Positions 1-60,481 of a stretch of DNA of 60,481 bases are shown here, piece after piece. The notes beneath the pieces were generated by a model. That model searched no databases. It saw only the letters and a program-made list of their open reading frames with translations, and was not told where the DNA came from. The stretch spans positions 1-60,481 of the forward strand of contig JAHELW010000003.1 of the NCBI GenBank assembly GCA_024643985.1, given 5' to 3'. Within the stretch, counting starts at the first letter, position 1, and each line of letters opens with the position of its first letter. The position numbers and the translations under genes are program-made. This DNA comes from Myxococcales bacterium. GTDB lineage: Bacteria; Myxococcota_A; Polyangia; Polyangiales; Houyiibacteriaceae.

Positions 1-2
1 TC

Positions 3-428
3 GCCCACGAAGCAGGTGCTCGACTGTTCGAGAACCACGGTCCCGGTAAGGGGCTCGAGCTGATCGAGGAGGTCGAGCACGCGGCCGGTCGAGAGCGAGA
101 TCGCGAAATCACCAGCGATCGGCCGGGCCGGTCGTTCCGAAAGAACAGCGGAGACCCGCGCCGCGCTGCCATGAGCAGCAGCCAAGGGCCGCACGAGCGG
201 GCGGTCGCGAACTTCGCGCGAGAGCTCGCGCAGAGGCTTCAGCACGGGAGGACCCAGAACCGCTTCGAGCGTCTCGTACTGGTCGCCCCACCACGCTTCC
301 TCGGGCTGCTGCGTTCGTCGATCGACACCCCGACTTCCCATCTGGTCGTTGGCTCGCTCGACAAAGATCTCGCAACCACCAAAGAAGCCGAGCTCATCGA
401 GCATCTCGGCGGCGTGGTTGCCGTTTGA
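3..428 (+). CDS. Host-attachment (AtsE-like) family protein, 5'-truncated by window edge
   Basis: The frame of ORF 171..428 is open back to base 3 (AHEAGARLFENHGPG...SDRPGRSF...FARELAQRL...FERLVLVAPPRFLGLLR...DKDL). SDRPGR and LVLVAPPRFLG are typical of this family. Confidence 0.8.
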   Translation, partial: AHEAGARLFENHGPGKGLELIEEVEHAAGRERDREITSDRPGRSFRKNSGDPRRAAMSSSQGPHERAVANFARELAQRLQHGRTQNRFERLVLVAPPRFLGLLRSSIDTPTSHLVVGSLDKDLATTKEAELIEHLGGVVAV

Positions 429-473
429 GAGGCGTTCGCTGGACGAGCGCATGAACATGATGAGGTAAACCAC

Positions 474-1238
474 ATGGCCAACTTCGAAACTCCCGTCACC
501 GAGTACATGTCCGCTCCCGTCGAGACCGTGACCATCGGGGAGAGCTTGCTCGCTGCGAACGAGCTCTTTGCAGGTCAGGGAGTCAGCGCGCTCGGTGTCG
601 TGAACGACGAAGGCGAGCTCAAGGGCGTGATCTCGCGGACCGACGTGCTTCACGCTGCCGTGTACACGCACGGAGAGACCTTTCGGGTGCCGGATCGCGC
701 AGTCGAGGAGCTGATGAAGTCGCCTGCTCTGCAGGTCGGTTCTACTGCGCCCCTATCGGAAGCCGCCAAGCTCATGCTCAAGAACCACGTTCACCGTGTT
801 TTCATCACCGAGAGCGGTAGGCCTGTTGGCGTCGTGTCGACGCGCGACCTCATGCGCGCGGTGCGAGAAAAGCGGCTCAAGACGCCGATCTCCGAGATCG
901 CCTCTGGGTCGGTCGTCAAAGTGAAGGCCGACGATCCGATTGCGCTAGCCGTCGATCGCCTCGATCTCTCGAACAAGCACGGCCTCGTCGTCGTCGAGGG
1001 CGGCTTTCCGGTTGGCATCTTCGATCAGGCGTGTGCGTTGCAGTCCCGTCGGCTGCCGCCGCACACCGCGGTCGAGCACGCGATGGATGTTCGCATTCTG
1101 ATCTTGCCCCGCGAGATCGGCATGGGCCGCGCGGCAGAGCAGGCGCTCAGCATGAACGTTCGCCGAATCCTGATCGAAGACGATCGAGGCGTCATCGGCA
1201 TCGTCGGCGGCCTCGATTTCGCCCGAGTGATGGGCTGA
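474..1238 (+). CDS. CBS-domain protein (two CBS pairs, second pair degenerate)
   Basis: VTEYMSAPVETV...GVISRTDV; LMKSP...LMLKNHVHRVFI...GVVSTRDLM; RBS GAGG upstream. Confidence 0.85.
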   Translation: MANFETPVTEYMSAPVETVTIGESLLAANELFAGQGVSALGVVNDEGELKGVISRTDVLHAAVYTHGETFRVPDRAVEELMKSPALQVGSTAPLSEAAKLMLKNHVHRVFITESGRPVGVVSTRDLMRAVREKRLKTPISEIASGSVVKVKADDPIALAVDRLDLSNKHGLVVVEGGFPVGIFDQACALQSRRLPPHTAVEHAMDVRILILPREIGMGRAAEQALSMNVRRILIEDDRGVIGIVGGLDFARVMG

Positions 1239-1244
1239 GCCGGA

Positions 1245-1329
1245 GAATCGGTCGCGACGCCCGTGCTCGCGAGCGGGACCCGGTCGCTCCGCACCCCCCA
1301 CTCGCTGTGCTGGGCATCCCGACCGATTC
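1245..1329. other. GC-rich stem-loop just downstream of the CBS gene
   Basis: GAATCGGTCG (1245-1254) is the reverse complement of CGACCGATTC (1320-1329), with further inner pairing. No U-tract follows. Confidence 0.4.
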
Positions 1330-1343
1330 CCCTGCTCACCCAA

Positions 1344-1872
1344 GGGACAGTCTCCCCCCTCCAGACCCCCCTGATTCCAACTACTTACGACCCACACCGC
1401 GAAAACCCGAATTTCGCCCCGCATACGGGGCACGGAAAAAACACGACGCGGGCCTGCGCGGAGCGGGAGCGCCTGCAAATGCGGCCCGTAAGATTGGAGA
1501 TGTAGGCCGCGCACGCGCTCCCTCGGGCTGCGCGCCAATCGCCGGTGGTTGCTGGTGTGGCGATTGTCACTTGGCACGTCCGCTCCGACCCACGTCGTGT
1601 TTTTTCCGAGCCCCTAGGCAGACCGTTTTGCCCCTACTCAGGCGGGCGGGATGCAGGCGGAAGCGCGAGCCCGAAGGGCGAAGCCCGGCGCGCATGCGCC
1701 GCCAAGCCCGAAGGGCGCGGAGGGAGGATTACGGGTGGGGGTGGGTGGGTCGGATATAACTAAACCAAACCACGCCCCCAACTCAGCAACCATCCCCCAC
1801 GTCATCCGGGTTTTCGCGGTGTGGGTCGTAAGTGGCTGAAAAGAGGCGGGTTTTGGAGGGGGAGAATGTCCC
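1344..1872. mobile_element. Non-autonomous MITE/REPIN-like element, long copy (66-bp imperfect terminal inverted repeats, 397-bp structured interior)
   Basis: Arms 1344-1409 and 1807-1872 are reverse complements at 55/66 positions. The inner 27 bp (ACTTACGACCCACACCGCGAAAACCCG) match perfectly, and the termini read GGGACA...TGTCCC. The same arm recurs at 40546-40685. Mobility is inferred. Confidence 0.65.
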
Positions 1873-4800
1873 CTAGAGCCATTTTTGGATGTGCATGCCT
1901 AGGGCGGCGGGTCTCATGGGGGAGCGGTCTTTCGGGCGCACTCGGAATCTCAGCTCGTGACCGCCGCTTGCCTGCACCGCGAAGGCGCCCCGCCAGGTGC
2001 TGCGGTCGTGGTTGCCCTCGCCCTCGAAGGGAACCACGAGCCGGGTGGACAGATCCTGCATGCGACTGCCGAACGTCACGACTGCCTCGACGTCGAGCTC
2101 CCTTGCATCGAGCCCAGGGTGCTGAAGGCTGACCTCCGCGGACACGTTGGTGCCTACGACGACCTCGTCGCCGCTCAAGCCGCCAAAGCGGACGCTTTCC
2201 ATCGCGATGTTGTTCCAGTGGGTGCGCATGTCCTCCGCCAGATCCGCGAGTGCAAACAGCGGACGGTAGTTGCTGTCGCGAAGCGCGACCGCGTCTTGCA
2301 TGGCCGGCTCGTAAAACATGTCCGCATAGTTCGTCACCATTCGGCGAGCCGAAAAGCGAGGGATGATGCTCGACATGCTCGCCTTCATGCGTTCCACCCA
2401 CGCCACGGGCACGTCTTCCTGGTTCCGGTCGTGGTACATGGGAAGAATCTCACCCTCGAGGAGCGCCATGGTGGCCGCGCGGTCGTAAGCGCTTGGATCG
2501 TGGATGGTTGCGGGCGGGAGATCGATCACCCAGCCGTTGTCGCCCCGGTAGCCCTCGAGCCACCACCCATCGTCGACGCTCAGATTCAAGCACCCGTTCA
2601 TGGCCGCCTTCATTCCCGACGTCCCGCTCGCCTCGAGCGGCCGAGTGGGCGTGTTGAGCCAGACGTCGCAGCCCGCGACCATTCGGCGGGCCTCGTCGAT
2701 CGAGTAGTCCTCGAGGAAGATGACCCTGCCGGCGAGATCGGGATGTTTGGCCGCCTTGTAAACCCGCTGCAGCAGGGCTTGGCCGTGGCCGTCCGCCGGG
2801 TGTGCCTTCCCGGCGTAGACCATCATGGCGCCGGGGTTGCTCCCGAGGAGCTTGGCGAGCCTCTCGGGGTCGCTGAGGAGCAGATCCGCGCGCTTGTACG
2901 GTGCGAAGCGACGTGCGAATCCAATCAAGAGACGATCTTCGTCGAGCTGGTCGAGGACGTCCCGCAGCAACGAAAGATCTTCCCGCCGGCGACTCCAGGT
3001 CTGCGTCAGGTGTTCCTTGAGCCACTCGATGAAGTCGGCGCGAAGCTCGCGGTGGATCGACCAGATCTCACTGGGATCATGCTCGCGCAGCCACTCCCAC
3101 TGAAAGCGATCTTCGATGCTATTGCGCCAATCGTGGCCCATCTGCCGCTCGAAGAGCCTTTGCCAGCGCGGGGCCACCCAAGTCGAGACGTGCACGCCGT
3201 TGGTGATGTGGGTGCTTGGAACGTCGTCGGAATCATCGAGCTCCGGATAGAACTGCCGGAACATGTGGCGAGCAACCTCACCGTGCTTCGCGCTGACTCC
3301 GTTGATGCGCTCCGAGTTCCTGACGGCAAGCGCGGTCGTCCCAAACTCGTTCGGCGAGCCGTTCGGCGTGTGTCCCATCGCCATGAGACGCGGCCAGTCC
3401 ATTCGCAGCACCCGTTCGAAGCGTGCGAGATACGGTCGCACCATTTCCTCTGGAAAATGGTCGTGACCGGCGGCGACCGGCGTGTGCGTCGTGAAAACCG
3501 TCGTGTTGCGGATGTACTCCAGCGCTTCTTGTGACCGGAGGCCATGCCTTTGAATCAAGTGCGCGGCCCTTGCGATCAGCAAGAATGCGCTGTGGCCTTC
3601 GTTCATGTGAAAAACGTCCGGGTCGATGTCGAGCTCCGTCAACATCTGGTAGCCACCGAGGCCGAGGATAATCTCCTGTCGCAAACGGTGGGCCAAGTCG
3701 CCAGCGTAGAGGCGATTCGTAATCGCGCGATCTTCCGGTCGGTTTTCGGGGAGGTTGGTATCCAACAGAAACAGCGGCACCCGCCCGACCTGGAGCTGCC
3801 ATGCGGAAACCTGGACCTGACCTGTCGGCAGGGGCACCGTCACTTTGAGCGGCGCGTACTGCCCCGCCATCACCGGCCGAAAGGGTGGGCTTCCAAAGTC
3901 GTTGGTGTCGCCGAGGTCCTCCTGTCGACCGTCACGATCGATCATCTGGTGGAAGTAACCGTCGTGGTAGGCAAGCCCAACGGCGCACAATGGGATCCCC
4001 AAGTCGCTCGCGGCCTTGAGATGATCGCCTGCGAGGATTCCCAGGCCGCCCGAGTAGAGCTTCAGAAACCCGGCGATGCCGAACTCCATGCAGAAGTACG
4101 CAATCCTCGGATCTTCAACCTTGGTTCCGTCGACCATCTCAGCATGAAAGCGCCTGACGGCCTCGACGTACTCCTCGTCGATCGCCAAATCCATCAAGCG
4201 GTCGGGCTTGACTTGGTCGAGCAGCGCGTGTGGGTTCTCTTTGAGCCTGAACCAGAGCTCTGGGTCGATCCGCTTGAAGAGCGAAGCGACCTCGGGGTGC
4301 CATCGCCACCACAGGTTGGAAGCAATGTCCTGGAGCGGCTGGAGCTCGTCCGGCATCGCGTTCGCGACCGTGAACGTACGGGTGTACGGCGCCGCTACCT
4401 CTCCCTCCTTGGCGGGCGGCTTCACGAACAGGCCGAAGACTCCAGAGCTGTCGCTGCTGGGTGCCGCCGAGGGCACGCTCAGCCGTTCCATCGGGAGCTC
4501 TTTCCGCCGCGCCGCACCGGCAGCGAGGGCGCGGTGGTGGGCGTCCTCGTAGTGCTCCATGAAGTTCGACCAGTCGGTCAGCTCGGCCGTGCGCAGCGAG
4601 GCCGCGCGCAGTGAGTCCCGGCGGTCGGGAGTCAGGTCGATGAATTCGAGCAACGCCTTCTTCAGCGAGTTGCTGACCTCTTCGAAGGGCACGCCTTCAC
4701 GCGCGAGGACGCGGACTCCAGTGCTGTTGCCATCGCCCTGCGCCGCGACCCACCGACCGAAGCCCGCTCGATCGGTGGTGATCGCGGGAACGCCGAAAGC

Positions 4801-6126
4801 CACGGCCTCGAGCGGGGTGTAGCCCCACGGTTCGTAGAACGAGGGAAACACGCCGAGGTCCGCGCCCGGAAGCAGGTCCCAGTACTTGTGCCGGATCAGC
4901 GGGTCCGTTCCGTCCAGATAGATGGGAACGTGTACGACGTGGACCTTCGCGCCAGGGCGGTTGTCGATGCCGAGCGCGTTCAGCTGGTTCGTAATCGGGT
5001 CGTTGGGTTCGTCGACAAGGTCGTGAGTACATCGCAGCGGCGACGTCGACCCTGCGCCGTAAGCGCGATCCCAGAGCTCACGCTTCGGTTCGGCATGTCC
5101 CGCGGGAAGCATCGCGTACGCGATGACTCTCTTACCATCGCGCGCGGCCAGATCCTCCGCGAGGCTCGACGCCGCGTCGAGATAGACATCGACGCCCTTG
5201 TTCACGTACTCGTAGCGGCCTGCCAGAGCGAACACGAGAGTGTTTTCTCGATCGTACTGGTCCCCCGTCGTCAGCTCCGCGAGCTTGAAGAGCTCCTCGC
5301 GGGCGCTCTGCCGCTGCTCCTCCGTGACGGGCTTCGCCCCGAAACCGTTCGGTAGCACGACGTCCGGCCTTCTGCCGAGGAGGTGCTCGCACTCGAGTGC
5401 CGTGATTTCGCTCACCGTCGTGAACACGTCGGCCTCTCGGGCGGCGACGGTTTCCATGGAATGCTTCGAGGAGACCTCGAGCTCTTTGGCTGCCGATTCG
5501 GGGTCGATGCTCTCGAGAGATCGGTAAAAATGCGGATCGGCGCGACGGCCTGCAAGCGACCGCCCGAGCATGGTGGCGTGCGTCGTGAAGACCGTACCGA
5601 TGTCAGGCGCCGCCGTCTGCAGATGCAGGATCGCGCCCGCCGACATCCACTCGTGGGCCTGCACGAGCGCGGTCTGCCGCGCCGGAAGAAGAAACCGATC
5701 GCGAATGAGCTCGATGATCACGCCCGCGCCGTACGCAAACAGGACCGGGTCGTAGTAGTCCCATGCACCGAAGAGCGAATCGAGCGCATACCGCTCCCAG
5801 TACGTGCCGAGGATTTCGTCTTTTCGCGAGTAGAGGTTGGAGTGGTTGATCAGCAGACAGCGGGGCTCGCCTGGAACCAGCCAACGGCCCATTTGTACAT
5901 TCACCTCGTGATCGCGGAGCGCGAGCTCGAGGTCGGGGTTCCAGACGTCTGACCGAAACTCCGGTGCCACGCCTTCCGTACGAGGAACGTCAGGGCCGAT
6001 CGCGATGTAGCCGTCCTCGCCGTGCCGCTGCTGAACCTCCGGAACGCGGCTTGCCAACACGGTGTGGATTCCACCCACCATGTTGCAGACCTCCCAAGAG
6101 ATCTCGAAGAACACCGACCTGCTCAT
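1873..6126 (-). CDS. glgP: Fusion of GT3-type glycogen synthase (N-terminal) and GT35 alpha-glucan phosphorylase (C-terminal), about 1417 aa
   Basis: N-terminal FEISWEVCNMVGGIHTV, AHEWM, VFTTHATMLGR, FPSFYEPWGYTPLE (GT3). C-terminal YFCMEFG, YSGGLGILAGD, HMNEGH, FARRFAPYKRA, EASGTSGMK (PLP lysine). The start at 6126 overlaps the upstream stop (ATGA). Confidence 0.9.
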   Translation of the reverse strand: MSRSVFFEISWEVCNMVGGIHTVLASRVPEVQQRHGEDGYIAIGPDVPRTEGVAPEFRSDVWNPDLELALRDHEVNVQMGRWLVPGEPRCLLINHSNLYSRKDEILGTYWERYALDSLFGAWDYYDPVLFAYGAGVIIELIRDRFLLPARQTALVQAHEWMSAGAILHLQTAAPDIGTVFTTHATMLGRSLAGRRADPHFYRSLESIDPESAAKELEVSSKHSMETVAAREADVFTTVSEITALECEHLLGRRPDVVLPNGFGAKPVTEEQRQSAREELFKLAELTTGDQYDRENTLVFALAGRYEYVNKGVDVYLDAASSLAEDLAARDGKRVIAYAMLPAGHAEPKRELWDRAYGAGSTSPLRCTHDLVDEPNDPITNQLNALGIDNRPGAKVHVVHVPIYLDGTDPLIRHKYWDLLPGADLGVFPSFYEPWGYTPLEAVAFGVPAITTDRAGFGRWVAAQGDGNSTGVRVLAREGVPFEEVSNSLKKALLEFIDLTPDRRDSLRAASLRTAELTDWSNFMEHYEDAHHRALAAGAARRKELPMERLSVPSAAPSSDSSGVFGLFVKPPAKEGEVAAPYTRTFTVANAMPDELQPLQDIASNLWWRWHPEVASLFKRIDPELWFRLKENPHALLDQVKPDRLMDLAIDEEYVEAVRRFHAEMVDGTKVEDPRIAYFCMEFGIAGFLKLYSGGLGILAGDHLKAASDLGIPLCAVGLAYHDGYFHQMIDRDGRQEDLGDTNDFGSPPFRPVMAGQYAPLKVTVPLPTGQVQVSAWQLQVGRVPLFLLDTNLPENRPEDRAITNRLYAGDLAHRLRQEIILGLGGYQMLTELDIDPDVFHMNEGHSAFLLIARAAHLIQRHGLRSQEALEYIRNTTVFTTHTPVAAGHDHFPEEMVRPYLARFERVLRMDWPRLMAMGHTPNGSPNEFGTTALAVRNSERINGVSAKHGEVARHMFRQFYPELDDSDDVPSTHITNGVHVSTWVAPRWQRLFERQMGHDWRNSIEDRFQWEWLREHDPSEIWSIHRELRADFIEWLKEHLTQTWSRRREDLSLLRDVLDQLDEDRLLIGFARRFAPYKRADLLLSDPERLAKLLGSNPGAMMVYAGKAHPADGHGQALLQRVYKAAKHPDLAGRVIFLEDYSIDEARRMVAGCDVWLNTPTRPLEASGTSGMKAAMNGCLNLSVDDGWWLEGYRGDNGWVIDLPPATIHDPSAYDRAATMALLEGEILPMYHDRNQEDVPVAWVERMKASMSSIIPRFSARRMVTNYADMFYEPAMQDAVALRDSNYRPLFALADLAEDMRTHWNNIAMESVRFGGLSGDEVVVGTNVSAEVSLQHPGLDARELDVEAVVTFGSRMQDLSTRLVVPFEGEGNHDRSTWRGAFAVQASGGHELRFRVRPKDRSPMRPAALGMHIQKWL

Positions 6127-7325
6127 ATACGAATCCGCTTCTCCGCCGGGGCTAGAACCGAGAGCTTCAAATCTTTCAGGACGTTCATGTAATGAATGAA
6201 AGCATCGTAGGGGCCCTCGTAGGGGCTGAAATAGTCGTGCACCTCCCCGTCGGACGCGGATTTCGTGGCCATGTAATAGAAATGGTCGGAAGTCTGCAAG
6301 CGTCTCCACAAAGCGAGCAAATGGGAGTTGTTTCGTTGCCGAATTGCCTCTCCCAGCGAGTAGATCTCCGCAAGGGCCCGCTGCTGCATTTCATTGCCGC
6401 GCCAGGCGCTGATGTCGCGGGCCTCGTCGGCCCACGACACCGTGCGGTGAAACGGGAGCTCTCCGAGGGCAGGGTAGCGGTCGATGGCCTGGCTCGGCGT
6501 CAGGATGTCCCAGTGAGGATGCGTGAAGAGCAGATCCGGCAGGTGCTCGAGGAACTCGAATATTCCCGTCTCCTTCCACTGATGCTCTCCAAAGGTCTCG
6601 TAGTCCATGAAGAGATTGATCACATCGCCGGCGCCGCTGTGCCCATGCACCCAGCGAGCGAACTTGTCGGCCGTCAGTGGGTACTCGTTCCACGCCCGGT
6701 TCGAGAAACGAAACGCGATGTCGTCCGACAGCTTGTAGTTCTTCGTCAATAGCCGCATCTCGCGACCCGCAACCCGATAGACGAAGTTCGGGCTGCGCCA
6801 GTCCAAGACGTCATCTGCGCCTTCACAGATCATCCCGTCGAAACCGAGGTCCGCGATGAGCTGCCCGATCTGGTCATTGTAGATGAGCTCGGTATTCCGA
6901 AAGATCCGGGGCGTTTGGCCGAACTCTTCCTCGACGAGCTTCATCTGCAGATCGATCTGCGCTTTGTACTCTTCCTCGTCGTACAGTGCTGCGAGGCTGT
7001 GATAGTAGGTTTCCGCGACGAACTCGACTGCGCCGGTCTTCGCGAGGCGAACGAAGCTGTCCATGACCTCCGGCACGTATCGCTTCATCTGCTCGATCGC
7101 GACTCCCGTGACGGCGTACGAAATCCGAAAGCGGCCGTCCGTGCGCTCGATCAATCGAAGCATCGATTCGTTTGCAGGCAAGTAGCACTTGTCGGCGACC
7201 TTTCGCATGACCTCGGCGTTGAGCTTGTCGTCGAAGTATTCGTGGTCGCGGCCCACCTGAAGCGCGCCGTAGGGCTTCAGTCGATACGGTTGGTGGACTT
7301 CGAAATAGAAACAGACCGACGGCAT
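6123..7325 (-). CDS. Glycoside hydrolase family 57 (alpha-amylase type)
   Basis: MPSVCFYFEVHQPYRL, ETYYHSL, FRNTELIY, LSDDIAFRFS, FMDYETFGEHQW, LQTSDHFYYM. The real start is ATG 7325, not the ORF-track start 8159. Confidence 0.9.
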   Translation of the reverse strand: MPSVCFYFEVHQPYRLKPYGALQVGRDHEYFDDKLNAEVMRKVADKCYLPANESMLRLIERTDGRFRISYAVTGVAIEQMKRYVPEVMDSFVRLAKTGAVEFVAETYYHSLAALYDEEEYKAQIDLQMKLVEEEFGQTPRIFRNTELIYNDQIGQLIADLGFDGMICEGADDVLDWRSPNFVYRVAGREMRLLTKNYKLSDDIAFRFSNRAWNEYPLTADKFARWVHGHSGAGDVINLFMDYETFGEHQWKETGIFEFLEHLPDLLFTHPHWDILTPSQAIDRYPALGELPFHRTVSWADEARDISAWRGNEMQQRALAEIYSLGEAIRQRNNSHLLALWRRLQTSDHFYYMATKSASDGEVHDYFSPYEGPYDAFIHYMNVLKDLKLSVLAPAEKRIRI

Positions 7326-7327
7326 GA

Positions 7328-8818
7328 TTAACCTCGACTCCGTAGAACGGACTCGTAGAGGGGTACGAGCTTTTCCGCAGCAGCATCCCAATGGATGTGC
7401 CGTATCTCTTCTCTCGCGCGCTCGATGATGGTCCGGCGGAGCTCCGGAAGCTCCAAGAGCGCCACGATTTGGCTGGCCATCTTCTCGACGTCCCAGAAGT
7501 CGACCTTCAGCGCATTTCTGAGGATCTCCGAGACCCCGGACTGTTTCGACACGATCACGGGCCGGTCGTAGCTCATCGCTTCGAGCGGAGCTATGCCAAA
7601 CGGCTCCGAAACGGACGGCATCACGTACACGTCCGCCGTCGAAAAAGCCCGCTCGATTTCCGCTCCTTTCAACCATCCGGGAAAGCGGAACGACTCGGTG
7701 ATACCCAAATCGTCGACTAGGGCCTCCATGCGCGGGAGCATGTCGCCCGAGCCTGCCATGACGAAGACCGCGTCCGGAACCTGGCTGAGCACGCGCGCTG
7801 CCGCCTGAACGAAGTACTCGGGGCCTTTTTGAAAGGTCACTCGGCCCAAGAACAAGACGACCGGCCCGCTCGACGCGCGCTGCTCGGTGTAGGCGCGAAC
7901 CGTTTCCCGGGCGTAGACGCCGTTGTGCACGACCGATATCTTGTCGAGCGGCGTGTGGTGCACCCGGTTGATCAGGCCACGTGTGTAGTAGCTGACCGCG
8001 ATGACGCGCGTTGCAGCCTCGAGTCCCTGGTGCTCGAGGCTGACGATGTCCTTGTCGGCTCCGTGACCGGCGCGGTCGTATTCGAGGCTGTGCACGTGAA
8101 CGAGAAGCGGGGCTCCGGCGCGCTGAGCGACCTCGATCCCCGCCGGGAAAGTCATCCAATCGTGGGCATGGACGAGATCGTATTTCTGACCGGAAACGCG
8201 TCGCGCAGAAGCCATGGCGTAGCGGGCCACCTCGGCGAAGAGGTCCTCGCCGTAGTGGGCGCCTTCGCTCGGCTCCTCGTCATAGGAGAGATCGTCTCCC
8301 GGAACGTGCACGTGCTCGAGCCGAGCGATTTCCCGTGGCGGGCCGGGCAAGGCAGGATGCACCTCGGCGCTCGTGATCTCCTCGCGCTCCTTCTCGGAAA
8401 CGAGAGTTGTCTCGAGCAGCTCTCGATAAGTCGATGGATCCAGATACGGCTTCAGCATCGCCGGGACGCTGAGCGTCCGGACCGCCGACTGGTCGGTGGA
8501 TTTCCGACCGGCTCGGGCGGCCTCGAGCGCAGCCGTGAAGAGCGGATCGGTGCCGAGGGCCGGCTCGGCGGCAATCAGCGCGGCAAACGGCTCCAACGTC
8601 TCCGGCTCGAGCGGGACTCGGTACCCTCCGTCGGACCATGCCGACGCGGCGCCGAGAAGATGCATGTGGGGCGCGTCTTCCTCGCCGTAGAGCCTCGGAA
8701 CGAGAAAGTCGATTTCGACGCCGCGGCGTGCAAGCGCCGTCGTCAGTCCCTCGCATGCCGTTCCGAGACCGCCGCTGATGTGCGGCGGATACTCCCAGCC
8801 GAGCATGAGAACCTTCAT
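7328..8818 (-). CDS. Glycosyltransferase family 4 (glycogen-related)
   Basis: MKVLMLGWEYPPHISGGLGTAC, HAHDW, FLGRVTFQKG, MPSVSEPFGIAPLEAM. ATG 8818 overlaps the upstream TGA. Confidence 0.9.
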   Translation of the reverse strand: MKVLMLGWEYPPHISGGLGTACEGLTTALARRGVEIDFLVPRLYGEEDAPHMHLLGAASAWSDGGYRVPLEPETLEPFAALIAAEPALGTDPLFTAALEAARAGRKSTDQSAVRTLSVPAMLKPYLDPSTYRELLETTLVSEKEREEITSAEVHPALPGPPREIARLEHVHVPGDDLSYDEEPSEGAHYGEDLFAEVARYAMASARRVSGQKYDLVHAHDWMTFPAGIEVAQRAGAPLLVHVHSLEYDRAGHGADKDIVSLEHQGLEAATRVIAVSYYTRGLINRVHHTPLDKISVVHNGVYARETVRAYTEQRASSGPVVLFLGRVTFQKGPEYFVQAAARVLSQVPDAVFVMAGSGDMLPRMEALVDDLGITESFRFPGWLKGAEIERAFSTADVYVMPSVSEPFGIAPLEAMSYDRPVIVSKQSGVSEILRNALKVDFWDVEKMASQIVALLELPELRRTIIERAREEIRHIHWDAAAEKLVPLYESVLRSRG

Positions 8819-10815
8819 GGGCCCGCCATCTTCGCGACCCGCAGGACCTCGGAAACGCTCCACGCCTGCGCCGGCGCCCCGCCGGGGCGGTGTGGGGCAT
8901 TCCCATCGAACACCTCTCCTACCTGGCCGATGCAGCCCTCCGTGCGAAGATGTGCGCTCAGCGCGGCGAGCACCGGCATCATTTCTTCGCGCGCGGCCTC
9001 CTGCCCCTCGACTGCGGTCACCGCGTCGGCGTAAAGACCGAGGAGCCAAGGCCAGACCGTTCCCTGATGATACGCGCGGTCGCGGTCCGTCTGGCCACCG
9101 CGGTAGAACGGCTGGTATGCCGGATCGTCCGGCGAAAGCGTGCGTAGCCCGACCGGCGTGAGAAGCTTCTCGCGCACCGCCGCAAGCGCTCGCTGCTTGT
9201 GCGCCTTTTGCATCGGTATGCCGGGAAGCAAGAGCGCCCAAAGCTGATTGGGTCGCAGCTTTCCGTCGGGCTGATGTCCGTCGTGCGTGTCGGTCAAGAA
9301 GCCTGCATCTTGAAGCCAGAACTTTTCCTCGAAGTGATCGGACAGTTTCTTCGTGGTTTCACCCCACTTCTCCACGAATTCGGGGCGCAGCTTTTTCGCC
9401 CAGCGGAGCCCGGCGTGCAGGCCGGACAGCCAAAGTGCGTTGAGGTCGACCGCGTAGCCCTGCCTCGGGGTCACGGCGCGACCGTCGACGAGGGCGTCCA
9501 TCCACGTGAGCGCCCAAGGGCCGTGGTCGACGAACAGAAACCCTTCGGGGTCGACGTGAACGCGCGGGTCCGCGCCTGCCGCGATCCGCTCGATCAAATC
9601 GAGGCAGCTCTTCTGCAGCTCCGTAACGCGCCGGCTGCGGGTCCGTTTGCTCGTCAGCGCCGTGGCCCAGATGAAGAGCAGCGATGCATCGATGGCCTCG
9701 GCGTTCGACGGAACGTCCCCGCTCTGCGGGATGTTCGGGACCAGGCCGTTTTCGAGCCGGCCCGCCAGTGACTCGAGAATGTCGAGCGCTTTACCGATTT
9801 CGTCTCGCGCCAAGCAGAGGCCCGGGAGCGCGATCAGCGCGTCTCGAGACCATTCCCCAAACCAGGGATATCCGGCGATTACCCCGGTTCGGCCGTCCGT
9901 GAGCTCGACGAGGTACGCCTCGGCAGCGTCATCGAGCTCCTGCACGAAAGAACGCTGACGCGAAGAGACGGCGCTCAGCATCTGGCCCTCGTGCGAGCTT
10001 GGCGGCTCCGTGCCCAGCCGGATGGAGAAGGAACAGTCTTGCTCCACGCGCAGGCGGAACTCGCCAGGTGTGAAGAGATCCTCGGCATCGTCGTAGCCGC
10101 GATCGTGCTCCCACGCGTAGTGCACCCCCTCATACCAGTGACCGTCCGAGTGAAAGCCACCGGTGGCGCCGTGCATGCTCATGACGAGCGCGGGCACGTT
10201 TTTGTAGGGGTGCATCACGGCCCGGAGAGAGTCGCCGTCGTCGATGTCGACCTGGCCATTCATGAACGGATTGGCGAACGTCAGCTCGTGAATCGGGCGG
10301 CAACGAATCAGCGGCCGCAGCCGGAGGCTGACGGGCCCCGTCGAGCCCTCGATGGAGTACCGGACCCACACGGCGTCGGCTCCGTCCTCCAACCAGAGCT
10401 CTCGCGTGACGGTCAGCCCCGAGAACCGATAGGTCCAGCGTGGCAACGGCTCGAACTGCACGAGGTGCTCGACACCCCTCGGCTCCACCGTATTGCCCCA
10501 ATCGTAGCTGTGGAGGGCAACCTCGTCGGGCTCGCCAACGTCGAACCACTCCTCGAGCTCGGCAACCATGTTGATGGGCTCGCCGACGCCCGGCTCGCGA
10601 ACCGTCAGCAGGCCGTGGTACTTCCGGCGCGGGCAGCGGTCGATCGCGCCCATCGCGAACGAGCCTCTGCCGTTGGTGGCGAGCCATTCGGCATCGGGCG
10701 TCGTGGCCGCAGCGCTGAGCCCGGCGGTATCGTCCGGGGCGCCCGGCGGCCGCGAAAGAAGGCGCAAACCGGACTCGTCGTCGGAGCGCGCAGGGAACCA
10801 ACTAGGCAGGATCAA
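8815..10815 (-). CDS. Glycogen debranching enzyme (amylo-alpha-1,6-glucosidase, GH133-like)
   Basis: EWLATNGRGSFA, RRKYHGLL, IAGYPWFGEWSRD, TWMDA, LRPNQL, GLRTLSP, YHQGTVWPWL, AQAWS. TTG start with GGAGG upstream. Confidence 0.9.
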   Translation of the reverse strand: MILPSWFPARSDDESGLRLLSRPPGAPDDTAGLSAAATTPDAEWLATNGRGSFAMGAIDRCPRRKYHGLLTVREPGVGEPINMVAELEEWFDVGEPDEVALHSYDWGNTVEPRGVEHLVQFEPLPRWTYRFSGLTVTRELWLEDGADAVWVRYSIEGSTGPVSLRLRPLIRCRPIHELTFANPFMNGQVDIDDGDSLRAVMHPYKNVPALVMSMHGATGGFHSDGHWYEGVHYAWEHDRGYDDAEDLFTPGEFRLRVEQDCSFSIRLGTEPPSSHEGQMLSAVSSRQRSFVQELDDAAEAYLVELTDGRTGVIAGYPWFGEWSRDALIALPGLCLARDEIGKALDILESLAGRLENGLVPNIPQSGDVPSNAEAIDASLLFIWATALTSKRTRSRRVTELQKSCLDLIERIAAGADPRVHVDPEGFLFVDHGPWALTWMDALVDGRAVTPRQGYAVDLNALWLSGLHAGLRWAKKLRPEFVEKWGETTKKLSDHFEEKFWLQDAGFLTDTHDGHQPDGKLRPNQLWALLLPGIPMQKAHKQRALAAVREKLLTPVGLRTLSPDDPAYQPFYRGGQTDRDRAYHQGTVWPWLLGLYADAVTAVEGQEAAREEMMPVLAALSAHLRTEGCIGQVGEVFDGNAPHRPGGAPAQAWSVSEVLRVAKMAGP

Positions 10816-10870
10816 TTCAAACTCCCCTCCAAGCCCGGGCAGGAGCCGGGCTTAAGAAGCCAACCGTCTA

Positions 10871-10887
10871 AGCAGGAGGCGTGCCAA
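10871..10887 (-). promoter_or_regulatory. Sigma-54 -24/-12 promoter of the glycogen operon
   Basis: Minus strand reads TTGGCACGCCTCCTGCT (TGGCACG-N4-CTGC, GG-N10-GC), about 55 bp upstream of the 10815 start. Confidence 0.7.
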
Positions 10888-10949
10888 AGCTTGTCGCGCA
10901 GGCTCGCCCATTTCAGTCACAAGTTGACAACATTCACAGTGGCTTAGGA

Positions 10950-10993
10950 CGCAAAGGCTGCGGTTTCAAGAGGAGAGCGCGCAAGCAGTGCGC
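10950..10993. promoter_or_regulatory. Paired enhancer-binding-protein sites CGCA-N5-TGCG
   Basis: CGCAAAGGCTGCG (10950-10962) and GCGCAAGCAGTGCGC (10979-10993), 30 bp apart, upstream of the sigma-54 box. Confidence 0.6.
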
Positions 10994-10997
10994 GTGG

Positions 10998-12266
10998 CTA
11001 TGCGCGCGTCTCGTGCCACGCTCGCTCCAGCGCCTCCTGGTCGTCTGGGTGTGCGATCGAGATCAGCAGCTGAGCGCGCTCGTTGAGCGTCTTTCCGTAG
11101 AGATCGACCGCGCCGTTCTCGGTAATGACGAACCGGACGTGTGCTCGGGTCGTGACCACACCCGCCCCGGCCCGCAGCGCTGGCACGATTCGGGGAACCC
11201 CCTTCGCGCTACGGCTCGTCAGCGCGATGATCGGCTTGCCGCCCTCCGACGTCAACGCACCGCGGATGAAGTCCATCTGGCCGCCCACGCCCGAAATCAC
11301 GCGGTGCCCAATCGAATCCGCGCAGACCTGCCCGGTGAGGTCGATTTCGATGGCCGAGTTGATCGCGGTCACCTTCGGGTTTCGATTGATCACGTTGACC
11401 CGATTCACGTAGCCGATGTCGTATTGGGTGACCCTCGGGTTGTCGTCGATGAACTCGTAGAGCCGCTTCGTGCCCACGACGAAACCGGACACCGTTCGAC
11501 CCGGATGGACTACTTTCCGGCTGTTGTCGACCGCCCCGCACTCGAGCAAGGGAAGAAGGCCGTCCGACCACATTTCGGTATGTACCCCCAGATGGCGATG
11601 GCTCGTGAGTGAGGCCAGCACCGCGTCGGGAACCGCTCCGATGCCCATCTGGAGCGTCGCTCCGTCTTCGATGAGCTGAGCCGCGTGGTGCCCGATCGCG
11701 CGCTCCTCGTCGCTTGCCGGGGCCGGTGGAGACTCCGGAAGCGGCGCATCGTGCTCGACCAGCCAGTCGAGCTCGTCGATGTGGACGAAACCGTCGCCGT
11801 GCACCCTCGGCATGTGGCGATTGACCTGTGCGATGACCACTTTCGCGGAATCGACAGCGGCCCGCGCAACGTCCACGGACACGCCGAGACTGCAGTACCC
11901 GCGCTTGTCGGGTGGCGAAACTTGAACGAGGGCGATGTCGAGCGCTCGGCGTCCCGAGCGAAACAACTGGGGGATCTCCGAGAGAAAGCAGGGGAGATAG
12001 TCCACTCGGTCTCCGTCGAGCTGCCCGCGCATGTTGTGTCCGACGAAGAGGTTTGCGACGCGAAAGGAGCGAGCGTACTCGGGCCTTGCATAGGCAGCGT
12101 CGCCCGAGGTGTGTAGATGGATGAGCTCCACGTCCCTCAGACGGCTGGTCTCGCCGAGCAGTGCGTCGACCAGGGCGAGCGGCGTGGCGGCCCCACCGTG
12201 AACGAAAACCCTTTGGTTGGAGTTGATGTGGTTGACCGCTTCATCGGCGGCGCAGAGCTTCGACAT
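10998..12266 (-). CDS. Acetyl-CoA hydrolase / 4-hydroxybutyrate CoA-transferase family
   Basis: VFVHGGAATP, DGATLQMGIGAVP, LGVHTEM, INSAIEIDLTGQVCADSIG, SGVGGQMDF, GAGVVTTR. Confidence 0.9.
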   Translation of the reverse strand: MSKLCAADEAVNHINSNQRVFVHGGAATPLALVDALLGETSRLRDVELIHLHTSGDAAYARPEYARSFRVANLFVGHNMRGQLDGDRVDYLPCFLSEIPQLFRSGRRALDIALVQVSPPDKRGYCSLGVSVDVARAAVDSAKVVIAQVNRHMPRVHGDGFVHIDELDWLVEHDAPLPESPPAPASDEERAIGHHAAQLIEDGATLQMGIGAVPDAVLASLTSHRHLGVHTEMWSDGLLPLLECGAVDNSRKVVHPGRTVSGFVVGTKRLYEFIDDNPRVTQYDIGYVNRVNVINRNPKVTAINSAIEIDLTGQVCADSIGHRVISGVGGQMDFIRGALTSEGGKPIIALTSRSAKGVPRIVPALRAGAGVVTTRAHVRFVITENGAVDLYGKTLNERAQLLISIAHPDDQEALERAWHETRA

Positions 12267-12274
12267 GGGACAGA

Positions 12275-12559
12275 CTACTCCGGGGTGTTGGGTTCGGGCT
12301 CGGGCTCGGGAGCCGGCTCGGGCGAAGTGGGCGGGTCCGGCCGCCGCTCGAGGTCGACCTCGAGGACCGGGTAGGCCTCGGGCTGCGTCATCGAGCCGGA
12401 GGTTCTCTCGACGTTTCCAATCGGCGGCTCGACCTTGGTCTCCGGCTCGTACTCTCTTGCTTGACCCATTTCGGTCCCTTGCGCGCCCCGGACGCGGCCG
12501 CTCGCGCAGCCAAGTGCGACGACGAGCAGTAGAGACGCGCACGCGAAGAGTGCTCTCAT
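12275..12559 (-). CDS. Small hypothetical lipoprotein with Pro/Glu-rich tail
   Basis: MRALFACASLLLVVALGC lipobox-like signal; packed tightly between its neighbours in the operon. Confidence 0.55.
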   Translation of the reverse strand: MRALFACASLLLVVALGCASGRVRGAQGTEMGQAREYEPETKVEPPIGNVERTSGSMTQPEAYPVLEVDLERRPDPPTSPEPAPEPEPEPNTPE

Positions 12560-12561
12560 GG

Positions 12562-13365
12562 TCACTGGTGTGCCTTTCGTCGCTCTTCGGCGGTCAAGAG
12601 TGGCTTCACTTCGAGCATCGTGTGGCATTGATTGCAGGCCGCCAGCAGTTGGCCGAAGATCTGTGCCTGCCCCCACGCCGTCGGCTCATCCTCGACCTCC
12701 TCGCCGGGCCGCGGAACGTACTCGTCTTCCCGAACTTTCCCCTCGACGGCCGCCGCAAATGCGAGGTCGTGAACCTCGTAGGCCAGTCGGGTCACTCCGT
12801 CGTGGCTCTCTTGATCCGGGTCGCGCGAGCCGTGCAGGGGCGCTTCGGCCAGCACCTCGGCGGCCGCCTGAAAGCCCGACGTGGAGTCCGCAAGGAGCGA
12901 CTCCCACATTCGCTCGGTTGCCCAATAGTGCCGACGCATGTGCATCTCGAGGTCCTCTCCCTCCGGACTCGGCTCGAGCTCGATCGGAGGGCCTCGGTCG
13001 AGCGCGTGATGGCACTGTCCGCATGCGTACGAAAGCCTGGCGAACGCCATGCACGCTTCCTCGAGGTCGCTCGCCTCTCGCGCTTCCTCCGCGAGCTCCT
13101 TCGTGAGCCGCGCATATTCCTTGCCCTGCTCCGGAGTCGGGACGTGCTTCATGAAAAACACGAGCTTTCGCATCGCTTGCTGAGCCACCTCGAGCTCTCC
13201 GCGGATCAGTGCATTTCGGGCAGCCACGGAGAGCGCTGCGTGCTCTTGCATGACCTGGTCGAAGCCGGCGGGCGTACCGAGCTCCCCGGACTGCTTTCGC
13301 GGCTCGCACTCGCAGCCTCCTGACAGCGCAACCGTCAACCCCATCGCAATGGCCCGCCCCAGCAT
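12562..13365 (-). CDS. Di-heme c-type cytochrome, probable lipoprotein
   Basis: Two CxxCH motifs (CGQCH, CNQCH), each at the end of a helical half; N-terminal hydrophobic stretch ending LSGGC. Confidence 0.7.
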   Translation of the reverse strand: MLGRAIAMGLTVALSGGCECEPRKQSGELGTPAGFDQVMQEHAALSVAARNALIRGELEVAQQAMRKLVFFMKHVPTPEQGKEYARLTKELAEEAREASDLEEACMAFARLSYACGQCHHALDRGPPIELEPSPEGEDLEMHMRRHYWATERMWESLLADSTSGFQAAAEVLAEAPLHGSRDPDQESHDGVTRLAYEVHDLAFAAAVEGKVREDEYVPRPGEEVEDEPTAWGQAQIFGQLLAACNQCHTMLEVKPLLTAEERRKAHQ

Positions 13366-13370
13366 GGATC

Positions 13371-14267
13371 TCAGGGGGCGTCGTCGTGCGTGAGCAGGAG
13401 AGGCACCGGGCTGTCGTGGAGCAGCCGTCGAGCCACGCTGCCGATGAGGAGCCGCTCGATTCCGCTCTTGCCGGTCGTCCCTGCGCAGATCAGCGTGGCT
13501 CCCACGTCGGCCGCAACCTTCAAGATGCCGTCGGCCGGGTCTCCGGTGACGAGATGGGTCTGCACGTCCTTGGCGTCGTCGGGGAACATGGCCTTGGCAT
13601 CGGCTTCGAGCATGTCTTGAAGGCCGAGTCGAAGCGCCTCGCGGCGCTTTTCGGCAGCCTCGCCGACGACTGCGCCCCGGTCGGTGTACTCGCCCCACAC
13701 GTCGAGATAGCTGTGAACCAGGTGCAGTGGCCCCGGCTCGGCGCAGTGAATCGCTTGCGCGACCTCCGCTGCTCGTTTGGCGGGTCCCGAGAAATCGTAG
13801 GAGATGACGACCGAAGTTGGCGCCGTTCCGCCCTGGGTCGGCACGATGATGATCGGGGTGTGAACCGTCTTGATGACTCGCTCGGTGACGCTTCCGTACA
13901 TCAGCTTGGTGACCCCCGTCCGGCCATGGGTGCCGACGATTACGAGGTCGACGTCGTGCTCCTTGGCATAGTCCCGAATCACTTCGTGAACGGTGCCCTC
14001 GCGAATCGCGGTGAAGTGCTCTATGCCCGCGGCCGCGATCCCTTTGGCCTGCGAATCGAGCGCGTCCTGCGCGTCATTCAGGATTCGGGTGACCGCCTCG
14101 GGCCCCGGGCTGTAGCTCAAATCCATGAGCAGATACGTCGGGATCACCGGTGTGTGCAGCAGGTGTAGCTTCGCCGAGCAGTGCTTCGCGAGGTCGATTG
14201 CATAGTCGACCGCATGTTGTGCGTTCTCGGAGAAATCCGTAGGAACCAAGATCTGTTTGATTTGCAT
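13371..14267 (-). CDS. Universal stress protein, tandem UspA domains
   Basis: ILVPTDFS...VIVGTHGRTG...GSVTERV; second domain YDFS...GTTGKSG...GSVARRL. Confidence 0.9.
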   Translation of the reverse strand: MQIKQILVPTDFSENAQHAVDYAIDLAKHCSAKLHLLHTPVIPTYLLMDLSYSPGPEAVTRILNDAQDALDSQAKGIAAAGIEHFTAIREGTVHEVIRDYAKEHDVDLVIVGTHGRTGVTKLMYGSVTERVIKTVHTPIIIVPTQGGTAPTSVVISYDFSGPAKRAAEVAQAIHCAEPGPLHLVHSYLDVWGEYTDRGAVVGEAAEKRREALRLGLQDMLEADAKAMFPDDAKDVQTHLVTGDPADGILKVAADVGATLICAGTTGKSGIERLLIGSVARRLLHDSPVPLLLTHDDAP

Positions 14268-14300
14268 GCCGTGTCTCTCGCTAGGTGGCTCGAAAGCTCG

Positions 14301-14762
14301 CTAACCGCCGAAGGTATCGCTTGGAATGAGGTTATCGCGTAGCAGCTTCTCGTTCACGTATTCCCGCTCCTCTTCCTCGATGTCGCTTCGCAACATGTCC
14401 GCGAGCCTTTCGACGCTCGCAGCGAGGTCGTCCGTCGAGCTAGCCTCCCGGATCTGGTCGACGAGGCGGTCCAACTCCTGACGCTGCTCGGCGTGCTCGG
14501 CATGGAGATGCCGCACCCGCTCCGGTCCGAAACCGTCCGCCTCGTTGATGGCGGGCACCATGTGGGCCTCTTCGAAGCTCATGTGAAGCTCCAGAATCCC
14601 CCGCAGCGCGTATGCGGCTCGCTTCACCTGGCCTGCGTCGACCTTTCCATCGGCGAGGTGGGCAACGCCGGCTTCGAGCTCGGAGAGCATCTGTTCGATT
14701 TCGCGATGCTGGCTCAGGACCTTCCGCCGCACTTCGGAGGGCATCAACGCTTCGTCGCTCAT
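14301..14762 (-). CDS. Hemerythrin (HHE) domain protein
   Basis: QHREI...LHMSFEE...EHAEQR...DIEEEE pattern; RBS GGGAGG before ATG 14762. Confidence 0.75.
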   Translation of the reverse strand: MSDEALMPSEVRRKVLSQHREIEQMLSELEAGVAHLADGKVDAGQVKRAAYALRGILELHMSFEEAHMVPAINEADGFGPERVRHLHAEHAEQRQELDRLVDQIREASSTDDLAASVERLADMLRSDIEEEEREYVNEKLLRDNLIPSDTFGG

Positions 14763-14803
14763 GTGTTCCTCCCGTTTCTCACATCGTTTGCTCTCGAAGG
14801 TAC

Positions 14804-14820
14804 TGCAAACTCTACGCCAA
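14804..14820 (-). promoter_or_regulatory. Sigma-54 promoter of the hemerythrin-usp-cytochrome c-CoA transferase operon
   Basis: Minus strand reads TTGGCGTAGAGTTTGCA (GG-N10-GC, TTGCA at -12). Confidence 0.7.
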
Positions 14821-14850
14821 TGATGTAGCAGCAATTGGCTTCACGCGACA

Positions 14851-14892
14851 CGCAACTTCTGCGCGGCGCGGGAATCTTTCGCAGAACATGCG
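14851..14892. promoter_or_regulatory. Paired enhancer-binding-protein sites CGCA-N5-TGCG between divergent sigma-54 promoters
   Basis: CGCAACTTCTGCG (14851-14863) and CGCAGAACATGCG (14880-14892), 29 bp apart. Confidence 0.6.
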
Positions 14893-14933
14893 TGTTTTTC
14901 GCTATGCTCTACCGCTAGAACCGTACCTCCGGC

Positions 14934-14950
14934 TTGGCACGGAGCTTGAT
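14934..14950 (+). promoter_or_regulatory. Probable sigma-54 promoter of the usp-usp pair
   Basis: TTGGCACGGAGCTTGAT: perfect -24 element, but -12 is TTGA rather than TTGC. Confidence 0.5.
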
Positions 14951-14967
14951 ACGGATAAGGGGTGCAC

Positions 14968-15447
14968 ATGGACCAGCCTCGAACCATTCTCGTCGGCACC
15001 GATTTCTCCGACATCTCGGACGAGGCGCTCCGCGCGGCGTCTCTCTATGCGCGGACGTTCAACTCGCGTGTCCTCGTCACGCACGTCTTCGACCCGACGC
15101 CGAACGTCCCGCCGGTCGTGTGGTCCCGTCCGGATCTTCTCGAGCGAAACATTCGCGTCGAAATCGAGGAGGCGATCCGCGAGACCCTGACCGGCAAGAC
15201 CGCCGAGCTGTTGCAGGGTGTTGCCGAAGTGGAGCTGAGCGTGATTCAGCATCCATCGCCCGGCCGCGCTCTGGTCGAGATGGCGGAAGACGAAGATGTC
15301 GACCTGGTAATCCTCGGCTCTCACGGACGGAGCGGCCTTTCTCGTGCCTTTCTCGGCAGCGTCGCCGAGCGGGTCGTCCGTCACGCGCCTTGCCCGGTCT
15401 TGGTGGTCCGCGGTCGCTGCGATCACGAGCCAAAGGAGGGAGAGTAG
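14968..15447 (+). CDS. Universal stress protein (UspA)
   Basis: ILVGTDFS...VILGSHGRSG...FLGSVAERVVRHAPCPVLVV. Alternative GTG start at 14962. Confidence 0.9.
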   Translation: MDQPRTILVGTDFSDISDEALRAASLYARTFNSRVLVTHVFDPTPNVPPVVWSRPDLLERNIRVEIEEAIRETLTGKTAELLQGVAEVELSVIQHPSPGRALVEMAEDEDVDLVILGSHGRSGLSRAFLGSVAERVVRHAPCPVLVVRGRCDHEPKEGE

Positions 15448-15450
15448 CCA

Positions 15451-15861
15451 GTGTCGTTGATCCCACGTTTGGTAGTCGCGTACGATTTCTCCGATCCCGC
15501 GCGGCGTGCGTTCGAGCTGGCCGTGTTCATGGGACGTCAGCTCGATGCGGCGGTGCACGTGGTGACCGTGCTGGACTCCAAAGAGTCCGACGCCGAAGTC
15601 GCGAGCAAAGAGCTCGAGGACCTGCGTCAGCTGCTCGAGATGCGAACCTGCGGCACCGTCACGGCCGACGACGTGAAGCTCGAGTGCCACGCCTTGGTGG
15701 GCGAGCCCGCAGACGCGATCGTCGACATGGCGCGCGAGCTCGACGCTCCGCTGATCATTTGCGGAACGACGGGCAAAGGAGCGGTCGCTCGGACTCTGCT
15801 CGGCAGCGTGTCGCACGAGCTCGTGCACAAGAGCGGTGCGATCGTGATGTCCGTGCCCTGA
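15451..15861 (+). CDS. Universal stress protein (UspA)
   Basis: LVVAYDFS...CGTTGKG...LLGSVSHELV. Confidence 0.85.
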   Translation: MSLIPRLVVAYDFSDPARRAFELAVFMGRQLDAAVHVVTVLDSKESDAEVASKELEDLRQLLEMRTCGTVTADDVKLECHALVGEPADAIVDMARELDAPLIICGTTGKGAVARTLLGSVSHELVHKSGAIVMSVP

Positions 15862-15870
15862 GACGGCGCG

Positions 15871-17259
15871 CTAAGAGCCGGGGCCGACGAACGGCGCCTC
15901 GACGATGCGGCTCCCCTTGCGCTCGTCGTGCCCCTCCATCGAGATCGTCAGCCGAAGCTTGATACCCGGCTTCATTTCGTCGGCAGACAGCATGGCGAGG
16001 ATCGGCAGATAGGTGCTTCCAAGCGAGTCGAGCTCGACGCGCGTCTGGGGAATGATGTACTCGATGCCGGTCTCGCTCTCGGGCTCGACCAGGAATACCT
16101 GACGGTCGGACGTCTTGTTCACGAGGTGAATGCGGACGGAGTTACGCACCTGCCCATCGACGACTGCAAAAGGCGCCCCCTCGTGCCGGAGCACGTTGGC
16201 CTCGAACGCTGAGCTCTGCGCGAACGCGAAGACCGCTCCGACGAGCCAAAGGGTTGCGATACCGCCATAGAAAAGTAGACGGGGACGGCTCATGCGCTTC
16301 GACTTGCCCTCGAGGCCGTTGAGCGAATCGTAACGGACCAGCCCCTGCGGGCGGTCGATTTTGGCCATGATTTCGTCGCAGGCGTCGACGCAGGCGGCGC
16401 AGCCCACGCATTCCATTTGGAGGCCGTTTCGAATGTCGATTCCGGTGGGGCAGACGACCACGCAGCGTTTGCAGTCGATGCAGTCGCCATTGCTCGGATC
16501 GCTCGCTTTGCCGCGCGGTTCGCCGCGGTTGTAGTCGTAGCCGATGACCATCGTGTCCCGGTCGGTCATCGCCGACTGCAGGCGGCCGTAGGGGCAGATA
16601 ATCAAACAGAGCTGCTCCCGGAACCATGCGAAGTTGAACCAGAGGATCGCCGACATCACGATCACCCACGTGAACGCCGTCGGGTGCTCGGCAGGGCTAC
16701 GCTGCACCATGTCGACCAGCGATGGAAGCGAGACGAAGTAGCTGATGAACACGTGCGAGAGCGACAGCGCGATGACGATGTAGACCGCGTGCTTCAGCGT
16801 CTTGCGCCAGAGCTTGTCGAACGTGAGACCGGCTGCGTTGCGGCGTAGCCGCTGCGCGCGAGGGCCTTCGATGAGTCGCTCGATTCGCCGGAACACGCCT
16901 TCGAGGAACACCGTGTGCGGACATGCGTACCCGCACCAAAGCCGGCCCTTGACGGCGGTCACGACGACGAGCGTCAAGCCGATGCCGCTCAGGAGGAAGA
17001 ACATCAGCCAGAAGTCCTGAGCGTTGAACACCCCGCCGAACAAGTAGAACCGGCGATTCACGATGTCCATGAAGACCGCGGGATGCCCGCCGATCTTCAC
17101 GAACGGCAGGAGCACGTAGATCGCGATCAGGGCTGCGAAGATGATGTAGCGGAGCCGCGTGAAGCGGCCCTTCACGTCCGCGGGGTGAACGTAGTTGCGG
17201 CTGCCGTCCGAACGAATAGAGCTAGCGTGTTCGTCTACGACTGGCAGCCTCGTCGTCAT
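15871..17259 (-). CDS. ccoG: cbb3 oxidase accessory 4Fe-4S protein CcoG
   Basis: GRLWCGYACP, REQLCLIICPYGRLQS, CIDCKRCVVVCPTGIDIR, ECVGCAACVDAC. Confidence 0.93.
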   Translation of the reverse strand: MTTRLPVVDEHASSIRSDGSRNYVHPADVKGRFTRLRYIIFAALIAIYVLLPFVKIGGHPAVFMDIVNRRFYLFGGVFNAQDFWLMFFLLSGIGLTLVVVTAVKGRLWCGYACPHTVFLEGVFRRIERLIEGPRAQRLRRNAAGLTFDKLWRKTLKHAVYIVIALSLSHVFISYFVSLPSLVDMVQRSPAEHPTAFTWVIVMSAILWFNFAWFREQLCLIICPYGRLQSAMTDRDTMVIGYDYNRGEPRGKASDPSNGDCIDCKRCVVVCPTGIDIRNGLQMECVGCAACVDACDEIMAKIDRPQGLVRYDSLNGLEGKSKRMSRPRLLFYGGIATLWLVGAVFAFAQSSAFEANVLRHEGAPFAVVDGQVRNSVRIHLVNKTSDRQVFLVEPESETGIEYIIPQTRVELDSLGSTYLPILAMLSADEMKPGIKLRLTISMEGHDERKGSRIVEAPFVGPGS

Positions 17260-17873
17260 GGGTCGCTTTTAGGGTCACCCGCTTCGTCGGCAACTGCATC
17301 GCCGCCGGGTTCCCACACCTTTGCATTCTCTTCGACGGGCTTGCCACCCTCCAGGTTCGTGTTTCGCATCGTCAGCACGTATGCGACCACTTGATTCACG
17401 CCGGTTTCACCGAGAATCGGAGCCCACGGCGGCATCCCCTTGGCCGCGATGCCGTTCGTGACGATCGCGTGGATGTTCGTCGGCGCCCCGCCGTATACCC
17501 AGTATTCATCGGTGAGGTTCGAACCAAGTCCGACTCGGCCCTGACCCTTGTCGTGACAAGCCGAGCATTGCGCCGTGAAGATCTCTTTCCCTGCGGCGAC
17601 CGCCGTCTCGTCGAGCGCGAGCGCATCGAGCGATTCGTCGGTCACGATGCTTCGCTCGGCCTCGGCCGCGGCGACTGCGTCGGCGTACTTCTCCGGCTGA
17701 AGCTTTCCGATGGAGTACTCGTGGTAGTAGAACCAATACACCAAGCCGAAGGCGATAGCGCCGTAGAACGTCAGCAGCCACCACGTTGGGAGGTTGTTGT
17801 CGGCTTCCTCGATGTCGTCATAGACGTGCAGGATCTCGCCTTGTATTTCGTCGGTTCGCTTGCCCTCACTCAT
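17256..17873 (-). CDS. ccoP: cbb3 oxidase subunit III (mono-heme CcoP)
   Basis: HVYDDIEEADNNLPTWW N-terminal motif, a single CSACH, NLTDEYW, GMPPW. Confidence 0.88.
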   Translation of the reverse strand: MSEGKRTDEIQGEILHVYDDIEEADNNLPTWWLLTFYGAIAFGLVYWFYYHEYSIGKLQPEKYADAVAAAEAERSIVTDESLDALALDETAVAAGKEIFTAQCSACHDKGQGRVGLGSNLTDEYWVYGGAPTNIHAIVTNGIAAKGMPPWAPILGETGVNQVVAYVLTMRNTNLEGGKPVEENAKVWEPGGDAVADEAGDPKSDP

Positions 17874-18051
17874 GGGGTACCTCCAGCTCCTCTTCGAGCG
17901 GAATGCGTGCGTTGTGATCCACCTCTGATTTGCTCATTCGCAGCACGCGAATGACCACGACCAGGAACACCGTGAAAAACAGAAGCAGAGCCAGCACCGG
18001 GTAGAGGAGCGCGGGGCTCTGCGCGAAAAATTCAGCGGCAAAACGGCTCAT
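17866..18051 (-). CDS. ccoQ: cbb3 oxidase subunit IV CcoQ
   Basis: 61 aa, single TM helix, ARIPLEE motif, located between ccoO and ccoP. Confidence 0.75.
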
Positions 18052-20423
18052 CGTCCCACCTCCCGCGCGTCTGCGGCCGCGACGGGGCCCTGGCCGTCTT
18101 CGCCCTCATCAGGCGCCTCTTCCGGCGGGGCTTTTCCGAGGCGCTGAAGGTATGCGATCAGCGCAACGAGCCGGCTGTTGACGACCAGCTCGCAGCCGTC
18201 GGCCATCTCCTCGCACACCTCGACGTTCGCTTCCCCGGCGAGCCCGGCCGCAATGGCCGTTGCGGCAGCCTGCGCGTTCTGCTCGCTCATTTGGATTTCG
18301 TCGGCCCCGTACGGAACGCCCACCGCGCGGAGCGCCCGCATCTTGTCGGGAGTGCCCGCAAAGTCGATCGTAGAAGTAGCGAGGTGCGGGTACGGCGGCA
18401 TGTTCGACCCGACCGAGATCTCCCGCGGGTTGATCATGTGCTTGTAGTGCCAGGTGTCAGCGTACTTGCCGCCGACCCGAGCGAGGTCCGGACCGATTCG
18501 GCGGGACCCCCACTGGAACGGATGGTCGAAGATCGAGTCTTCGATGCTCGAGACCTCGCCATACCGTGCCGTCTCCCAGGTGAACGGTCGGATCATCTGG
18601 GAATGACAGGTGTAGCAGCCCTCGCTGATGAAGACGTCCCGACCTTCCAGCTCGAGCGGATGATAGGGGACGTTCTTCGTGGTGCGCATCGTTTCGGGTA
18701 CGGAGACGATCATCGGGATGATCTCGGCGACGCCACCGATCAGGATGGCAATGGTGACCAGCACCGTGAACACCCCGGCACGTCCTTCGAGGACGCTGTG
18801 CCAGGGCTCCCGTTCTTTGCCACGATCGCGGATCATGATCGCAATTGCTGCGACACCCCACATGAGGGCGACGATTGCGAGCATGGTGCTGACGAGACCG
18901 TCGAACAGCGCCATGCCGAACAAGAGCGCTATGACGACGATCGACGCCATCACGGGCTGACCAAAGAGGAGCTTCGGCCAGGGCACCTCGCGTACGCGCG
19001 GCTCCGTGACGACCGCCACCTCGATCTCGCCGTCGACGGGAGCGCCGCTTCGAGCCGTCTTCACGAGGTTCCACGCCATCAGCAGAATCCCCGCGATGTA
19101 GAGAATGCCCGCGATGAATCGCGCCCAGTACATCGGACGAATCGCGAGATAGGTCTCGACGAAGTTCGGGTAGAGAAGCCCGCCCGTATCGCTCATCGCG
19201 CGCCACATGAGACCCTGCGTGATGCCGGCAACCCACATCGCGACCACGTAGAGGAGAATGCCGATGGTCGCGATCCAGAAGTGGAAGTTGGCGGCCGCGC
19301 GCGAGTGAAGCTTGGTGCCGTAGAGGCGCGGAACCGCCCAGTAGAACATGCCGGCAGCCATGAGGCCGTTCCAACCGAGGCCGCCGCTGTGCACGTGGCC
19401 GATGATCCAGTCCGTGTAGTGTGCGAGGCCGCTCACGCTCTTGATCGAAAGCAACGGACCCTCGAACGTGCTCATGCCGTAGAAGGTCACGCCGGCGGCG
19501 AAGAACTTGAGCACGGGGTCGACCCGGAGCTTGTCCCAAGCACCCCGCAGCGTGAGCAGACCGTTGAGCATACCGCCCCAGCTCGGCGCCCAGAGCATCA
19601 AGCTGAAGACCATTCCTAGGCTCTGCGCCCAATCGGGCAGGGCGGTGTAGAGAAGGTGGTGCGGGCCCGCCCAGATGTAGATGAAGACCAGGCCCCAGAA
19701 GTGGACGATCGAAAGCCGGTAGGAGAACACCGGCCGCTCCGCGGCTTTCGGCAGGAAGTAGTACATGATGCCGAGAATCGGCGTCGTCAGGAAGAAGGCG
19801 ACCGCGTTGTGTCCGTACCACCACTGCACGAGCGCGTCTTGGACGCCTGCGTAGACCGAATAGCTCTTGAGCCAGGTGACGGGAATCGCGAAGCTGTTGA
19901 CGACGTGAAGCACCGCGACCGTGATGATCGTCGCGATGTAGAACCAAATCGCGACGTAAAGATGCTTCTCGCGGCGATTTGCAAGCGTCCAGAAGAAGTT
20001 GACTGCGAAGACGATCCAGATGACCGCGATCGCGATGTCGATGGGCCACTCGAGCTCGGCATATTCCTTCGATGCGGTGATCCCCAGCGGGAGAGTGACC
20101 GCCGCCGCCACGATGATGAGCTGCCAGCCCCAGAAGTGGACCGAAGAAAGGATGTCGGACGCCAGTCGAGCCTTCGCTAGGCGCTGCGTCGAGTAGTAGA
20201 CGCCGGCAAACAGCATGTTGCCGACGAACGCGAAAATGACCGCGTTGGTATGCAAAGGCCGAAGGCGACCAAACGACAGTAGCGGCGGGAAGTTCGCCGG
20301 CCAGAACGCGAGCTGGAGCGCGATGAGGACGCCGACCAGCATGCCGACGATTCCGAAGATGATCGACGCCCAGATGAACTGGCGGACTACCTTGTCGTTA
20401 TAAACGATCCGCTGGGTTTCCAT
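18048..20423 (-). CDS. ccoNO: Fused cbb3 oxidase subunits I/II (CcoN-CcoO)
   Basis: [27 protein letters not shown] (CcoN ligands); [29 protein letters not shown] (CcoO). Confidence 0.95.
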
Positions 20424-20598
20424 GTTCCTCTTCCTTCTCCGTCGTGGTTGGGGTCATCGGCTTTTCGTCGTCAAGCGGCAGCAGGGCGAGGCGATCGACC
20501 TGATCAAACGTGCCCTGCCGCACGGTCCACACGAAGGCCGCTACGGCGGCGCCGACCAGTGCCACGCAAACGAATATCAACAAGATCAAGATCTCCAT
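20398..20598 (-). CDS. ccoS: cbb3 oxidase maturation protein CcoS
   Basis: [10 protein letters not shown]...[11 protein letters not shown]...LLPLDD. Confidence 0.85.
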
Positions 20599-22985
20599 CG
20601 GAGCCTCTTTCCGGAAAGCATCATCACGGTGTATGCAAGCGTGAGAAGCGAGCTGAGCGGCATTAGCACAGCCGCGACCCAGGGCTTCATCCACCCCGCC
20701 ATGGCGATCGATACCGCGACCAAATTGTATGCGATTGCAAACGCCAAGATGCGGCGCACCACCTGCGCCAAGGTTTCCGCGGCGCGCAGGACTTGCGCCA
20801 CCGGATGCAACCCCGGGGACACGAAGTAGAAGTCACATCGTGAGGCCATGAACGGTCGATTTACGGCGGGTGTTCCCGAGCAGGCCGCCTCTCTCATCGC
20901 GACCCGATCGTTCAAGCCGTCTCCGACCAGCAAAGTCCGTGCCGGATCGTTCTCGCGCACATAGGCTGCCTTCTGCTCGGGGCTCTGCGCTCCGATGCAC
21001 GCGTCGGCGGACATCCCGAGACTCGCGCCGAGCGTCGTCACTCTGGGCTGTGCGTCGCCGCTGAGAATCGCCAGCTCGTAGCCGCGTTCCTCGAGTGTCT
21101 CGATCTCGTGTCGCGCGCCCGGGCGGAGCTGCTCGTCGGTCTCGACCGCAGCGATGCGCCGGTCGTTTGCCGAGAACACGACGTCTCCTGCATCTCCCAC
21201 GGCGGCCGGAGCCGCCCAGCTCGGTGCGCCGAGCTTGTAGTGCACACCTCGGTGCTCGGCCGAGACTCCGTAGCCGGTGTGCTCCCGGACCTCGAGCTCC
21301 GCGAATCGGGCGGCACGATGACCCTCGAGCGCCCTACGAACGGCCACGCTCTTCGGGTGCGCGCTTCGCGCCACCATGTTGTAGAGCACGGTGGTTTGAT
21401 CTTCCGACAAGGCGCGTAGAGGTGCGACATCGACCACTTCGAGGGTCCCCGTCGTCAGCGTTCCCGTCTTGTCGAACACGATGCGGGTCATCGACCGCAC
21501 GCGATCGAGGAAGTCTCCGACTCGAACGAAGATGCCGCTCCGTCGAAGCTGTGTCAGCACGAGCTCGTAAGCGAGAGGGGCCGCGATTCCGAACGCGCAC
21601 GGACACGTGACGACGAGCACGGCGGTGCCGACCTCGATCGCACGGAGCGGCTCGTCGCTCCGCAACCACCAGAAGCCGATCGCGAGCGCTGCCAGCGTGA
21701 TGACCCCAACCACGTAGTAGCGCGACAAGCGCGACCACCAGTCCGTCGTCAGCGGTCCGTCGCCTCGTGTCGCCGGGTCTCGCCCGAGCAGCCCGATCAG
21801 AGAGGAACCGGCGAAATCCGTCGCCGCCACGCCTGAAAAGGCCCTTTCGCCTACGTTGAAGGCGCCTGCGGGAACCGTGGCCCCGTCCTCGAAGCGTCGC
21901 GGACGGCTCTCTCCATCGATCCAGTCGAGCGAGCAGCTGGCGACTTCGCCGAGCAACTGCAGGTCGACCGGTACGAGATCGCCCGGCGCGACGAGCAGCT
22001 GGTCGCCCTTCCGAACAGCGATGCAGTGCACGATGCGCACGACTCCGTCCTTGACCTCCCGGGTGAGAAGGCCTTGGGTTCCGTCGTCTGCGAGGAGCTG
22101 CAGTCGGTTTCGCTCGAGCATTCGCTGCTGGAGCCAGCGACCGACGAGCATGAGCGCGATGAAGACGGTCAAGGTGTCGACATAGACCGCTTCGCCGGAC
22201 GCGAAGAAGAAGGACCACGTCGATCCGGCGAAGGCGAGCACGATGCCAAGCGCGATCGGGACGTCGAGATGGAGCGTTCGTTGGCGCACGGCTCGAGCCG
22301 CGGAGCCGATGAAGACCGAGCCTCCGATCAGGACGGCGAGAACGCCGGCCGCGTAGCTCAGGTCGTTCAAGATCTCGTAGATCGGCCCTTCTCGAAGCCC
22401 GAGGTACATCGCTGCCGCGAAGAGCATGACGTTCGCGGCAAGTGCGGCGCAGATGCCGACGCGTAGGAGCAGATCATCGGAGGCTCGCGCGCCTCGCGCT
22501 CTCGCAGGGCCGAGGAGGTAGCCGAGATCTTCGACGGCTGAGACCCAGTCGGAAAGCGCAAACTCCGGCGAAATTCGCAGGTCGATCCGGCCGAGCGCCG
22601 GGTTGATCGACATCATCCCCGCGCGAGGACCGCCGTGGCGTCGAAAGAGCTCCTCGATCAACCAAACACACGCAGCGCAGTGAATTCCCTGAATGTCGAG
22701 CTCCAAACGGGTGACTCCGCGATCGGCCGTCCGCTCTTCCTCGATCAGCTCGAGCCACTTGTGGTCGATGCGGCGGGAATCGATGTCTGCCGGAGGAAGA
22801 CCGGGGCCCCGTCTGAGATCGTAGTAGCGCGTCAGCCCGGCTTTGCGGAGAATGCCGTTTACTGCGCGGCAGCCCCGGCAACAAAACGGGGCGAACGCGT
22901 CGCTGACCAGCGGCTGGGCGCAGTGCGCGCATCGCGAGACCTCGAGCGAAGGCGTTTCACAGACGGCGGTTTGGGGCGCAGTCAC
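20586..22985 (-). CDS. ccoI: Heavy-metal P1B-type ATPase CcoI/FixI
   Basis: CAHC...FCCRGC, GIHCAAC, CPC, DKTGTLT, GDGLND. GTG 22985 overlaps the upstream TGA. Confidence 0.9.
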   Translation of the reverse strand: MTAPQTAVCETPSLEVSRCAHCAQPLVSDAFAPFCCRGCRAVNGILRKAGLTRYYDLRRGPGLPPADIDSRRIDHKWLELIEEERTADRGVTRLELDIQGIHCAACVWLIEELFRRHGGPRAGMMSINPALGRIDLRISPEFALSDWVSAVEDLGYLLGPARARGARASDDLLLRVGICAALAANVMLFAAAMYLGLREGPIYEILNDLSYAAGVLAVLIGGSVFIGSAARAVRQRTLHLDVPIALGIVLAFAGSTWSFFFASGEAVYVDTLTVFIALMLVGRWLQQRMLERNRLQLLADDGTQGLLTREVKDGVVRIVHCIAVRKGDQLLVAPGDLVPVDLQLLGEVASCSLDWIDGESRPRRFEDGATVPAGAFNVGERAFSGVAATDFAGSSLIGLLGRDPATRGDGPLTTDWWSRLSRYYVVGVITLAALAIGFWWLRSDEPLRAIEVGTAVLVVTCPCAFGIAAPLAYELVLTQLRRSGIFVRVGDFLDRVRSMTRIVFDKTGTLTTGTLEVVDVAPLRALSEDQTTVLYNMVARSAHPKSVAVRRALEGHRAARFAELEVREHTGYGVSAEHRGVHYKLGAPSWAAPAAVGDAGDVVFSANDRRIAAVETDEQLRPGARHEIETLEERGYELAILSGDAQPRVTTLGASLGMSADACIGAQSPEQKAAYVRENDPARTLLVGDGLNDRVAMREAACSGTPAVNRPFMASRCDFYFVSPGLHPVAQVLRAAETLAQVVRRILAFAIAYNLVAVSIAMAGWMKPWVAAVLMPLSSLLTLAYTVMMLSGKRLRWRS

Positions 22986-23713
22986 GGTCCGTGGTGGTGG
23001 TCGTGGTCGTTCGCGGGTTGGCCGTCGGTGCTCTGACCGTGAGCTGGGCCGTGGTGACCCTCCCCGTGACGCAGCGCGTGCACGGGTCGTATCACGAAGA
23101 GGATCGCCCCGAGAGCGAGCACGACCGCTAGCGCGCGCGTGGTCGTAGGCCTCGGGCGTCGGGAAAACCGCTCGAACACCCACGCTGCGCCAACGAGACC
23201 GACGCCGCTGACGACGGCAAATGCGAGCATGGTCGCAGAGCCTGCGAGCATGCCTCCAGTCGAAGCCGCGATCAGCACGGCGGCAGCCAGAGCGCCGCAA
23301 GGAAGCAGCGCGGTCCCGAGCCCGACGAAAAAGGGATGCCGACCGAGTGCCTGAAGCGCACGGGTACCCCGTGACTCGGACGCCACTTCGTTCTTGGCGC
23401 GGAGCGTGACGAGCGGTGATTCAGGACGCCGCCACAGTCGAAACGCTGCGAGACCCAGGCCGATCGCCAGCGACCAGCTCAGGAGCGCTCCGCCCCAGGC
23501 GCCGGGAAGGCTGGTTGCCGTGGCGCCTCCGACGGCGCCCGCGATGGCCCCGAGGGTCGAATAGCTGATGAATCGCCCGAGCTGGTAGCGCCCTTGTCCG
23601 GATGCACCGGGCCGCCCGCTGCACGCGTACGCGGCCAGCGGGCCGCACATCGCGGTGCAGTGCGGAACCGATGCGAGGCCTGCGGCGGCCCCGGCAATCA
23701 CCGCCGTCCACAT
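22982..23713 (-). CDS. DsbD_2 / TauE-SafE-like membrane protein of cco clusters, His-rich C-terminus
   Basis: HCTAMCGP, YQLGRFISY, LLPCG motifs; C-terminal HGEGHHG...HDHHH. Confidence 0.8.
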   Translation of the reverse strand: MWTAVIAGAAAGLASVPHCTAMCGPLAAYACSGRPGASGQGRYQLGRFISYSTLGAIAGAVGGATATSLPGAWGGALLSWSLAIGLGLAAFRLWRRPESPLVTLRAKNEVASESRGTRALQALGRHPFFVGLGTALLPCGALAAAVLIAASTGGMLAGSATMLAFAVVSGVGLVGAAWVFERFSRRPRPTTTRALAVVLALGAILFVIRPVHALRHGEGHHGPAHGQSTDGQPANDHDHHHGP

Positions 23714-23794
23714 GCGCGCTTCTTAGGGTCAGTCATCGGCACAGTCACCGCGGAACCCCTCGATGGACCTCCGGCCCCCGTTTATACCCGAAGA

Positions 23795-23807
23795 CGCATA
23801 TTTTGCG
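23795..23807. promoter_or_regulatory. CGCA-N5-TGCG site in the divergent cco / ywiC-nqr promoter region
   Basis: CGCATATTTTGCG, the same motif as at 10950, 10980, 14851 and 14880. Confidence 0.5.
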
Positions 23808-23875
23808 CGACGCTCTTCAATCCCGGGCGAAAATGCCGTGGTGCGTACCGGGACGGGTGCTATCCCGACAAGGCG

Positions 23876-24724
23876 ATGGCCTCGGAACGCCGCATGATCC
23901 CGCGCGAGCACGGCGCCTACGCCGAGCTCTTGTTCCCGATCGTGACGGTGCTTCTCGGCGGAAGGCCGTCCGGCTCGACCTGGCTGCTCGCCCTCGGCGT
24001 CATCGCGAGCTTCCTAGCCAACGAGCCGCTTCTCGTGCTGGTCGGTCAGCGGGGCACGCGAATGAAGCGAGAGGAGGGCGAACGTGCGAAGCGGGCGCTT
24101 CTGATCTTCGTCATGGTTGCGCTGGGAGCCGGTCTGTCGGGGCTCGCGCTGGCCCCGCAGCCCGCGCAAATCGCGGTCGTGCTGCCTCTTCTGCTCGGAG
24201 GCACCCTCGTGATGCTGGCCATTCAAGGGCTGGAACGCAGCTTGTTCGGCGAGGCCCTCGCAGCGACGGCCCTGTCCTCGGTAGCGATTCCGCTCGGATT
24301 GTCCGCAGGGCTCGGCCTCACCGCCTCCCTCGCGGTGGCGCTGATCTGGGCCGTGACGTCGCTGCTCGGCACGTCGGTCGTCCGTCTGACCGTGGCGCGA
24401 ACCAAGGCAAAGACCGATCACGAGCGACGAATGGTGGCCACCAAGCGCTCCGCTCTCATCCTGGTCTGCCTGGTCGTCATCGCAGTAGGCGTTAGCGCGC
24501 CCTTCGGCTCCAGGGTGGGGCTCTGGGTGCTGGCTGCCGCGGTTCCGGTCGCGGTCGTCGTGCTCGTGATGGCCGCGCTTCGACCGACCGCGCGGCGCCT
24601 GCGGCTGATGGGTTGGAGCCTCGTGGCGGCCAACCTCCTTTCACTGATAGCAGTGGTCACGACGCTAAAGATCATTCAGGATTTCGATGCGGTGGAACCG
24701 ACCCTGCCGTTCCCCATGTTTTAG
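23876..24724 (+). CDS. YwiC-like membrane protein
   Basis: N-terminal IPREHGAY (cf. the PxQHGAW signature) followed by multiple TM helices. Confidence 0.75.
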   Translation: MASERRMIPREHGAYAELLFPIVTVLLGGRPSGSTWLLALGVIASFLANEPLLVLVGQRGTRMKREEGERAKRALLIFVMVALGAGLSGLALAPQPAQIAVVLPLLLGGTLVMLAIQGLERSLFGEALAATALSSVAIPLGLSAGLGLTASLAVALIWAVTSLLGTSVVRLTVARTKAKTDHERRMVATKRSALILVCLVVIAVGVSAPFGSRVGLWVLAAAVPVAVVVLVMAALRPTARRLRLMGWSLVAANLLSLIAVVTTLKIIQDFDAVEPTLPFPMF

Positions 24725-24735
24725 AGGAGAAGGCT

Positions 24736-25149
24736 GTGCTCGCTAAAGACATCATGACCGAAAACCCCGTGACCTCGTCGGAGCTCATGTCCGTCAGCGA
24801 AGCGCTCGGGTTGCTGTACGAGCTCGATGTTCGCCACCTTCCGGTGGTTCGCGGCAACGAGCTCGTCGGCATCGTGAGCGATCGTGACCTGCGCGGCTTC
24901 ACGGCGCCCGACGAAGACACGGCAATCGAAGCCGTCGACGACGCCAACAGCTCGAGCGTCGGCAACTTCATGAATACGAACCCGGTCCGGGTCGATCCCG
25001 AGACGAATCTTCGAGAGGTCGTCGAGCTGATGCTTCTGCATCGAGTCGGCGCGATTCCCGTATGTGACCTCGATACGGGTGACCTTCTCGGGATCGTGAG
25101 CTACGTCGACCTTCTGCGGGTTCTTCAGGAGACCCTGGAACGCACGTGA
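24736..25149 (+). CDS. Stand-alone CBS-pair protein
   Basis: AKDIMTENPV...VRHLPVV...GIVSDRDL...FMNTNPV...GIVSYVDLL. GTG start after GAGGAG. Confidence 0.88.
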   Translation: MLAKDIMTENPVTSSELMSVSEALGLLYELDVRHLPVVRGNELVGIVSDRDLRGFTAPDEDTAIEAVDDANSSSVGNFMNTNPVRVDPETNLREVVELMLLHRVGAIPVCDLDTGDLLGIVSYVDLLRVLQETLERT

Positions 25150-26459
25150 AGCTCATCACGTCACACGAAACCACGGACTTCGATGGTCTGGCTTCGTGTG
25201 TCGCGCTGCAGAAGCTGCTGCCGGGTGCCCTCATCGGATTGAGCGGCGGATTCTCCTCGAACGTTCACCAGTATCTAGCGCTCCACCGCGATCGTTTTCG
25301 GACACATCGCTGCCAGGACCTCGATCTGAAGGCCGTCGACCTGCTCGTCGTGACGGATGTACGCAAGCGCGCTCGCCTCACGCACGTCGAGCCGGTCATC
25401 GAAAGAGCCGCGAAGGACCCCCTTCGCGTCCGCGTGGTCGTGTGGGATCACCACCCCGCGTCGCCCGACGACCTTCATGCCGACGAAGAGCACGTCCAGC
25501 CGGTTGGCTCGGTCACCACACTCTTGGTCGAGGAGCTTCGCGCGCGGGCGATCGACGTGGATCGCGAGGAGGCGACTCTGTTTGCCCTCGGCATTCACGA
25601 GGACACGGGCTCGCTGTCCTATGCCCGTTCATGTTCGCGCGATGCGGCGGCGCTCGCCTGGCTGCTCGGTCAGGGCGCGCAGTCGGGCCTCGTCCAGCGC
25701 TTCTTGAGGCCGCCTCTCGATCCCCTGGAGCGCGAGCTCCTGGTTCGATTGGTAGCGGTGGTCGAGGAGGTGCCGCGCGCCGGCGCTTCCGTCGCGATAG
25801 CGGCATTGGAAACGGAGGAGGTACCGCCGACTCTTGCTCGCGTGTCGACCGAGGCGTTTCGCATCCTCCCGCACGATGCGCTCTTTTGCGTGTTCCGTCT
25901 GCGTAACGGGAAGTCTCACATCGTCGGTCGCGGTCAGACGGACACGGTGCCGATAGGGGCCATCCTCGGGGATTTCGGCGGAGGCGGGCACGCCGGAGCG
26001 GGCGCAGCTTCCGTCCACGACACGCCGCTCGAAGAGGTGGTGGCCACGCTCCGGCAAAGCGTCGCCCGTCGATGCCGCCAGCCGGAGCTAGTGCGCGACC
26101 TCATGTCGAGCCCGGTCCGCACGGTGAGTCCAGATACGCCCCTTCCGGAGCTGACGAGCTCGCTTCGAGAGTGGGGCCATACCGGTGCTCCGGTCGTCGA
26201 TGGAGGCAGGCTCGTCGGGATCATCTCGCGTCGCGACGTGGAGCGCGCGCAGCGTCAGGGTCGAGCGGAGATGGCCGTGAAGAGCTGCATGGCGCATCGC
26301 GTGCACACCGTCGCGCCGGACGCACCGCTCAGAGACGCGCTCGCGCAAATGCGGGAGCACAACGTCGGCCGGCTCCCTGTCCTCGACGGCGCCCGCATCG
26401 TCGGCATCCTGTCTCGGGAAGACGTTCTCGGCTACCTCTACGAGGAGTCGCCTTGCTGA
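25146..26459 (+). CDS. DHH/DHHA1 phosphoesterase fused to a C-terminal CBS pair
   Basis: SHETTDFDGLAS, WDHH, GIHEDTGSL, GGGGHAGA, then VRDLMSSPV...VGRLPV...GILSRED. Confidence 0.85.
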   Translation: MKLITSHETTDFDGLASCVALQKLLPGALIGLSGGFSSNVHQYLALHRDRFRTHRCQDLDLKAVDLLVVTDVRKRARLTHVEPVIERAAKDPLRVRVVVWDHHPASPDDLHADEEHVQPVGSVTTLLVEELRARAIDVDREEATLFALGIHEDTGSLSYARSCSRDAAALAWLLGQGAQSGLVQRFLRPPLDPLERELLVRLVAVVEEVPRAGASVAIAALETEEVPPTLARVSTEAFRILPHDALFCVFRLRNGKSHIVGRGQTDTVPIGAILGDFGGGGHAGAGAASVHDTPLEEVVATLRQSVARRCRQPELVRDLMSSPVRTVSPDTPLPELTSSLREWGHTGAPVVDGGRLVGIISRRDVERAQRQGRAEMAVKSCMAHRVHTVAPDAPLRDALAQMREHNVGRLPVLDGARIVGILSREDVLGYLYEESPC

Positions 26460-26500
26460 TGGCGTCCCGTACCAAGATTGGCTAGTCTGCGCGGTCTCCA

Positions 26501-27850
26501 ATGCACGTCCGTGTTCGAAAAGGCTTGGACATTCCGATCGATGGAGAACCGGAGCAGCGCATCGAGGATTCGAACCCGGTCGGTTGGGTAGCCCTCGTGG
26601 CCCGCGACTACCAGGGACTCCAGCCGAGGCTGCTCGTGGAAGTCGGGGGACGTGTCTGTCTCGGCCAGCCGGTGCTCGTCGATAAGCAACAACCAGACGT
26701 GACGTACACCGCTCCCGGCTGCGGCGAGGTGGTCGCGATCCATCGGGGAGAGCGAAGGGCCCTTCAATCCGTCGTGATCCGCCTCGACGGAGACGACGAA
26801 GAAACCTTTGGCGCGCATCCTCGCGATGCGCTCGAGGCTCTCGAGCGCGAGACCGTCCGCGAGACCTTGCTTCGCTCCGGCCTCTGGACGTCGCTGAGAA
26901 CACGGCCTTTCGGGAAAGTCCCCAAAGCGGACGCAACTCCGCACTCGATCTTCGTCACCGCAATCGATACGAACCCGCTTGCCGCGGATCCCCGAGTCGT
27001 GATCGCGGAGCGACCCGACGAGTTCCGCGACGGCCTCGCCGTCATCAGCCGCCTGACCGACGGCCGAGTTTACGTTTGTGAGGGGCCCGGCCCCAGTCTC
27101 GACCTACCGAGGCTCGAGGCGATGGCCCCGGCGGTCTTCGAGGGACCGCACCCGGCAGGCCTTCCCGGAACACACATTCACTTCCTCGATCCGGTGAGCG
27201 AGAAGAAGTCGGTCTGGTACCTCAACTACCAGGACGTCATTGCGATCGGCGCGCTGTTCACGACGGGCCGGATTCTCACCGAACGCGTGATTTCACTCGC
27301 GGGCCCGCTCGTGAAGAGGCCGCGCTTGCTCCGTACGCGATGGGGGGCGAGCACGGAGGATCTGCTCGACGGCGAGGTGGAGCCCGTGGCAAGTCGCGTG
27401 ATCTCCGGGTCCATTCTTAATGGTCGTCGCGCGGCGGGGCGGGCGCGCTACCTCGGCCCGTACGACCTTCAGCTGAGCGTGATCCAAGAAGACCATTCCC
27501 GGCACTTCCTCGACTGGCTCGCACCCGGCTTTGGGAAGTACTCCGCGACTCGTGCGTTTGCCGGAGCGCTGCGGCCCCGGAAACGGCGTTTTCCTCTAAC
27601 GAGCTCGCAGCAGGGTAGCCCTCGCGCCATGGTGCCGATCGACAACTTCGAGCGGGTGATGCCGCTCGACATTCTGCCCGCGCCGCTGCTCAAGGCGCTC
27701 ATCGTTCAGGACACGGAGACGGCCAAAGCGCTCGGCTGCCTCGAGCTCGAGGAAGATGACCTCGCCCTCTGTGCTTTCGTTTGCTGCAGCAAGTACGAGT
27801 ACGGCTCCTTCCTCCGTAACGCTCTCAATCTCATCGAGAAGAACGGCTGA
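26501..27850 (+). CDS. nqrA: Na+-translocating NADH:quinone oxidoreductase subunit A
   Basis: [50 protein letters not shown]. Confidence 0.93.
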
Positions 27851-29064
27851 TGCGTCCCCTGCGAAATCTCTTGGATCAGCTCGAGCCCTACTTTCGAAAG
27901 GGCGGACGGCTCGAGAGCTATCAAGCGATCTACGAGATGCTCGATACTCTCTTCTACTCGCCATCGGACGTCTCGCGGGGGGCCCCGCACGTACGAGATG
28001 CACTCAATTTGAAGCGAGTGATGGGGCTCGTCGTGCTCGGGGTGCTTCCCTGCGCAGTCGTCGGCATGTGGAATACCGGCCATCAGGCACACCTCGCGAT
28101 GGCTGAGCTCGGTCTTCCGCCGCCGACGGGCTGGCGCGGGACGCTGATGGCGCTCTTGGGGGTCGGGCACGATCCGAGCAGCGTCGGCGCGGCGATATTC
28201 CACGGTTTTCTCTACTTCCTTCCGATTTACGCGGTCACGATGCTCGCGGGCGGGTTTTGGGAGATTCTGTTTGCCGGCATACGCAATCACGAGGTCAACG
28301 AGGGCTTCTTCGTCACTTCGATTCTCTACGCGCTCACGCTCCCCGCGACGACGCCGCTCTGGCAGGTTGCCGTCGGGATTTCGTTTGGTGTCGTGATCGC
28401 GAAAGAAGTGTTTGGGGGAACGGGCAAGAACTTCATGAATCCTGCGCTCGCAGGGCGGGCTTTTCTGTACTTTGCCTACCCCGTGCAGATGTCCGGGGAA
28501 TCCGTGTGGGTGCCGCCAGTCGACGTCGTGACGGGGGCCACGCCCCTTGCCATCGGCGCCGAGAGCGGAGTTGCGGGCATCGTCGAATCGGGGGTGACGT
28601 GGATGGACGCGTTTCTCGGTCCAATTCAAGGCTCGCTCGGGGAAACGTCGGCGCTCGCGTGCCTGCTCGGGGGCGCATTCATCGTCTACACGGGGGTCGC
28701 GTCCTGGCGGATCATCGTCGGTGTCATGATCGGCATGGTCGGCACCGCGGTGCTCTTCAACGCGGTTGGCTCCGACGTCAATCCGATGTTCGGGATGCCC
28801 TGGGAGTGGCATCTCGTTCTCGGCGGCTTTGCCTTCGGCATGGTCTTCATGGCTACCGACCCCGTCACGGCGTGCGTGACCAACACCGGCCGCTGGATTT
28901 TCGGGGCGGTCGTCGGGGCCCTCACCGTCGTCATCCGAGTGGTGAACGTGGCGTTCCCCGAGGGCATCATGCTCGCGATCCTATTCGCGAACATCTTCTC
29001 CCCGACCATCGACTATTTCGTGATGCAAGCGAACATCAACCGGAGGCTGAAGCGGAGTGCCTGA
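27850..29064 (+). CDS. nqrB: Na+-NQR subunit B
   Basis: HEVNEGFFVT, KEVFGGTGKNFMNPAL, FMN-attachment motif TGATPL, FMATDPV. Confidence 0.95.
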   Translation: MRPLRNLLDQLEPYFRKGGRLESYQAIYEMLDTLFYSPSDVSRGAPHVRDALNLKRVMGLVVLGVLPCAVVGMWNTGHQAHLAMAELGLPPPTGWRGTLMALLGVGHDPSSVGAAIFHGFLYFLPIYAVTMLAGGFWEILFAGIRNHEVNEGFFVTSILYALTLPATTPLWQVAVGISFGVVIAKEVFGGTGKNFMNPALAGRAFLYFAYPVQMSGESVWVPPVDVVTGATPLAIGAESGVAGIVESGVTWMDAFLGPIQGSLGETSALACLLGGAFIVYTGVASWRIIVGVMIGMVGTAVLFNAVGSDVNPMFGMPWEWHLVLGGFAFGMVFMATDPVTACVTNTGRWIFGAVVGALTVVIRVVNVAFPEGIMLAILFANIFSPTIDYFVMQANINRRLKRSA

Positions 29065-29857
29065 GGCGGATCCGAAAGCGATGGCAAAGAGAGAGGGTGT
29101 CGCTCGCACGCTGCTCGTCGCCCTGCTCGTAAGCCTCGTCTGCTCGTCCCTGGTCGCATCCGCGGCGGTCGTCCTGAAGCCCCTCCAAGAGGCCAACGCC
29201 AAGCTCGATGCGCGTAAGAACATCTTGGACGTTGCGGGTGTGTTCGACCCCGACCGCGACATCGACGAGCAGTTCGAAAGCATCGAGACGCGCGTGGTCG
29301 ACCTCGAGACCGGGACGTACCGGGGGGACATCGATCCCGATGCGTTCGATCCGGAACAGGCCAGAAAAGACCCGGAGCAAAGCACGGCCGTCCCTCCGGA
29401 GCTGGACGCTGCGCGCGTTGGAAGAAGGGCCGATCGCGCGCTGGTCTACCTGGTCCGAGATGGTGACTCCGTCACGCGTATCATCTTGCCTGTGTACGGC
29501 TACGGCCTCTGGTCGACGATGTACGGGTTTCTCGCGCTCGAACCGGACGGCAACACCGTGGCCGACATCGTGTTCTATTCGCACGCGGAGACGGCGGGCA
29601 TCGGGGACTTCGTCTCGAAGCCGAAATGGCGGAGCCTGTGGCCTGCAAAGCGCGCCTTCGACGAGGACGGCGAGCTCATGCTCCGCGTGGTCAAAGGACG
29701 TGTTTCACCCGACGATCCGCTGGCCGACTACCACGTCGATGGCGTATCCGGCGCAACGCTAACGGGCAACGGGGTGACGAACCTCATTCAGTATTGGTTG
29801 GGTCCGCACGGCTTTGGGCCCTACCTGCGCGAAATCCAGCAAGGAGCAGGAATATGA
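29057..29857 (+). CDS. nqrC: Na+-NQR subunit C
   Basis: [25 protein letters not shown]-attachment motif DGVSGATLT. Confidence 0.93.
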
Positions 29858-30516
29858 ACCCCGCGGCCAAGCGCGCTCTTCTCGAGCCGATCGTCGACGA
29901 AAACCCCGTCACGCTTCACGTCTTGGGGATCTGCTCCGCGCTCGCCGTGACGACTTCGCTCCTGCCGTCCCTCTACATGTGCGTTGCGCTCACGGTAGTT
30001 GCGTCGCTTGCAAACGCCGCGGTCAGCGCGATTCGCGGCGTGTTGCCCGGAAGCATACGCATCATCGTCCAGATGACGATCATCGCGTCTCTGGTCATCG
30101 TGGTCGACGAATCGCTCAAAGCGTTCGCGTTCGAGACGAGCCGCGAGCTCTCGGTATTCGTGGGCTTGATCATCACCAACTGCATCGTCCTCGGCCGGAC
30201 GGAAAGCTTCGGCTCCAAGAATTCCGTGGGGCTCAGCTTCCTCGATGGTATCGGGAACGGCCTCGGATACAGCGTGATTCTGATCCTCGTCGCGACGTGC
30301 CGCGAGCTTCTCGGCAAAGGCACGCTCCTCGGATACACCATCCTTCCAAACGTCGCGGACGGCGGTTGGTACAACCCCAACGGGATGATGCTTCTGCCGC
30401 CGAGCGCGTTCTTCGTCATCGGGCTCATCATTTGGGGCGTGCGGAGCTTGAAGGTGGAGCAGGTCGAGCAGGCCGAGTTCCGGATTCATGAAGTGCACCG
30501 AACGGAGGCCCACTGA
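29854..30516 (+). CDS. nqrD: Na+-NQR subunit D
   Basis: [41 protein letters not shown]. Confidence 0.93.
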
Positions 30517-31127
30517 TGAGCGGTCACTACGTCGAGCTCTTCATCAAGGCGGTGTTCGTGGAGAATCTGGCGCTGTCCTTCTTTCTCGGGATGTGCACCT
30601 TCCTCGCGGTTTCGAAGCGAATCGAGACCGCATTCGGGCTCGGCGCCGCAGTCATGTTCGTGCAGCTCATCACGGTCACCGCCAATGCGTTTCTCTACAA
30701 TCACGTTCTCAAAGAAGGGGCGCTCGCCTGGGCCGGGCTTCCCGACCTCGACCTCAGCTTTCTCGGCTTGGTCACGTACATCGGTGTGATCGCGGCGATG
30801 GTGCAGATCCTCGAAATGATCCTCGATCGTCATTTCCCGCGGCTCTTTCACGCGCTCGGGATCTACCTACCGCTGATCACGGTGAACTGCGCGATCCTCG
30901 GGGGCAGCCTTTTTGCCGTCGAGCGGGACTACACCATGGGCGAGAGTGCGGTGTTTGCGCTCGGTAGCGGCTTCGGCTGGGCCCTCGCACTCGTGGGCCT
31001 TGCTGGGATTCGCGAGAAGCTCAAGTACAGCGACGTCCCAGCCGGGCTTCAGGGGCTTGGCATCGCGTTCATCATCGTGGGCTTGATGTCGCTTGGTTTC
31101 ATGGCGTTCGCCGGGGTTCAGCTGTAG
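30516..31127 (+). CDS. nqrE: Na+-NQR subunit E
   Basis: [46 protein letters not shown]. Confidence 0.95.
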
Positions 31128-31140
31128 AGGGGGCGGCGCC

Positions 31141-32367
31141 ATGGGTCTGCAAATCATCGCTGCCGTAGCCGTTTTCACCGGGGTGATCGTGCTGCTGTCG
31201 ACCGTGATCCTGGTTGCCCGATCGCGGTTGGTCGAAACCGGCAGCGTCACGCTCGTCGTCAACGAGGACCGCGAGTTCGTCGTGCCGGCTGGTTCGAAGC
31301 TCCTCGAGGCGCTTGCGGACGTCGGTCTCTACCTGCCGTCCGGCTGCGGGGGAAAAGGCACCTGCGGCCAGTGCCGAGTCAGAGTCCCGGTGGGTGGAGG
31401 GCCTCTGCTGCCGACCGAGGAAGCGTCGATCGGACCGAACGAGGCGGCTCAGCACGTGCGGCTGTCTTGCCAAGTCGCGGTCCGCGAGGACGTGCGCGTA
31501 TGGATTCCCGAGGAGGTCTTCGGGGTCCGGCAGTGGGACTGTACCGTGCGGTCTACGCGCGGCCTCAGCACGTTCATCAAGGAGATCGTGCTCGAGCTCC
31601 CCGAGGGCGAAGAGGTGCCGTTTCGGGCCGGGGGCTACATCCAGGTCGAGTGTCCGCCATTCCACACGAAGTTCTCGGACTTCGACATCGAGCCGAAGTA
31701 TCGAGAGGAATGGGACCGCTTGAACCTGTGGCGCTACGTCGCTGGCACGAAGAGCCCGACGACTCGAGCCTACTCGATGGCGAACTATCCGGAGGAAAAG
31801 GGGATCATCCTCCTCAATATCGGCATCGCCCTTCCGCCGCCGGGCGCGAGGGACGACGTGCCGCCCGGTGTGGTCTCCTCGTATCTCTTTCAGCTCCAAC
31901 CAGGTGACGAGACGACGATTTCCGGCCCCTATGGCGAGTTCTACGCGCGAGAGACGGACCACGAGATGGTATTCATCGGCGGTGGCACGGGGATGGCGCC
32001 GATGCGTTCGCACATCTTCGACCAGCTCGAGCGGCTCGAGACCAATCGCAAGATCTCGTTCTGGTTCGGCGTTCGAAGCAAGCGTGACCTCTTCTATCAC
32101 GAGGAGTTCACGCGTCTTGCCGAGGAGCACCCGAACTTCACGTACACCGTTGCGCTTTCCGAGCCGCAGAAGGATGACGACTGGGACGGGCCCGTGGGCT
32201 TCATTCACGCGGTGGCGTACGATGAGTACCTGGCCGACCATCCGGCTCCGGAGGACTGCGAGTACTACATGTGCGGCCCGCCCTTGATGATCTCGGCGGT
32301 TCAGAGGATGCTAACCAACCTCGGGGTGCCCGACGAGAACGTGATGTTCGACGATTTTGGTAGTTGA
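31141..32367 (+). CDS. nqrF: Na+-NQR subunit F
   Basis: CGGKGTCGQC...RLSCQ (2Fe-2S), RAYSMAN, GGGTGMAPMRSH, YYMCGPP, FDDFG. Confidence 0.95.
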   Translation: MGLQIIAAVAVFTGVIVLLSTVILVARSRLVETGSVTLVVNEDREFVVPAGSKLLEALADVGLYLPSGCGGKGTCGQCRVRVPVGGGPLLPTEEASIGPNEAAQHVRLSCQVAVREDVRVWIPEEVFGVRQWDCTVRSTRGLSTFIKEIVLELPEGEEVPFRAGGYIQVECPPFHTKFSDFDIEPKYREEWDRLNLWRYVAGTKSPTTRAYSMANYPEEKGIILLNIGIALPPPGARDDVPPGVVSSYLFQLQPGDETTISGPYGEFYARETDHEMVFIGGGTGMAPMRSHIFDQLERLETNRKISFWFGVRSKRDLFYHEEFTRLAEEHPNFTYTVALSEPQKDDDWDGPVGFIHAVAYDEYLADHPAPEDCEYYMCGPPLMISAVQRMLTNLGVPDENVMFDDFGS

Positions 32368-32558
32368 TGGTGATGCTAGTCTACGTGCTCAGCTTTGCAG
32401 CGTTTGCCTTGGCCCTCGGCGGGCTCGGCGTCGGGCTGATGATGGGGCGCGATGGCATCCGCGGCACGTGCGGCGGTCTCAACAGTCCCGAAGGATGTGG
32501 CGCCTGCGGCCGCAGGGCCGGCGAGGCCCGCGAGTGCCCGAGGGGTCGCATGCGATGA
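32367..32558 (+). CDS. nqrM: Na+-NQR maturation factor NqrM-like
   Basis: Single TM helix followed by IRGTCGGL...CGAC...C, directly after nqrF. Confidence 0.7.
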   Translation: MVMLVYVLSFAAFALALGGLGVGLMMGRDGIRGTCGGLNSPEGCGACGRRAGEARECPRGRMR

Positions 32559-32962
32559 AAGGGGTGCAAGACCTGCGGGCGAGGGACGTCATGATCAAGA
32601 AGCCCCTCGTGCTCAGCCCCGAGCGACGGCTTCTCGATGCGGTGCGGATGCTGGTCGACCAGCGAGTCCCCGGTGCCCCGGTGGTGGACGAGCGAGGCAG
32701 CCTCGTAGGTGCGCTGACCGAACGCGACTTTCTCGAGGCTCTGGTCGTCGCCGGCTATCACGCCGAGGAGGGCGGCCGAGTCGGAGACCACATGAACACG
32801 GACGTCCAGACCGTGCAGGTCGACACCAGCCTCTTCGACGTGGCCACGCTGTTTGCCAAATCAGGTTACCGATGGTTTCCGGTCGTCGACGAGAACCGAG
32901 TCGTGGGCGTGGTCGCGCGGCGCGAAGTCCTGCGGGCCCTCATCGATGCCTTTGGGCGCTGA
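32555..32962 (+). CDS. Stand-alone CBS-pair protein
   Basis: RARDVM...GAPVVD...GALTERDF...FPVVD...GVVARREVL. ATGA overlap with nqrM. Confidence 0.85.
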   Translation: MKGVQDLRARDVMIKKPLVLSPERRLLDAVRMLVDQRVPGAPVVDERGSLVGALTERDFLEALVVAGYHAEEGGRVGDHMNTDVQTVQVDTSLFDVATLFAKSGYRWFPVVDENRVVGVVARREVLRALIDAFGR

Positions 32963-32982
32963 AGGGCGAGCTCTCGGCGGAG

Positions 32983-33759
32983 CTAGCGGTCGAGCGCGTC
33001 GAGCCCGCGTTGCTCCGCATCGTCCATGCCGCGCGAGAGAAGGCCGGGAAAGAGGCCGAGCAAGCGGACGAGCTTTCCGCGCCCGCTCGGCAGCAACACC
33101 TCGCGCCGCGGCGAGCGGATCACGTCCAGCACCGCATGCGCAACGCGTTCCGGCGGCATCGGCTTTTCCGTGAATACGACCGCGCCGGCGCGCTTCTTTC
33201 GCATCCCCTGGAGCATTGGCGTTTCGACGGCGCCCGGACAGACGACCGTCCAGTGGATCGGCGCATGACGATGGTCGAGCGCGCAGCTGTGCGTGTAGGC
33301 GCGCACCGCGTGCTTGGTGGCGCAATACGCCGCGAGATCGGGCGCCGGCGCAAACGCAGCCATGCTCGCGACGTTGATGACGTGTCCGCGCTCGCGTTCG
33401 AGAAAGCGAGGCAGGAAGGCTCGGACTCCGTTCATGACCCCGATGAGATTGACGTCGATCGTGAGGCGATCGTCTTCTTCCGAGACGGCACCACACGGAC
33501 CCGGCAAGCAGACCCCTGCGTTGTTGACCAGCACGTCGATCGGTCCGCCTGCCGCCTCGGCCGTGTCGGCCGCGCTCTCCCACGCAGCGAGCTCCCGCAC
33601 GTCCAGGTTCGTGATCTGCAGTCCGGGGAGCTCCGCACGAAGCGTCGAGAGCCCGGCAGAATCGACGTCGGCCGCAACCACCTGATGCCCCGCGCCGAGG
33701 CAAAGGCGAGCAATCGCGGCACCGATCCCTTTTGCGGCGCCTGTCACGAAAACACGCAC
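32983..33759 (-). CDS. Short-chain dehydrogenase/reductase
   Basis: TGAAKGIG, NNAG, YCATK. Confidence 0.9.
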   Translation of the reverse strand: MRVFVTGAAKGIGAAIARLCLGAGHQVVAADVDSAGLSTLRAELPGLQITNLDVRELAAWESAADTAEAAGGPIDVLVNNAGVCLPGPCGAVSEEDDRLTIDVNLIGVMNGVRAFLPRFLERERGHVINVASMAAFAPAPDLAAYCATKHAVRAYTHSCALDHRHAPIHWTVVCPGAVETPMLQGMRKKRAGAVVFTEKPMPPERVAHAVLDVIRSPRREVLLPSGRGKLVRLLGLFPGLLSRGMDDAEQRGLDALDR

Positions 33760-33793
33760 GATGCCCCGGTGTGACAGATGACCGAACCGGACG

Positions 33794-34819
33794 CTACTCG
33801 AGGCTTTCGAACTCGCGCAGCTTGTCCACGAGCTGGGCGCGCGTCCGAACGTCGAGCTTTCGCATCGCGTTTCGGAGAAGAAGCGACACGCGTGACTTCG
33901 AGAGACCGAGGCGGTACCCGATCATCTTGTTCGTCTGACCGAACGCGGCGCAAGTCGCCACTTGTCGCTCACGCTCGGTCAAGCCGCGCGGATCCGTGAC
34001 GTGCGGCGCGTTTGGAATCGCGAGCACGAAGCGCCTTCCGTCGGTGTCGAACCAGTCGACCGTCGACCAGCGTCCTTGAACGAGGGCCTTCCAGATCTGA
34101 AGGGCCTTTTCCGGATCGGTTTCGCGCATCCGCCCGCGGGCTTTGTCCACGGCGATGGCAGCTTCGCGAAGCTTCTTCGAAGCGCTCGCGTGTTTCGCGT
34201 GGCCGACGGCATCGGTGATCCGATAGCTGTGCACGTCGAAGATCGCCTCGGCGTCGTGAGGCAGCTCGGTTTCACTGTCGACGAATGGCTCTCTCGCCGC
34301 GAGACCCCGTCGCAGGCGATGTCCTGCTTCGAGGTGCGCCGCGAGCATCGCCCATTTCTCCTGCTCCTGCGGCGTGAGGGTCGTGATCTCCTTCAGCGGA
34401 GCCACGAGAGCAATGCCCGCCCCCGTGGGATCGACCGTCGTAATGCCAAAGACGTCTCGGCAGTAGTCGACGTGGGAAGTATAGAGCTCGAGCGCCTCGG
34501 GATGGGCGGCGGTGCTCACCGACATCGTCGTCGCTTGACCCGGGCGCGCCTGCTCTCGGAGCATGTCCGGGGGAGTGGCGGCGAGGGCGGCCATGTGGCG
34601 CTCCGCGAAGTCTTCAGGCCCGGAACCGATGTGGATGTTGAACACCTGCACGTCCCCCTCGTCCGGGGGACGGCCATACTCGACCGCAGCGACGCCCAAT
34701 CCGCGGTCGAGGACCGGAAGACCACGCTCTAGCACCGCGGGAAGCCACTCTTGGTCGTCCAACCCGAGGTCGTAGGCGGCCTCGGTGAAATCAATAATTG
34801 CTGAGCCGACGCGGTCCAC
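33794..34819 (-). CDS. LuxR-family transcriptional regulator (C-terminal HTH)
   Basis: LTERERQVA...GQTNKMIGYRLGLSKSRV...AMRKL. Confidence 0.85.
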   Translation of the reverse strand: MDRVGSAIIDFTEAAYDLGLDDQEWLPAVLERGLPVLDRGLGVAAVEYGRPPDEGDVQVFNIHIGSGPEDFAERHMAALAATPPDMLREQARPGQATTMSVSTAAHPEALELYTSHVDYCRDVFGITTVDPTGAGIALVAPLKEITTLTPQEQEKWAMLAAHLEAGHRLRRGLAAREPFVDSETELPHDAEAIFDVHSYRITDAVGHAKHASASKKLREAAIAVDKARGRMRETDPEKALQIWKALVQGRWSTVDWFDTDGRRFVLAIPNAPHVTDPRGLTERERQVATCAAFGQTNKMIGYRLGLSKSRVSLLLRNAMRKLDVRTRAQLVDKLREFESLE

Positions 34820-34970
34820 GCGAGTCCCGCCCGTGGGCCGTCACCATCGAGTGCTTGCGCACATCAACCCACAGACGCCTTCAAAGCTGCACGAGCCGGC
34901 TGCCGAGGTCTATACGTAATTGTTTACGTCCCGATTCGGCGAGGACTAGCGCCCGCAGCGCGCAATCGCC

Positions 34971-35993
34971 CTAAAACGCCGGGACAGCGAGCACCCCGCC
35001 GCAGGCCGTTTCATTCATGTAGATCCCGTCGGCGCTCTGGCCCTTCGGGGAATTCGCGCCCGAGGTCGCCCCGATCACCAGATCCGCATCGGTATACGCG
35101 AGGAACACGCACATCTCTTGTCCGCCGAGCCCGTATTCCAGTCGCCGATCCGTGTTGTTCGCGTAGCCGCACTCGACCCGGAGCATCGGCGCCCCGTTCG
35201 AGCTGACCGGCGGATTGATGGTGGTCCCGAGCGGCTCGCCCACCGAGTTTCGAAGCTCGAAGATCGTGCGTTCCTCGTCGGCGTCGTCGACGAAGCTGAG
35301 CCGGAAGTAGTTCCCCCACTCGTGGTAGTGGGCGAGGACGTAATAGACGTTGTAGTTGGCAGGCTTGCCAAGCAAGTTTTGAAACTGCTCGCCGAGGTCA
35401 CAGGTCATCGCGAAGCGGGATTCCGCCTGCGGCTCGATGTCGAGCGCGGTATTCGTAAAGCTGATCGGGCGAAGTCGAATCTCGACGTCTTCTTCGGCTA
35501 CGGTTTGGATGTCGAAGCTCAGCGCCGTCTGTAGCGGGCTCGGCGAGATGTTCAGCAGATGAACCCCGCCGACGATTTTGTGCCGCGGCGGGATCTCGAG
35601 CACCGCGCCCTCTTGAAACGCTTGAAGCTCCCCAAGCGCCTGCGTCGACTGCGCGAAAAACACACCGCCGGCCAGCGCGGACGACACGTCGCCAAAGCCG
35701 CGTTCGTCACAGTCCCAGGTGCCGTCCGGGCCCGGATACGTATCCTCGGGCACGAAATACCAGTTCGAGTGGTGCCAGGCGCCGTCGTTCCGCTGGCGGA
35801 CCTTCGAGACGTAGAGGGGCTCTTCGTTCCCAAGCGTCCAGCTCTGGCACACGCCGCTGATCTCCGCGCCGGAGTCGATCGCGAGCGCCTCGAACGTATG
35901 CGTCATCGTCGGATCGATTTCGGGCGGAGCCGTCTCCGTGGCGCAGGCCGTGAGGCTCAGTCCGAGGACGACGAGGTACAATGTACGGCCCAT
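34971..35993 (-). CDS. Lipoprotein with type II copper monooxygenase (PHM/DBH-like) motifs
   Basis: Lipobox LTAC; HH (WHHS), H (VHLLN), HxH (HYH) and M (EMC). Confidence 0.65.
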   Translation of the reverse strand: MGRTLYLVVLGLSLTACATETAPPEIDPTMTHTFEALAIDSGAEISGVCQSWTLGNEEPLYVSKVRQRNDGAWHHSNWYFVPEDTYPGPDGTWDCDERGFGDVSSALAGGVFFAQSTQALGELQAFQEGAVLEIPPRHKIVGGVHLLNISPSPLQTALSFDIQTVAEEDVEIRLRPISFTNTALDIEPQAESRFAMTCDLGEQFQNLLGKPANYNVYYVLAHYHEWGNYFRLSFVDDADEERTIFELRNSVGEPLGTTINPPVSSNGAPMLRVECGYANNTDRRLEYGLGGQEMCVFLAYTDADLVIGATSGANSPKGQSADGIYMNETACGGVLAVPAF

Positions 35994-36059
35994 CGCACGG
36001 GAGGATCGCCGCAATTGCGACGCCTGGCAAGCCATGGGTCGAAGCATCACGAGCCAACT

Positions 36060-36105
36060 TCGGAGCGGGTGAAGAGATTCGAACTCTCGACCTCGACCTT
36101 GGGAA
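36060..36105 (-). repeat. att site (displaced 3' half of tRNA-Gly)
   Basis: TCGGAGCGGGTGAAGAGATTCGAACTCTCGACCTCGACCTTGGGAA, identical to 39154-39199. Confidence 0.92.
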
Positions 36106-36195
36106 TACTCTCTCAGCCTAGAACACCATTCGGGAAATCCAACAACATCAACCACATGAAGTCCTGCGGCGTTGCGTGCCGTCCCGAGGTGTCCT

Positions 36196-36220
36196 GTGGA
36201 AAGTGGAAGAATTCGTGGAA
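36196..36220 (+). repeat. Putative integrase arm-type sites (left)
   Basis: GTGGAA at 36196, 36203 and 36215. AAAGTGGAA-N6-GTGGAA recurs at 39064-39084. Confidence 0.55.
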
Positions 36221-36288
36221 TATTTGGCTTCGACGTTCAGAGGGTCGAAGCCTGACGCTTAGCCCAACTGCGGTGCGGTTGGCGCCCC

Positions 36289-36597
36289 TCAGGGCACGGG
36301 CGGATCGCTACCGCGTGCTCGACTCCAGACGGCAGCGATGAGAACCTCCCTCGCTTCGCGGTTGACCGAATAGAAGACTGCGTAGGGTGTGCCTTCGATC
36401 AACAACCGCCGCACGCCAGGCAACTGGATATCGTCGCATGGTCGCCCGAGACCTGGCATCCGGGAGATGTGGTCACTTGCTGCGCTGAATGCTTCTTTGA
36501 AGGTCGCTCGGGCAGCCGGCCGGTTCGCAGCCCACCAAGCCTCGAGCTCGCGCACTTGCCACTCCGCTTCGGGCGAAATGCGGACGCGGAAGCTCAC
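36289..36597 (-). CDS. Type II toxin, ParE/RelE superfamily
   Basis: 102 aa; RVRISPEAE...MPGLGR...GVRRLL...YAVFY...IAAVWS. GTGA overlap with the antitoxin. Confidence 0.85.
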   Translation of the reverse strand: MSFRVRISPEAEWQVRELEAWWAANRPAARATFKEAFSAASDHISRMPGLGRPCDDIQLPGVRRLLIEGTPYAVFYSVNREAREVLIAAVWSRARGSDPPVP

Positions 36598-36812
36598 AGC
36601 TCTTTCATGAAATCTTCAATCGGTCGGCTCTTGCCCGCTTCACCTTGCGCCAGGCCACGCCGCACGGATGCCCGAAGTCTTTCGAGGTCGTCTTCGCTTA
36701 GGCTCTCGAAGCCATCCTCGGCGCGAACGGCGTTCAGAACAGTACGCACTGCGTCGAGCTCGTCGTCGGCCAGTTCATCGATCAATGCATGAATGTCGGA
36801 CCGGGTTCCCAT
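36594..36812 (-). CDS. Cognate antitoxin (ParD-like, acidic)
   Basis: 72 aa, immediately upstream of the toxin; ends in RRGLAQGEAGKSRPIEDFMKEL, a typical antitoxin tail. Confidence 0.75.
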   Translation of the reverse strand: MGTRSDIHALIDELADDELDAVRTVLNAVRAEDGFESLSEDDLERLRASVRRGLAQGEAGKSRPIEDFMKEL

Positions 36813-36898
36813 TTCGCTCAGCTTAAGCCCGGTGGGACTGCTCGTCCAGGCTGCGGAACAGATCTGACAGCTCTCTCATTTCCACCCTGGGTCGGGCT

Positions 36899-37078
36899 TG
36901 AAGCACACTGGCTCGTCCTGCTCTTTTCTGACACACGCCGCATCTTCTTGCGCAAGAGTGGTTCGGTCTGACCCACCCTGCCGCAAAATGCGTCATCACG
37001 AGGCAAAGGGGGTCGCTTCGCTTCATATTTGCGCAGTAAGCTCCAGAATTCTTCATCGTGCGTCAAAAGGAACCGGAC
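36899..37078. repeat. 10-bp-phased degenerate array 1, (TG-NNN-CA-NNN) x18
   Basis: Counted by eye over 18 units: G at position 2 in 16, C at position 6 in 16, T at position 1 in 12, A at position 7 in 12. Confidence 0.75.
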
Positions 37079-37092
37079 TTTGTTCGGGCAAG

Positions 37093-37119
37093 GTGGAGTT
37101 TTGTTTAACAAAACTGCAC
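37093..37119. repeat. AT-rich palindrome
   Basis: AGTTTTGTT-T-AACAAAACT (37097-37115), extendable with GTG/CAC after one mismatch. Confidence 0.75.
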
Positions 37120-37162
37120 GGCTCTCGCGTCGGGTCTTCGCCCCAAGCTCGGCGGTGAGGGG

Positions 37163-37436
37163 CGCGCTCAACGCCTTCGGCTTATTCGCGCGAGGCGGCG
37201 GCCTAGAGCCCGGTCTGACGCGTGTCCTCGTGTGCGCCGGCCCGCGACGGCAGGTTTCGAATCGGAGAGTCCAATGGCGAGAAACGCTCCACCGCTTCGC
37301 AGAACTCAGGACGACCCGCAACGGCATCTGCCACCATCACGGTCGGCTGGTAGGTCGCATGGATCTGCCAGTGCGGGAGAAAGAAGTTCTTGCCCTTGTT
37401 TGGTCCGCTGCGAATAAGCCGAAGGCGTTGAGCGCG
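37163..37436. repeat. Perfect 27-bp inverted repeat enclosing 220 bp
   Basis: CGCGCTCAACGCCTTCGGCTTATTCGC (37163-37189) and GCGAATAAGCCGAAGGCGTTGAGCGCG (37410-37436). Confidence 0.9.
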
Positions 37437-37488
37437 GCAAGCGGGGATTGGGACATCTTCGATGTCCTACAATCCCACATCTTGAAAA

Positions 37489-37618
37489 TGTCGCACTTCG
37501 CTCTGAACTGACTTCTCTTGTCGCCTTCTGCATCGTTTTGGTTCTTCGTGAAGCACAATGCGTCGTTTCACTCCAAGAAGCTCCAAAGTGCGTCACTTCG
37601 TCGCAGAAAACGCCAAGA
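37489..37618. repeat. 10-bp-phased degenerate array 2, (TG-NNN-CR-NNN) x13
   Basis: 13 units: TG at positions 1-2 in 8, G at position 2 in 11, C at position 6 in 11. Same register as array 1. Confidence 0.7.
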
Positions 37619-37766
37619 GGTGAGAGCTGGTGACAGCCTCGCGTGGCACTTCTTGTCGCTGGATGACGCACTCGCGTTCCAAGCACTTCCTGCTCGCGCA
37701 ACTTTTCGGGGTGCAAAGCCGATAACAGGGGATGAGCATGAACGCGATTCCCAATCACGAGCTTCG

Positions 37767-38222
37767 ATGACGGCGTCATGGGACGACGATCCATGGCTCG
37801 ACTGTCGCAGCGCTGGAGCCTTTCTCGGGCTAACGCCCTCCGGTGTCCGATCGCTCGTCAACCGTGGTGTGTTGTTTCGTCGCTCCACCCTCGACCGCTG
37901 GATTATCGATGGCTGCCGGCGCTATGCTCCTCAGCGGTACGCAACGTCCGGGACGGGAGGAGCGCATGAGCAAATCTCGGTATCCGGGAATCGAACGCCT
38001 GTCGTCGGGTCGCTATCGAGTGAGAGTGACTTGGAACGATCCGAAGACGGGCAAGCGAAAGGATCAGAAGAAAGTGATTGCCGCCACCAGCATGGCCGAA
38101 GCGAGCTCCCAAAGGGAGTTGCTTCGTACCCGCTTGCTGACGGGCGGCACGACCCCAGAGCACCGTCTTCGCCTTGGCGAATACGCGAGCTCGTGGATGC
38201 GTGGGAAGATTCCCACTCTTAA
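37767..38222 (+). CDS. Excisionase-like HTH (HTH_17/Xis type), apparently lacking the wing; possibly inactive
   Basis: WLDCRSAGAFLGLTPSGVRSLVNRG-VLFRRSTLDRWI lies immediately upstream of the integrase, and its 3' part overlaps the integrase in another frame. Confidence 0.55.
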   Translation: MTASWDDDPWLDCRSAGAFLGLTPSGVRSLVNRGVLFRRSTLDRWIIDGCRRYAPQRYATSGTGGAHEQISVSGNRTPVVGSLSSESDLERSEDGQAKGSEESDCRHQHGRSELPKGVASYPLADGRHDPRAPSSPWRIRELVDAWEDSHS

Positions 38223-39150
38223 GCCCTCGACGCGGGACAAGTACGCGGTGGTCCTGGACCACCATATCCTTCCCGCCTTGGGGGATTACTACGTCGACGC
38301 CATCACGCCGCAAGACGTGCTCCGGTGGCGTGATGCCCAGCATGCCAAGCCCAGCACCGTCAATTCGCGGCTGAGGGTGCTTCGTACGCTCCTCCGGGAC
38401 GCGCAGGCACAGCTCGGGCTGCCCCGGGACCCCTGCGCTCGCGTGAGAACGCTGCCGGAGGAGCCCACGGTCGGAAACCGGCTCAAGCCCGAACAGCTGA
38501 GGCAGGTCCTCGGCCATCTCCAGGAGCATGAGCGACAATGGTATCCGTTGTTTCTCACGATGGCGCTCACCGGCGCTCGCTTCGGCGAGGTCTCGGCCCT
38601 TCAGTGGTCGGACATCGACGAAGACGCCGGAGTGATCTGGATCCGGCGTGCCCAGTCGCAGGGGCGTGTCGGCACGACCAAAACCGGGAAGGTCCGAGAC
38701 GTTCCGCTCCCGCTGCCGCTCATGGCAGTGCTCAAACAGCATCGACAGCGGCTCGTTCGAGACCAGGCACCAGGGCTCTCCGAGGGATTGGTCTTCCCAA
38801 GCCGCGTCGGAACCTACCTACGGAACTCCTCGCTCCGGAAGCCCCTGGGGCGAGCTCTCGAGGCAGCCGGCGTGTCCGAGCGGTTTACCGTTCACGGTTT
38901 CCGCCGAACCTGGAACAACCTGCTCCGCCAAGTGGCGTCGGGCGCGATCACGCGATCGATGATCGGCCACGAGACGGAGGAGATGTTCCTTCACTACTCG
39001 CACATCGAGCGCGATGAGAAGCAAAGCGCCGTCGAACGAGCGCTCGCGCTGGTCGACGGTCCCAAAGTGGAACATCGTGTGGAAGGTTCCCCGCTTGGGG
39101 ACGCCGGCCGGAATGCAGACAGTTCAGAAACCACCCGTAACGACAAGTGA
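37966..39150 (+). CDS. int: Tyrosine recombinase / phage-type integrase
   Basis: N-terminal arm-binding region (GRYRVRV) and core-binding region (STRDKY...HILP). Catalytic R (TGARFGE), K (TKT), HxxR (HGFR), H (IGH) and Y (HYSH) are all present. GGAGG RBS. Confidence 0.93.
   Translation: MSKSRYPGIERLSSGRYRVRVTWNDPKTGKRKDQKKVIAATSMAEASSQRELLRTRLLTGGTTPEHRLRLGEYASSWMRGKIPTLKPSTRDKYAVVLDHHILPALGDYYVDAITPQDVLRWRDAQHAKPSTVNSRLRVLRTLLRDAQAQLGLPRDPCARVRTLPEEPTVGNRLKPEQLRQVLGHLQEHERQWYPLFLTMALTGARFGEVSALQWSDIDEDAGVIWIRRAQSQGRVGTTKTGKVRDVPLPLPLMAVLKQHRQRLVRDQAPGLSEGLVFPSRVGTYLRNSSLRKPLGRALEAAGVSERFTVHGFRRTWNNLLRQVASGAITRSMIGHETEEMFLHYSHIERDEKQSAVERALALVDGPKVEHRVEGSPLGDAGRNADSSETTRNDK
39064..39084 (+). 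repeat. Putative integrase arm-type sites (right)
   Basis: AAAGTGGAACATCGTGTGGAA, with the same 12-bp spacing as the left copy. Confidence 0.55.
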
Positions 39151-39157
39151 TTCTCGG

Positions 39158-39229
39158 AGCGGGTGAAGAGATTCGAACTCTCGACCTCGACCTTGGGAAG
39201 GTCGCACTCTACCACTGAGTTACACCCGC
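39158..39229 (-). tRNA. tRNA-Gly (anticodon CCC), CCA not encoded
   Basis: GCGGGTG acceptor stem pairs with CACCCGC; D-loop AGTGGTA; anticodon arm CGACC-TTCCCAA-GGTCG; T-loop GTTCGAATC; followed by TCCG. Confidence 0.95.
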
Positions 39230-39270
39230 AAAGAGGATGGAGAACTAGCCTTGCTGCCCGAACGCGTCAA

Positions 39271-39298
39271 GCCTGGACCCTTTGGCGAGGGTCCAGGC
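39271..39298. terminator. Stem-loop between the SPFH gene and tRNA-Gly
   Basis: GCCTGGACCCT-TTGGCG-AGGGTCCAGGC; only a weak U-tract. Confidence 0.45.
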
Positions 39299-39311
39299 GT
39301 CGTGCGCGCGT

Positions 39312-40130
39312 TTAGCGGGTGTGGACGAGGGGTAAGCCGTTCGGACCGACGGGGATGTAGACCGTCGTGTGGTTTGGGGCGTCGGCCATCGTCTTTTGCG
39401 CCTCGATCGCCTCGTGCTGCAGGTAGTTGGGCGTCAGCGTTGCGTTGATGATCTTCTGCGCTTCGGCGATTCCCTTGGCCTCTTCGATGCGAATCTCGGC
39501 ATCCCGCCGTGCGATTTCGCGCTGGGTTTCCTTTTCCTCGAGGAGCTGCCTCGCAGCGAGCTTCTTTTCGACGGCCTGCGAGACGACCGGCGGATAGTCG
39601 ATGTTGCCCACCGCGAGCCGGACGACCTCGAACGGAGCGCTCTCGAGGTACTCGCCGAGTGAGGCCTCGATGGTTGCTGCGATCTCGTCGCGCTCTGCTT
39701 TCAGCTCTCGGCTCGAATACTGCTGGACGGACTGCCGCACGATGGTCCGGAGCGGCTCCCTGACGTATCGGTCGTACCAGTGCGGCCCGCCGAACGTCTC
39801 GACCACCGATTGCACCTGACCGTCTTCCGCTTTCATCACCGCGTGAACGCTGAAGGCGACGTTGAGATCGTCTTTGACCAGGATCGCGAACTGCTCGGTG
39901 TACGTGGCCGGCCGAGTGTCGATGTGGATGACTCGGTTCCGGAACGCGCTCACGCCGTAGTTGCCTGGACCGCGGACGACTCCGCGAAAGCCGCCTTCTC
40001 CGAGCACGCGGGGATCTTCGAAGACGTAGCCTTCGTGCCCGGCAGGGGTGTGCGGGTTCGTGCAGCCCGTCACCGCGAGGGGGAGGGCCGCCAACAGGGC
40101 GGCGACGAGGATGAATGGGGTGCTGCGCAT
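39312..40130 (-). CDS. SPFH / band 7 / prohibitin-domain lipoprotein
   Basis: Lipobox VTGC; PAGHEG, NIDYPPVVSQAVEKK, RIEEAKGIAEAQKII, YIPVGPNGLPL; GGAGG RBS. Confidence 0.85.
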   Translation of the reverse strand: MRSTPFILVAALLAALPLAVTGCTNPHTPAGHEGYVFEDPRVLGEGGFRGVVRGPGNYGVSAFRNRVIHIDTRPATYTEQFAILVKDDLNVAFSVHAVMKAEDGQVQSVVETFGGPHWYDRYVREPLRTIVRQSVQQYSSRELKAERDEIAATIEASLGEYLESAPFEVVRLAVGNIDYPPVVSQAVEKKLAARQLLEEKETQREIARRDAEIRIEEAKGIAEAQKIINATLTPNYLQHEAIEAQKTMADAPNHTTVYIPVGPNGLPLVHTR

Positions 40131-40140
40131 GACTGCCTCC

Positions 40141-40250
40141 TTTATTTTCGGATATTTCGTGTATTTATATAATATAATATAACAAAGCATAATGCAGCAC
40201 AGAGTGGTATTTTCGTATTGTTTCGTGTATAAAAACACCAAAAGGGGGTT
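40141..40250. promoter_or_regulatory. Very AT-rich divergent promoter region with direct repeats
   Basis: TATTTTCGGATATTTCGTGTAT (40143-40164) resembles TATTTTCGTATTGTTTCGTGTAT (40208-40230); an ATATA x3 tract lies between them. Confidence 0.6.
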
Positions 40251-40252
40251 CC

Positions 40253-40546
40253 ATGACGGACGAGTTTCGGCGAATCAGCCTGATGATTCGGGAGGATCAG
40301 CACCAGCGGCTGTTGGACCTCGGCGTGAACATGAGCGCCCTGATCCGCAGCCTCATCGACGACCATCTGAGCGAATCGAAGATCACGCTCGCGGTGCCCG
40401 AGGAGACGGCGCACCTCTATCGGCAGGTGGTCTCCGACACCGGCAGCACCGACGCGGAGGTCGAGCCGTATCTTCGAGCCGCCCTGAAAACCATGCTCAA
40501 AGACCGAATCGCCCAGCTGCAGACGCTTCACCGAAGCATCGAGTAG
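40253..40546 (+). CDS. Small ribbon-helix-helix-like DNA-binding protein
   Basis: RRISLMIREDQHQRL...NMSALIRSLIDDHL beta-alpha-alpha pattern. Confidence 0.6.
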   Translation: MTDEFRRISLMIREDQHQRLLDLGVNMSALIRSLIDDHLSESKITLAVPEETAHLYRQVVSDTGSTDAEVEPYLRAALKTMLKDRIAQLQTLHRSIE

Positions 40547-40685
40547 GGACACGCAGTGCCCCGCAGACCAGCCTTTTTCCGGTAAGTTGCCACCCACGCC
40601 GCGAAAACCCGGCTCTCGTTGGGTTTTCGCGGTGTGGGTTGTAACCATTTGAAAGGAGGTCGGTTTTCGAGGTGCTGCGTGTCCC
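40546..40685. mobile_element. Short copy (140 bp) of the 66-bp-arm element
   Basis: Arms 40546-40611 and 40620-40685 with an 8-bp spacer; GGGACACGCAG...CTGCGTGTCCC termini; the ACCCACRCCGCGAAAACCC core sits at the same offset as in 1344-1872. Confidence 0.65.
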
Positions 40686-43029
40686 CCTGATTCTTTTTTT
40701 GCTTGGGCTGTCTTGGGGGGTGGCGTACGCGCAGGATCTGGTGGCGCCGAGCGTGCGGTCGCTGCCGGGGATTCAGGTGCCCGAGGGGGTCGACGTGCCC
40801 GAGTCGGGGGTCGTGCAGGTCCGGGTCGCGATCGACGCCGACGGCAGCGGGACCGTCACGAGCTGCGATGCAGGGCGCGTGCTGTGCGATCTCGTCGTCG
40901 ACGCGATTCGGCGCGCCGAGTTCGACCCTGCGACCCGGAACGGGAATCCGGTTCCCTCCGAGGTTGCCGTCGAGCTGAGGGTCCGAGCTCCTCCCACCGA
41001 CGAGGACCCCGAGGCATCGGCCACCGAAACGGTCCTCGAGCCGAAGACCGCCCGCGTCGAAAAGGAGCTGATCTTCACCGAGACCGCTCAGGTCGATGCG
41101 CGCGCGCAGGTTCCGATCAAGCTCCAGCTCGAAGGGATCCGAAACATCCCGGGAACCTTTGGCGAGCCGTTTCGAACGCTCGAGCTGATGCCCGGCACCG
41201 TCCCGGTCGCCAACGGGCAGCCCTACGTGTACGTCCGCGGCGCGCCGCCTTCGGGGACCGTGTACCTCTACGACGACATCCCGATTCCGCTGCTCTTTCA
41301 CTCGGCGCTCGGTCCAGCCACCATTCACCCGGGGTTGATCAAGAGCATTTCCCTCTTTTCGGGGGCGGCGCCCGCGCGCTACGGCGGCACGGTCGGCGGC
41401 GTCGTCGCGGCCCGAGCCCGTCGATTCGACGACGATCGCGTGCACGGCGAGGCCGAGCTCCGGGCTATCGATGCCTCGGCGCTGGTGAACGTTCCCATGC
41501 CGAAGGAAGGCTCGATGACGTTCGCCGGCCGCTACGGCTTTCCCAACCTGATTCTCGGCGCCATCGATGTCGACGCGGACGTGAAGTACTGGGACTACCA
41601 GTACCGCACGGGCGTGGCGATGAGCCCGCGGTCCCGGTTCGAGGTGGTCGCGATCGGGGCACGCGACCGATCGATTTTCGACGCCTCCGATCCCGAGGAA
41701 ACCCTTGCCTTCGACCTTCAGTTCCATCGCATCGACGCGCGGTTCGTCGGAAAGCTCAAACGATGGGACCTCGTCGGGACGATGATGTACGGCTACGATT
41801 TCTCGGACATTCTCGACGTCTCGGGCGCGGCCGTACCGGATGCGCGTGCCGACATCCACCGGTTCGGCCCGAGGTTCTGGGCTGTTTACGGTGCGCGAAA
41901 AGCCCAGCTTCGCATCGGCGGCGACCTGGCGGGTCTGTTCGGGCCGGTGGAATGCGTCGGCGGCGACCAAAACCTCTCGGCGCCATGCGACCCCGAGTTT
42001 CTCGAGAGCCAGACCCGCCGCCTCTTCGGCGGCGCCTTCGTCGATGCAAACGTGTCGGCGCTCTCTTGGCTCGACCTTTCGCTCGGCGTGCGCGCCGACG
42101 TGTGGAACACGGGCGGTCAACGAGATGCGGGCGTCAGCCCCCGCGCCCGCGCCACGTTTCACGCGAAGGACATCGCCGACGTGTTCGTCGGTTGGGGGCT
42201 CGGGGTCCGACCGGCCACCTTTGCAATTCCGCTGCCCGGCCTCGGCGACGTGCCCCTCGAGCCGGGCCTGCAGCATGCAAATCAAACCGAGGGTGGGGTG
42301 CGCTTCTTCCTCCCGCGAAACGTCACCTTCGAGACACGCGCGTACCTCAACGTCTACAGGGACCTTCGCTTCGTCGACGTCTTCACCAACCCCGAGGTGA
42401 CCGTCGATGCCGATCCCAGTGCATTAGCCGTCGCGCCGGTGGCAGTCGGCCTGCTCGACGACTCGGCCGACGGAAGGAGCTACGGTCTCGAGCTGCTCCT
42501 TCAGCGGCCGTTCGACATCGGCGTCTCGACGATCGCGAGCTACACGCTCGGTTTCAGCAATCTCACGGCGTCCGCGGGACCGCTCGAGCCCACCATCCCG
42601 TTTCCGGTTCAGACCTTCGACTACACGCCCTCGTATGACGTGCGGCACGTGATCAACGCGGCGCTCGCGTGGCAAGCCAAGTTCGGGCTGATCCTTTCGG
42701 CCCGGGTGTTCTCTCGATCGGGTCGCGCGGAGGGCTGGCTTTGGCTCGATGAGACCGGCGTCGTGCGGCAGTACGTGCAGCGAATCCCCTGGTTCACGCG
42801 GCTCGACCTGATGGTTGCGTACGAGTGGGCCAAGCCTGGACGCCGCATGCGTATCTCCTTCGAGTGGATCAACGTGACCCAGGCACAGGACGCGCAGCAG
42901 ATCGACTCCACGAACCCCGATGCGCCCCTGGCGTGTCAGTTTCGGTACGGCGAGCCCTCCGAGCCCTGTCCGATTCAGCTCACGACCGCGATCTGGTTTC
43001 CAAACCTGTCGTTTCGCGCGGTGTTCTAG
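40672..43029 (+). CDS. TonB-dependent receptor with N-terminal TonB_C-like domain
   Basis: Signal peptide ending AYA-QD; GVVQVRVAIDADG...FDPATRNG (TonB_C); plug motifs IPGTFGEP, VRG, PARYGG; C-terminal F. Confidence 0.85.
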   Translation: MLRVPLILFLLGLSWGVAYAQDLVAPSVRSLPGIQVPEGVDVPESGVVQVRVAIDADGSGTVTSCDAGRVLCDLVVDAIRRAEFDPATRNGNPVPSEVAVELRVRAPPTDEDPEASATETVLEPKTARVEKELIFTETAQVDARAQVPIKLQLEGIRNIPGTFGEPFRTLELMPGTVPVANGQPYVYVRGAPPSGTVYLYDDIPIPLLFHSALGPATIHPGLIKSISLFSGAAPARYGGTVGGVVAARARRFDDDRVHGEAELRAIDASALVNVPMPKEGSMTFAGRYGFPNLILGAIDVDADVKYWDYQYRTGVAMSPRSRFEVVAIGARDRSIFDASDPEETLAFDLQFHRIDARFVGKLKRWDLVGTMMYGYDFSDILDVSGAAVPDARADIHRFGPRFWAVYGARKAQLRIGGDLAGLFGPVECVGGDQNLSAPCDPEFLESQTRRLFGGAFVDANVSALSWLDLSLGVRADVWNTGGQRDAGVSPRARATFHAKDIADVFVGWGLGVRPATFAIPLPGLGDVPLEPGLQHANQTEGGVRFFLPRNVTFETRAYLNVYRDLRFVDVFTNPEVTVDADPSALAVAPVAVGLLDDSADGRSYGLELLLQRPFDIGVSTIASYTLGFSNLTASAGPLEPTIPFPVQTFDYTPSYDVRHVINAALAWQAKFGLILSARVFSRSGRAEGWLWLDETGVVRQYVQRIPWFTRLDLMVAYEWAKPGRRMRISFEWINVTQAQDAQQIDSTNPDAPLACQFRYGEPSEPCPIQLTTAIWFPNLSFRAVF

Positions 43030-45245
43030 CTCGAGGTTCGACCGATCCCCGACCAGTGGTCGGGGTTGAGGGCGCCGGCCGCCGGGCGAACGTCGACCAG
43101 GATGCCGGTGAGGTGCGCCATCCCAGACACGCGTTCGAGCTTGTCCGGGCCGTCCGCGGCCAAGAGGTTCACGTTGACGCCCGTCGTCTTGCTCGCGACG
43201 CTCATCTTGCTGTCTTGGTGCCCCCAACCATGCGGCAGGGCGACCGTGCCCGGCATCAGATCGGACAGCAGCTTCACGGGCACACGGACCGTGTTGGTTT
43301 CGCTCGATACGTCGGCAAGCTTGCCGTCGCCGAGGCCGATGCGGGTCGCGTCGTCGGGGTGCATGTAGAGGTGATTCGTCGTGCGCTCGCCCGAGACGAA
43401 ATCCTCGATGTTGTGCGTCCACGAGTTGTGCGTCGTGATCGCCCGCTTCGTGATCAGCTTGAGCTTGTTCTTGGTGGTACGCTCGAGCTCGAAGTCTTCG
43501 TCGAGCTTTTTCGTCTGTTCGAGCAACACGTCCGGTGCGAGGTGCATCTTGCCGTCCTCGTGAATGATGCGGCTGCCGAGAAAGCTTCCCGGGTCGTGCT
43601 CGGGGCGGAGCCGCCCGTGCGTCTCTTTGAGGAGCTTTTTGAAGCTGCCCTGCTTCGTCGCGCGCAGCAGGCCCGAAAGCAGAAGCTCTTGGGGAATCGA
43701 CGGCTGACGGTCGCCCCGCCCGACGGAGCTCACGCCTTTCGCGAGCTCCATCGCGCGCTGGGCGACGGCGGAGCCCCACAGGTTGATGCCACTGGCCTTC
43801 GCGATGTCGACGTAGATCGTCGCTTCGTCGCGCTGCTCGCCCTGCGGCGGCACGATGGCGCGCGTGGCCTGCAGGTAGGGCTTGGACTGAAGCCCGAGCA
43901 TCAAAGGAAACACGAAGGGCAGGTCGGGCCGCTGGAAGGGCGAGGTGCACGGAAGCACGTGGGTAGCGACCGAGGCGGTTTCGCTCGGCTGGATGTCCAG
44001 CACCACGAGCAGCTCCAGCTGCTGGAACGCGTCGCGCAGGCGCTCGGAGTTCGCCATCGTGATCAGCGGATTGCCGCCGGTCACGAAGAGCGCCTTGATC
44101 TGGCGGTCTCCGGGGGTGAGGATCTCGTCGGCCAAGATACCGCCCGGGAGCGCATCGTTCACGGACTTGAAGCCTCCGATGCGGCTCTCGTTCTGCTGCA
44201 ACAGAATGCCGGTTTTCTTGCCGAAGGCAGCGAAATCGATGACGCCGTTGCCGACGAGCGTGCCCCCTTTGCGGTCGAGGTTGCCGGAGATGGCGTTGAT
44301 GCACTCTTGCAGCCAAAAGGCGAGGGAGCCGTTGGTCCCCATGTTGACGCCGGTCGAGCAGTAGAGTGCCGCGCCGTCGGCTTTCACGTACGCGCGCACC
44401 ATCGCTCGAAGCGTGTCGGCCGGAATCTGCGTCACCTCTGCCGTCCTCTCGGGCGGCCACGCGTCGGCGACCCGGCAGAGCTCGTCGAAGCCGGTCATGT
44501 AGCGGTCGATTCGGGAGCGATCGGGCGTCGTCGTCGCGAGAAGCTCGTTGAGGAACGAAAGGTAGAAGAACACATCGGTGTTCGGGCGGATGAATACGTG
44601 CTCCCCCGCAACCTTCGCCGTCTCGGTCCGGCGCGGGTCGACGACGAAGATCTTCGTGCCGCGAGCCTCGAGCTCTTTGAGGCGTCGAATCGGGTTCGGC
44701 ACTTGGAGAAAGCTCCACTTGGAGATCGCCGGGTTCGCGCCGACGATGATGAGGCATTCGATGTGGTCGAGGTCGGGGAAGGGCTGCGTGAAGGGGAATC
44801 CGTAGACTTGATGGGACACCGCGAACTTGTTGGCGCAATCCTGAGTGGCCGACGCGAACATGCTCGCCGAGCCCACCCCCTGCATGAAGCCCGACGCGAA
44901 CACGGGGTGAAGCACGCCGAAGCCAGCGGCCGTGCCGACGTACATCGCGATGCTGTCGGGCCCGTGGTCGTCGATGAGCTGGCGGACTTTCCCGCCGATG
45001 CTCGAGAGTGCGTCGTTCCAGCTGACGCGCTGAAGCTCGCCGTCGACTCGCTGCATCGGGTAGAGCAGCCGGTCCGGCGTGTTGTACATCTTGTGTTGCT
45101 TGAGGCCTTTCAAACACCCGTAGCCGCGCGTCGCCACGTGCTGATCGTCGGGTTTGATGTCGACCACCCGGTCGCTGTCGATCGTCACCTCGAGGCCGCA
45201 AAGCGCCTCGCAGATCCGGCAGAACGTCTGCACTGTCTCGGCCAT
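43026..45245 (-). CDS. Molybdopterin-dependent oxidoreductase (DMSO reductase superfamily), cytoplasmic
   Basis: CRICEALC...CLKG 4Fe-4S motif, VVDPRRTETA, C-terminal MHPDDA...LPHGWG; no Tat signal. Confidence 0.88.
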   Translation of the reverse strand: MAETVQTFCRICEALCGLEVTIDSDRVVDIKPDDQHVATRGYGCLKGLKQHKMYNTPDRLLYPMQRVDGELQRVSWNDALSSIGGKVRQLIDDHGPDSIAMYVGTAAGFGVLHPVFASGFMQGVGSASMFASATQDCANKFAVSHQVYGFPFTQPFPDLDHIECLIIVGANPAISKWSFLQVPNPIRRLKELEARGTKIFVVDPRRTETAKVAGEHVFIRPNTDVFFYLSFLNELLATTTPDRSRIDRYMTGFDELCRVADAWPPERTAEVTQIPADTLRAMVRAYVKADGAALYCSTGVNMGTNGSLAFWLQECINAISGNLDRKGGTLVGNGVIDFAAFGKKTGILLQQNESRIGGFKSVNDALPGGILADEILTPGDRQIKALFVTGGNPLITMANSERLRDAFQQLELLVVLDIQPSETASVATHVLPCTSPFQRPDLPFVFPLMLGLQSKPYLQATRAIVPPQGEQRDEATIYVDIAKASGINLWGSAVAQRAMELAKGVSSVGRGDRQPSIPQELLLSGLLRATKQGSFKKLLKETHGRLRPEHDPGSFLGSRIIHEDGKMHLAPDVLLEQTKKLDEDFELERTTKNKLKLITKRAITTHNSWTHNIEDFVSGERTTNHLYMHPDDATRIGLGDGKLADVSSETNTVRVPVKLLSDLMPGTVALPHGWGHQDSKMSVASKTTGVNVNLLAADGPDKLERVSGMAHLTGILVDVRPAAGALNPDHWSGIGRTSS

Positions 45246-45263
45246 CGGCGTAATGTATAGGGC

Positions 45264-47429
45264 CTAGTCGTCGTGGATCAACGCGTCGAAGGCCCGGTTG
45301 ACGTCATCCATCGATTCCATGAGCAGGTTGTCCGCGGTGCCCGAAGGGCCGCCGAGGCGCCGCAAACGCTGACCAACCTCCCGGAATTGCGGCTCACGCT
45401 TGAACACGAACTCGTAGTGAAGGCGGGCTTGGTCGGTTAGGCCCGCCGCCTCGCAGGCCATCGCGAGCTCGTAGTGCAAACCGACGGTTTCGGCAGGCGT
45501 TTGCTCGGGGCTCTCGAGGCCGGATTGAAACGCTTCGATCGCGTCGTGCGGCTGGCCTTCCTCCATGTAGATGAGGCCGATCATCGTCCAACAGAGGCAG
45601 CGCCGACGGGGGTCGCCCATCGCGACCTGGAACTCCCGTCTGGCGTCTGGGAGAAGGCCCATCTCTTTGTATGCGATGCCGAGATCGAAGTGCGTGTCAC
45701 TGTCGTCCTCGCTCACCTGCTCGGCGACGCCCCTCTTGAACTGCTCGAAGACCGTCTCGACGTCGATCATCTCCGCGCCCTCGTCGATTGGCGCGATCTC
45801 GGCGACCTCGGCGAGCTCTTCGGCAAGCTTCTCTGCGAAGTCGAAACCTTCGTCTCCCGGTACGAGCTCCTGGTACTCCATTTCGAGCTCGGGCGGATCC
45901 GACGCGGCTGCTGGCATCGAAGACACGGCAGGGTGGAGTGGCTGCGCAACGGCCGAGACCCCGGAAGAGACGGCCGCGAGCTCTTCGATCTCACGGGCTT
46001 TGTCGAGCACCAGTGGGTGCGATGGAACCGTCAACTGCAGCTCGCTCACGATCGCTCGCGCCTGCGTGTAAAGGCCCTCCACCAGATACGAGTCGGCGAG
46101 CTCCAGCGTCTGCTCCATGAGGCTCGGGGCGATGGCGGCGGTGGCCGGCGCGACCTGCGAGCTCACGAGCGGGAGTGCGAGGAACTCGTCGTAGCTGATC
46201 GGGTTGAGGGCGCGCATCGGAATGACGCGTGCGCCGCCTCCGGGCGGTCGCATCGGAGCCGAAGGCTGGGACGTGTAGAGCTCCTCGACGTCGTAGGTCT
46301 CGTCCACCTCGATCGTGGCCTGCGAGATGTCGGGAAGTGAGCCTGTGAGAGTGCTGGTCTCTTCGACTTCTTCTTCCACGTACATGATTCCGGACGGCCC
46401 GCTCAAACCCGATGCGCTCGTCATCGAGTGCGCGGTCAGGTCGGGTTGGCTCATCTGCATCGAGGAGACCGAGCCAATCGATGGGACGGACTGACCCGTC
46501 ATGGGCGGCACGAAATGCTGACCCGACGCCGCCGCCGTCCGATCTAGTGCGGCGCGCGCCTCCTTGTCGTGCGGATTGAGCTCGAGAATTCGGTGTAGAG
46601 CGCTCATTCGTTCTCGCGGCCGAAGCGCCTCGCGATGGATGCGCGCGATCTCGCGGTAGACGCTGATCGCCTTGTCGGTCTGCTGCAACATCAAGAACGC
46701 CTCGGCCAAGAGAGACAGCGTCGAGACGTCGCGAGGGTCCGCCTTGAAGCAGATCTGCAGCTTGCCGAGCGCGCGTTTCGGATCGCGCCGAGCGATGTAA
46801 GTCTCGGCGAGCTCCTTCGCAATGCGCACGTCGTTACTGCGATGGTAGAGCAACCGCTCGGCGACCTTGATGTAGTCGTCGAGGCGTCCCTGATCTTTCA
46901 GGAGCTGCGCGCCCTGCTCGAACTCGACCGCCGCATCCTGCGTGCGGCCCGCGCGCGACAGCGCTTCGGCGTACTTGATTCGAACAGGGATGTGCTCGGG
47001 ATCCAAGTCGACCATCTTGCCGAGCATCCTCAGAGCTCCGTCGGTGTCGCCCGCGCGCATGTACCCGGTCGAGACGTCCTCGAAGACACTCATCGCGTCG
47101 CTGATCAGCTGGAGCTGCTCGTACATCTCCCCGAGCCTGACCTGCGCGTCGAGCCGCGAGGGGTCGAGCTTCAGAATCTGCTTGTACACGGCGATCGCTT
47201 TGAGGAAGAAACCCTGCGCCGCATAGTGGTCGGCCACCCCCTGGTACGTGTCGATCGCAGAGGCCCGATCGCCCTTGCGCACGAAGAGATCGCCGATCTT
47301 CAGCAGCGAGCGCACGTCGCGCTTGTCCGCGTCGACCAGCTTCCGGTACTGGGCGATGGCCTTGTCGTACTGGCCCCGAGACTGGTGCTTGCGCGCCGCC
47401 TCCAACACCTTGTTTCTGTTGATGCCCAA
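45264..47429 (-). CDS. sgmX: Large TPR protein, SgmX-like
   Basis: N-terminal TPR array (GQYDKAIAQYRKL...GFFLKAIAVYKQIL), low-complexity linker, C-terminal TPRs (THFDLGIAYKEMGL); lies downstream of accBC as in myxobacteria. Confidence 0.65.
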   Translation of the reverse strand: MGINRNKVLEAARKHQSRGQYDKAIAQYRKLVDADKRDVRSLLKIGDLFVRKGDRASAIDTYQGVADHYAAQGFFLKAIAVYKQILKLDPSRLDAQVRLGEMYEQLQLISDAMSVFEDVSTGYMRAGDTDGALRMLGKMVDLDPEHIPVRIKYAEALSRAGRTQDAAVEFEQGAQLLKDQGRLDDYIKVAERLLYHRSNDVRIAKELAETYIARRDPKRALGKLQICFKADPRDVSTLSLLAEAFLMLQQTDKAISVYREIARIHREALRPRERMSALHRILELNPHDKEARAALDRTAAASGQHFVPPMTGQSVPSIGSVSSMQMSQPDLTAHSMTSASGLSGPSGIMYVEEEVEETSTLTGSLPDISQATIEVDETYDVEELYTSQPSAPMRPPGGGARVIPMRALNPISYDEFLALPLVSSQVAPATAAIAPSLMEQTLELADSYLVEGLYTQARAIVSELQLTVPSHPLVLDKAREIEELAAVSSGVSAVAQPLHPAVSSMPAAASDPPELEMEYQELVPGDEGFDFAEKLAEELAEVAEIAPIDEGAEMIDVETVFEQFKRGVAEQVSEDDSDTHFDLGIAYKEMGLLPDARREFQVAMGDPRRRCLCWTMIGLIYMEEGQPHDAIEAFQSGLESPEQTPAETVGLHYELAMACEAAGLTDQARLHYEFVFKREPQFREVGQRLRRLGGPSGTADNLLMESMDDVNRAFDALIHDD

Positions 47430-47505
47430 AGCCCCTACGAAGCCCCCATACGTTCAGTGCCCCCACACAAGTCTACTCAGGCCGCACGGGGGCGGTCAAC
47501 AAGCC

Positions 47506-48840
47506 CTAACCCCGTAGGTCGTCGAGAAAGCGCGTTGAAATCCGGCCTTCCTCGAACGCAGGGTGCGCCAGAATCCGCCGATGAAGGGGAATGTTGGTGC
47601 GAATGCCGCCGATGATCGTTTCGCTGAGCGCTCGCTGCATCTTCGCGATCGCTTGCGGGCGTGTCGGTGCATGTGCGATGAGCTTGGCAACCAGCGGGTC
47701 GTAGTGGGGCGGCACGATGCCGCCGCCGTAGACCCCGCTGTCGACGCGCACTCCCGCCCCGCCCGCCATGTGAAGCTCGGTGATGACGCCGGGCCAGGGG
47801 ACGAACGTGTCCGGGTCCTCGGCGTTGATTCGGCATTCGATCGCGTGTCCCCTCGGAGAAAGCGGGGCGTCCCGGCGCTCGAGGCTCCCCCCCTCGGCGA
47901 TACGAATCTGCTCCAACACGAGGTCGATGCCCATGACGAGCTCGGTGACCGGGTGCTCCACCTGGATGCGGGGATTCATCTCGAGAAACGTGAGCGCGCC
48001 GCTCTCGTCGAGAAGAAACTCGAGCGTGCCCGCGGAAAGATAGCCCGCCTCGCCCATCGCCCGGCGAATCGTCGCGGACATGTCGCCTCGCTGCTCGTCG
48101 GTGAGTGCGACGCTCGGCGCTTCTTCGAGGACCTTTTGATGCCTGCGCTGAATGGAGCATTCGCGCTCTCCGAGAACGTGGATGTTGCCGTCCGCGTCGC
48201 CGAGGATCTGGAACTCGATGTGCCGAGGGCGTTCGAGATAGCGCTCGAAGTAGAGGGCGTCGCTGCCGAACGCCGCGAGCGACTCGGCTTTGGCGGTCTC
48301 GAATGAAGCGCGCACTTCCTCGGCGGTGCGAAGGACCTGCATGCCGCGCCCGCCGCCGCCGCCCGACGCCTTGAGAAGGACCGGAAAGCCGAGCGCCTCG
48401 GCCTTCGTCACCGCGTCCTCGACGTCCTCGATCAGCGCGCTGCCTTCGAGGATGGGCAACCCGAGAGACTTCGCGAGCGACCGCGCCCGGACCTTGTCGC
48501 CCCACTGCCGCATTTGCTCGGGAAGCGGGCCGATGAAGCGAAGCCCGCACTGAGCGCAGGTTTCCGCGAACTCGGGATTTTCCGAAAGGAAGCCGTACCC
48601 CGGGTGGATCGCGTCGGCACCCGTGATTTCTGCTGCCGCGATGATCGCCGGAATGTGTAGGTAGCTTCGAGAGGGTTCCGCCGGCCCGATGCAGATCGCC
48701 TCGTCCGCCAGCCGCGTGTGAAGCGCATCGGCGTCGACCTCGCTGTGGACGGCTACCGTTCCGAGACCGCGCTCTTTGCACGAGCGAATCACGCGCAGCG
48801 CGATTTCTCCCCGGTTTGCGATCAGGACTTTGTCGAACAC
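47506..48840 (-). CDS. accC: Acetyl-CoA carboxylase biotin carboxylase
   Basis: KVLIANRGEIA, HPGYGFLSEN, GGGGRGM, ERECSIQRRHQK. Confidence 0.95.
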   Translation of the reverse strand: MFDKVLIANRGEIALRVIRSCKERGLGTVAVHSEVDADALHTRLADEAICIGPAEPSRSYLHIPAIIAAAEITGADAIHPGYGFLSENPEFAETCAQCGLRFIGPLPEQMRQWGDKVRARSLAKSLGLPILEGSALIEDVEDAVTKAEALGFPVLLKASGGGGGRGMQVLRTAEEVRASFETAKAESLAAFGSDALYFERYLERPRHIEFQILGDADGNIHVLGERECSIQRRHQKVLEEAPSVALTDEQRGDMSATIRRAMGEAGYLSAGTLEFLLDESGALTFLEMNPRIQVEHPVTELVMGIDLVLEQIRIAEGGSLERRDAPLSPRGHAIECRINAEDPDTFVPWPGVITELHMAGGAGVRVDSGVYGGGIVPPHYDPLVAKLIAHAPTRPQAIAKMQRALSETIIGGIRTNIPLHRRILAHPAFEEGRISTRFLDDLRG

Positions 48841-48841
48841 G

Positions 48842-49288
48842 TCAGGTCGTTTCGATTCGGAAGAGACGGTCGCCGTACTCCACGGGCTTTCCGTTCTCGA
48901 CGAGCACCTCGACCACCGTTCCGGCAGCCTCTGCCTCGATCTCGTTCATGAGCTTCATGGCTTCGACGATGCAAAGGACCTGCCCGGGAGTCACCTGGTC
49001 GCCAACGTCGACGAATGGATCTGCGTCGGGCGACGGCGATCGGTAAAACGTTCCCACGAATGGCGACGTGACGTAGGTCGACCCTTCCTCGGCGGCCGGC
49101 GGAGGCCCGGCTTGCGCTGCATCGGCGCGTGCCGGGGACGCGGCCTCTGCAACCGCGGCGCCCGCAGCCGCTGCGGGATCGCGGCGAACCCGGATGCGGT
49201 CGTCGTCGTGCTCGACTTCGATCTCGGTGAGATTCGCCTCGTCGAGGAGTCGAATGAGCTCGCGCAGTTGCTCAAGGTCCAGTTTCAT
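48842..49288 (-). CDS. accB: Biotin carboxyl carrier protein
   Basis: [20 protein letters not shown]. Confidence 0.95.
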
Positions 49289-49310
49289 GGTCCGTCCCCG
49301 CGGAAAAAAC

Positions 49311-49766
49311 TCAGCCGGCAGCGTTCAAATAGTCGATCAGCGCACGGAGACCAAGCGTGTAGCTGTTCTTTCCGAAACCGATGACCGAGCCGATACACAC
49401 GGCAGCCGTGACGGACTGGTGACGGAACGACTCTCGCGCGTGCGTATTCGAGATGTGAACCTCGACGGTCGGTAGGCCCGCCGCGGCGATGCCATCGCGG
49501 AGCGAAACCGAGGTATGCGTGAGCCCGCCCGGATTGATGACGACGCCATCGAACGAGTCGCGCGCATCGTGCAGCCAGTCGAGCAGCTGCCCCTCCTGGT
49601 TGGACTGGCGGCACTCGACCGTGGCGCCGAGGTCTTTGGCCAAGTCGGCGAGCTCATCGGCGATGTCATCCAGCGTGGTCGAGCCGTACACGTCGGGCTC
49701 GCGCGTCCCGAGCAGGTTGAGATTGGGCCCGTTGAGCACCAGGATGCGTTTCACCGCGGCGGCCAT
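49311..49766 (-). CDS. aroQ: Type II 3-dehydroquinate dehydratase
   Basis: [34 protein letters not shown]...RESFRH. Confidence 0.95.
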
Positions 49767-49770
49767 CGCG

Positions 49771-50127
49771 TCACAGGTTTTCGATGATCGCGGGCGCGCT
49801 GGCTCGCAAGAGGTAGCGTGCCTTGCCCACGTTTCCTCCGGGTGCGACCGCGAGCGCGACGAAGTACTCCTCGGTGAGCATGCGCACGACCGTCGTGAGC
49901 CTCTCCGTCCGGACCGAAACCTCTTCGGTCTCGCCGGCATCGAGCATCTCGGCGGCGCGCTGCACGCCTTTGAGCACCACGCTGTACTCCATGCCAACCG
50001 ATTCGATGTCGAATGGACCGTCGCCCGTCGAGTACTGGTCGATCGCGATCCCATCCGAGGCCATCAAAAGCCCGGCTACTCCGCCATTGGTTCGTTCGAC
50101 CAGGTCCTGCAGGATCTCTTTGAACAT
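49771..50127 (-). CDS. mglC: Roadblock/LC7 protein, MglC-like
   Basis: 118 aa; [10 protein letters not shown]...[11 protein letters not shown]; located upstream of accB-accC-TPR gene. Confidence 0.65.
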
Positions 50128-50169
50128 CGCCCCTCCGCCCGGCAATCACCGCACGGACGGAGCCTTCGG

Positions 50170-51654
50170 TCAAGTATCGCGTCTGGCGATTGCCTCGGCG
50201 GTGCGGACGCCACCGAGCGCCACCGCGAGCGTGCTTTGACCGAGCAGCACGGAGTCCCCGACGGCGTAGAGCCCGCGCTCCGCCTCGCGCGGCCAAAGCG
50301 AACGCGGCCGGTAGTGCTGAAGCCCGACACGCCTCGGCACGCCTCCAACGTAGCCGAGATGGCGGCCCGTGAATCGCTCGAAGGTCCGGGGACTCGCCGT
50401 CGTCTCGAATTGCTTGCCTCTCCAGAGCCGCGGCGCCCGCTTCCGGAGCGTCTCTCTCATTTTCTCTTGAATCGCGGCCACGTACTCGCCCTGCTCATCG
50501 GCCGAAAGGCTTCGAAGCTTCTTCATGGGAACGTGGGTCGACACGGTCACCGTGCGCTGACCCGGCGGGGCGCGTTCGGTTTCCCGGCCCGAGCTCACCG
50601 AGCAAAAGACGTGATTGCCCTCCGTGAAAGGAGCGGAGCGATCGTCGATGAGCTGGAGGTGGTGGGCGGCCTCGCGCTCGGCCGCGTCGGCGTCGATGGC
50701 GAGGTAGAGCATCGCTGCGCCCCAGCCGTCCTCCACGGCCTGCTCGACGTCGCGTAGGGCTCCGTTGAGCTCCGGCGTGACGAGCTTCGACATCGTCTGA
50801 GGGAGCACGTTGGCCACCACGGTCGACGCGAGGATTTCGCCCTTTCGCGTCTGGAGGCGCCAGACGCCGTCGTCCCGCCGGATGCCTTTCACCCGGTTCG
50901 CGAGCGACACTCGGCCGCCGGCTTGCTGAATCGCATCGACCAAGGCCCACGCCAAGTGCCCGATGCCGCCGTGCACGTGTCCCGTCCCGCGAAAGAAGTA
51001 GTCCACCGCTGCCATCGCGAACGGAGCCTCCGCGTCGCCGGCGTGGGTCTGCACGGTGATTTGGCTCACCGCATCGAGGTAGATCCGCAGCGGCTCCCAG
51101 TCCTCTAGGCGATGATGAGCAACGACGTCACCGAGCGACTTCCGCATCCACCGAAGCACCGGAGCGTACGACGGAGACCGCTTGAGGTGCTTCAAGATCG
51201 ACGCGCCGCTGAACGGAGGCAGCAGTGACGGGTCGTCGAAGAGCTTCCAAAGCGCGTCCGCTACCTCGCGCTGCGTGTGAAAGAAGCCCTCGAGCGCGTC
51301 TGCGTCCGCACCTGGAAGCTCGAGCAACCTACGCTGAAGCTCGTTCGGGTCGGGCGGAATGGCGAGCGACCACTGGTCGGTTCTCATCTCGACGAGCGGG
51401 TCGAGCGTCTCGAACTGGAGACCGAGGCTCCACTTGTCGTTCCAGTTGGAAAAAAGCTGACCTTCACCGAGGCCCGAGAACAAGGTCGCGCCGGCTTCGA
51501 ACTGATAGCCGTTCCGCGTGAACGTGCTGGCGCACCCACCGGGATATCTAAGCGTTTCGCACAGCGTCACGTCGGCCCCGAGCTCGGCGAGCCGCAGCGC
51601 CGCCGCGAGCCCGCCGAAACCTGCCCCCACGACGGCGACATCGGCGCTCTGCAT
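50170..51654 (-). CDS. FAD-dependent oxidoreductase, phytoene desaturase / CrtD-like family
   Basis: VVGAGFGGL, PGGCASTF...FEAGATL, ASPRTFERFT...GYVGG, GLYAVGDS. Confidence 0.8.
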   Translation of the reverse strand: MQSADVAVVGAGFGGLAAALRLAELGADVTLCETLRYPGGCASTFTRNGYQFEAGATLFSGLGEGQLFSNWNDKWSLGLQFETLDPLVEMRTDQWSLAIPPDPNELQRRLLELPGADADALEGFFHTQREVADALWKLFDDPSLLPPFSGASILKHLKRSPSYAPVLRWMRKSLGDVVAHHRLEDWEPLRIYLDAVSQITVQTHAGDAEAPFAMAAVDYFFRGTGHVHGGIGHLAWALVDAIQQAGGRVSLANRVKGIRRDDGVWRLQTRKGEILASTVVANVLPQTMSKLVTPELNGALRDVEQAVEDGWGAAMLYLAIDADAAEREAAHHLQLIDDRSAPFTEGNHVFCSVSSGRETERAPPGQRTVTVSTHVPMKKLRSLSADEQGEYVAAIQEKMRETLRKRAPRLWRGKQFETTASPRTFERFTGRHLGYVGGVPRRVGLQHYRPRSLWPREAERGLYAVGDSVLLGQSTLAVALGGVRTAEAIARRDT

Positions 51655-51664
51655 CCCTCGGTCT

Positions 51665-53068
51665 CTAGGGTTGACCGGCGGCCTGTCCAGAGCGGCGGAG
51701 GACGGCGGTCAGACCGCCGCCCGGCGTCTCCCGGAGCTCGAGCTCGAGCCGATGACGCTTGGCGACGTCGCTCACGATGTGCAGCCCGAGCCCCATCCCA
51801 TGCGGATGCCTCGTTCGCGCGGCGCTGCCGCGAAAGGAAGGCTCGAGGACGCGCGCGCGCTCTTGCTCCGGGATTCCGGGCCCGTCATCGATGACCTCGA
51901 GCGCCCACGAATCGGTGTCCCCCCGAAGCACGACGGCCACGTGGCGTCCCGCCCGATTGTAGCGCACCGCGTTTTGAACGAGGTTTCCAAGCGCCTGCTC
52001 GAGCAGCGTCAGATCCCCGAGCAGCGTCACCGGCTTTTCTGGGGCGGCCATCTCGAGGGCGATTTGCTTGCGGCTGGCAACGGGACGGTGGCGGTCGACC
52101 ACCCGTTCGACCAGACGGTTGAGGTCAACCTCGTTCTCGTGCGCGAGCCCAGTCGAAGCTTCGAGCCGCGCAGCCGCGTTGAGATTGTGCAGGAGCGAGC
52201 CGAGATACTGCGACTCCTCGATGCTCGGCAGCATGGCTTTCGGGTCGAGGGTTTCGCCGGCTTCGATTCGCTGCTGGAGCGACACGAGGTGCCCTTGCAG
52301 GACGCTCAGCGGGAGCATGACGTCGTGGGTCGTGTTCGCGATGTAGTTGCGAAGCGCGGCCTCTCGATCGCGGAGAGACGCGAGCTGAGCTTGAATCGTT
52401 TGGCGGCTCTGCTCGAAGGCGGCGCCGAGCTCGGCGATCTCGTCGTTTCCGTCGACGTGAATCGGTTCTTCCGCGCCGGCGCCGAGCTGTCGAACCGCCT
52501 CGGTGAGCTGGCGCACGCGGCCCACGATCGGCCCTGCCGCGAAGAGCGCCACGAGGATGACCACCAGTGCGACGACGAAGGCCGGCATGAGCACGGCTCC
52601 CGAGAACCACGGCGGCGGCCCTTTGGCGCGGATCAGAACGATCGCGCAGGGTCCTTCGCTCCACGGCATTCGCACCGCCACCTGAGCGCGCTGGTGAGCC
52701 GCCGAGCGCGTCGCAGCCACGTCGTCCCCCGTGTCGAGCCGTCGCGCGAGCTCGGGTGGAAACGGCGGGCTCGACGGGTTGCGGCTCTGATAGCTCGCGT
52801 CGTACGCGAAGAAGCGGGGGCGCGGGAACGGATGTCGCGCCGAGGGCGGTCTTCGGCGCGCTTCCCGGCCGCGACGCGCCGTCGGCCAGGATTCCGGCCG
52901 GGCCTCGCAGCGAGTGCGTCCGCCTGACTCCATGCGGTGCACCGCGGCTTCCGCGAGCGCCTCGACGCGCATCTGGGAGTACCAGCGAGACTGCGCCCAG
53001 CCCAGGGCAACGAGCACGGCAATCGTTGCGACGCCCAACGTCAGAGCCAGTCGGGTGCGAAGCTTCAT
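51665..53068 (-). CDS. Sensor histidine kinase (2 TM, HAMP, HisKA, HATPase)
   Basis: DEIAELG (HAMP), THDVMLPL (H-box), NLVQNAVRY, DDGPGI, GLGL. ATGA overlap with the response regulator. Confidence 0.88.
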   Translation of the reverse strand: MKLRTRLALTLGVATIAVLVALGWAQSRWYSQMRVEALAEAAVHRMESGGRTRCEARPESWPTARRGREARRRPPSARHPFPRPRFFAYDASYQSRNPSSPPFPPELARRLDTGDDVAATRSAAHQRAQVAVRMPWSEGPCAIVLIRAKGPPPWFSGAVLMPAFVVALVVILVALFAAGPIVGRVRQLTEAVRQLGAGAEEPIHVDGNDEIAELGAAFEQSRQTIQAQLASLRDREAALRNYIANTTHDVMLPLSVLQGHLVSLQQRIEAGETLDPKAMLPSIEESQYLGSLLHNLNAAARLEASTGLAHENEVDLNRLVERVVDRHRPVASRKQIALEMAAPEKPVTLLGDLTLLEQALGNLVQNAVRYNRAGRHVAVVLRGDTDSWALEVIDDGPGIPEQERARVLEPSFRGSAARTRHPHGMGLGLHIVSDVAKRHRLELELRETPGGGLTAVLRRSGQAAGQP

Positions 53069-53733
53069 GTCTCTTCTGACAGCCGGTAGCCGATGCCCCA
53101 AACCGTTTCCAGCTGTGACGCCGCGTCCCCGAGCTTGTTGCGAAGCCTGGAGATGTGAACGTCGAGCGTGCGCCGGCTCGAGTCTTGCGCGGGGTCGAGC
53201 GCGGCTTCTACGAGCGCGTCCCGCGTGACCGCAGCGCCTTTGCGGCGCGCGAGGGCCGCGAGGATCTCGAGCTCTACGGGCGTGAGCGAAAGCGCGCTGC
53301 CGTTCGCGGTTACCTCCCTGCGCTCGAGGTCCACGACGATGGCGCCCACGACGAGGCGCTCGGTGTTCGAGAGATTCGGGCGGCGTAGACATGCCTGGAC
53401 ACGCGCCAGCAGCTCTTCGGGAAAGAACGGCTTGGTCACGTAGTCGTCGGCACCGAGCTGAAGACCGCGAATCTTGTCGGCCGTGTCGTCGCGTGCGCTG
53501 AGGATCAACACGGGTACCTCCGATTTCGCGCGGTACAGCTTCAGAAGGTCCATTCCGTAGGTGCCGGGCAGCATCAGGTCCAAAACGATGAGGCGGTAGT
53601 CGTCGGGCCGAAGCTCGCGTGCGTCATCACCGTCTTGGACCCAGTGCGCCTCGAATCCTGCGTCGTGGAGCGAGTCCACCACTTGTCGACCAAGCGCGGC
53701 GTCGTCTTCCACGAGCAGGATACGATTGGACAC
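53065..53733 (-). CDS. OmpR/PhoB-family response regulator
   Basis: LLVEDD, LDLMLP, GADDYVTKPF, RTLDVHISRLR, TVWGIGY. Confidence 0.93.
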   Translation of the reverse strand: MSNRILLVEDDAALGRQVVDSLHDAGFEAHWVQDGDDARELRPDDYRLIVLDLMLPGTYGMDLLKLYRAKSEVPVLILSARDDTADKIRGLQLGADDYVTKPFFPEELLARVQACLRRPNLSNTERLVVGAIVVDLERREVTANGSALSLTPVELEILAALARRKGAAVTRDALVEAALDPAQDSSRRTLDVHISRLRNKLGDAASQLETVWGIGYRLSEET

Positions 53734-53746
53734 TGGGTTGTTTCTC

Positions 53747-54184
53747 TTACTGATCCGAGCCGTGGCGACGTTCGAACCGCTTCTCCATCATCTCGGCCCT
53801 TTTTTCGCGCTTCAGGACCCGCAGCTCCTCGCGCTGCTCGCAGCTCAGGTTGGCATAGATCTGATCTTCGGTCGCGAAACGGAGGTCGCGGAATGCGACG
53901 AACTTCTCTTTGCCGCGGGGCATCTCTCGGATCTCCTCGGCTCGGGTCTTCGCGCCCTCCGCGATGGTCCGGACCTGCGTCTCCTGAGCCTGGCTGAGGT
54001 CGAGTCGCTCGACCATTTCCTCCAGGAATTGGTTGATCTTCTCCTCGGACCACGGGCCGCCCTTGCCGTGAGGGCCGCCGGGGCCCCCTCCGTGTGCGAG
54101 CGCGACACCGCTCGCCGTCAGCGCCAGAGCCGAAACGCCGCCCACGAGCGCCGCGATGATCGTCTGCTTGTTGATGAGCTTCAT
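53747..54184 (-). CDS. Spy/CpxP-like periplasmic protein
   Basis: Signal peptide, Gly-rich linker, LDLSQAQ and LSCEQR (LTxxQ-like) motifs; first gene of the two-component operon. Confidence 0.7.
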   Translation of the reverse strand: MKLINKQTIIAALVGGVSALALTASGVALAHGGGPGGPHGKGGPWSEEKINQFLEEMVERLDLSQAQETQVRTIAEGAKTRAEEIREMPRGKEKFVAFRDLRFATEDQIYANLSCEQREELRVLKREKRAEMMEKRFERRHGSDQ

Positions 54185-54300
54185 GATTCGTTCCTTTCCG
54201 GGGATTTCGTTTCCCTCATGAAGTAAACGGCCCGAACCTTACGTGACTCTTAACCAGGGCGATTTTTCGCTCGGCGGTGGGCTTTTTGGGCTAGCTTTCG

Positions 54301-55032
54301 GTGGTGGCGCGCTCGTTTCTCGTGCTCGACATCGAGACGGTCCCCGACCCGGAGCTGGTTTGGGACGCCGCCGTCGATGGCTTTCCGCCTGCGCCATTTC
54401 ATCAAGTGGTGGCCCTCGGCGTGCTGTGGCTCGACGGCGACCACGCGTTTCGAAAGCTCGGAGCATTCGGCGGGGAAGAAGACTCTCCGCCTGACGAGTC
54501 GAAGGTGCTCGAGGAGTTTGCCGACTTCATCGGAGAGCGACACCCGACGATGGTGACTTTCAACGGGCGACGTTTCGACCTGCCCGTGCTGGCCAACCGC
54601 ATGCTAAGGCACGGCGTCCCGTTCCCTGCGTATTACGCCGGGCGAAGCGGTCGGCTCGACTACCGCTATCGGTACAGCGACGAGGGCCACCTCGACCTCG
54701 CGGACGTTCTCACCGACTTTGGCGCGAGCCGAATGCCGAGCCTCGACGCCCTCGCGCAGCTCGTGGGCATGCCGGGGAAGATGGGCGTGGACGGCTCGAA
54801 GGTCCAAAGCATGTACGAGCACGGCCGCCATGCCGAGATCCGAGACTACTGTTTGCACGATGTCGTTCAGACCACATTCGTCTTTCTGCGTGCCGAGCTC
54901 CTGCGCGGCCGGATGACCCGGGACGAATACCGTGCCCGGGCCCGCTCGCTTTGGGAGGCCCTCGAAAAGGACGCTCGCGTCGCCGCGGTCTTGGAGCAGG
55001 CGGACAGCGCCCGTGTGCTTCTAAGCGACTGA
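54301..55032 (+). CDS. PolB-like stand-alone 3'-5' exonuclease
   Basis: LDIETVPD, VTFNGRRFDLPVL, HLDLAD, YCLHDV (DEDD set). Confidence 0.85.
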   Translation: MVARSFLVLDIETVPDPELVWDAAVDGFPPAPFHQVVALGVLWLDGDHAFRKLGAFGGEEDSPPDESKVLEEFADFIGERHPTMVTFNGRRFDLPVLANRMLRHGVPFPAYYAGRSGRLDYRYRYSDEGHLDLADVLTDFGASRMPSLDALAQLVGMPGKMGVDGSKVQSMYEHGRHAEIRDYCLHDVVQTTFVFLRAELLRGRMTRDEYRARARSLWEALEKDARVAAVLEQADSARVLLSD

Positions 55033-55161
55033 AATCACGCAGTTTTGGCCGCCGCGCCTCTTTTTCTTCGTCGCTTAAGAAGTCGGCAAGGTCTTCGCTC
55101 GTCGAAGGGGTGAACCGCGGGGGCGACCTCGCACTCACTCAAACGGAAAGACGAGGAAACC

Positions 55162-55776
55162 ATGCGAGCACTACTTCATCTTGGATTGTTTGCGTTTGCG
55201 TTCGCATTCGTGAGTCAGGCCTCTGCGGACGACGACGATCGCGGTCGTAAGCGAGGACGCAAACATCACACGACCGTCGTCATTGCGCCGGAGCCTGCGC
55301 CCCGGGTCGTGCGGCCCGTGCGTGTTGTGCACACACCGAGACCCCCTGCCTATGACTGGCGGTACGGACGCCATGAGCGGCCCGACTTCGTCGGGGCGCG
55401 GCAGGAGCTCTACGAGCAGCGGCGGGATCACGATCGGATCGTTCGACTGGTCAATCGCTGGGAGGAGGCGAGCGCGTATGGCAATCCGCACGCGCAGCGC
55501 AACGTCGAATGGCGCGTCGACGGATGGATCGAGCGAGAAATCGCGGAGTCGAGCCGGCGACGCGGAAACGGCCGCTACGTGCTGCGCCTTCATGAGCTGC
55601 GCCGTCAGCTTTGGACGACACACCGTTGGCATCCGCGTGGGCACGCTCGCCACCGCCGAAACGCCCACAAGGCAAGGGTCCTCGGCGAGCTCGTCGTGCT
55701 TTCGGAAAACCAGCTGCGGCGTGCTCGAGCGCTCGTTCGATCGGCCCGGCCCGCCGCGGTTGCCTACTACCGTTGA
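55162..55776 (+). CDS. Hypothetical secreted Arg/His-rich protein
   Basis: GAGG RBS, signal peptide ending ASA-DD; followed by a terminator. Confidence 0.55.
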   Translation: MRALLHLGLFAFAFAFVSQASADDDDRGRKRGRKHHTTVVIAPEPAPRVVRPVRVVHTPRPPAYDWRYGRHERPDFVGARQELYEQRRDHDRIVRLVNRWEEASAYGNPHAQRNVEWRVDGWIEREIAESSRRRGNGRYVLRLHELRRQLWTTHRWHPRGHARHRRNAHKARVLGELVVLSENQLRRARALVRSARPAAVAYYR

Positions 55777-55798
55777 ACGTGCGGCTCTGCTGAAAGAG

Positions 55799-55829
55799 GG
55801 CGCTCCGGCAGATGCCGGGGCGCCTTTTT
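55799..55829 (+). terminator. Intrinsic terminator between convergent genes
   Basis: GGCGCTCCGGCA-GA-TGCCGGGGCGCC followed by TTTTT. Confidence 0.7.
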
Positions 55830-55833
55830 CGTT

Positions 55834-56163
55834 TCACCCGCTGAATGCGCGGCGCTCTTCGTCGAGCGCCCGCTCGATGTTGCCGCAGACGATTTCACAC
55901 AGATCGAAGACGGCAGGGTCGGCGACCGAATAATAGGCCGAGTTGCCCCGCTTCTCGCGCCGAACGAGCCGGTGCGCGAGGAGCGTCGTGAGGTGCTTCG
56001 AGACGTTCGGCTGCGTGCTCCCCGTCGCGTCGACCAGGTCGCCCACCGTGCGCTCGCCGTCCGCAAGCTCGTTCAGAATCTGAAGCCTGAGCGGCACCCC
56101 GAGAATGCGGAACCGGGTCGCGACCGACTCGAGATTCTGCGGATTGAGGGCGGTTTTCGGCAT
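55834..56163 (-). CDS. ArsR/SmtB-family repressor
   Basis: FRILGVPLRLQIL, STQPNVSKHL, RREKRGNSAYY; C-terminal CEIVC. Confidence 0.9.
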   Translation of the reverse strand: MPKTALNPQNLESVATRFRILGVPLRLQILNELADGERTVGDLVDATGSTQPNVSKHLTTLLAHRLVRREKRGNSAYYSVADPAVFDLCEIVCGNIERALDEERRAFSG

Positions 56164-56204
56164 GGCCTCCTCTATATAGCGCTCTTCGAGGGAAAAATCA
56201 CCAC

Positions 56205-56233
56205 TTGACTATATGATTATGTGAGCATATAGT
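56205..56233 (+). promoter_or_regulatory. Sigma-70 promoter overlapped by an ArsR-type 12-2-12 operator
   Basis: TTGACT-N17-TATAGT; imperfect palindrome ACTATATG-N10-CATATAGT (56208-56233). Confidence 0.75.
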
Positions 56234-56260
56234 TCTCGACAACCTCAAAGGGAGCTGTCC

Positions 56261-58867
56261 ATGAAGCGAAAGATCCTCGATTTCCCCCTGCAGCATGCGC
56301 GCCTGGTTTTCGTCGGCCTGGCGGTCCTCACGATCGGCTTCGGCTCGGCCATCCCGTGGATTCAAATCGACACGGATCCGGAGAACATGCTCAAGGAGGA
56401 CGATCCGGCCCGCGTCTTTCACGACGAGACGAAGGACGAGTTCACCCTTCACGACCTGATCGTCGTCGGCGTCGTCAACGAGTCCGAGGCGGAGGGGGTC
56501 TTCAACCCCGAGTCGCTCACGCGCATCCACGAGCTCAACGAGCACGTCAAGACGATCGACGGCGTCATCGCGCGCGACGTCCTCGGGCCGTCGACGATGG
56601 ACAACATCGAGCAGGCGGGCCCCGGGACGATTCGATTCGAGTGGTTGATGGAGGAGCCGCCGAAGACGCCCGAGGAAGCGCTTGCGATCAAAGAGGCTGC
56701 GCTTCGGCTTCCCATGCTGCGCGGCACCGTCGTTTCTGACGACGGCAAAAGCGTCGCCCTGTACGTTCCGATCGAGAACAAACACGAGAGCCATCGAATC
56801 TCCGAGGAGATCGAGGCGTTCATTGCCGGGCTCGGCGACAATACAGACGAGTTCTACATCACCGGGCTTCCGGTCGCCGAGGACACGTTCGGCGTCGAAA
56901 TGTTTAAGCAGATGGCGATCAGCGCACCGCTTGCTGCGCTCGTGATTCTGCTGCTGATGTGGTGGTTCTTCCGCAGCTTCTCCCTGGTGCTGTCGCCGAT
57001 GATCGTGGCGATGACGACCGTGACCATCACGATGGGCGCGCTGATCGCAAGCGGGTTCACCGTCCACATCATGAGCTCGATGATTCCGATCTTCCTGATG
57101 CCGATCGCGGTGGTCGACTCAGTGCATCTATTGTCGGAGTTCGTCGACATCTACCCTCGTCACGGCGACCGCAAGAAGGCGATCAGAGAGGTCGTCGGGC
57201 ACCTGTTCGCCCCGATGCTCTACACCTCGCTGACCTCGGCTGCCGGCTTTCTCTCGCTGATGTTGACGCCGATTCCGCCCGTGCGCGTCTTTGGAGGCTT
57301 CGTGGCGCTCGGCATCGGTCTCGCGTTCGTGCTGACGATTCTGTTCGTCCCTGCGTACATCTCTGCGCTGCCCGACAAGCGGCTAGCCGCGCTGCTTTCG
57401 AGCAAGCGCGACGCCAGTGAAGGCGGTCTGCTCGGGCGCATGGTCGAGGCCGTGGGTCAGCGAAGCCTGCGCCTCGCCAAGCCGATCCTCGTGCTGACCG
57501 TCGCGGCCATCGCCGTGAGCGGCTACGGGATCTCGAAGATCAACATCAACGACAACCCCGTTCGCTGGTTCAAGCCCTCGCACAAGATTCGCGTGGCCGA
57601 TCAGGTGCTCAACCGGGAGCTGGCAGGGACCTACACGGCGTTTCTGGTGATGAAGCAGGACGCGGAGGCCGCGGAGCGGATCGTGGCGGCCGGCGACGCA
57701 GCCGCGGTTAGCGGGGGCAGCGCTGTTTCCGCCAAGTGGGCAGAGCTGAAAGAAGCCGCGCAGGCCGCCGCCGAAGAAGAAGACACGAACGTGGTCGGTG
57801 CGCTGATCGAGGCGACCGCAGACCTCTCGTTCGAGACCACCGGCGAGGAGTCCTTGCAGTGGCAGGCAGTCCAGACCGCGCTCGAGAAGGCAGAGACCGC
57901 CTCCAAAACGTTTCAAAACCCCGAGCACCTCGCCTACATCGAGCGTGTTCAAGAGACGGCCGACGCCCATCCGCTGGTCGGCAAGACGACGTCGATCGCG
58001 GACGTCGTGAAGACGGTCTACCGCGAGCTCATCAGCGGCAAAGACGAGGACTATCGCATTCCAGCTACGACCGAGGGCGTCGCGCAGACGCTCCTTCAGT
58101 TCCAATCGTCCCACCGCCCGAACGACCTCTGGCACCTCGTAAGCCCCGACTACCGCGAGAGCGCGGTTTGGATGCAGCTCAAGAGCGGCGACAACCAAGA
58201 CATGCTCGCGGTCAAGACCGAGCTGGATCAGTTCCTCGCGGAGAACCCGCCCCCCGAAGGCCTTCGCGCCGAGTGGGCGGGGCTCACCTACATCAACGTC
58301 GTTTGGCAGGAGGAGATGGTCGGCGGAATGCTCGAGAGCCTGATGGGCGCGTTCGTCATCGTGTTCCTCATGATGATGCTCCTGTTCCGGTCGCCCGTGT
58401 ACGGCGTGCTCGCGATGGTTCCTCTCACGATCACCATCGTGTTCACCTACGGGCTCATCGGTTTGGTCGGCAAGGACTACGACATGCCGGTCGCGGTGCT
58501 CTCGTCGCTCACGCTCGGCTTGTCGGTCGACTTCGCGATTCACTTTCTCGAGCGGGCTCGGTCCATCCAGGCGGAGACCGGTGACTGGAAAGAGACGATG
58601 ACGCTCATGTTCCAGGAGCCGGGTAGGGCGATCACCCGCAACGCGATCGTCATTGCCATCGGCTTCCTTCCTCTCTTGGGAGCGCCCCTCGTTCCCTACA
58701 ACACCGTGGGCTTTTTGATGGCCGCGATCATGGCCGTCTCGAGCGTCGTCACCGTCCTGCTTCTGCCCGCAATCATGGCGAACATTCAACCGTGGCTTTC
58801 GAAGAAAGAGAAGGTCTCCGCCGACGCGGACAACGCGGCGGCACCTCTCAAGGAGCAAACGACATGA
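56261..58867 (+). CDS. MMPL/RND-family transporter
   Basis: Two repeats of TM1 + periplasmic domain + 5 TM; IAVVDSVH and GLSVDFAIHF motifs. Confidence 0.88.
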   Translation: MKRKILDFPLQHARLVFVGLAVLTIGFGSAIPWIQIDTDPENMLKEDDPARVFHDETKDEFTLHDLIVVGVVNESEAEGVFNPESLTRIHELNEHVKTIDGVIARDVLGPSTMDNIEQAGPGTIRFEWLMEEPPKTPEEALAIKEAALRLPMLRGTVVSDDGKSVALYVPIENKHESHRISEEIEAFIAGLGDNTDEFYITGLPVAEDTFGVEMFKQMAISAPLAALVILLLMWWFFRSFSLVLSPMIVAMTTVTITMGALIASGFTVHIMSSMIPIFLMPIAVVDSVHLLSEFVDIYPRHGDRKKAIREVVGHLFAPMLYTSLTSAAGFLSLMLTPIPPVRVFGGFVALGIGLAFVLTILFVPAYISALPDKRLAALLSSKRDASEGGLLGRMVEAVGQRSLRLAKPILVLTVAAIAVSGYGISKININDNPVRWFKPSHKIRVADQVLNRELAGTYTAFLVMKQDAEAAERIVAAGDAAAVSGGSAVSAKWAELKEAAQAAAEEEDTNVVGALIEATADLSFETTGEESLQWQAVQTALEKAETASKTFQNPEHLAYIERVQETADAHPLVGKTTSIADVVKTVYRELISGKDEDYRIPATTEGVAQTLLQFQSSHRPNDLWHLVSPDYRESAVWMQLKSGDNQDMLAVKTELDQFLAENPPPEGLRAEWAGLTYINVVWQEEMVGGMLESLMGAFVIVFLMMMLLFRSPVYGVLAMVPLTITIVFTYGLIGLVGKDYDMPVAVLSSLTLGLSVDFAIHFLERARSIQAETGDWKETMTLMFQEPGRAITRNAIVIAIGFLPLLGAPLVPYNTVGFLMAAIMAVSSVVTVLLLPAIMANIQPWLSKKEKVSADADNAAAPLKEQTT

Positions 58868-59673
58868 GAAACGTGACCAAAACCGGGCTTGCAGTGCTTG
58901 CTGCTGCAGTCGTTCTTTCCACCTCGGCGTCGCCCGCCGACGCCGTCGACCTGAGCGACGCCGCTGCAATCGTGAAGCGAACCAACGCCGCGCAATACTA
59001 TGCTGCGAAAGACGGTCGCGCCCTCGTCCGAATGAAGATCGTCGACGGTAAAGGACGCTCGCAGCGCAGGCAGTTCGCCGTTCTGCGGAGGGATCTGAAG
59101 GACGGCGGCGACCAGAACTACTTGGTCGTGTTTGATCAGCCCGCGGATGTCCGAAACACGGCGTTCCTCGTGAAGAAGCACGCCGGCAAGGACGATGACC
59201 GCTGGCTCTATCTGCCTGGGCTCGACCTCGTGAAGCGAATCGCGGCAAGTGACGAGCGGACGAGCTTCGTCGGCACGCATTTCTTCTACGAGGACATCTC
59301 GGGGCGACACCCGTCCGAGGACCGGCACGAGCTCCTCGAGACCACCGACACGGAGTACGTCGTCAAGAGCACGCCGAAGAGCACCAAGGGCGTCGAGTTC
59401 GCGCACTACACGCTTCGAATCGACAAGAAGACCTTCTTGCCGACCAAGATCGAATACGTGAGCGAGCAGGGCAAAGTCTATCGGCGCATCGAAACCGTGA
59501 AGGTCGACACGGTCGGGGGCATTCCGACCATCACGCGCCTCAAGGTGAGTGACCTCGAGTCGGGCGGCTACACGCTCAGCGACGTCAGCAACGTGCAGTA
59601 CGACCTCGGCATTCCCGACGACATCTTCGTGGAGGGCTCGCTTCGGAATCCTCCGCAGAAATGGCTGCGATAA
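58864..59673 (+). CDS. LolA-like outer-membrane lipoprotein-sorting protein
   Basis: Signal peptide; PADVRNTAFL, DDRWLYLPGL..VKRI, SFVGTHFFYEDI. Confidence 0.85.
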   Translation: MRNVTKTGLAVLAAAVVLSTSASPADAVDLSDAAAIVKRTNAAQYYAAKDGRALVRMKIVDGKGRSQRRQFAVLRRDLKDGGDQNYLVVFDQPADVRNTAFLVKKHAGKDDDRWLYLPGLDLVKRIAASDERTSFVGTHFFYEDISGRHPSEDRHELLETTDTEYVVKSTPKSTKGVEFAHYTLRIDKKTFLPTKIEYVSEQGKVYRRIETVKVDTVGGIPTITRLKVSDLESGGYTLSDVSNVQYDLGIPDDIFVEGSLRNPPQKWLR

Positions 59674-60481
59674 ATGCTCGGTCCGAAGAGGCAGTGCCGG
59701 AGCGGGCTTCCTTCTCTTCGGTGCATGGCGGTCGCCGCGCTCGTCTTCGCGGCGCTCGCCCTCGCCTCGGGCGCTCTTGCGCAGAGTGACCCGCCCGGAG
59801 CGGCCGGTGGAGAGGAGGCGACCGACGAGGCCGACGAAGAGCCATCGACCTCGGAGTCCATAGAGGACGATTGGGGAGAGTTTGACGAATGGGACGAGGA
59901 GTCCGAGTCCGGCAGCGGCTCCGACGGTGGCGCGTGGGATTTCCAGCTCGGGGGCTTCGTCGAGGGCCTCGTCGCCCCGCGAGTGGTTCGGAGCGCGGCC
60001 AGCGCCAACGAATTCACCGCTGCTGAGGCACGTTTCCGCCTCAACGTCGATGCGGTTCACGAGATCGCAAGCGCGCGCTTTCGGGGCGACGTGTTTGTCG
60101 ATGGCGTCGAGTCCCGCGTCTGGTTCGACATTCGAGACGCTTCGATCTTCGTGCGCGGAGGCAACTGGTTCACCATGCGCTTCGGCCGCCAAGTGCTGAC
60201 CTGGGGCACCGGCGACTTTCTCTTCTTGAACGATCTCTTTCCGAAGGACTTCAATTCGTTCTTCATCGGGCGCGCGGACGAATACCTCAAGGCGCCCTCC
60301 AACTCGATCCAGACCACTTTCATGATCAAGAAGGTGGGCCTCGACTTGATTTGGACTCCTATCTTCGAGCCGGACCGCTTCATCGACGGGGAGCGGCTTT
60401 CGTTCTTCAACCCTCTGCCGCCCGAGCCTGGAATCATCGGCGACCGGTCGCCACTGACGCCGATTCAGCCGGCCTCTCCCG
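59674..60481 (+). CDS. Probable outer-membrane partner of the MMPL/LolA-like system, 3'-truncated
   Basis: Open frame from ATG 59674 (or 59725) to the window end; signal peptide, acidic linker, GRQVLTWGTGD...NDLFPKD motif. Confidence 0.7.
   Translation, partial: MLGPKRQCRSGLPSLRCMAVAALVFAALALASGALAQSDPPGAAGGEEATDEADEEPSTSESIEDDWGEFDEWDEESESGSGSDGGAWDFQLGGFVEGLVAPRVVRSAASANEFTAAEARFRLNVDAVHEIASARFRGDVFVDGVESRVWFDIRDASIFVRGGNWFTMRFGRQVLTWGTGDFLFLNDLFPKDFNSFFIGRADEYLKAPSNSIQTTFMIKKVGLDLIWTPIFEPDRFIDGERLSFFNPLPPEPGIIGDRSPLTPIQPASP

Follow-up and report, generated by a model that had tools for sequence, protein, structure and literature searches.

The window, meaning the whole 60,481-nt stretch of DNA analyzed here, is contig C256 of a draft Myxococcales genome (3.52 Mb, 288 contigs, 80.6% complete, 64.7% G+C). 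It contains two pairs of inverted 66-nt repeats, which we call arms (Table 1). Copy 1 lies between ORFs 474-1238 and 1873-6309, the latter on the minus strand; copy 2 lies between ORFs 40253-40546 and 40672-43029, the latter predicted to encode a TonB-dependent receptor. Direct reading, an inverted-repeat search and a covariance model placed the four arms where the preliminary description of this DNA had put them. In the inverted-repeat search, the arms of copy 1 formed pair I1 (1344-1412 / 1804-1872; 69 nt, 83% complementary, 391 nt apart) and those of copy 2 formed pair I2 (40546-40610 / 40621-40685; 65 nt, 72% complementary, 10 nt apart); a cross pair, I3, linked arms of the two copies. Run over the whole window with its filters off, the covariance model found exactly these four arms (E 1e-26 to 6e-18) and no further one below E 0.5.

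Table 1. Coordinates of the arms and associated modules in the window
Feature	Coordinates	Strand	Remarks
Separate ~100-nt hairpin repeat module	1239..1337	.	Between the stop of ORF 474-1238 and the copy 1 left arm
Copy 1 left arm (TIR), 66 nt	1344..1409	+	Outer end GGGACA; core ends at 1408; profile E 2e-16; covariance model 80.6 bits
Copy 1 interior ('cargo'), 397 bp	1410..1806	.	188-nt hairpin module 1427-1614 (inverted repeat I5) and second module 1615-1806
Copy 1 right arm, 66 nt	1807..1872	-	Profile E 9e-18; covariance model 86.5 bits
Copy 2 left arm, 66 nt	40546..40611	+	Profile E 8e-9; covariance model 59.5 bits
Copy 2 loop, 8 nt	40612..40619	.	Between both arms of copy 2
Copy 2 right arm, 66 nt	40620..40685	-	Profile E 8e-12

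Anatomy of the arms

Each of the four arms starts with GGGACA and carries ACCCACRCCGCGAAAACCC at a constant offset, as first noticed; once the flanking base is included, the head usually reads GGGGACA. An alignment of 52 arms from the window genome and other genomes gave the general anatomy. From the outer to the inner end, an arm consists of the GGGGACA head, a variable stretch, a semi-conserved TT-C...CTTAC block and a near-invariant ACCGCGAAAAC core. Part of this set was gathered by exact core pattern, which inflates the apparent conservation of the core; the core is kept too in arms found by whole-arm BLAST or via a neighboring gene. The head is GGGGACAT in 83/135 arms of the window genome, GGGGACAG in 28/135 and GGGGACAC in 24/135, and it is GGGGACAC or GGGGTCAC in congeners.

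Within the head, GGGGACA is followed by a C-run able to pair with the Gs, giving a small hairpin of ~15 nt. Analysis of fixed columns for covariation of this hairpin gave 72.3% pairing versus 70.4% in shuffles, and 0 compensatory pairs. The C-run lets slid registers pair almost equally well. In other genomes, GGGGT...ACCCC heads and a 7-bp GGGACAC/GTGTCCC stem have a re-paired look, judged by eye only. On a larger scale, copy 2 folded as single-stranded DNA (146 nt) is predicted to form a single hairpin of -46.8 kcal/mol (z -8.5), with 0/200 shuffles as good. Seven such short doublets, in which two inverted arms enclose a short loop, occur in the draft genome, with hairpins of ~145-165 nt.

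The preliminary description had also pointed to an IHF-like TTYCAR-N4-TTA in three of the four arms, and direct reading finds it in all but the arm at 40546-40611. The loose form TYCAR-N4-TTR is present in 95/132 arms at one fixed offset, and the strict form WATCAR-N4-TTR in 0/132. As a candidate IHF site, the arms offer a loose motif only.

A dispersed family in the draft genome

A search of the whole draft genome with an nhmmer profile built from 111 arms gave 138 arms at E <= 1e-3, and the 3.52 Mb contain 114 occurrences of the 12-mer core. Together, these counts exclude chance as the origin of the arms. The genome-wide search, a step that the preliminary description had proposed, also gave 24 convergent pairs of neighboring arms, a count of pairs lying within one contig of this fragmented assembly. 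Spacing is 9-39 nt in seven pairs, 142-666 nt in 12 and 1.4-4.4 kb in four, and one pair is an overlapping oddity. The four widest pairs (on C62, C134, C149 and C181) were considered as single elements and rejected: their intervals hold long, ordinary-looking ORFs, judged by length only, so each is read as two separate elements.

Half of the 90 unpaired arms (45/90) face a contig end within 300 bp, which indicates that the repeat breaks the assembly. About 30 are genuine single arms that run into unique sequence. The family is thus laid out as dispersed singles, dimers and clusters. At the gathering threshold, Rfam returned a tRNA alone and no family for the arms; over 1200-2000, it returned sub-threshold hairpin-type miRNA look-alikes only.

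Public sequencing runs were searched for contigs matching 700-2500. None of the contigs from four runs (four studies) bridged both flanks of copy 1. Certain contigs contain 397-nt 'skips' that might be taken for excision of copy 1. These carry the loop of copy 2, so the contigs derive from copy 2, and this candidate was set aside. Depth over the repeat in such runs is the sum of many copies and organisms. The public-run contigs speak neither for nor against excision.

Position of the arms at gene ends

One end of each copy falls on a TAG stop codon, as had been noted from the outset. Position 1873, the fourth G of the right-arm head of copy 1, is also the G of the TAG stop (1873-1875) of minus-strand ORF 1873-6309, and position 40546, the first G of the left arm of copy 2, is also the G of the TAG (40544-40546) that ends ORF 40253-40546. 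This arrangement is common in the family. Among the 133 arms with enough flank, 100 lie downstream of a sense-oriented open frame (>=100 aa) whose stop codon falls in the interval from -40 to +90 nt relative to the head. In 27 of these 100 cases the frame ends in a TAG that shares the first G of the arm; other upstream frames stop inside the arm, at +7 or +29. About 23/29 interior single arms are likewise positioned 3' of a gene end. The dinucleotide TA lies immediately 5' of GGGG at 46/133 ends, about one third, and the base before it is variable; the repeat therefore often donates or adjoins a TAG stop. TAG ends 49/100 of the adjoining frames versus 35% of all open frames of at least 300 aa, a crude baseline that includes spurious frames, and the enrichment is modest, with TAG moderately raised.

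At copy 2, the right arm also contains the predicted GTG start (40672) of the receptor ORF, together with an AGGAGG upstream of it. In congeners with a filled copy 2 site, the ATG of the receptor gene directly follows the arm. The equivalent codon in the window is CTG, and the longest receptor ORF begins at the GTG within the arm. Judging from these reading frames, the right arm appears to be the donor of both start codon and ribosome site for the receptor gene.

Target duplication is absent at both window copies, in agreement with the first description, and at every complete copy inspected. Comparison of filled with empty orthologous sites revealed none either.

The long, module-carrying form

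The 397 bp enclosed by copy 1 had been regarded as variable cargo. The arms of the family do enclose differing interiors, and to that extent the description holds; the interior of copy 1, by contrast, is made of modules that also occur away from arms. The interior and flank modules are present at 72, 45 and 37 genome loci, of which 17, 19 and 9 lie >150 bp from arms, and the interior modules are found without arms in congeners as well. What copy 1 encloses is not unique DNA but a patchwork of other repeat modules. The module of the 1239..1337 type (37 loci, 28 of them within 150 bp of an arm) is outside the arm family and is a member of the same repeat mosaic; its matches in the Rfam search were weak and of hairpin type only.

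Four complete long copies resemble copy 1 and five represent a second type; within each type the copies can be aligned from one head to the other, whereas the flanks are unrelated, and conservation of the interiors at least equals that of the arms. When the arms of one element were compared, the partner was nearest or within the two nearest in 3/15 pairs tested. For the most part, then, partner arms are no closer to each other than to arms elsewhere, and the doublet as a tightly co-evolving unit is not supported. The more economical reading is that arm pairs and their module content were copied as units in the window lineage; alternatively, modules may have inserted independently several times, or copies may have recombined with one another. 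At the congener loci that we read, most elements were short doublets.

Presence and absence at orthologous loci

The preliminary description had proposed a search for empty orthologous sites, and these were found for both copies. For copy 1, congeners provided 29 orthologous sites with a conserved gene pair, and none (29/29) has an arm. Two are bare, their convergent stops being separated by 0 and 9 nt, and the others hold other repeat modules or hexamer tandem repeats. This uniform absence identifies copy 1 as a recent, lineage-specific insertion. As a side observation, its recency fits the nearness of copy 1 to the family consensus.

For copy 2, 11/29 congener loci have arms immediately 5' of the orthologous receptor gene, with both arms at seven and one arm, or a shortened one, at four. 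The upstream neighbor at filled sites is the same 97-aa gene in some congeners and a different gene in others. Another four loci that have this 97-aa gene upstream lack arms, and at three of these a 9-nt spacer resembles a piece of the head. The copy 2 position is old and common to many species.

A Y1 transposase gene between inverted arms in congeners

A search for a transposase of the RAYT/Y1 or DDE kind, as the preliminary description had suggested, found no Y1_Tnp or rve family member in the window's own genome. Above the cut-off, Y1_Tnp matches 38/55 genomes of the genus, and several of these genes adjoin arms. One arm-linked clade, present in 15 genomes, comprises proteins with 54-100% identity to a 227-aa protein of congener G005, each encoded by a single gene of 220-245 aa. 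Inverted arms flank the Y1 gene on both sides in 13/15 of these genomes. In the other 2/15 a single arm is present; one of these loci is at a contig end, and at the other a second arm was undetected at E 0.01. The left arm stops a few bases before the Y1 ORF, and the right arm overlaps its stop codon.

The Y1 locus is syntenic in 15/15 genomes, with the order SDR, arm, DJ-1-like gene, arm, Y1, arm, malic enzyme (one locus is without DJ-1). Each genome has one intact clade copy; 14/15 are strictly single-copy, and G014 has an extra broken copy. Among the 30 loci listed, 11 carry the Y1 gene, and in 18 congeners DJ-1 lies directly beside the malic-enzyme gene with neither Y1 gene nor arm between them. 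One further congener, G017, keeps a single arm at the DJ-1/malic-enzyme junction.

The clade protein has an invariant HUH motif, N-H-V-H, and the catalytic tyrosine of A-Y-[IV]-[ED]-L-N-P. It reaches 43 bits with Pfam Y1_Tnp, whose cut-off is 23. Among NCBIfam models, the one for REP-associated tyrosine transposases, NF047646, fits best, at 57-62 bits, which is below the curated cut-off of 80, and there is a weak second match to IS200 transposase models. Compared with solved structures, a profile of the protein ranked E. coli TnpA-REP (4er8) first (E 2e-6), ahead of ISDra2 TnpA; a single Y1 protein gave no match, the match coming with the profile. No TnpB partner was seen in the Y1 loci read. 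Two other Y1 clades of the genus have flanking repeats of their own, which likewise start GGGGACA.

The clade gene was not found in the window's genome, so the association between arms and Y1 rests on relatives. A tblastn search with the G005 enzyme gave two distant matches there (30-31% identity, on C120 and C188), not beside arms. The DJ-1 and malic-enzyme proteins of the locus matched nothing in the window assembly by tblastn, and the SDR query gave paralogue-level matches only. Since the flanking genes are missing too, the whole locus is unassembled or unbinned in this genome. A 0.7-kb gene between contig-breaking repeats would be expected to drop out of an assembly.

Distribution of the arms

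The arm model matches 47/54 congeners. Arms were counted per genome with the covariance model, scoring the best 86 candidates in each. Counts run from 6 to at least 86 arms (median 35) in the 15 genomes with the clade Y1 gene and from 0 to 46 (median 5) in the 39 congeners that lack it. All seven genomes with zero arms are without the clade. The two ranges overlap, with one gene-bearing genome at 6 arms and gene-less genomes reaching 25, or 46 in a genome that is 66% complete. The tracking of counts with the gene is supportive and not statistical proof, given the overlapping ranges, incomplete assemblies and non-independent relatives.

Beyond the genus, a sample of 150 genomes of the order gave matches in 13/18 congeners, 0/5 other genera of the family and, weakly, three genomes of other families. 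An exact-pattern scan of species genomes gave at least 32 loci. The titles of matching public contigs are Myxococcota, Sandaracinaceae, Polyangiaceae and 'delta proteobacterium' MAGs. When 42 loci (10 of them from whole-arm BLAST) were rescanned, those with non-Myxococcota titles had no arm or a partial core only (E 0.003-0.009), and a locus titled Enhygromyxa had no arm match. Titles of the former sort include Streptomyces, Actinomadura and Bosea.

Comparison with known repeat systems

Di Nocera et al. 2013 (PMC3733652) describe, in the accessible text, the TIRtron, a RAYT-like Y1 gene (TIRYT) bracketed by long TIRs with a GGGGWSAS motif. We regard this class as a sister, with long TIRs, of the REP/REPIN-RAYT systems. 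It probably corresponds to subclass 2.1, or RAYT group 1, with which Quentin et al. 2018 (PMC6006769) equate TIRYT and which has NHVH, YIELNP and a length of ~238 aa; the accessible text of that survey reports no REP-like repeats beside subclass 2.1 genes. The present family resembles a TIRtron in three respects. A Y1 gene lies between long inverted repeats rather than short REPs (13/15 with both arms), the head fits GGGGWSAS (GGGGACAC and GGGGTCAC in congeners), and copies of the TIR are dispersed as singles, dimers and clusters. It departs from the class in that the commonest head of the window genome, GGGGACAT, breaks the last S, the last position fitting in 52/135. Abundance differs as well: 138 arms in an 80%-complete 3.5-Mb genome compare with families that are 'moderately abundant' as described in the available portion of PMC3733652.

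The protein agrees with subclass 2.1, as given in Table 1 of PMC6006769, in NHVH, Y-[IV]-[ED]-L-N-P, a length of ~225 aa and a C-terminal extension. By these motifs, length and extension, rather than by a reference tree, it may belong to subclass 2.1 / RAYT group 1. Unlike the genes in the accessible part of the 2018 survey, which had no repeats, its link to a repeat holds across 15 species.

The REPtrons of Escherichia, Pseudomonas and Stenotrophomonas, as far as the available text of PMC2817692, PMC8266576 and PMC5581495 describes them, also have a single-copy, syntenic, vertically inherited Y1 gene with its own flanking repeat. There, as here, the repeats are mostly 3' of genes and occur as singlets and as inverted doublets that fold as hairpins, target duplication is absent, and repeats persist after gene loss. 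Termini of GTAG REPs often supply TAG stops (accessible text of PMC3733652), as the arm termini do. In contrast, the conserved unit is 66 nt here versus 20-40 nt in REPtrons, the foot before GGGG is (N)TA rather than GT[AG]G, conservation peaks at the inner end beside the gene and not in the hairpin, and the protein falls below the cut-off of NCBIfam REP_Tyr_transpos. Given the unit length, the missing GT[AG]G foot and the sub-cut-off protein, the family lies outside a strict definition of REPs.

The arrangement of arms and modules also recalls another intergenic system. Bacterial interspersed mosaic elements (BIMEs) are mosaic intergenic arrays in which a transposase-related repeat is joined by other short conserved modules and, possibly, an IHF-type site. 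The arms are similarly mixed with other modules between genes and have a putative IHF-type site inside. Compared with the BIMEs of enterobacteria (named in the abstract of PMC3333891), however, the modules here are much longer (hairpins of 100-190 nt) and are independent repeat families, and the IHF site is assigned by motif only. With IS200/IS605 elements the family shares the HUH/Y1 domain, hairpin-bearing ends, the lack of target duplication and possible insertion 3' of a short fixed sequence. It differs in that the gene here is not multi-copy, the inverted ends are symmetrical, the protein is longer and no TnpB was seen.

Nature of the family and alternative explanations

We interpret the arms as the TIRs of a TIRtron-type, REP/REPIN-like non-autonomous family, whose enzyme is a single-copy, vertically inherited HUH/Y1 transposase (a RAYT-like 'TIRYT'), and give this reading a probability of about 0.8. 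The view of the preliminary description that the arms are protein-recognized ends of a non-autonomous REPIN- or MITE-like element gains support from the copy number, the bracketing of the Y1 gene and the empty sites. Two inverted arms can enclose a short loop, the Y1 gene or, in the window genome, several hundred bases of other repeat modules. The Y1 enzyme would mobilize the arms as follows. By analogy with TnpA-REP and IS200/IS605, it would bind the folded single-stranded arm and cut beside the head; the excised or copied strand would then be re-joined elsewhere with no duplication of the target. Insertion would be preferred directly 3' of TA(G), a preference that would explain why ends so often fall on the stop codons of upstream genes. 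We infer catalysis, the cleavage site, the single-strand intermediate and the TAG target from these analogies; TnpA-REP itself, according to the accessible text of PMC8266576, cleaves at CT beside the REP, which has a GTAG foot.

Three other explanations account for parts of these data. The arms might serve the host in a regulatory or structural role at the 3' ends of genes (as mRNA 3' hairpins, bidirectional terminators or protein-binding sites), having been spread and kept by recombination and selection, with the Y1 association incidental or historical. The 100/133 arms that lie 3' of an open frame in sense orientation would suit such a role, as would the very stable hairpin predicted for the doublet, the arms at the orthologous site of 11/29 congener loci, the loose IHF-like motif of 95/132 arms and the arm that seemingly gives the receptor gene its start codon and ribosome site. 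Yet host elements of this kind leave unexplained 138 near-identical copies, a recent insertion absent from 29/29 relatives, the bracketing of the Y1 gene and the lower counts where that gene is missing; moreover, the hairpins read are not followed by a T-run such as marks a terminator, and Rfam has no match. We consider this explanation unlikely. Exaptation of some copies is compatible with the TIRtron reading, not its rival.

A transposon origin of a different sort fares worse. If the arm-flanked Y1 gene were an ordinary autonomous IS200/IS605-type element and the dispersed arms its decayed ends, the Y1_Tnp domain, the lack of target duplication, possible insertion beside a short fixed sequence and the weak second match to IS200 transposase models and ISDra2 structures would all be expected. 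Against this, the gene occupies one conserved locus in 15/15 genomes rather than being dispersed, the clade is single-copy in 14/15, the ends are true inverted repeats rather than unlike hairpins on the left and right, the protein, which has a C-terminal extension, is ~225 aa long instead of ~130-150 aa, and the loci read have no TnpB. These points make an ordinary insertion sequence highly improbable. Slimmer still are the chances of a MITE derived from a DDE-type IS or a Tn3-like transposon (whose TIRs also start GGGG) and moved in trans by a cut-and-paste transposase. Long terminal inverted repeats and a variable interior agree with that idea, and an element on contig C13 of genome G000 has, directly inside an arm, a 58-aa C-terminal remnant of an IS3-type transposase. 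This remnant was pursued as a lead to a parent transposon and dropped: its full-length homologues in congeners have no arm even at E 10. The complete copies inspected lack target duplications, the window's genome has no gene with rve, the DDE family searched, and the gene bracketed by arms in 15 genomes encodes a Y1 enzyme. The DDE explanation is largely refuted.

A bolder version of the TIRtron reading is possible, and we offer it tentatively, as one that may well be wrong. The genus might possess a highly productive TIRYT, of the group-1/subclass-2.1 type hitherto regarded as poorly productive or devoid of repeats, that moves any DNA between two 66-nt arms (~470-690 bp at most) and inserts it directionally 3' of TAG; the DNA moved would be other repeat modules here and the enzyme's own gene in the TIRtron. 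If so, stop codons would routinely be replaced or abutted, and start signals even donated. Such a system would amount to a naturally occurring single-strand 'cargo shuttle', programmable in appearance and directed at gene ends, and would serve well as a model for the birth, expansion and post-enzyme-loss decay of REPIN-like populations.

Novelty and significance

The preliminary description had called the family undescribed. That is true of the family itself but not of its kind, which fits the TIRtron/TIRYT class with its GGGGWSAS motif as described in the accessible text of PMC3733652. The family is real, ordinary in kind, unusually prolific and in a new phylum. New here are the family and its host phylum, how abundant it is, the link to an enzyme throughout the genus and the long form that carries modules; the kind is already known. 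In the literature searched, RAYT or REPIN together with Myxococc- gave no relevant combination. The string Myxococc- is absent from the main texts of the four key papers searched, with the proviso that figure 9 of PMC3733652 may list more hosts. The searched supplements of that paper contain neither TIRYT nor any of five myxobacterial genus names, and its.eps and.doc files may list more. Although known, TIRtrons and TIRYTs are bacterial mobile DNA that has received little study, and three papers in the literature searched name them.

These results extend REP-like systems to Myxococcota. The genus is a natural experiment, in which the same locus occurs with or without the enzyme gene and repeat counts from 0 to >86 track that gene. 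It offers both an old shared position (copy 2) and a fresh lineage-specific insertion (copy 1). The link between this class of transposase and a repeat becomes testable, with substrates for biochemistry on offer. In the window genome, the long versions with modules have become numerous enough to fragment the assembly, and the arm family explains many of its contig breaks. Gene-end annotation is affected too, because stop and start codons lie inside the repeats.

Other Y1 transposase genes in the genus

The arm-flanked enzyme (the single-copy Y1 clade bracketed by arms in congeners, represented by a 227-aa protein from genome G005) has further Y1 relatives within the genus. Two more Y1 clades carry flanking inverted repeats of their own, which likewise start with GGGGACA (loci L089–L095, L097 and L105; L086, L087 and L094). 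For one clade, the flanking repeat is a different long terminal inverted repeat, with an end near AAAGATCGCAGCG; that of the other clade, around GGGGACAGTCCCC, is short and perfectly palindromic. The repeats of both clades adjoin the TAG or TAA stop codons of neighboring genes. Unlike the single-copy clades of the genus, a set of ∼236-aa Y1 genes with a basic N-terminal extension is present in five similar copies in congener G014 (L100–L104), and is IS-like because it is multi-copy.

The window's own draft genome contains two distant Y1-like reading frames, on contigs C120 (2385–2792) and C188 (800–1162), both falling under the Pfam search threshold, with 30–31% identity to the arm-flanked enzyme (E ∼1e-7). 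The C120 frame has a variant arm at a distance of 2.3 kb. On contig C13 of the same genome, one element contains, directly inside an arm, the last 58 aa of an IS3-type (rve) transposase as a C-terminal remnant (1258–1431, L043). Full-length homologues of this remnant in congeners are without arms.

Genes and repeats associated with the two copies

Copy 1 adjoins a large ORF with carbohydrate-enzyme domains, and has hairpin modules both beside and within it (see table). The interior module is found at 72 loci in the window's genome; in congeners (e.g. L068 and L080) it also occupies the orthologous intergenic site, with no arms there. It appears to be an independent repeat family. The shorter module occurs at 37 loci in the genome, and congeners have it too (L081 and L083). 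The orthologous convergent intergenic gap is filled, in several species, by long tandem arrays of CAGCGY-type hexamers (L057, L070, L077 and L078).

At copy 2, the right arm contains the predicted GTG start codon and AGGAGG of a TonB-dependent receptor gene (40655–40685). In congeners the receptor ATG directly follows the arm, and the window has CTG at that codon.

Positions of genes and repeat modules in the window
Feature	Position	Strand	Remarks
Hairpin module, ∼100 nt	1239–1337		Directly 3' of the stop codon of the CBS-domain gene
Hairpin module, 188 nt	1427–1614		36-nt inverted ends (pair I5); inverted-repeat search
ORF, 1478 aa	1873–6309		Glycogen-synthase/glycosyltransferase domains fused to a carbohydrate-phosphorylase domain
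Phage-type tyrosine integrase ORF	37843–39150		Adjoins tRNA-Gly(CCC)
tRNA-Gly(CCC)	39156–39229	minus

The region from 36060 to 39229, which includes the integrase ORF, resembles a small integrated element that carries att repeats. The 3' part of the tRNA-Gly(CCC) gene has an exact 46-nt copy 3.1 kb away (36060–36105 versus 39154–39199).

Follow-up and report, generated by a model that had tools for sequence, protein, structure and literature searches.

Putative NmpR-type enhancer sites linking glycogen, hemerythrin/universal stress protein and cbb3 oxidase genes in a Myxococcales bacterium

Genes, dyad sites and sigma-54 boxes

The window, as the whole 60,481-nt stretch of DNA analysed is called here, had been given a preliminary description that placed the dyad CGCA-N5-TGCG at five intergenic positions (10950, 10980, 14851, 14880 and 23795), and an exact motif search located all five there. 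Seven more copies were found in the window. Two of them (20755 and 20785) lie 30 bp from each other within the 3' end of ccoI and make up a third pair, and the other five are single copies within coding DNA (14211, 18840, 23234, 49163 and 52906). The three sigma-54 boxes of the same description are present where it had positioned them, at 10871-10886 (minus strand), 14804-14819 (minus strand) and 14935-14950 (plus strand). The genome carries rpoN, on contig C15, and its boxes resemble TGGCACG-N4-TTGCW, with a 12-nt distance from GG to GC. At the glycogen and hemerythrin promoters the box lies downstream of the sites and faces the regulated gene. The evidence throughout is computational. The genome is 80.6% complete with a G+C content of 64.7%, and its division into intergenic and coding DNA was made with a codon-usage gene caller written for the present analysis.

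The glycogen operon (1873..10815, minus strand) comprises the genes of a debranching enzyme (GDE_N/GDE_C), a GT4/GT5 glucan synthase and a GH57 enzyme, together with a fusion ORF that joins glycogen synthase, DUF3417 and phosphorylase; the gene order is conserved. Its sigma-54 box (10871..10886, minus strand; TGGCACGCCTCCTGCT) agrees with the consensus at 11/12 positions, and transcription is predicted to start near 10860. The distal enhancer site (10979..10993) is a perfect copy of the 15-mer GCGCA-N5-TGCGC, is conserved in relatives and lies 6 bp past the acetyl-CoA hydrolase stop codon. The proximal site (10949..10963), which starts 30 bp from the distal one and lies 63 bp from the box, has an exact 13-mer core and two mismatches to the 15-mer. 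Among 52 relatives with at least 260 bp of upstream sequence, the exact pair precedes the glycogen operon in 30 and a pair with at most one mismatch per site in 38. All of these 38 also have the box, which occurs with at least 9/12 matches in 43 of the 52. As a control, 19/1140 random 270-bp segments from the same loci contained an exact pair. The conservation of pair and box in 38/52 relatives strongly supports the inclusion of the glycogen genes in the putative regulon, as the preliminary description had proposed.

The hemerythrin operon (10998..14762, minus strand) encodes a hemerythrin, a tandem universal stress protein (Usp), two ORFs without a family match and an acetyl-CoA hydrolase/transferase. 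Divergent from it are UspA and UspB (14968..15861, plus strand), two universal stress proteins. Site 1 of the region (14850..14864) is 31 bp from the minus-strand box, and site 2 (14879..14893) starts 29 bp from site 1 and is 42 bp from the plus-strand box. The box of the hemerythrin operon (14804..14819, minus strand; TGGCGTAGAGTTTGCA) matches 9/12 consensus positions and has a predicted start near 14793. The sigma-54-like box of UspA-UspB (14935..14950, plus strand; TGGCACGGAGCTTGAT) is non-canonical at -12, with TTGA for TTGC, such that GA replaces the nearly invariant GC; the predicted start near 14961 would leave a leader of only ~7 nt. In the aligned sequences of this region the pair is conserved in 35/36, the minus-strand box in 36/36 and the plus-strand box in 33/36. 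The last reads TGGCAY-N5-TTGA in those 33 sequences, and TTGC occurs in none.

A single site upstream of the Nqr genes

The single site at 23794..23808, with one mismatch to the 15-mer, lies between two divergent gene groups. On the minus strand are the genes of a DsbD_2-family membrane protein and the P-type ATPase CcoI (20586..23713), and on the plus strand a closely packed series that comprises a ywiC-like gene, a CBS pair, a DHH-CBS protein and the genes from nqrA onward (23876..32367), for which the link to the regulon is uncertain here. It is about as likely as not that this site is a decaying remnant without present function, in which case the Nqr genes of this genome would stand outside the regulon. 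An exact copy of the site is present here and in 16/22 genus relatives. The partner expected at 23824-23836 is degenerate, with 3 mismatches, whereas it is exact in the relatives L107, L117 and L118. Six relatives have a box with at least 9/12 matches about 30 bp from the corresponding site and facing dsbD_2; at that position the window has CC for GG and CC for GC, and the box is lost. The preliminary description reported no clear sigma-54 box near 23795, and neither such a box nor a sigma-70 consensus was found there in the window sequence. The loss of partner and box leaves the Nqr link unproven in this genome. On the other side of the argument, three relatives (L061-L063) carry a pair and an 11/12 box upstream of ywiC-CBS-DHH/CBS. 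NtrC-type proteins can also repress sigma-70 promoters, as established for glnAp1, and on such general grounds repression is conceivable at 23795. The earlier suggestion that the Na+-NQR genes belong to the regulon thus remains only possible, with neither a box nor an intact partner at 23795 to set beside the arrangement in L061-L063.

A tandem pair within ccoI

The third tandem pair (20754..20798), which has its cores 30 bp apart at 20755 and 20785, falls in the last 210 nt of ccoI. A candidate internal promoter box (20662..20681, minus strand) follows the proximal site at 73 bp and precedes the start codon of ccoS by ~56 nt; its GG and GC are 12 nt apart, and its match to the sigma-54 consensus is weak. 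The genes ahead of it (15871..20598, minus strand), ccoS (FixS), a fused ccoNO, ccoQ (FixQ), ccoP and ccoG, encode the cbb3 oxidase and maturation proteins. The cbb3 genes had previously been tied to the motif through the site at 23795. That they are linked holds, while the actual connection is the pair at 20755/20785, which had been missed.

Of 22 genus relatives, 13 have both ccoI-internal sites in exact form and 20 have one or both. Synonymous-site conservation in the end of ccoI peaks at the box and one site (Mann-Whitney p = 0.0012), and at the box the third-codon-position entropy falls to its minimum for the final 400 codons of the gene, 0.28 vs a mean of 1.03. It could be argued that pair and box form no promoter and that they are conserved for the sake of the protein, through the choice of codons or as a signal in the RNA, for example one that couples the translation of ccoS. 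The region does encode a conserved transmembrane segment, and the box fits only about half of the sigma-54 consensus, being poor outside GG and GC. We nevertheless consider this explanation rather unlikely. Conservation of third codon positions is highest precisely at the box and site 1, and rare codons ending in A/T are retained; site and box are 73 bp apart, inside the range of 41-129 bp seen in the ten promoters identified genome-wide (see below); and in other genera the pairs are located in intergenic DNA beside ccoI or ccoN. An intragenic promoter also has a precedent, as NmpR acts on the pilR promoter inside pilS according to the available text of PMC11841059.

The candidate regulator locus

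A candidate regulator is encoded on contig C232, where the order is Usp-Usp, CBS, a motif site, WS/DGAT, the activator, the kinase, Usp, and a 12/12 box with a second site. The activator has the Pfam architecture REC-AAA+-HTH_8 and adjoins a histidine kinase made up of protoglobin, HisKA and HATPase_c domains, with the motif on both sides. Among solved structures the kinase is matched best by the globin domain of AfGcHK (PDB 5ohe, E 1e-30). Sites flank this activator/kinase module in 7/7 genus loci and in several other families, where pairs adjoin it. In the seven genus loci the Usp-kinase operon has a site ~70-75 bp upstream of a box with at least 10/12 matches.

The C232 activator is 61% identical to that of L168, which belongs to an nmpU-nmpT-nmpS-nmpR cluster, and 71% identical to that of L205, which lies beside nmpU-nmpS. 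Orthologues in related families sit in nmpU-nmpT-nmpS-nmpR or nmpU-nmpS/nmpR clusters. Judged by its neighbouring genes, its domains and the motif in common, it is an orthologue of NmpR (MXAN_4240 in M. xanthus). The check for nmpRSTU orthologues suggested in the preliminary description succeeded for NmpR but not for NmpS, the hybrid receiver-kinase by which NmpR is phosphorylated. Searches with NmpS of L168 and of L205 hit nothing but kinase cores in the present genome (G000) and in four genus genomes that are 98-100% complete, and the best match is the protoglobin kinase itself. No gene for NmpT, a dual-receiver phospho-sink, occurs beside the module in the 4/4 genus loci that cover 20 kb. 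With NmpS not found in these genomes and NmpT not found beside the module, this is apparently not a full NmpRSTU system. In the C232 kinase the phosphotransfer helix and core resemble those of NmpS, and the core groups with NmpS-type cores, which suggests that the protoglobin kinase probably phosphorylates NmpR directly.

A regulator other than the NmpR orthologue might bind the motif, either any of the 16 other clear sigma-54 activators of the genome, such as the FHA-type protein of C212, or an unrelated dimeric transcription factor. The genome has ~17 strong Sigma54_activat matches, and a site pair with a box follows the gene of the FHA-type activator at ~450 bp. However, the tandem site by that gene is present in 0/24 genus relatives' loci, as opposed to the consistent flanking of the NmpR/kinase module. 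Motif and spacing are moreover those of the experimentally defined NmpR site. The consensus GCGCA-N5-TGCGC, given correctly in the preliminary description, and the preferred gap of 14-15 nt between two sites are both given for M. xanthus NmpR in the available part of PMC11841059. A different regulator for these promoters is accordingly very improbable. In its favour is a group of ~30 more intergenic single sites beside unrelated metabolic genes, many of them perfect palindromes, for which no sigma-54 box was found. The activator may therefore have a second mode of action at these sites, or another factor may use the same motif.

Distribution of the motif

The 12 copies of CGCA-N5-TGCG in the window compare with 2.98 expected from shuffles, and 0/100 shuffles reached 12. 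The genome-wide scan (3.5 Mb) proposed earlier returned 168 copies, and the intergenic fraction, 7.2% of all bases, contains 43 of these. The enrichment claimed for the window extends to the intergenic DNA of the genome, where it is approximately fourfold and confined to spacer 5; spacers 1-4 and 6-12 give 6-13 intergenic copies. For the full 15-mer GCGCA-N5-TGCGC, 14 of the 28 genome copies are intergenic, compared with 0-1 at spacers 3, 4, 6 and 7. Six pairs in the genome are at most 200 bp apart, and five of the six are spaced 29-30 bp (gap 14-15 nt); arithmetic from the counts predicts ~0.02. The spacing in relatives is 29-31 bp. The dyad has an invariant GCA-N5-TGC core, and across species the half-sites are invariant while the spacers between them vary.

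A uniform rule, which demands an exact site, an outward-facing box with at least 9/12 matches at 20-140 bp and a gene within 300 bp, finds 10 promoters genome-wide at spacer 5 and 0-2 at spacers 2, 3, 4, 6, 7 and 8. Elsewhere in the genome the site/box arrangement precedes a gene in a lipase neighbourhood and several others that belong to no known family. On C38, two duplicated lipase genes are preceded by a pair for which no box could be recognised.

The notion that the copies are chance GC-rich palindromes or short hairpin/terminator elements, already disfavoured, can be dismissed with near certainty: it draws on the high G+C content and on the distal glycogen site being so close past a stop codon, but the shuffled controls never matched the count, the excess is restricted to spacer 5 and intergenic DNA, the pair spacing is fixed, invariant half-sites with varying spacers are the pattern of protein binding rather than of a stem, and no T tract follows the sites.

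Proposed regulation and related systems

In this uncultured myxobacterium the dyads are most probably the enhancer sites of one oxygen-responsive, sigma-54-dependent activator of the NtrC family, the NmpR orthologue encoded on C232. The NmpR-like regulon envisaged in the preliminary description agrees with the shared consensus and gap and with the motif-flanked REC-AAA+-HTH_8 activator beside a protoglobin kinase. By analogy with NtrC and NmpR, two dimers would occupy two dyads 29-30 bp apart. Upon phosphorylation the activator would form an oligomer that touches sigma-54 RNA polymerase at a GG-N10-GC box about 30-100 bp off, and ATP hydrolysis would open the promoter. Four promoters in the window would be driven in this way. 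The pair 10950/10980 would act through the box at 10871-10886 on the glycogen operon; the single pair 14851/14880 would serve both the hemerythrin-Usp-acetyl-CoA hydrolase operon and the divergent UspA-UspB; and the pair inside the end of ccoI would act through the internal promoter on ccoS-ccoNOQP-ccoG. The same arrangement before Usp-protoglobin kinase and before WS/DGAT-nmpR points to self-regulation, and the sensor would be the protoglobin (heme) histidine kinase adjoining nmpR.

The closest known counterpart is NmpRSTU of Myxococcus xanthus (PMC11841059, PMC6211767). As far as the available text of these papers shows, the two systems are alike in the recognition sequence, the two-site layout with a 14-15 nt gap, the REC-AAA+-HTH activator and the nearby protoglobin kinase gene, and they would share sigma-54 dependence and self-regulation of the kinase and activator operons. 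The M. xanthus NmpR regulon includes a CBS protein, Usp, hemerythrin, the P-type ATPase with cbb3, nmpU and the nmpR operon (PMC11841059), and the oxygen-use targets found here are likewise a CBS protein, Usp, hemerythrin, the P-type ATPase/cbb3 locus and the system's own genes. Unlike M. xanthus, the present genome and the four nearly complete genus genomes yielded no hybrid kinase NmpS, and the protoglobin kinase here carries the NmpS-like helix and core. The cbb3 genes would be reached from the candidate promoter inside ccoI, rather than from upstream of the ATPase gene as in M. xanthus. The glycogen operon, acetyl-CoA hydrolase, WS/DGAT and the lipase-neighbourhood gene are not among the M. 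xanthus targets named in the available part of PMC11841059. Glycogen, WS/DGAT and lipase genes would be new members of such a regulon, and the apparent two-component version of the system would also be new.

At enteric glnAp2, NtrC uses tandem dyads upstream of a -24/-12 promoter and forms a phosphorylation-driven REC-AAA+-HTH oligomer. The present system shares the tandem dyads, the promoter type and the activator architecture, with oligomerization assumed by analogy. The recognition sequence and signal differ, the sites are nearer the promoter (31-93 bp), and one of the pairs is shared by two divergent promoters. FixK and FNR are CRP/FNR-type dimers that act at sigma-70 promoters through a TTGAT-N4-ATCAA box, whereas the sites here have a 5-5-5 geometry and lie in tandem upstream of -24/-12 boxes. 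FixLJ-FixK or FNR control cbb3 oxidase genes (PMC11841059), and the ccoNOQP and ccoGHIS sets that are induced at low oxygen in those systems would be expected to respond similarly here.

The high-affinity oxidase, hemerythrin and Usp among the targets suggest that the regulon is ON when oxygen is scarce, the direction expected from the target genes. AfGcHK of Anaeromyxobacter sp. Fw109-5 (PDB 5ohe) similarly joins a heme protoglobin domain to HisKA and HATPase. AfGcHK is a homologue of NmpU that hands phosphate to a receiver protein and is turned on by oxygen, as described in the available text of PMC11841059 and PMC6211767. In contrast, the kinase described here has a core of the NmpS type, and the activator itself is its probable partner. 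If the regulon is indeed ON at low oxygen, oxygen binding must turn the kinase off or to phosphatase mode, opposite to the oxygen-activated AfGcHK/NmpU. We tentatively suggest, as a possibility somewhat short of probable, that the four-protein NmpRSTU relay has collapsed in this Polyangiales clade and in several other myxobacterial families to two proteins, a protoglobin sensor on an NmpS-type kinase core and NmpR, which control a hypoxic dormancy/storage regulon. Such a programme would bring together glycogen turnover, lipid storage through WS/DGAT, lipases, cbb3 and multiple Usp and CBS proteins.

In Mycobacterium tuberculosis, the heme sensor kinases of DosRST govern a low-oxygen regulon with several Usp, a CBS-pair protein and a WS/DGAT triacylglycerol synthase. 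The resemblance, a heme sensor kinase with Usp, CBS and WS/DGAT targets, would be one of functional analogy only: an NtrC-type activator with sigma-54 here contrasts with a NarL-type regulator with sigma-70, the regulator families are unrelated and the motif differs. The hypoxic programme, if real, would be convergent with the mycobacterial DosR regulon, and the parallel in Usp genes is mentioned in PMC11841059.

Organization of the window and occurrence of the motif

The glycogen genes occupy positions 1873-10815 on the minus strand and encode a debranching enzyme, a GT4/GT5 synthase, a GH57 enzyme and a glycogen synthase + phosphorylase fusion. In the fusion ORF (1873-6126, ~1418 codons) a glycogen synthase domain of eukaryote/archaeal type (PF05693) is joined to DUF3417 and an alpha-glucan phosphorylase domain; relatives, too, give a single match. 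Minus-strand genes at 10998-14762 encode hemerythrin, a tandem Usp, two ORFs without a family match and an acetyl-CoA hydrolase/transferase, and UspA and UspB lie on the plus strand at 14968-15861. The cbb3 cluster (15871-23713, minus) comprises ccoG, ccoP, ccoQ, a fused ccoNO, ccoS, the P-type ATPase ccoI and a DsbD_2 protein. A tightly packed plus-strand run from 23876 opens with a ywiC-like gene and continues through a CBS pair and a DHH-CBS protein into nqrA and the genes after it. The only Rfam/tRNA match in a scan of the whole window was tRNA-Gly at 39156-39229; the ~1.9-kb stretch 35993-37924, where G+C falls to 0.59 and there is one weak short gene call, contained neither an Rfam family nor a tRNA.

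An exact pattern search recovered all five copies of CGCA-N5-TGCG that the preliminary description had placed at 10950, 10980, 14851, 14880 and 23795. Its three sigma-54 -24/-12 boxes were likewise found, at 10871-10886(-), 14804-14819(-) and 14935-14950(+), the third with TTGA where TTGC is expected. The window total is 12 copies where 2.98 are expected, and none of 100 dinucleotide-preserving shuffles reached 12. Seven copies had not been listed previously: those at 20755/20785 form a third pair, spaced by 30 bp, and five single copies lie in coding DNA (14211, 18840, 23234, 49163 and 52906) and do not clearly exceed the coding background.

The genome assembly, in which the window is contig C256, comprises 3.52 Mb in 288 contigs with 64.7% G+C (estimated completeness 80.6%, contamination 5%), and carries a sigma-54 gene on contig C15. 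Genes were called with our own codon log-likelihood caller, which assigns 92.8% of the genome as coding and replaced a GC3-based caller that covered 75%. The genome-wide scan suggested in the preliminary description showed intergenic enrichment specific to spacer 5. For the 13-mer, 168 copies were found in all, 43 of them intergenic, compared with 106-138 and 6-13, respectively, for control spacers 1-4 and 6-12. The full 15-mer GCGCA-N5-TGCGC occurs 28 times, with 14 intergenic copies versus 0-1 for spacers 3, 4, 6 and 7. To pass a uniform promoter rule, an exact site needed a box 20-140 bp off that points away from it, has GG and GC and scores 9/12 or more, together with a gene start no more than 300 bp away. 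Ten promoters passed with spacer 5, and 0-2 with spacers 2, 3, 4, 6, 7 and 8. Six pairs of copies lie within 200 bp of each other in the genome, and five of these start 29-30 bp apart, where ~0.02 would be expected by our own arithmetic from the counts. Seven unassigned ORFs of the predicted regulon (on contigs C38, C50, C51 and C53 and at window positions 12275-12565 and 12562-13365) gave no convincing Pfam family at E up to 0.01, and those on C231 and C212 gave weak sub-threshold Pfam matches only.

Conservation of the promoter architecture

The -24/-12 boxes are conserved, and so is the tandem dyad of fixed spacing upstream of them. With the debranching enzyme as query, 57 loci were recovered, nearly all from MAGs; most are labelled Myxococcales, Polyangiales, Sandaracinaceae or delta proteobacterium, and a few carry other labels. 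These relatives are not independent samples. The ccoNO-to-glycogen gene order is kept in ~35 of the 57. Among the 52 loci with at least 260 bp upstream of the debranching enzyme gene, an exact pair is present in 30; when each site is allowed up to one mismatch the number is 38, with spacings of 30 bp (n = 29), 29 bp (n = 5) or 31 bp (n = 4). Random 270-bp windows from the same loci contained an exact pair in 19 of 1140 cases. A box of at least 9/12 accompanies 43 of the 52 genes, including all 38 with a pair, and the 14 pair-less loci take in all six whose debranching enzyme is less than 45% identical. The half-sites are invariant among relatives, while the five spacer bases vary.

The divergent hemerythrin/UspA region was compared in 36 sequences, window included. 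The pair is present in 35 (exact in 30), with 29-bp spacing in 34; the minus-strand box is found in all 36, and the plus-strand box, TGGCAY-N5-TTGA, in 33, with TTGC in none. Two more blocks, at window positions 14822-14838 and 14896-14908, are kept across the 36 species: TTTAGCAG.ATTTC adjoins the -24 element of the minus-strand box, and TTTTCGCTATGCT is found in the interval from site 2 to the plus-strand box. The predicted sigma-54 starts of UspA (window 14961-14968) and of WS/DGAT-nmpR (locus L024, 2684-2689) leave leaders of ~5-7 nt, which suggests short-leader or leaderless translation, or else that the boxes are misjudged. In four relatives (L061-L063 and L090) ywiC-CBS-DHH/CBS(-nqrA) stands directly 3' of UspB and the cco cluster, which in the window falls within 15861-23876, is missing there; the cluster was therefore inserted or relocated within the family.

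The pair inside ccoI and the site at 23795

Of 22 genus relatives, 13 have exact copies of both sites of the pair inside ccoI (20755/20785), and 20 have an exact copy of one or both. At 20662-20681(-), 73 bp downstream, a 20-nt block with GG and GC 12 nt apart shows the minimum third-codon-position entropy over the last 400 ccoI codons (0.28 versus a mean of 1.03); the runner-up covers site 1. Motif and box positions differ from the rest (Mann-Whitney p = 0.0012), a value that is indicative only, as the sequences are related. In more distant genera (L125, L127 and L130) the pairs are intergenic, adjoining ccoI or ccoN. The pair and block are read as a predicted internal promoter of ccoS-ccoNOQP-ccoG.

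An exact copy of the site at 23795 occurs in 16 of the 22 genus relatives. Its partner, 30 bp to the right, is exact in three relatives (L107, L117 and L118) and has three mismatches in the window. Six relatives carry a box of at least 9/12 ~30 bp from the corresponding site, oriented towards dsbD_2-ccoI; in the window copy both GG and GC are lost at that position. The absence of a clear sigma-54 box near 23795, remarked on in the preliminary description, is borne out, and a consensus scan of 23700-23900 found no sigma-70 promoter or terminator. In L061-L063, which have no adjacent cco cluster, ywiC-CBS-DHH/CBS is preceded by an 11/12 box and a pair that is exact or nearly so. The 23795 site may be a remnant or may act in another way, and the Nqr genes are only possible regulon members in the window genome.

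Identity of the probable binding protein

The preliminary description had given GCGCA-N5-TGCGC as the consensus of NmpR, a sigma-54 activator of Myxococcus xanthus, and this agrees with the published one (PMC11841059). There, five of seven bound promoters have a 14-15 nt inter-site gap and the sigma-54 site is required; the targets are the CBS gene heading the nmpR operon, nmpUTS, Usp, P-type ATPase + cbb3, hemN-hemerythrin and pilR (PMC11841059).

A search for nmpRSTU orthologues succeeded in part. Contig C232 carries, in order, a tandem Usp and a CBS pair (minus), a perfect site whose partner has two mismatches, WS/DGAT and then the probable NmpR orthologue, a REC-AAA+-HTH_8 activator (plus), a protoglobin-HisKA-HATPase kinase + Usp (minus), and a 12/12 sigma-54 box with a site. 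NmpS, present in the M. xanthus system, was not found: in this genome and in four genus genomes that are 98-100% complete, NmpS-like queries from relatives L168 and L205 matched nothing beyond kinase cores. NmpT, also part of that system, was not seen beside the module in 4 of 4 genus loci covering 20 kb. A site and a box precede the Usp-kinase operon in 7 of 7 genus loci. Activators adjoining protoglobin kinases in four other families share 53-61% identity with that of C232, and tandem sites lie within or adjoin several of those modules. In two near-complete relatives the module and ccoI share a contig, ~27-30 kb apart, which argues against a binning artefact. The motif is co-located with one activator gene across families, and its targets overlap the published NmpR regulon. 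Among the other activator genes, just one, of FHA type (C212), has a tandem site close by; that site occurs in 0 of 24 genus relatives, and this activator was rejected as the binder.

The protoglobin kinase

The best solved-structure match of the C232 kinase is the globin domain of AfGcHK (E 1e-30), which the NmpR papers regard as the NmpU homologue (PMC11841059, PMC6211767). The phosphotransfer helix of the C232 kinase resembles that of L168 NmpS, unlike that of L168 NmpU (core identity 38.1% versus 27.6%). With the L205 NmpS query, the protoglobin kinase was the top match in all five genomes (41-44% identity, E 1e-46 to 1e-50; next ~1e-32). The L168 cluster consists, in order, of a protoglobin kinase, a receiver protein, a REC-PAS-kinase, a site pair and the activator; in L205, which belongs to another genus of the same family, an activator 71% identical to that of C232 has a relay kinase and a REC-kinase beside it.

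A maximum-likelihood tree was built from 25 kinase cores, one long multi-domain row being omitted. In it the nine activator-adjoining protoglobin kinases cluster with the L168 and L205 NmpS cores (support 85/97), those of the window's genus being sister to L205 NmpS (96/93). Relay-type NmpU cores form their own group (88/85), and three rows labelled NmpS-like, from more distant systems, fall outside the NmpS group. We infer that a protoglobin-sensing, NmpS-type kinase would pass phosphate directly to NmpR. A receiver domain turned NmpS/NmpT-like was ruled out, as alpha-1 of the activator receiver is still NmpR-like.

Proposed mechanism and comparison with NmpR

Two dimers would bind the pair and oligomerise upon phosphorylation, and the oligomer would activate sigma-54 polymerase at four promoters, those of the glycogen, hemerythrin and UspA genes and the internal one of cco. 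Transcription is predicted to begin near 10860, 14793, 14961 and 20654, in each case 11-13 nt past the box. The pair 14851/14880 would serve both divergent promoters alone, an example of one predicted enhancer pair for two sigma-54 promoters; the ccoI case would be one of enhancer and promoter lying within coding sequence. Judged by gene content, the regulon would be on at low oxygen.

The system is of the same kind as that of M. xanthus, and its host belongs to another class of Myxococcota. Differences are the apparent lack of NmpS and NmpT, the kinase, chimeric in character, and the addition of glycogen, acetyl-CoA hydrolase, WS/DGAT and a lipase-neighbourhood gene to the targets. NmpR has been characterised in one species so far, and its targets in other myxobacteria are unknown according to the authors (PMC11841059). 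Judged by title or abstract, the literature on NmpR in Myxococcus yielded no cross-species regulon study; no paper was found on an NmpR-glycogen link or a two-gene form, on which a supplementary synteny figure of PMC6211767 may bear, and a literature search for a globin-coupled histidine kinase with a sigma-54 regulon gave nothing. The window presents a conserved predicted regulon with cross-species footprints in an uncultured lineage, its site architecture conserved across the phylum. Oxygen sensing may here be tied to carbon storage (glycogen, WS/DGAT), as the predicted targets suggest. The shortened protoglobin-kinase/activator pair offers a simple system for how, and in which direction, a globin domain sets kinase output.

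Additional sites and motifs in the genome

Some 30 intergenic sites are single and lack a sigma-54 box (e.g. C74:3331, C104:4066, C108:28755, C129:5861, C169:6444 and C265:15607). Many of them form the perfect palindrome GCGCAA-N3-TTGCGC, A/T-rich at its centre, and the sites adjoin unrelated metabolic genes, such as alanine dehydrogenase/transketolase, PEP carboxykinase, alcohol dehydrogenase and patatin. The alanine dehydrogenase/transketolase site, the one case checked among them, is exact in 13 of 21 genus loci and has beside it TCTAGCAG, a block related to those of the hemerythrin/UspA region. Box-less single sites may mean that the same protein also acts in a second way, or they may be due to a different factor. 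A recurring TGCTA, considered as a shared sigma-70 -10 box beside single sites, was not enriched (2 of 43 sites versus 2.9% of control positions). The spacer-0 palindrome CGCATGCG is enriched in intergenic DNA (36 copies versus 6-13 for most other spacers) and may be a separate regulatory motif.

Contig C38 (locus L026) carries three promoter-region copies, at 2780-3000, 4190-4400 and 5520-5720. Two, ahead of lipase-family genes, are near-identical with a tandem pair, which points to recent duplication; inspection of these two regions revealed no recognisable sigma-54 box. The third, diverged copy has a site and an 11/12 box.

Follow-up and report, generated by a model that had tools for sequence, protein, structure and literature searches.

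The 3.1-kb island analyzed here occupies a tRNA-Gly(CCC) gene in an uncultured myxobacterium from sediment. It is best explained as a reduced, relaxase-less mobilizable island of the MGI or iOriT kind, the core of which would consist of two inverted oriT-type units. We assign this reading a probability of roughly 0.6. The island lies in a window of 60,481 nucleotides, i.e. the whole stretch of DNA that was analyzed, and its features are summarized in Table 1. It belongs to a family of small tRNA-integrating mobilizable islands which abounds within a single genus of uncultured Polyangiales-type myxobacteria.

Table 1 Features of the island in the window (positions are those of the window; xis, excisionase-like gene; int, integrase gene).
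Feature	Position	Strand	Remarks
attL	36060..36105	.	Left copy of the exact 46-bp repeat; copy of the 3' part of tRNA-Gly
attP arm adjoining attL	36106..36226	.	Conserved; three GTGGAA repeats (36196, 36203, 36215) at its end
ParE-family toxin (102 aa)	36289..36597	-	PF05016, 2.2e-12; phrog_2455, 6e-11
Small partner ORF (72 aa)	36594..36812	-	Upstream of the toxin gene; its stop overlaps the toxin start
Conserved non-coding region	36898..37074	+	Flanks the left unit away from the nick; TGCGTCA repeats (36989, 37059)
Left oriT-type unit (M1), putative	37075..37192	+	Appears intact; GGGCAAGG at 37086-37093
M1 predicted nick	opposite 37088/37089	-	
M1 hairpin 1	37093-37119		Palindrome, 13+13
M1 hairpin 2	~37116-37160		
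M1 invariant 27-mer	37163-37189		
Spacer between inverted 27-mers	37190..37409	.	220 nt; empty or degenerate cargo slot
Right oriT-type unit (M2), putative	37410..37484	-	Inverted, truncated; 27-mer 37410-37436, hairpin 37444-37476
M2 nick-motif remainder	37477-37484	-	The 30 nt that abut the predicted nick elsewhere are absent after 37484
Repeat-rich non-coding stretch	37485..37691	.	M2-to-xis interval; GCGTCA- and CACTTCG-type motifs
Block upstream of xis-int	37692..37766	+	Conserved; presumed promoter or 5' region
Excisionase-like gene (HTH_17 family)	37767..38222	+	Open frame to 38222, overlapping int
Tyrosine integrase (394 aa)	37966..39150	+	Intact; PF00589, 1.1e-19; PF14659, 3.3e-12; PF22022, 6.7e-07
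Second GTGGAA pair	39064..39084	.	Inside the int 3' end; D5 repeat, 76% to 36200-36220
attR	39154..39199	.	Right 46-bp copy, within the tRNA gene
tRNA-Gly(CCC)	39156..39229	-	Integration target, intact after insertion; Rfam tRNA, 69.5 bits

Att sites and genes of the island

A repeat search returned the two 46-nt att copies as 100% identical, with a start-to-start spacing of 3094 nt. The attR copy consists of the 3' 44 nt of the tRNA-Gly(CCC) gene plus 2 nt and extends beyond the anticodon (39195-39197). An earlier note on this DNA, made from the sequence alone, had described a 3094-bp tRNA-Gly element with an exact att duplication through the anticodon loop, and both statements were confirmed. 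About 120 nt beside attL are kept in six related islands (blastn identities of 74-85%), and the similarity ends just past the last GTGGAA. These repeats are likely arm-type binding sites of the integrase, and the GTGGAA pair at the 3' end of int likely provides the arm-type sites of the other attP arm.

The catalytic residues of the integrase (R205, H310, R313, H335 and Y344) are all in place, in agreement with the intact set noted earlier, and a ribosome-binding site, GGGAGGAG, is located 5 nt 5' of its ATG. The integrase family is under purifying selection, since dN/dS amounts to 0.16-0.21 in comparison to five relatives. The excisionase-like gene carries an in-frame 36-nt deletion (12 aa, in the wing) relative to 5/5 close relatives. 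This corrects the description as an Xis-like HTH gene in the earlier note: the window copy has no Pfam match and its HTH_17 score is lost. HTH_17 (PF12728) was matched in the excisionases of three relatives, two of which (26.4 and 23.4 bits) fall under the 27-bit cut-off. The block upstream of xis-int matches the second island of the same genome at 91% over 45 nt and close relatives at 91-94%; a consensus scan of the window copy did not reveal a sigma-70-like site upstream of xis-int.

With regard to the previously proposed ParE/RelE-type toxin-antitoxin pair, the toxin was confirmed by its PF05016 match, while the small upstream partner has no family match in Pfam, NCBIfam or PHROGs and is presumed to be the antitoxin. 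A homologue of this 72-aa ORF adjoins a Fic gene in one relative.

The non-coding core and its tie to relaxase operons

The gene-free stretch (36813-37766) comprises 954 nt, 30% of 3140, and corresponds to the roughly 30% of ordered DNA lacking a convincing gene that had been pointed out before. None of its three long ORFs reached a Pfam cut-off or matched a PHROG. The core is composed of two inverted units. In each of them, an invariant GGGCAAG is separated by 8 nt from a covarying hairpin, which precedes an invariant 27-mer; the two 27-mers form a perfect inverted repeat. The second hairpin is a feature of the left-type unit. On the strand where cleavage is predicted, GGGCAAG reads CTTG|CCC. 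In M2, the deletion leaves TTTTCAAG, whereas 12/12 other copies shown have GGGCA(A/G)G; one end of the missing 30 nt lies at most 1 nt from the predicted nick. At 10 distinct other loci, the slot between the units contains unrelated DNA with a length of 23 to 4027 nt. In one relative, 3.8 kb with MCRA and WS/DGAT genes are inserted between window positions 37377 and 37383. Outside the units, the conserved region on the nick-distal side of M1 (query 86-380 of the core search) matches many copies at 70-84% and is a possible accessory-protein or promoter region. The corresponding flank of M2 is homologous to the flank of other M2 copies and likely contains accessory-protein and regulatory sites.

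Core matches were obtained in 45/55 genomes of the genus, with up to 25 matches per genome. The right unit (80 nt) is 93-99% identical across genomes, compared to 79-89% identity of their integrases to that of the window. At least 121 stretches in genome_contigs contain an exact copy of a 23-mer taken from the 27-mer; myxobacterial or "delta proteobacterium" MAGs account for 72 of the 80 rows with titles. Unit lengths range from 116 to 124 nt, and the differences are not multiples of 3. One pair of hairpin 1 changes from T-A to G-C (16 versus 9 of 26 copies, 1 broken), and three loop forms exist among the copies. Hairpin 2 represents one fold formed by differing stem sequences; its segment folds more stably than shuffled sequences, with z<-2 in 30/69 distinct segments (median -1.65). 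Conservation is highest in the unpaired GGGCAAG and the 27-mer and lower in the stems. We interpret the core as conserved cis DNA and not as a gene desert or a collection of RNA genes.

In larger siblings, about 60 nt separate the left-type unit from a downstream NikA-like RHH gene (PF21983; TraJ PRK13877 at 1e-8, under the curated cut-off), which is followed by the gene for a 504-aa relaxase (PF03432, PF22863 and NF041893, the latter at 279.9 bits with a cut-off of 250). We found the nikA-like gene in the 300-400-nt flank of 36/74 left-type units compared to 0/32 right-type units. The left-type unit lies just upstream of the 504-aa-type relaxase at 8/8 loci in four near-complete genomes. Right-type units were found in islands with a second pair of TraJ-like and relaxase genes (415 aa, NF041893 at 305.6 bits). 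The nearest plasmid relaxases are IncP-1 TraI proteins, with 30.6% identity over 94% of the query. Because the left-type unit of the siblings is directly followed by a TraJ/NikA-like gene and then by the gene for a TraI/MobA(P) relaxase, an arrangement shared with RP4, the core probably derives from oriT and would carry oriT-type cis sites. The earlier note had postulated a core of cis signals, and the homology to the region upstream of traJ/nikA-like and MOBP relaxase operons, in an RP4-like layout, lends substance to this idea.

The likeness to RP4 (IncP-1, CP152305.1) includes the nick region, an inverted repeat about 8 nt away, the RHH gene and a relaxase of the TraI/MobA(P) type; the curated NF041893 cut-off is passed by the relaxases of the siblings. 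In traJ orientation, the RP4 oriT consists of CCGGGCAGGATAG, the inverted repeat, CTTATTCGC and GCTCAACG, followed by traJ; the island units consist of (C/G)GGGCAAG(A/G)T.., the inverted repeat, and CTTATTCGC and GCTCAACG inside the 27-mer. Hence, GGGCA.G..T ahead of the repeat and both words between the repeat and the accessory gene are found in RP4 and the islands. However, the relaxases are only about 30% identical, the CCTG of the RP4 nick motif corresponds to CTTG in the islands, a second hairpin is present in the left-type unit of the islands, and the order of CTTATTCGC and GCTCAACG in RP4 is reversed relative to the islands. Furthermore, the module resides on an integrating island instead of a plasmid and is without Tra2/Trb pore genes nearby. 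Word sharing between the left unit of the window and the RP4 oriT is not above chance, as 323/2000 shuffles reach it, and that of a relaxase-linked sibling unit is moderately unusual only (its number of shared 9-mers is reached by 14/3000 and an 11-mer by 91/3000 mononucleotide shuffles). With respect to the MOBP nick consensus as given in PMC3772185, (C/T)ATCCTG(C/T), the other strand of the right-type unit reads CATCTTGC, a 7/8 match, and the left-type unit fits worse. The ATCCTG core, from which the nick-type motif of the islands departs, is described there as needed in vitro by RP4 TraI and VirD2.

State of decay and alternative explanations

Relatives in the same tRNA gene are small cargo islands of about 4.4 kb upward, some in tandem, which retain the core and carry Fic, MCRA and WS/DGAT, penicillin amidase or TPR genes; neither phage genes nor conjugation-pore genes were present in these islands. 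The large prophage or ICE with a non-conserved core, which the earlier note had considered for the relatives, is thus not what occupies this site. As stated there, relaxase and capsid genes are missing from the window island: it has no relaxase operon, the accessory gene is also absent, and no terminase, primase or repressor was found. Searches of the window genome (80.55% complete) with tblastn, PF03432 and a protein search yielded no relaxase or NikA-like gene. Among the 55 genomes of the genus, VirB4 (PF03135) was detected in only one, on a 4.2-kb contig, and the T4CP families PF02534 and PF12696 in none. The analysis turned up neither a helper nor an excised form of the island.

In the mechanism that we propose, the integrase would recombine the 46-bp core, which copies the 3' part of tRNA-Gly(CCC), with GTGGAA arm sites on both sides, and the non-coding core would combine the two inverted oriT-type units with accessory repeats and the xis-int control region. 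The relaxase operon encoding the nicking enzyme would have been lost from the window copy and the oriT units left behind. With this operon lost and the slot between the units empty, transfer would require the relaxase of a sibling island to act in trans on the left unit, which is intact, and the nicked strand to be exported by some conjugative pore. Meanwhile, the ParE pair would stabilize the island. The simple oriT model leaves the two inverted units around a cargo slot unexplained.

An alternative with the same origin is that this copy is an inert deletion derivative, capable of neither excision nor transfer any longer and kept solely since it is young, harmless beside the tRNA and provided with a ParE addiction pair. 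Such a remnant would be in line with three lesions in the window copy (the relaxase operon gone, 12 aa of the excisionase wing and 30 nt of the right unit at the predicted nick), with the lack of a detectable relaxase in its genome, with broken integrases in siblings (G005, G009 and the second island on contig C208) and with one relative that differs by a single 3.8-kb indel. On the other hand, the integrase is full length, catalytically complete and of a family under purifying selection, attL is identical to the tRNA copy at 46/46 positions, and the left unit as well as both sets of arm repeats are intact. In addition, the xis deletion is in frame and a sibling island could supply excisionase. 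We therefore consider complete inertness unlikely, and the window copy is probably on the route from an oriT-only hitcher to a remnant; that it can still move is a tentative proposition. The two readings of the earlier note, a minimal helper-dependent element or a reduced remnant, both hold in part, the evidence favoring a mix of the two.

The units might be small structured RNA genes, e.g. regulators of xis/int, the toxin pair or the downstream RHH gene, instead of DNA sites. The compensatory changes in hairpin 1 and the folding of hairpin 2 suit RNA and single-stranded DNA equally, one copy has a T-G pair that is functional on the + strand only, and a promoter-like TCGACA/TAGACA-N17-TACTAT/TATGCT follows just downstream of the unit in 44 copies. 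We regard RNA genes as improbable, given that a promoter-like site was not detected in the window copy, that no Rfam match at E<=1 other than the tRNA was obtained in 35500-39700, that the strongest conservation resides outside the stems, that position, 8-nt spacing and motif fit a relaxase nick region, and that the units are strongly linked to relaxase operons (8/8 loci). A DNA segment that serves as a switch and is inverted by the tyrosine recombinase encoded beside it would account for perfect 27-bp inverted repeats around 220 bp next to the recombinase gene and for the recurrence of the convergent arrangement at other loci. This is very improbable: the spacer shared by loci L033 and L039 has the same orientation relative to the units (locus strand allowed for), contigs of four runs contained no orientation variants, spacers vary widely in length and hold unrelated cargo, and numerous 27-mers are unpaired, each of these still belonging to a unit. 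There is hardly any chance that the island represents a phage satellite of minimal size whose packaging by a helper phage relies on cis signals in the core. The island has the look of a satellite, with an integrase at a tRNA, a small size and a large non-coding part, and its integrase strongly matches the phage integrase family phrog_1 (2e-70). However, a set of 2.9 million viral contigs does not contain the 23-mer, the single integrase relative in viral contigs is 28% identical, capsid, terminase, primase and repressor genes are lacking in four larger relatives as in the window copy, and it is with relaxase operons that the core is associated. The term satellite, which the earlier note had used, is not supported in its phage sense.

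Comparison with known mobilizable elements

Relaxase-less MGIs as described in PMC5704250, for example MGIVflInd1 of Vibrio, resemble the island in that they encode a tyrosine integrase and an excisionase of their own, have att repeats at a fixed chromosomal site and carry an oriT with a relative on a relaxase-encoding element, but no relaxase or pore genes; toxin-antitoxin cargo is frequent. In contrast to the MGIs listed in that source (16.5-22.3 kb), the island measures 3.1 kb, its oriT would be RP4/MOBP-like and occur as an inverted pair with damage to one copy, and its excisionase is partly deleted. According to PMC5704250, experiments have demonstrated both transfer and the helper, an SXT/R391 ICE, in the case of MGIs, whereas for the island the two are postulated. 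The window copy is not a canonical IME (iMOB class of the same source), because it has no relaxase or accessory gene. The full-size siblings fit this class with integrase, xis, oriT, TraJ-like gene, relaxase, cargo and tRNA targets.

Like the iOriT elements outlined in bioRxiv 10.64898/2026.01.13.699239, the island would represent a genomic island with an oriT resembling the oriTs of relaxase-bearing elements and no relaxase or mating-pore genes, and we inferred the oriT from the conserved region beside relaxases in the same way as in that survey. The survey, as outlined there, covers six nosocomial species, as opposed to the uncultured sediment myxobacteria that harbor the 3.1-kb island. iOriTs are reported there to be genetically unrelated to their putative helpers except for the oriT, whereas the hitcher and the relaxase-bearing islands described here have integrase, xis and backbone DNA in common.

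Boundaries and integration functions of the island

The assembly of the source genome comprises 3.52 Mb in 288 contigs at 80.55% completeness, and the window is one entire contig. The 3.1-kb island lies between att direct repeats and occupies a specific chromosomal site, the 3' part of tRNA-Gly(CCC); coordinates of all features are collected in the table. The repeat is exact and its right copy extends across the anticodon of the tRNA, as the earlier note on this DNA had described. That note had also recognized a ParE/RelE-type toxin-antitoxin pair. The toxin is borne out by its family match; the ORF upstream of it has no match in Pfam, NCBIfam or PHROGs, including the ParD, RHH and PhD antitoxins, and is antitoxin-like by position only. 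Relaxase, coupling-protein and mating-pore genes are missing from the ORF list of the island and from Pfam, NCBIfam and PHROG scans of it, which likewise returned no capsid, replication or conjugation gene, in agreement with the note. Its statement that about 30% of the element lacks a convincing gene also holds; the three long ORFs in this 954-nt stretch, the core, match no family. Downstream of the tRNA (40050-40350), a short patch of low GC content (0.52 vs ~0.64 around it) lies between two divergent ORFs.

Features of the island in the window and of the related island on contig C208 of the same genome
Feature	Contig	Position	Strand	Details
att direct repeat	window	36060-36105 / 39154-39199		46 nt, 100% identical; start-to-start spacing 3094
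GTGGAA repeats, attL side	window	36196, 36203, 36215
ParE toxin gene	window	36289-36597	-	PF05016 2.2e-12, above cut-off
ORF upstream of toxin	window	36594-36812	-	72 aa; its stop overlaps the toxin start
Gene-free core	window	36813-37766		954 nt, 30% of element
Left unit (oriT-type candidate)	window	37075-37192	+
13+13 palindrome	window	37093-37119
Perfect 27-bp inverted repeat	window	37163-37189 / 37410-37436		220 nt between
Right unit (oriT-type candidate)	window	37410-37484	-
Excisionase-like ORF (xis)	window	from 37767		frame open to 38222
Tyrosine integrase (int)	window	37966-39150	+	394 aa; PF00589 1.1e-19, PF14659, PF22022
GTGGAA repeats within 3' end of int	window	39067, 39079
tRNA-Gly(CCC)	window	39156-39229	-	right repeat copy is its 3' 44 nt plus 2 nt
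Different toxin-antitoxin pair	C208	1303-1871
Single left-type unit	C208	27-mer 1900-1926		opposite orientation
xis-like gene (conserved block also in island)	C208	2269-2592
Integrase, split in two ORFs	C208	2448-2765 and 2790-3629
tRNA-Leu(AAG)	C208	3569-3657	-	beside the island (1-3700)

The catalytic set of the integrase is intact, as noted earlier, with R205, H310, R313, H335 and Y344 all in place. The protein is full length, equal to five close homologues, and dN/dS in comparison with them is 0.16-0.21; it is apparently functional. About 120 nt beside attL are conserved in six related islands, and the similarity ends directly past three GTGGAA repeats. Together with the two copies within the 3' end of int, these may represent arm-type integrase sites of both attP arms. 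Of the Xis-like helix-turn-helix gene noticed previously, the homology to xis stands, and the window version appears to be damaged. Compared to 5/5 relatives, an in-frame stretch of 36 nt (12 residues) is missing from the wing that follows the helix-turn-helix. The HTH_17 family matches xis of three relatives (1.5e-6 to 7e-5; a single match exceeds the 27-bit cut-off) and gives no score for the window gene at E≤0.1. The xis-like frame overlaps int by ~250 nt in another frame, with no stop until 38222, and the open overlap is also kept in three relatives (163-aa ORFs).

Architecture of the core units and their link to relaxase operons

The core matches 45 of the 55 genomes of the genus, with up to 25 matches per genome. 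Among these 55 genomes, its left piece (36898-37192) shows 70-84% identity and its right piece (80 nt, 37405-37484) 93-99%, the latter being more conserved than the integrase gene (protein identity 79-89%). Parts of the core recur in the own genome on contig C208, beside another integrase at tRNA-Leu(AAG). An exact 23-mer, which is part of the invariant 27-mer forming the inverted repeat, was found in at least 121 stretches of genome_contigs; of 80 rows with titles, 72 are MAGs carrying the label Polyangiales, Myxococcales, Myxococcota or 'delta proteobacterium'. Four modules (36064-36204, 37051-37191, 37333-37473 and 37615-37755) have a summed depth that exceeds neighbouring bins by factors of tens to hundreds in contigs of marine-sediment runs from other studies, which fits many copies in marine-sediment communities.

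Around exact 23-mers we excised 119 units: 74 of the left type, 32 of the right type and 13 others. Left and right types follow a common plan, that is GGGCAAG, 8 nt, an inverted repeat and the invariant 27-mer, and GGGCAAG is unchanged in at least 95% of the copies of each type. The inverted repeat of the left type, AGTTTTG..CAAAACT, occurs with three loop forms, and one of its pairs changes from T-A to G-C (16 vs 9 of 26 aligned copies, 1 broken), a compensatory change in support of the repeat. Next comes a longer second hairpin, the stems of which vary among subfamilies with pairing kept. With DNA energy parameters, this hairpin reached z<-2 against shuffles in 30 of 69 distinct segments (median -1.65). 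These figures rest on per-copy folding; a consensus fold computed from a simple MAFFT alignment of 26 left units recovered the first hairpin and missed the variable middle.

Downstream of the units, we found a link to relaxase genes. In 44 left-type copies, a promoter-like sequence (TCGACA/TAGACA-N17-TACTAT/TATGCT) lies ~25 nt past the 27-mer and is followed by a small gene with a GTG start. In full-size islands, this gene encodes a NikA-like ribbon-helix-helix protein (PF21983; TraJ PRK13877 at 1e-8, under the curated cut-off) and precedes a 504-aa relaxase (PF03432, PF22863 and, at 279.9 bits with a cut-off of 250 bits, NF041893, 'TraI/MobA(P) family conjugative relaxase'). A NikA-like gene lies inside the 300-400-nt flank of 36/74 left-type vs 0/32 right-type units, and a left-type unit is located directly upstream in 8/8 loci of the 504-aa relaxase from four near-complete genomes. 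Right-type units adjoin xis-int in islands that have a second pair of TraJ-like and relaxase genes at their far end (415-aa relaxase, NF041893 305.6 bits). The siblings of the island have an accessory gene and a MOBP relaxase beside the unit, both of which are missing from the window copy. Judged by homology and position only, the island would carry an oriT related to that of relaxase-encoding elements. Upstream of the second-type pair at loci L190-L192 there is a conserved gene of ~100 aa that has no family assignment, and it is also present at the start of contig C208 (1-300).

The nearest plasmid relaxases to the sibling relaxase are IncP-1 TraI proteins (30.6% identity over 94% of the query), and the traJ-traK intergenic region of RP4 (record CP152305.1) served as reference. 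Towards traJ, RP4 has CCGGGCAGGATAG, an inverted repeat, CTTATTCGC and GCTCAACG, and then traJ. In the direction of the TraJ-like gene, the island units show (C/G)GGGCAAG(A/G)T.., an inverted repeat, and both CTTATTCGC and GCTCAACG of RP4 inside the 27-mer, although in the opposite order. The spacing from GGG to the repeat is 8 nt in both unit types as well as in RP4. As given in the available part of PMC3772185, the MOBP nick consensus is (C/T)ATCCTG(C/T) with an inverted repeat immediately proximal. The right-type consensus reads CATCTTGC on the complementary strand, which is 7/8 of this motif, whereas left-type variants fit it less well. Words shared between the window left unit and RP4 are not above chance (323/2000 shuffles reach the observed value). 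For a relaxase-linked sibling unit, 14/3000 mononucleotide shuffles reach the count of shared 9-mers and 91/3000 reach an 11-mer. Since these word-sharing statistics are modest, the main support for oriT comes from position, architecture and the nick-type motif. Overall, the non-coding core is best read as putative oriT-type cis DNA plus control regions, and we put the probability that it is oriT-derived at about 0.8. The island as a whole is most readily interpreted as a reduced member, lacking a relaxase, of an RP4-like mobilizable island family.

Related islands, alternative readings and helper genes

Other islands at tRNA-Gly(CCC) retain int, xis and the core. Their cargo consists of Fic in an island of ~4.4 kb; of an antitoxin homologue, Fic and lipid genes; of penicillin amidase plus additional cargo in tandem arrays, where att occurs three times; or of TPR and unknown genes. 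The tandem arrays lie at two loci, L025 with three copies of the att core and L026 with three copies of the arm beside attL, and the unrelated cargo between the copies includes penicillin amidase, a trypsin-like protease, an IS with rve transposase and a second integrase. The second related island in the own genome, on contig C208, has a single unit, and its attL was not found on this contig, which begins inside or near the island. On another contig of the assembly, C176 (~4760-5060), a C-terminal integrase fragment, 43% identical to residues 283-393 of the window integrase, adjoins tRNA-Gly(GCC) and looks like the decayed remnant of another island.

We considered several other explanations for the core and the island. 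A coding reading could draw on an ORF at 37029-37511 that spans both units and has a coding-like GC pattern. It was rejected, as this ORF has no family match and the units vary in length from 116 to 124 nt by non-multiples of three, so that they are not coding. No Rfam family matches the units, a tRNA being the sole match, and a promoter scan of the window copy gave 0 promoter-like sites, with terminator-like sites at chance level. The earlier note had proposed a minimal satellite or mobilizable element. The mobilizable part of this proposal is favored by the oriT-type core, while a PICI-like phage satellite is not supported: genes for phage regulation, replication or packaging occur neither in the island nor in four larger relatives, the exact 23-mer is absent from viral contigs, and the only integrase relative in viral sequence is 28% identical. 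As a refutation of its proposal, the note had named relatives with a much larger prophage or ICE at this site, of which the island would be a simple deletion product, and a core that is not conserved. The relatives at tRNA-Gly(CCC) keep the core and none of them carries phage or pore genes, which speaks against such an origin.

An element of this kind would depend on genes elsewhere. We searched for helper genes (relaxase, pore and coupling protein) in the source genome and the genus, and no helper was identified. At 80.55% completeness, the source genome yielded neither a relaxase nor a NikA-like gene. Among the 55 genus genomes, of which 39 are at least 90% complete, TraI/MobA(P) relaxases of the island family are present in 37; a genome has as many as 15 matches, and many of the matches are broken. 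VirB4 (PF03135) was detected in one genome, on a 4.2-kb contig not placeable in any element, and the coupling-protein families PF02534 and PF12696 in none. This scarcity of pore genes may reflect either unbinned helpers or relaxase use without a classical pore. Regarding excision, a joint across 36105/39154, as expected for the circle or the empty site, is missing from the contigs of four public runs, and these contigs are interrupted at the repeated modules. Two runs of other studies show little or no cover of the left flank together with covered element-like sequence, a pattern that does not count as evidence.

State of the window copy and the slot between the units

The left unit of the window copy agrees with the family consensus. 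The right unit reads TTTTCAAG where 12/12 other copies shown have GGGCA(A/G)G. Alignment to five copies revealed a 30-nt deletion with its end within 1 nt of the predicted nick, and the unit is left without the bases 3' of that nick. That the window copy can still move is possible, at somewhat less than even odds.

The two 27-mers enclose an empty slot, the 220-nt spacer. The corresponding slot contains 23 to 4027 nt of unrelated DNA at 10 distinct other loci, and a single 3.8-kb insertion, with MCRA and WS/DGAT genes, between 37377 and 37383 distinguishes one relative from the window. The slot between inverted units resembles a cassette site. At loci L037, L045 and L039/L033, the slots often contain one small gene, e.g. 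for a membrane or small acidic protein.

Relaxase-less mobilizable genomic islands (MGIs) are a known kind of element, as described in the part of PMC5704250 available to us. The same applies to iOriTs, the integrative ones of which, in the portion of bioRxiv 10.64898/2026.01.13.699239 at hand, are >4 kb with one 2-kb exception, compared to 3.1 kb here. We found no description of this island family in the literature on IMEs/oriT, the RP4 nick and Myxococcota relaxases, where one may exist. The novelty lies in the clade, in the size of 3.1 kb, in the pairing of inverted units on either side of a cargo slot, and in the fact that pore genes are scarce in a genus with so many relaxase islands. The oriT reading would give a function to the puzzling 30% of non-coding DNA and would bring uncultured sediment myxobacteria, and a size (3.1 kb) under the reported range of integrative hitchers, into the recently recognized class of oriT-only genomic islands. 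The islands would also form a natural series of paring-down to cis sites, from full relaxase islands via cargo replacing the relaxase to the near-empty window copy.

Relaxase islands and their oriT-only derivatives reach a dozen or more copies per genome in the genus, but T4SS and coupling genes are almost undetectable. The contrast between relaxases in 37/55 genomes and near-absent pore and coupling genes bears on DNA movement in this clade, provided that it is no binning artefact. A joint reading, which we regard as improbable, would be that the genus uses its MOBP relaxases and oriTs without a classical conjugative pore, for rolling-circle copying of excised islands and within-genome spread or by an unknown DNA export route, with recurrent inverted unit pairs as a relaxase-serviced slot for swapping cargo and the window island as a slot caught empty. 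An invertible DNA switch would predict both orientations of the spacer between the inverted repeats; related loci and contigs of four runs showed no opposite form, although a minority form could escape such contigs. One run contained two low-depth joints between the 27-mers ('skips 217/218'), with sides of only 28-30 nt.
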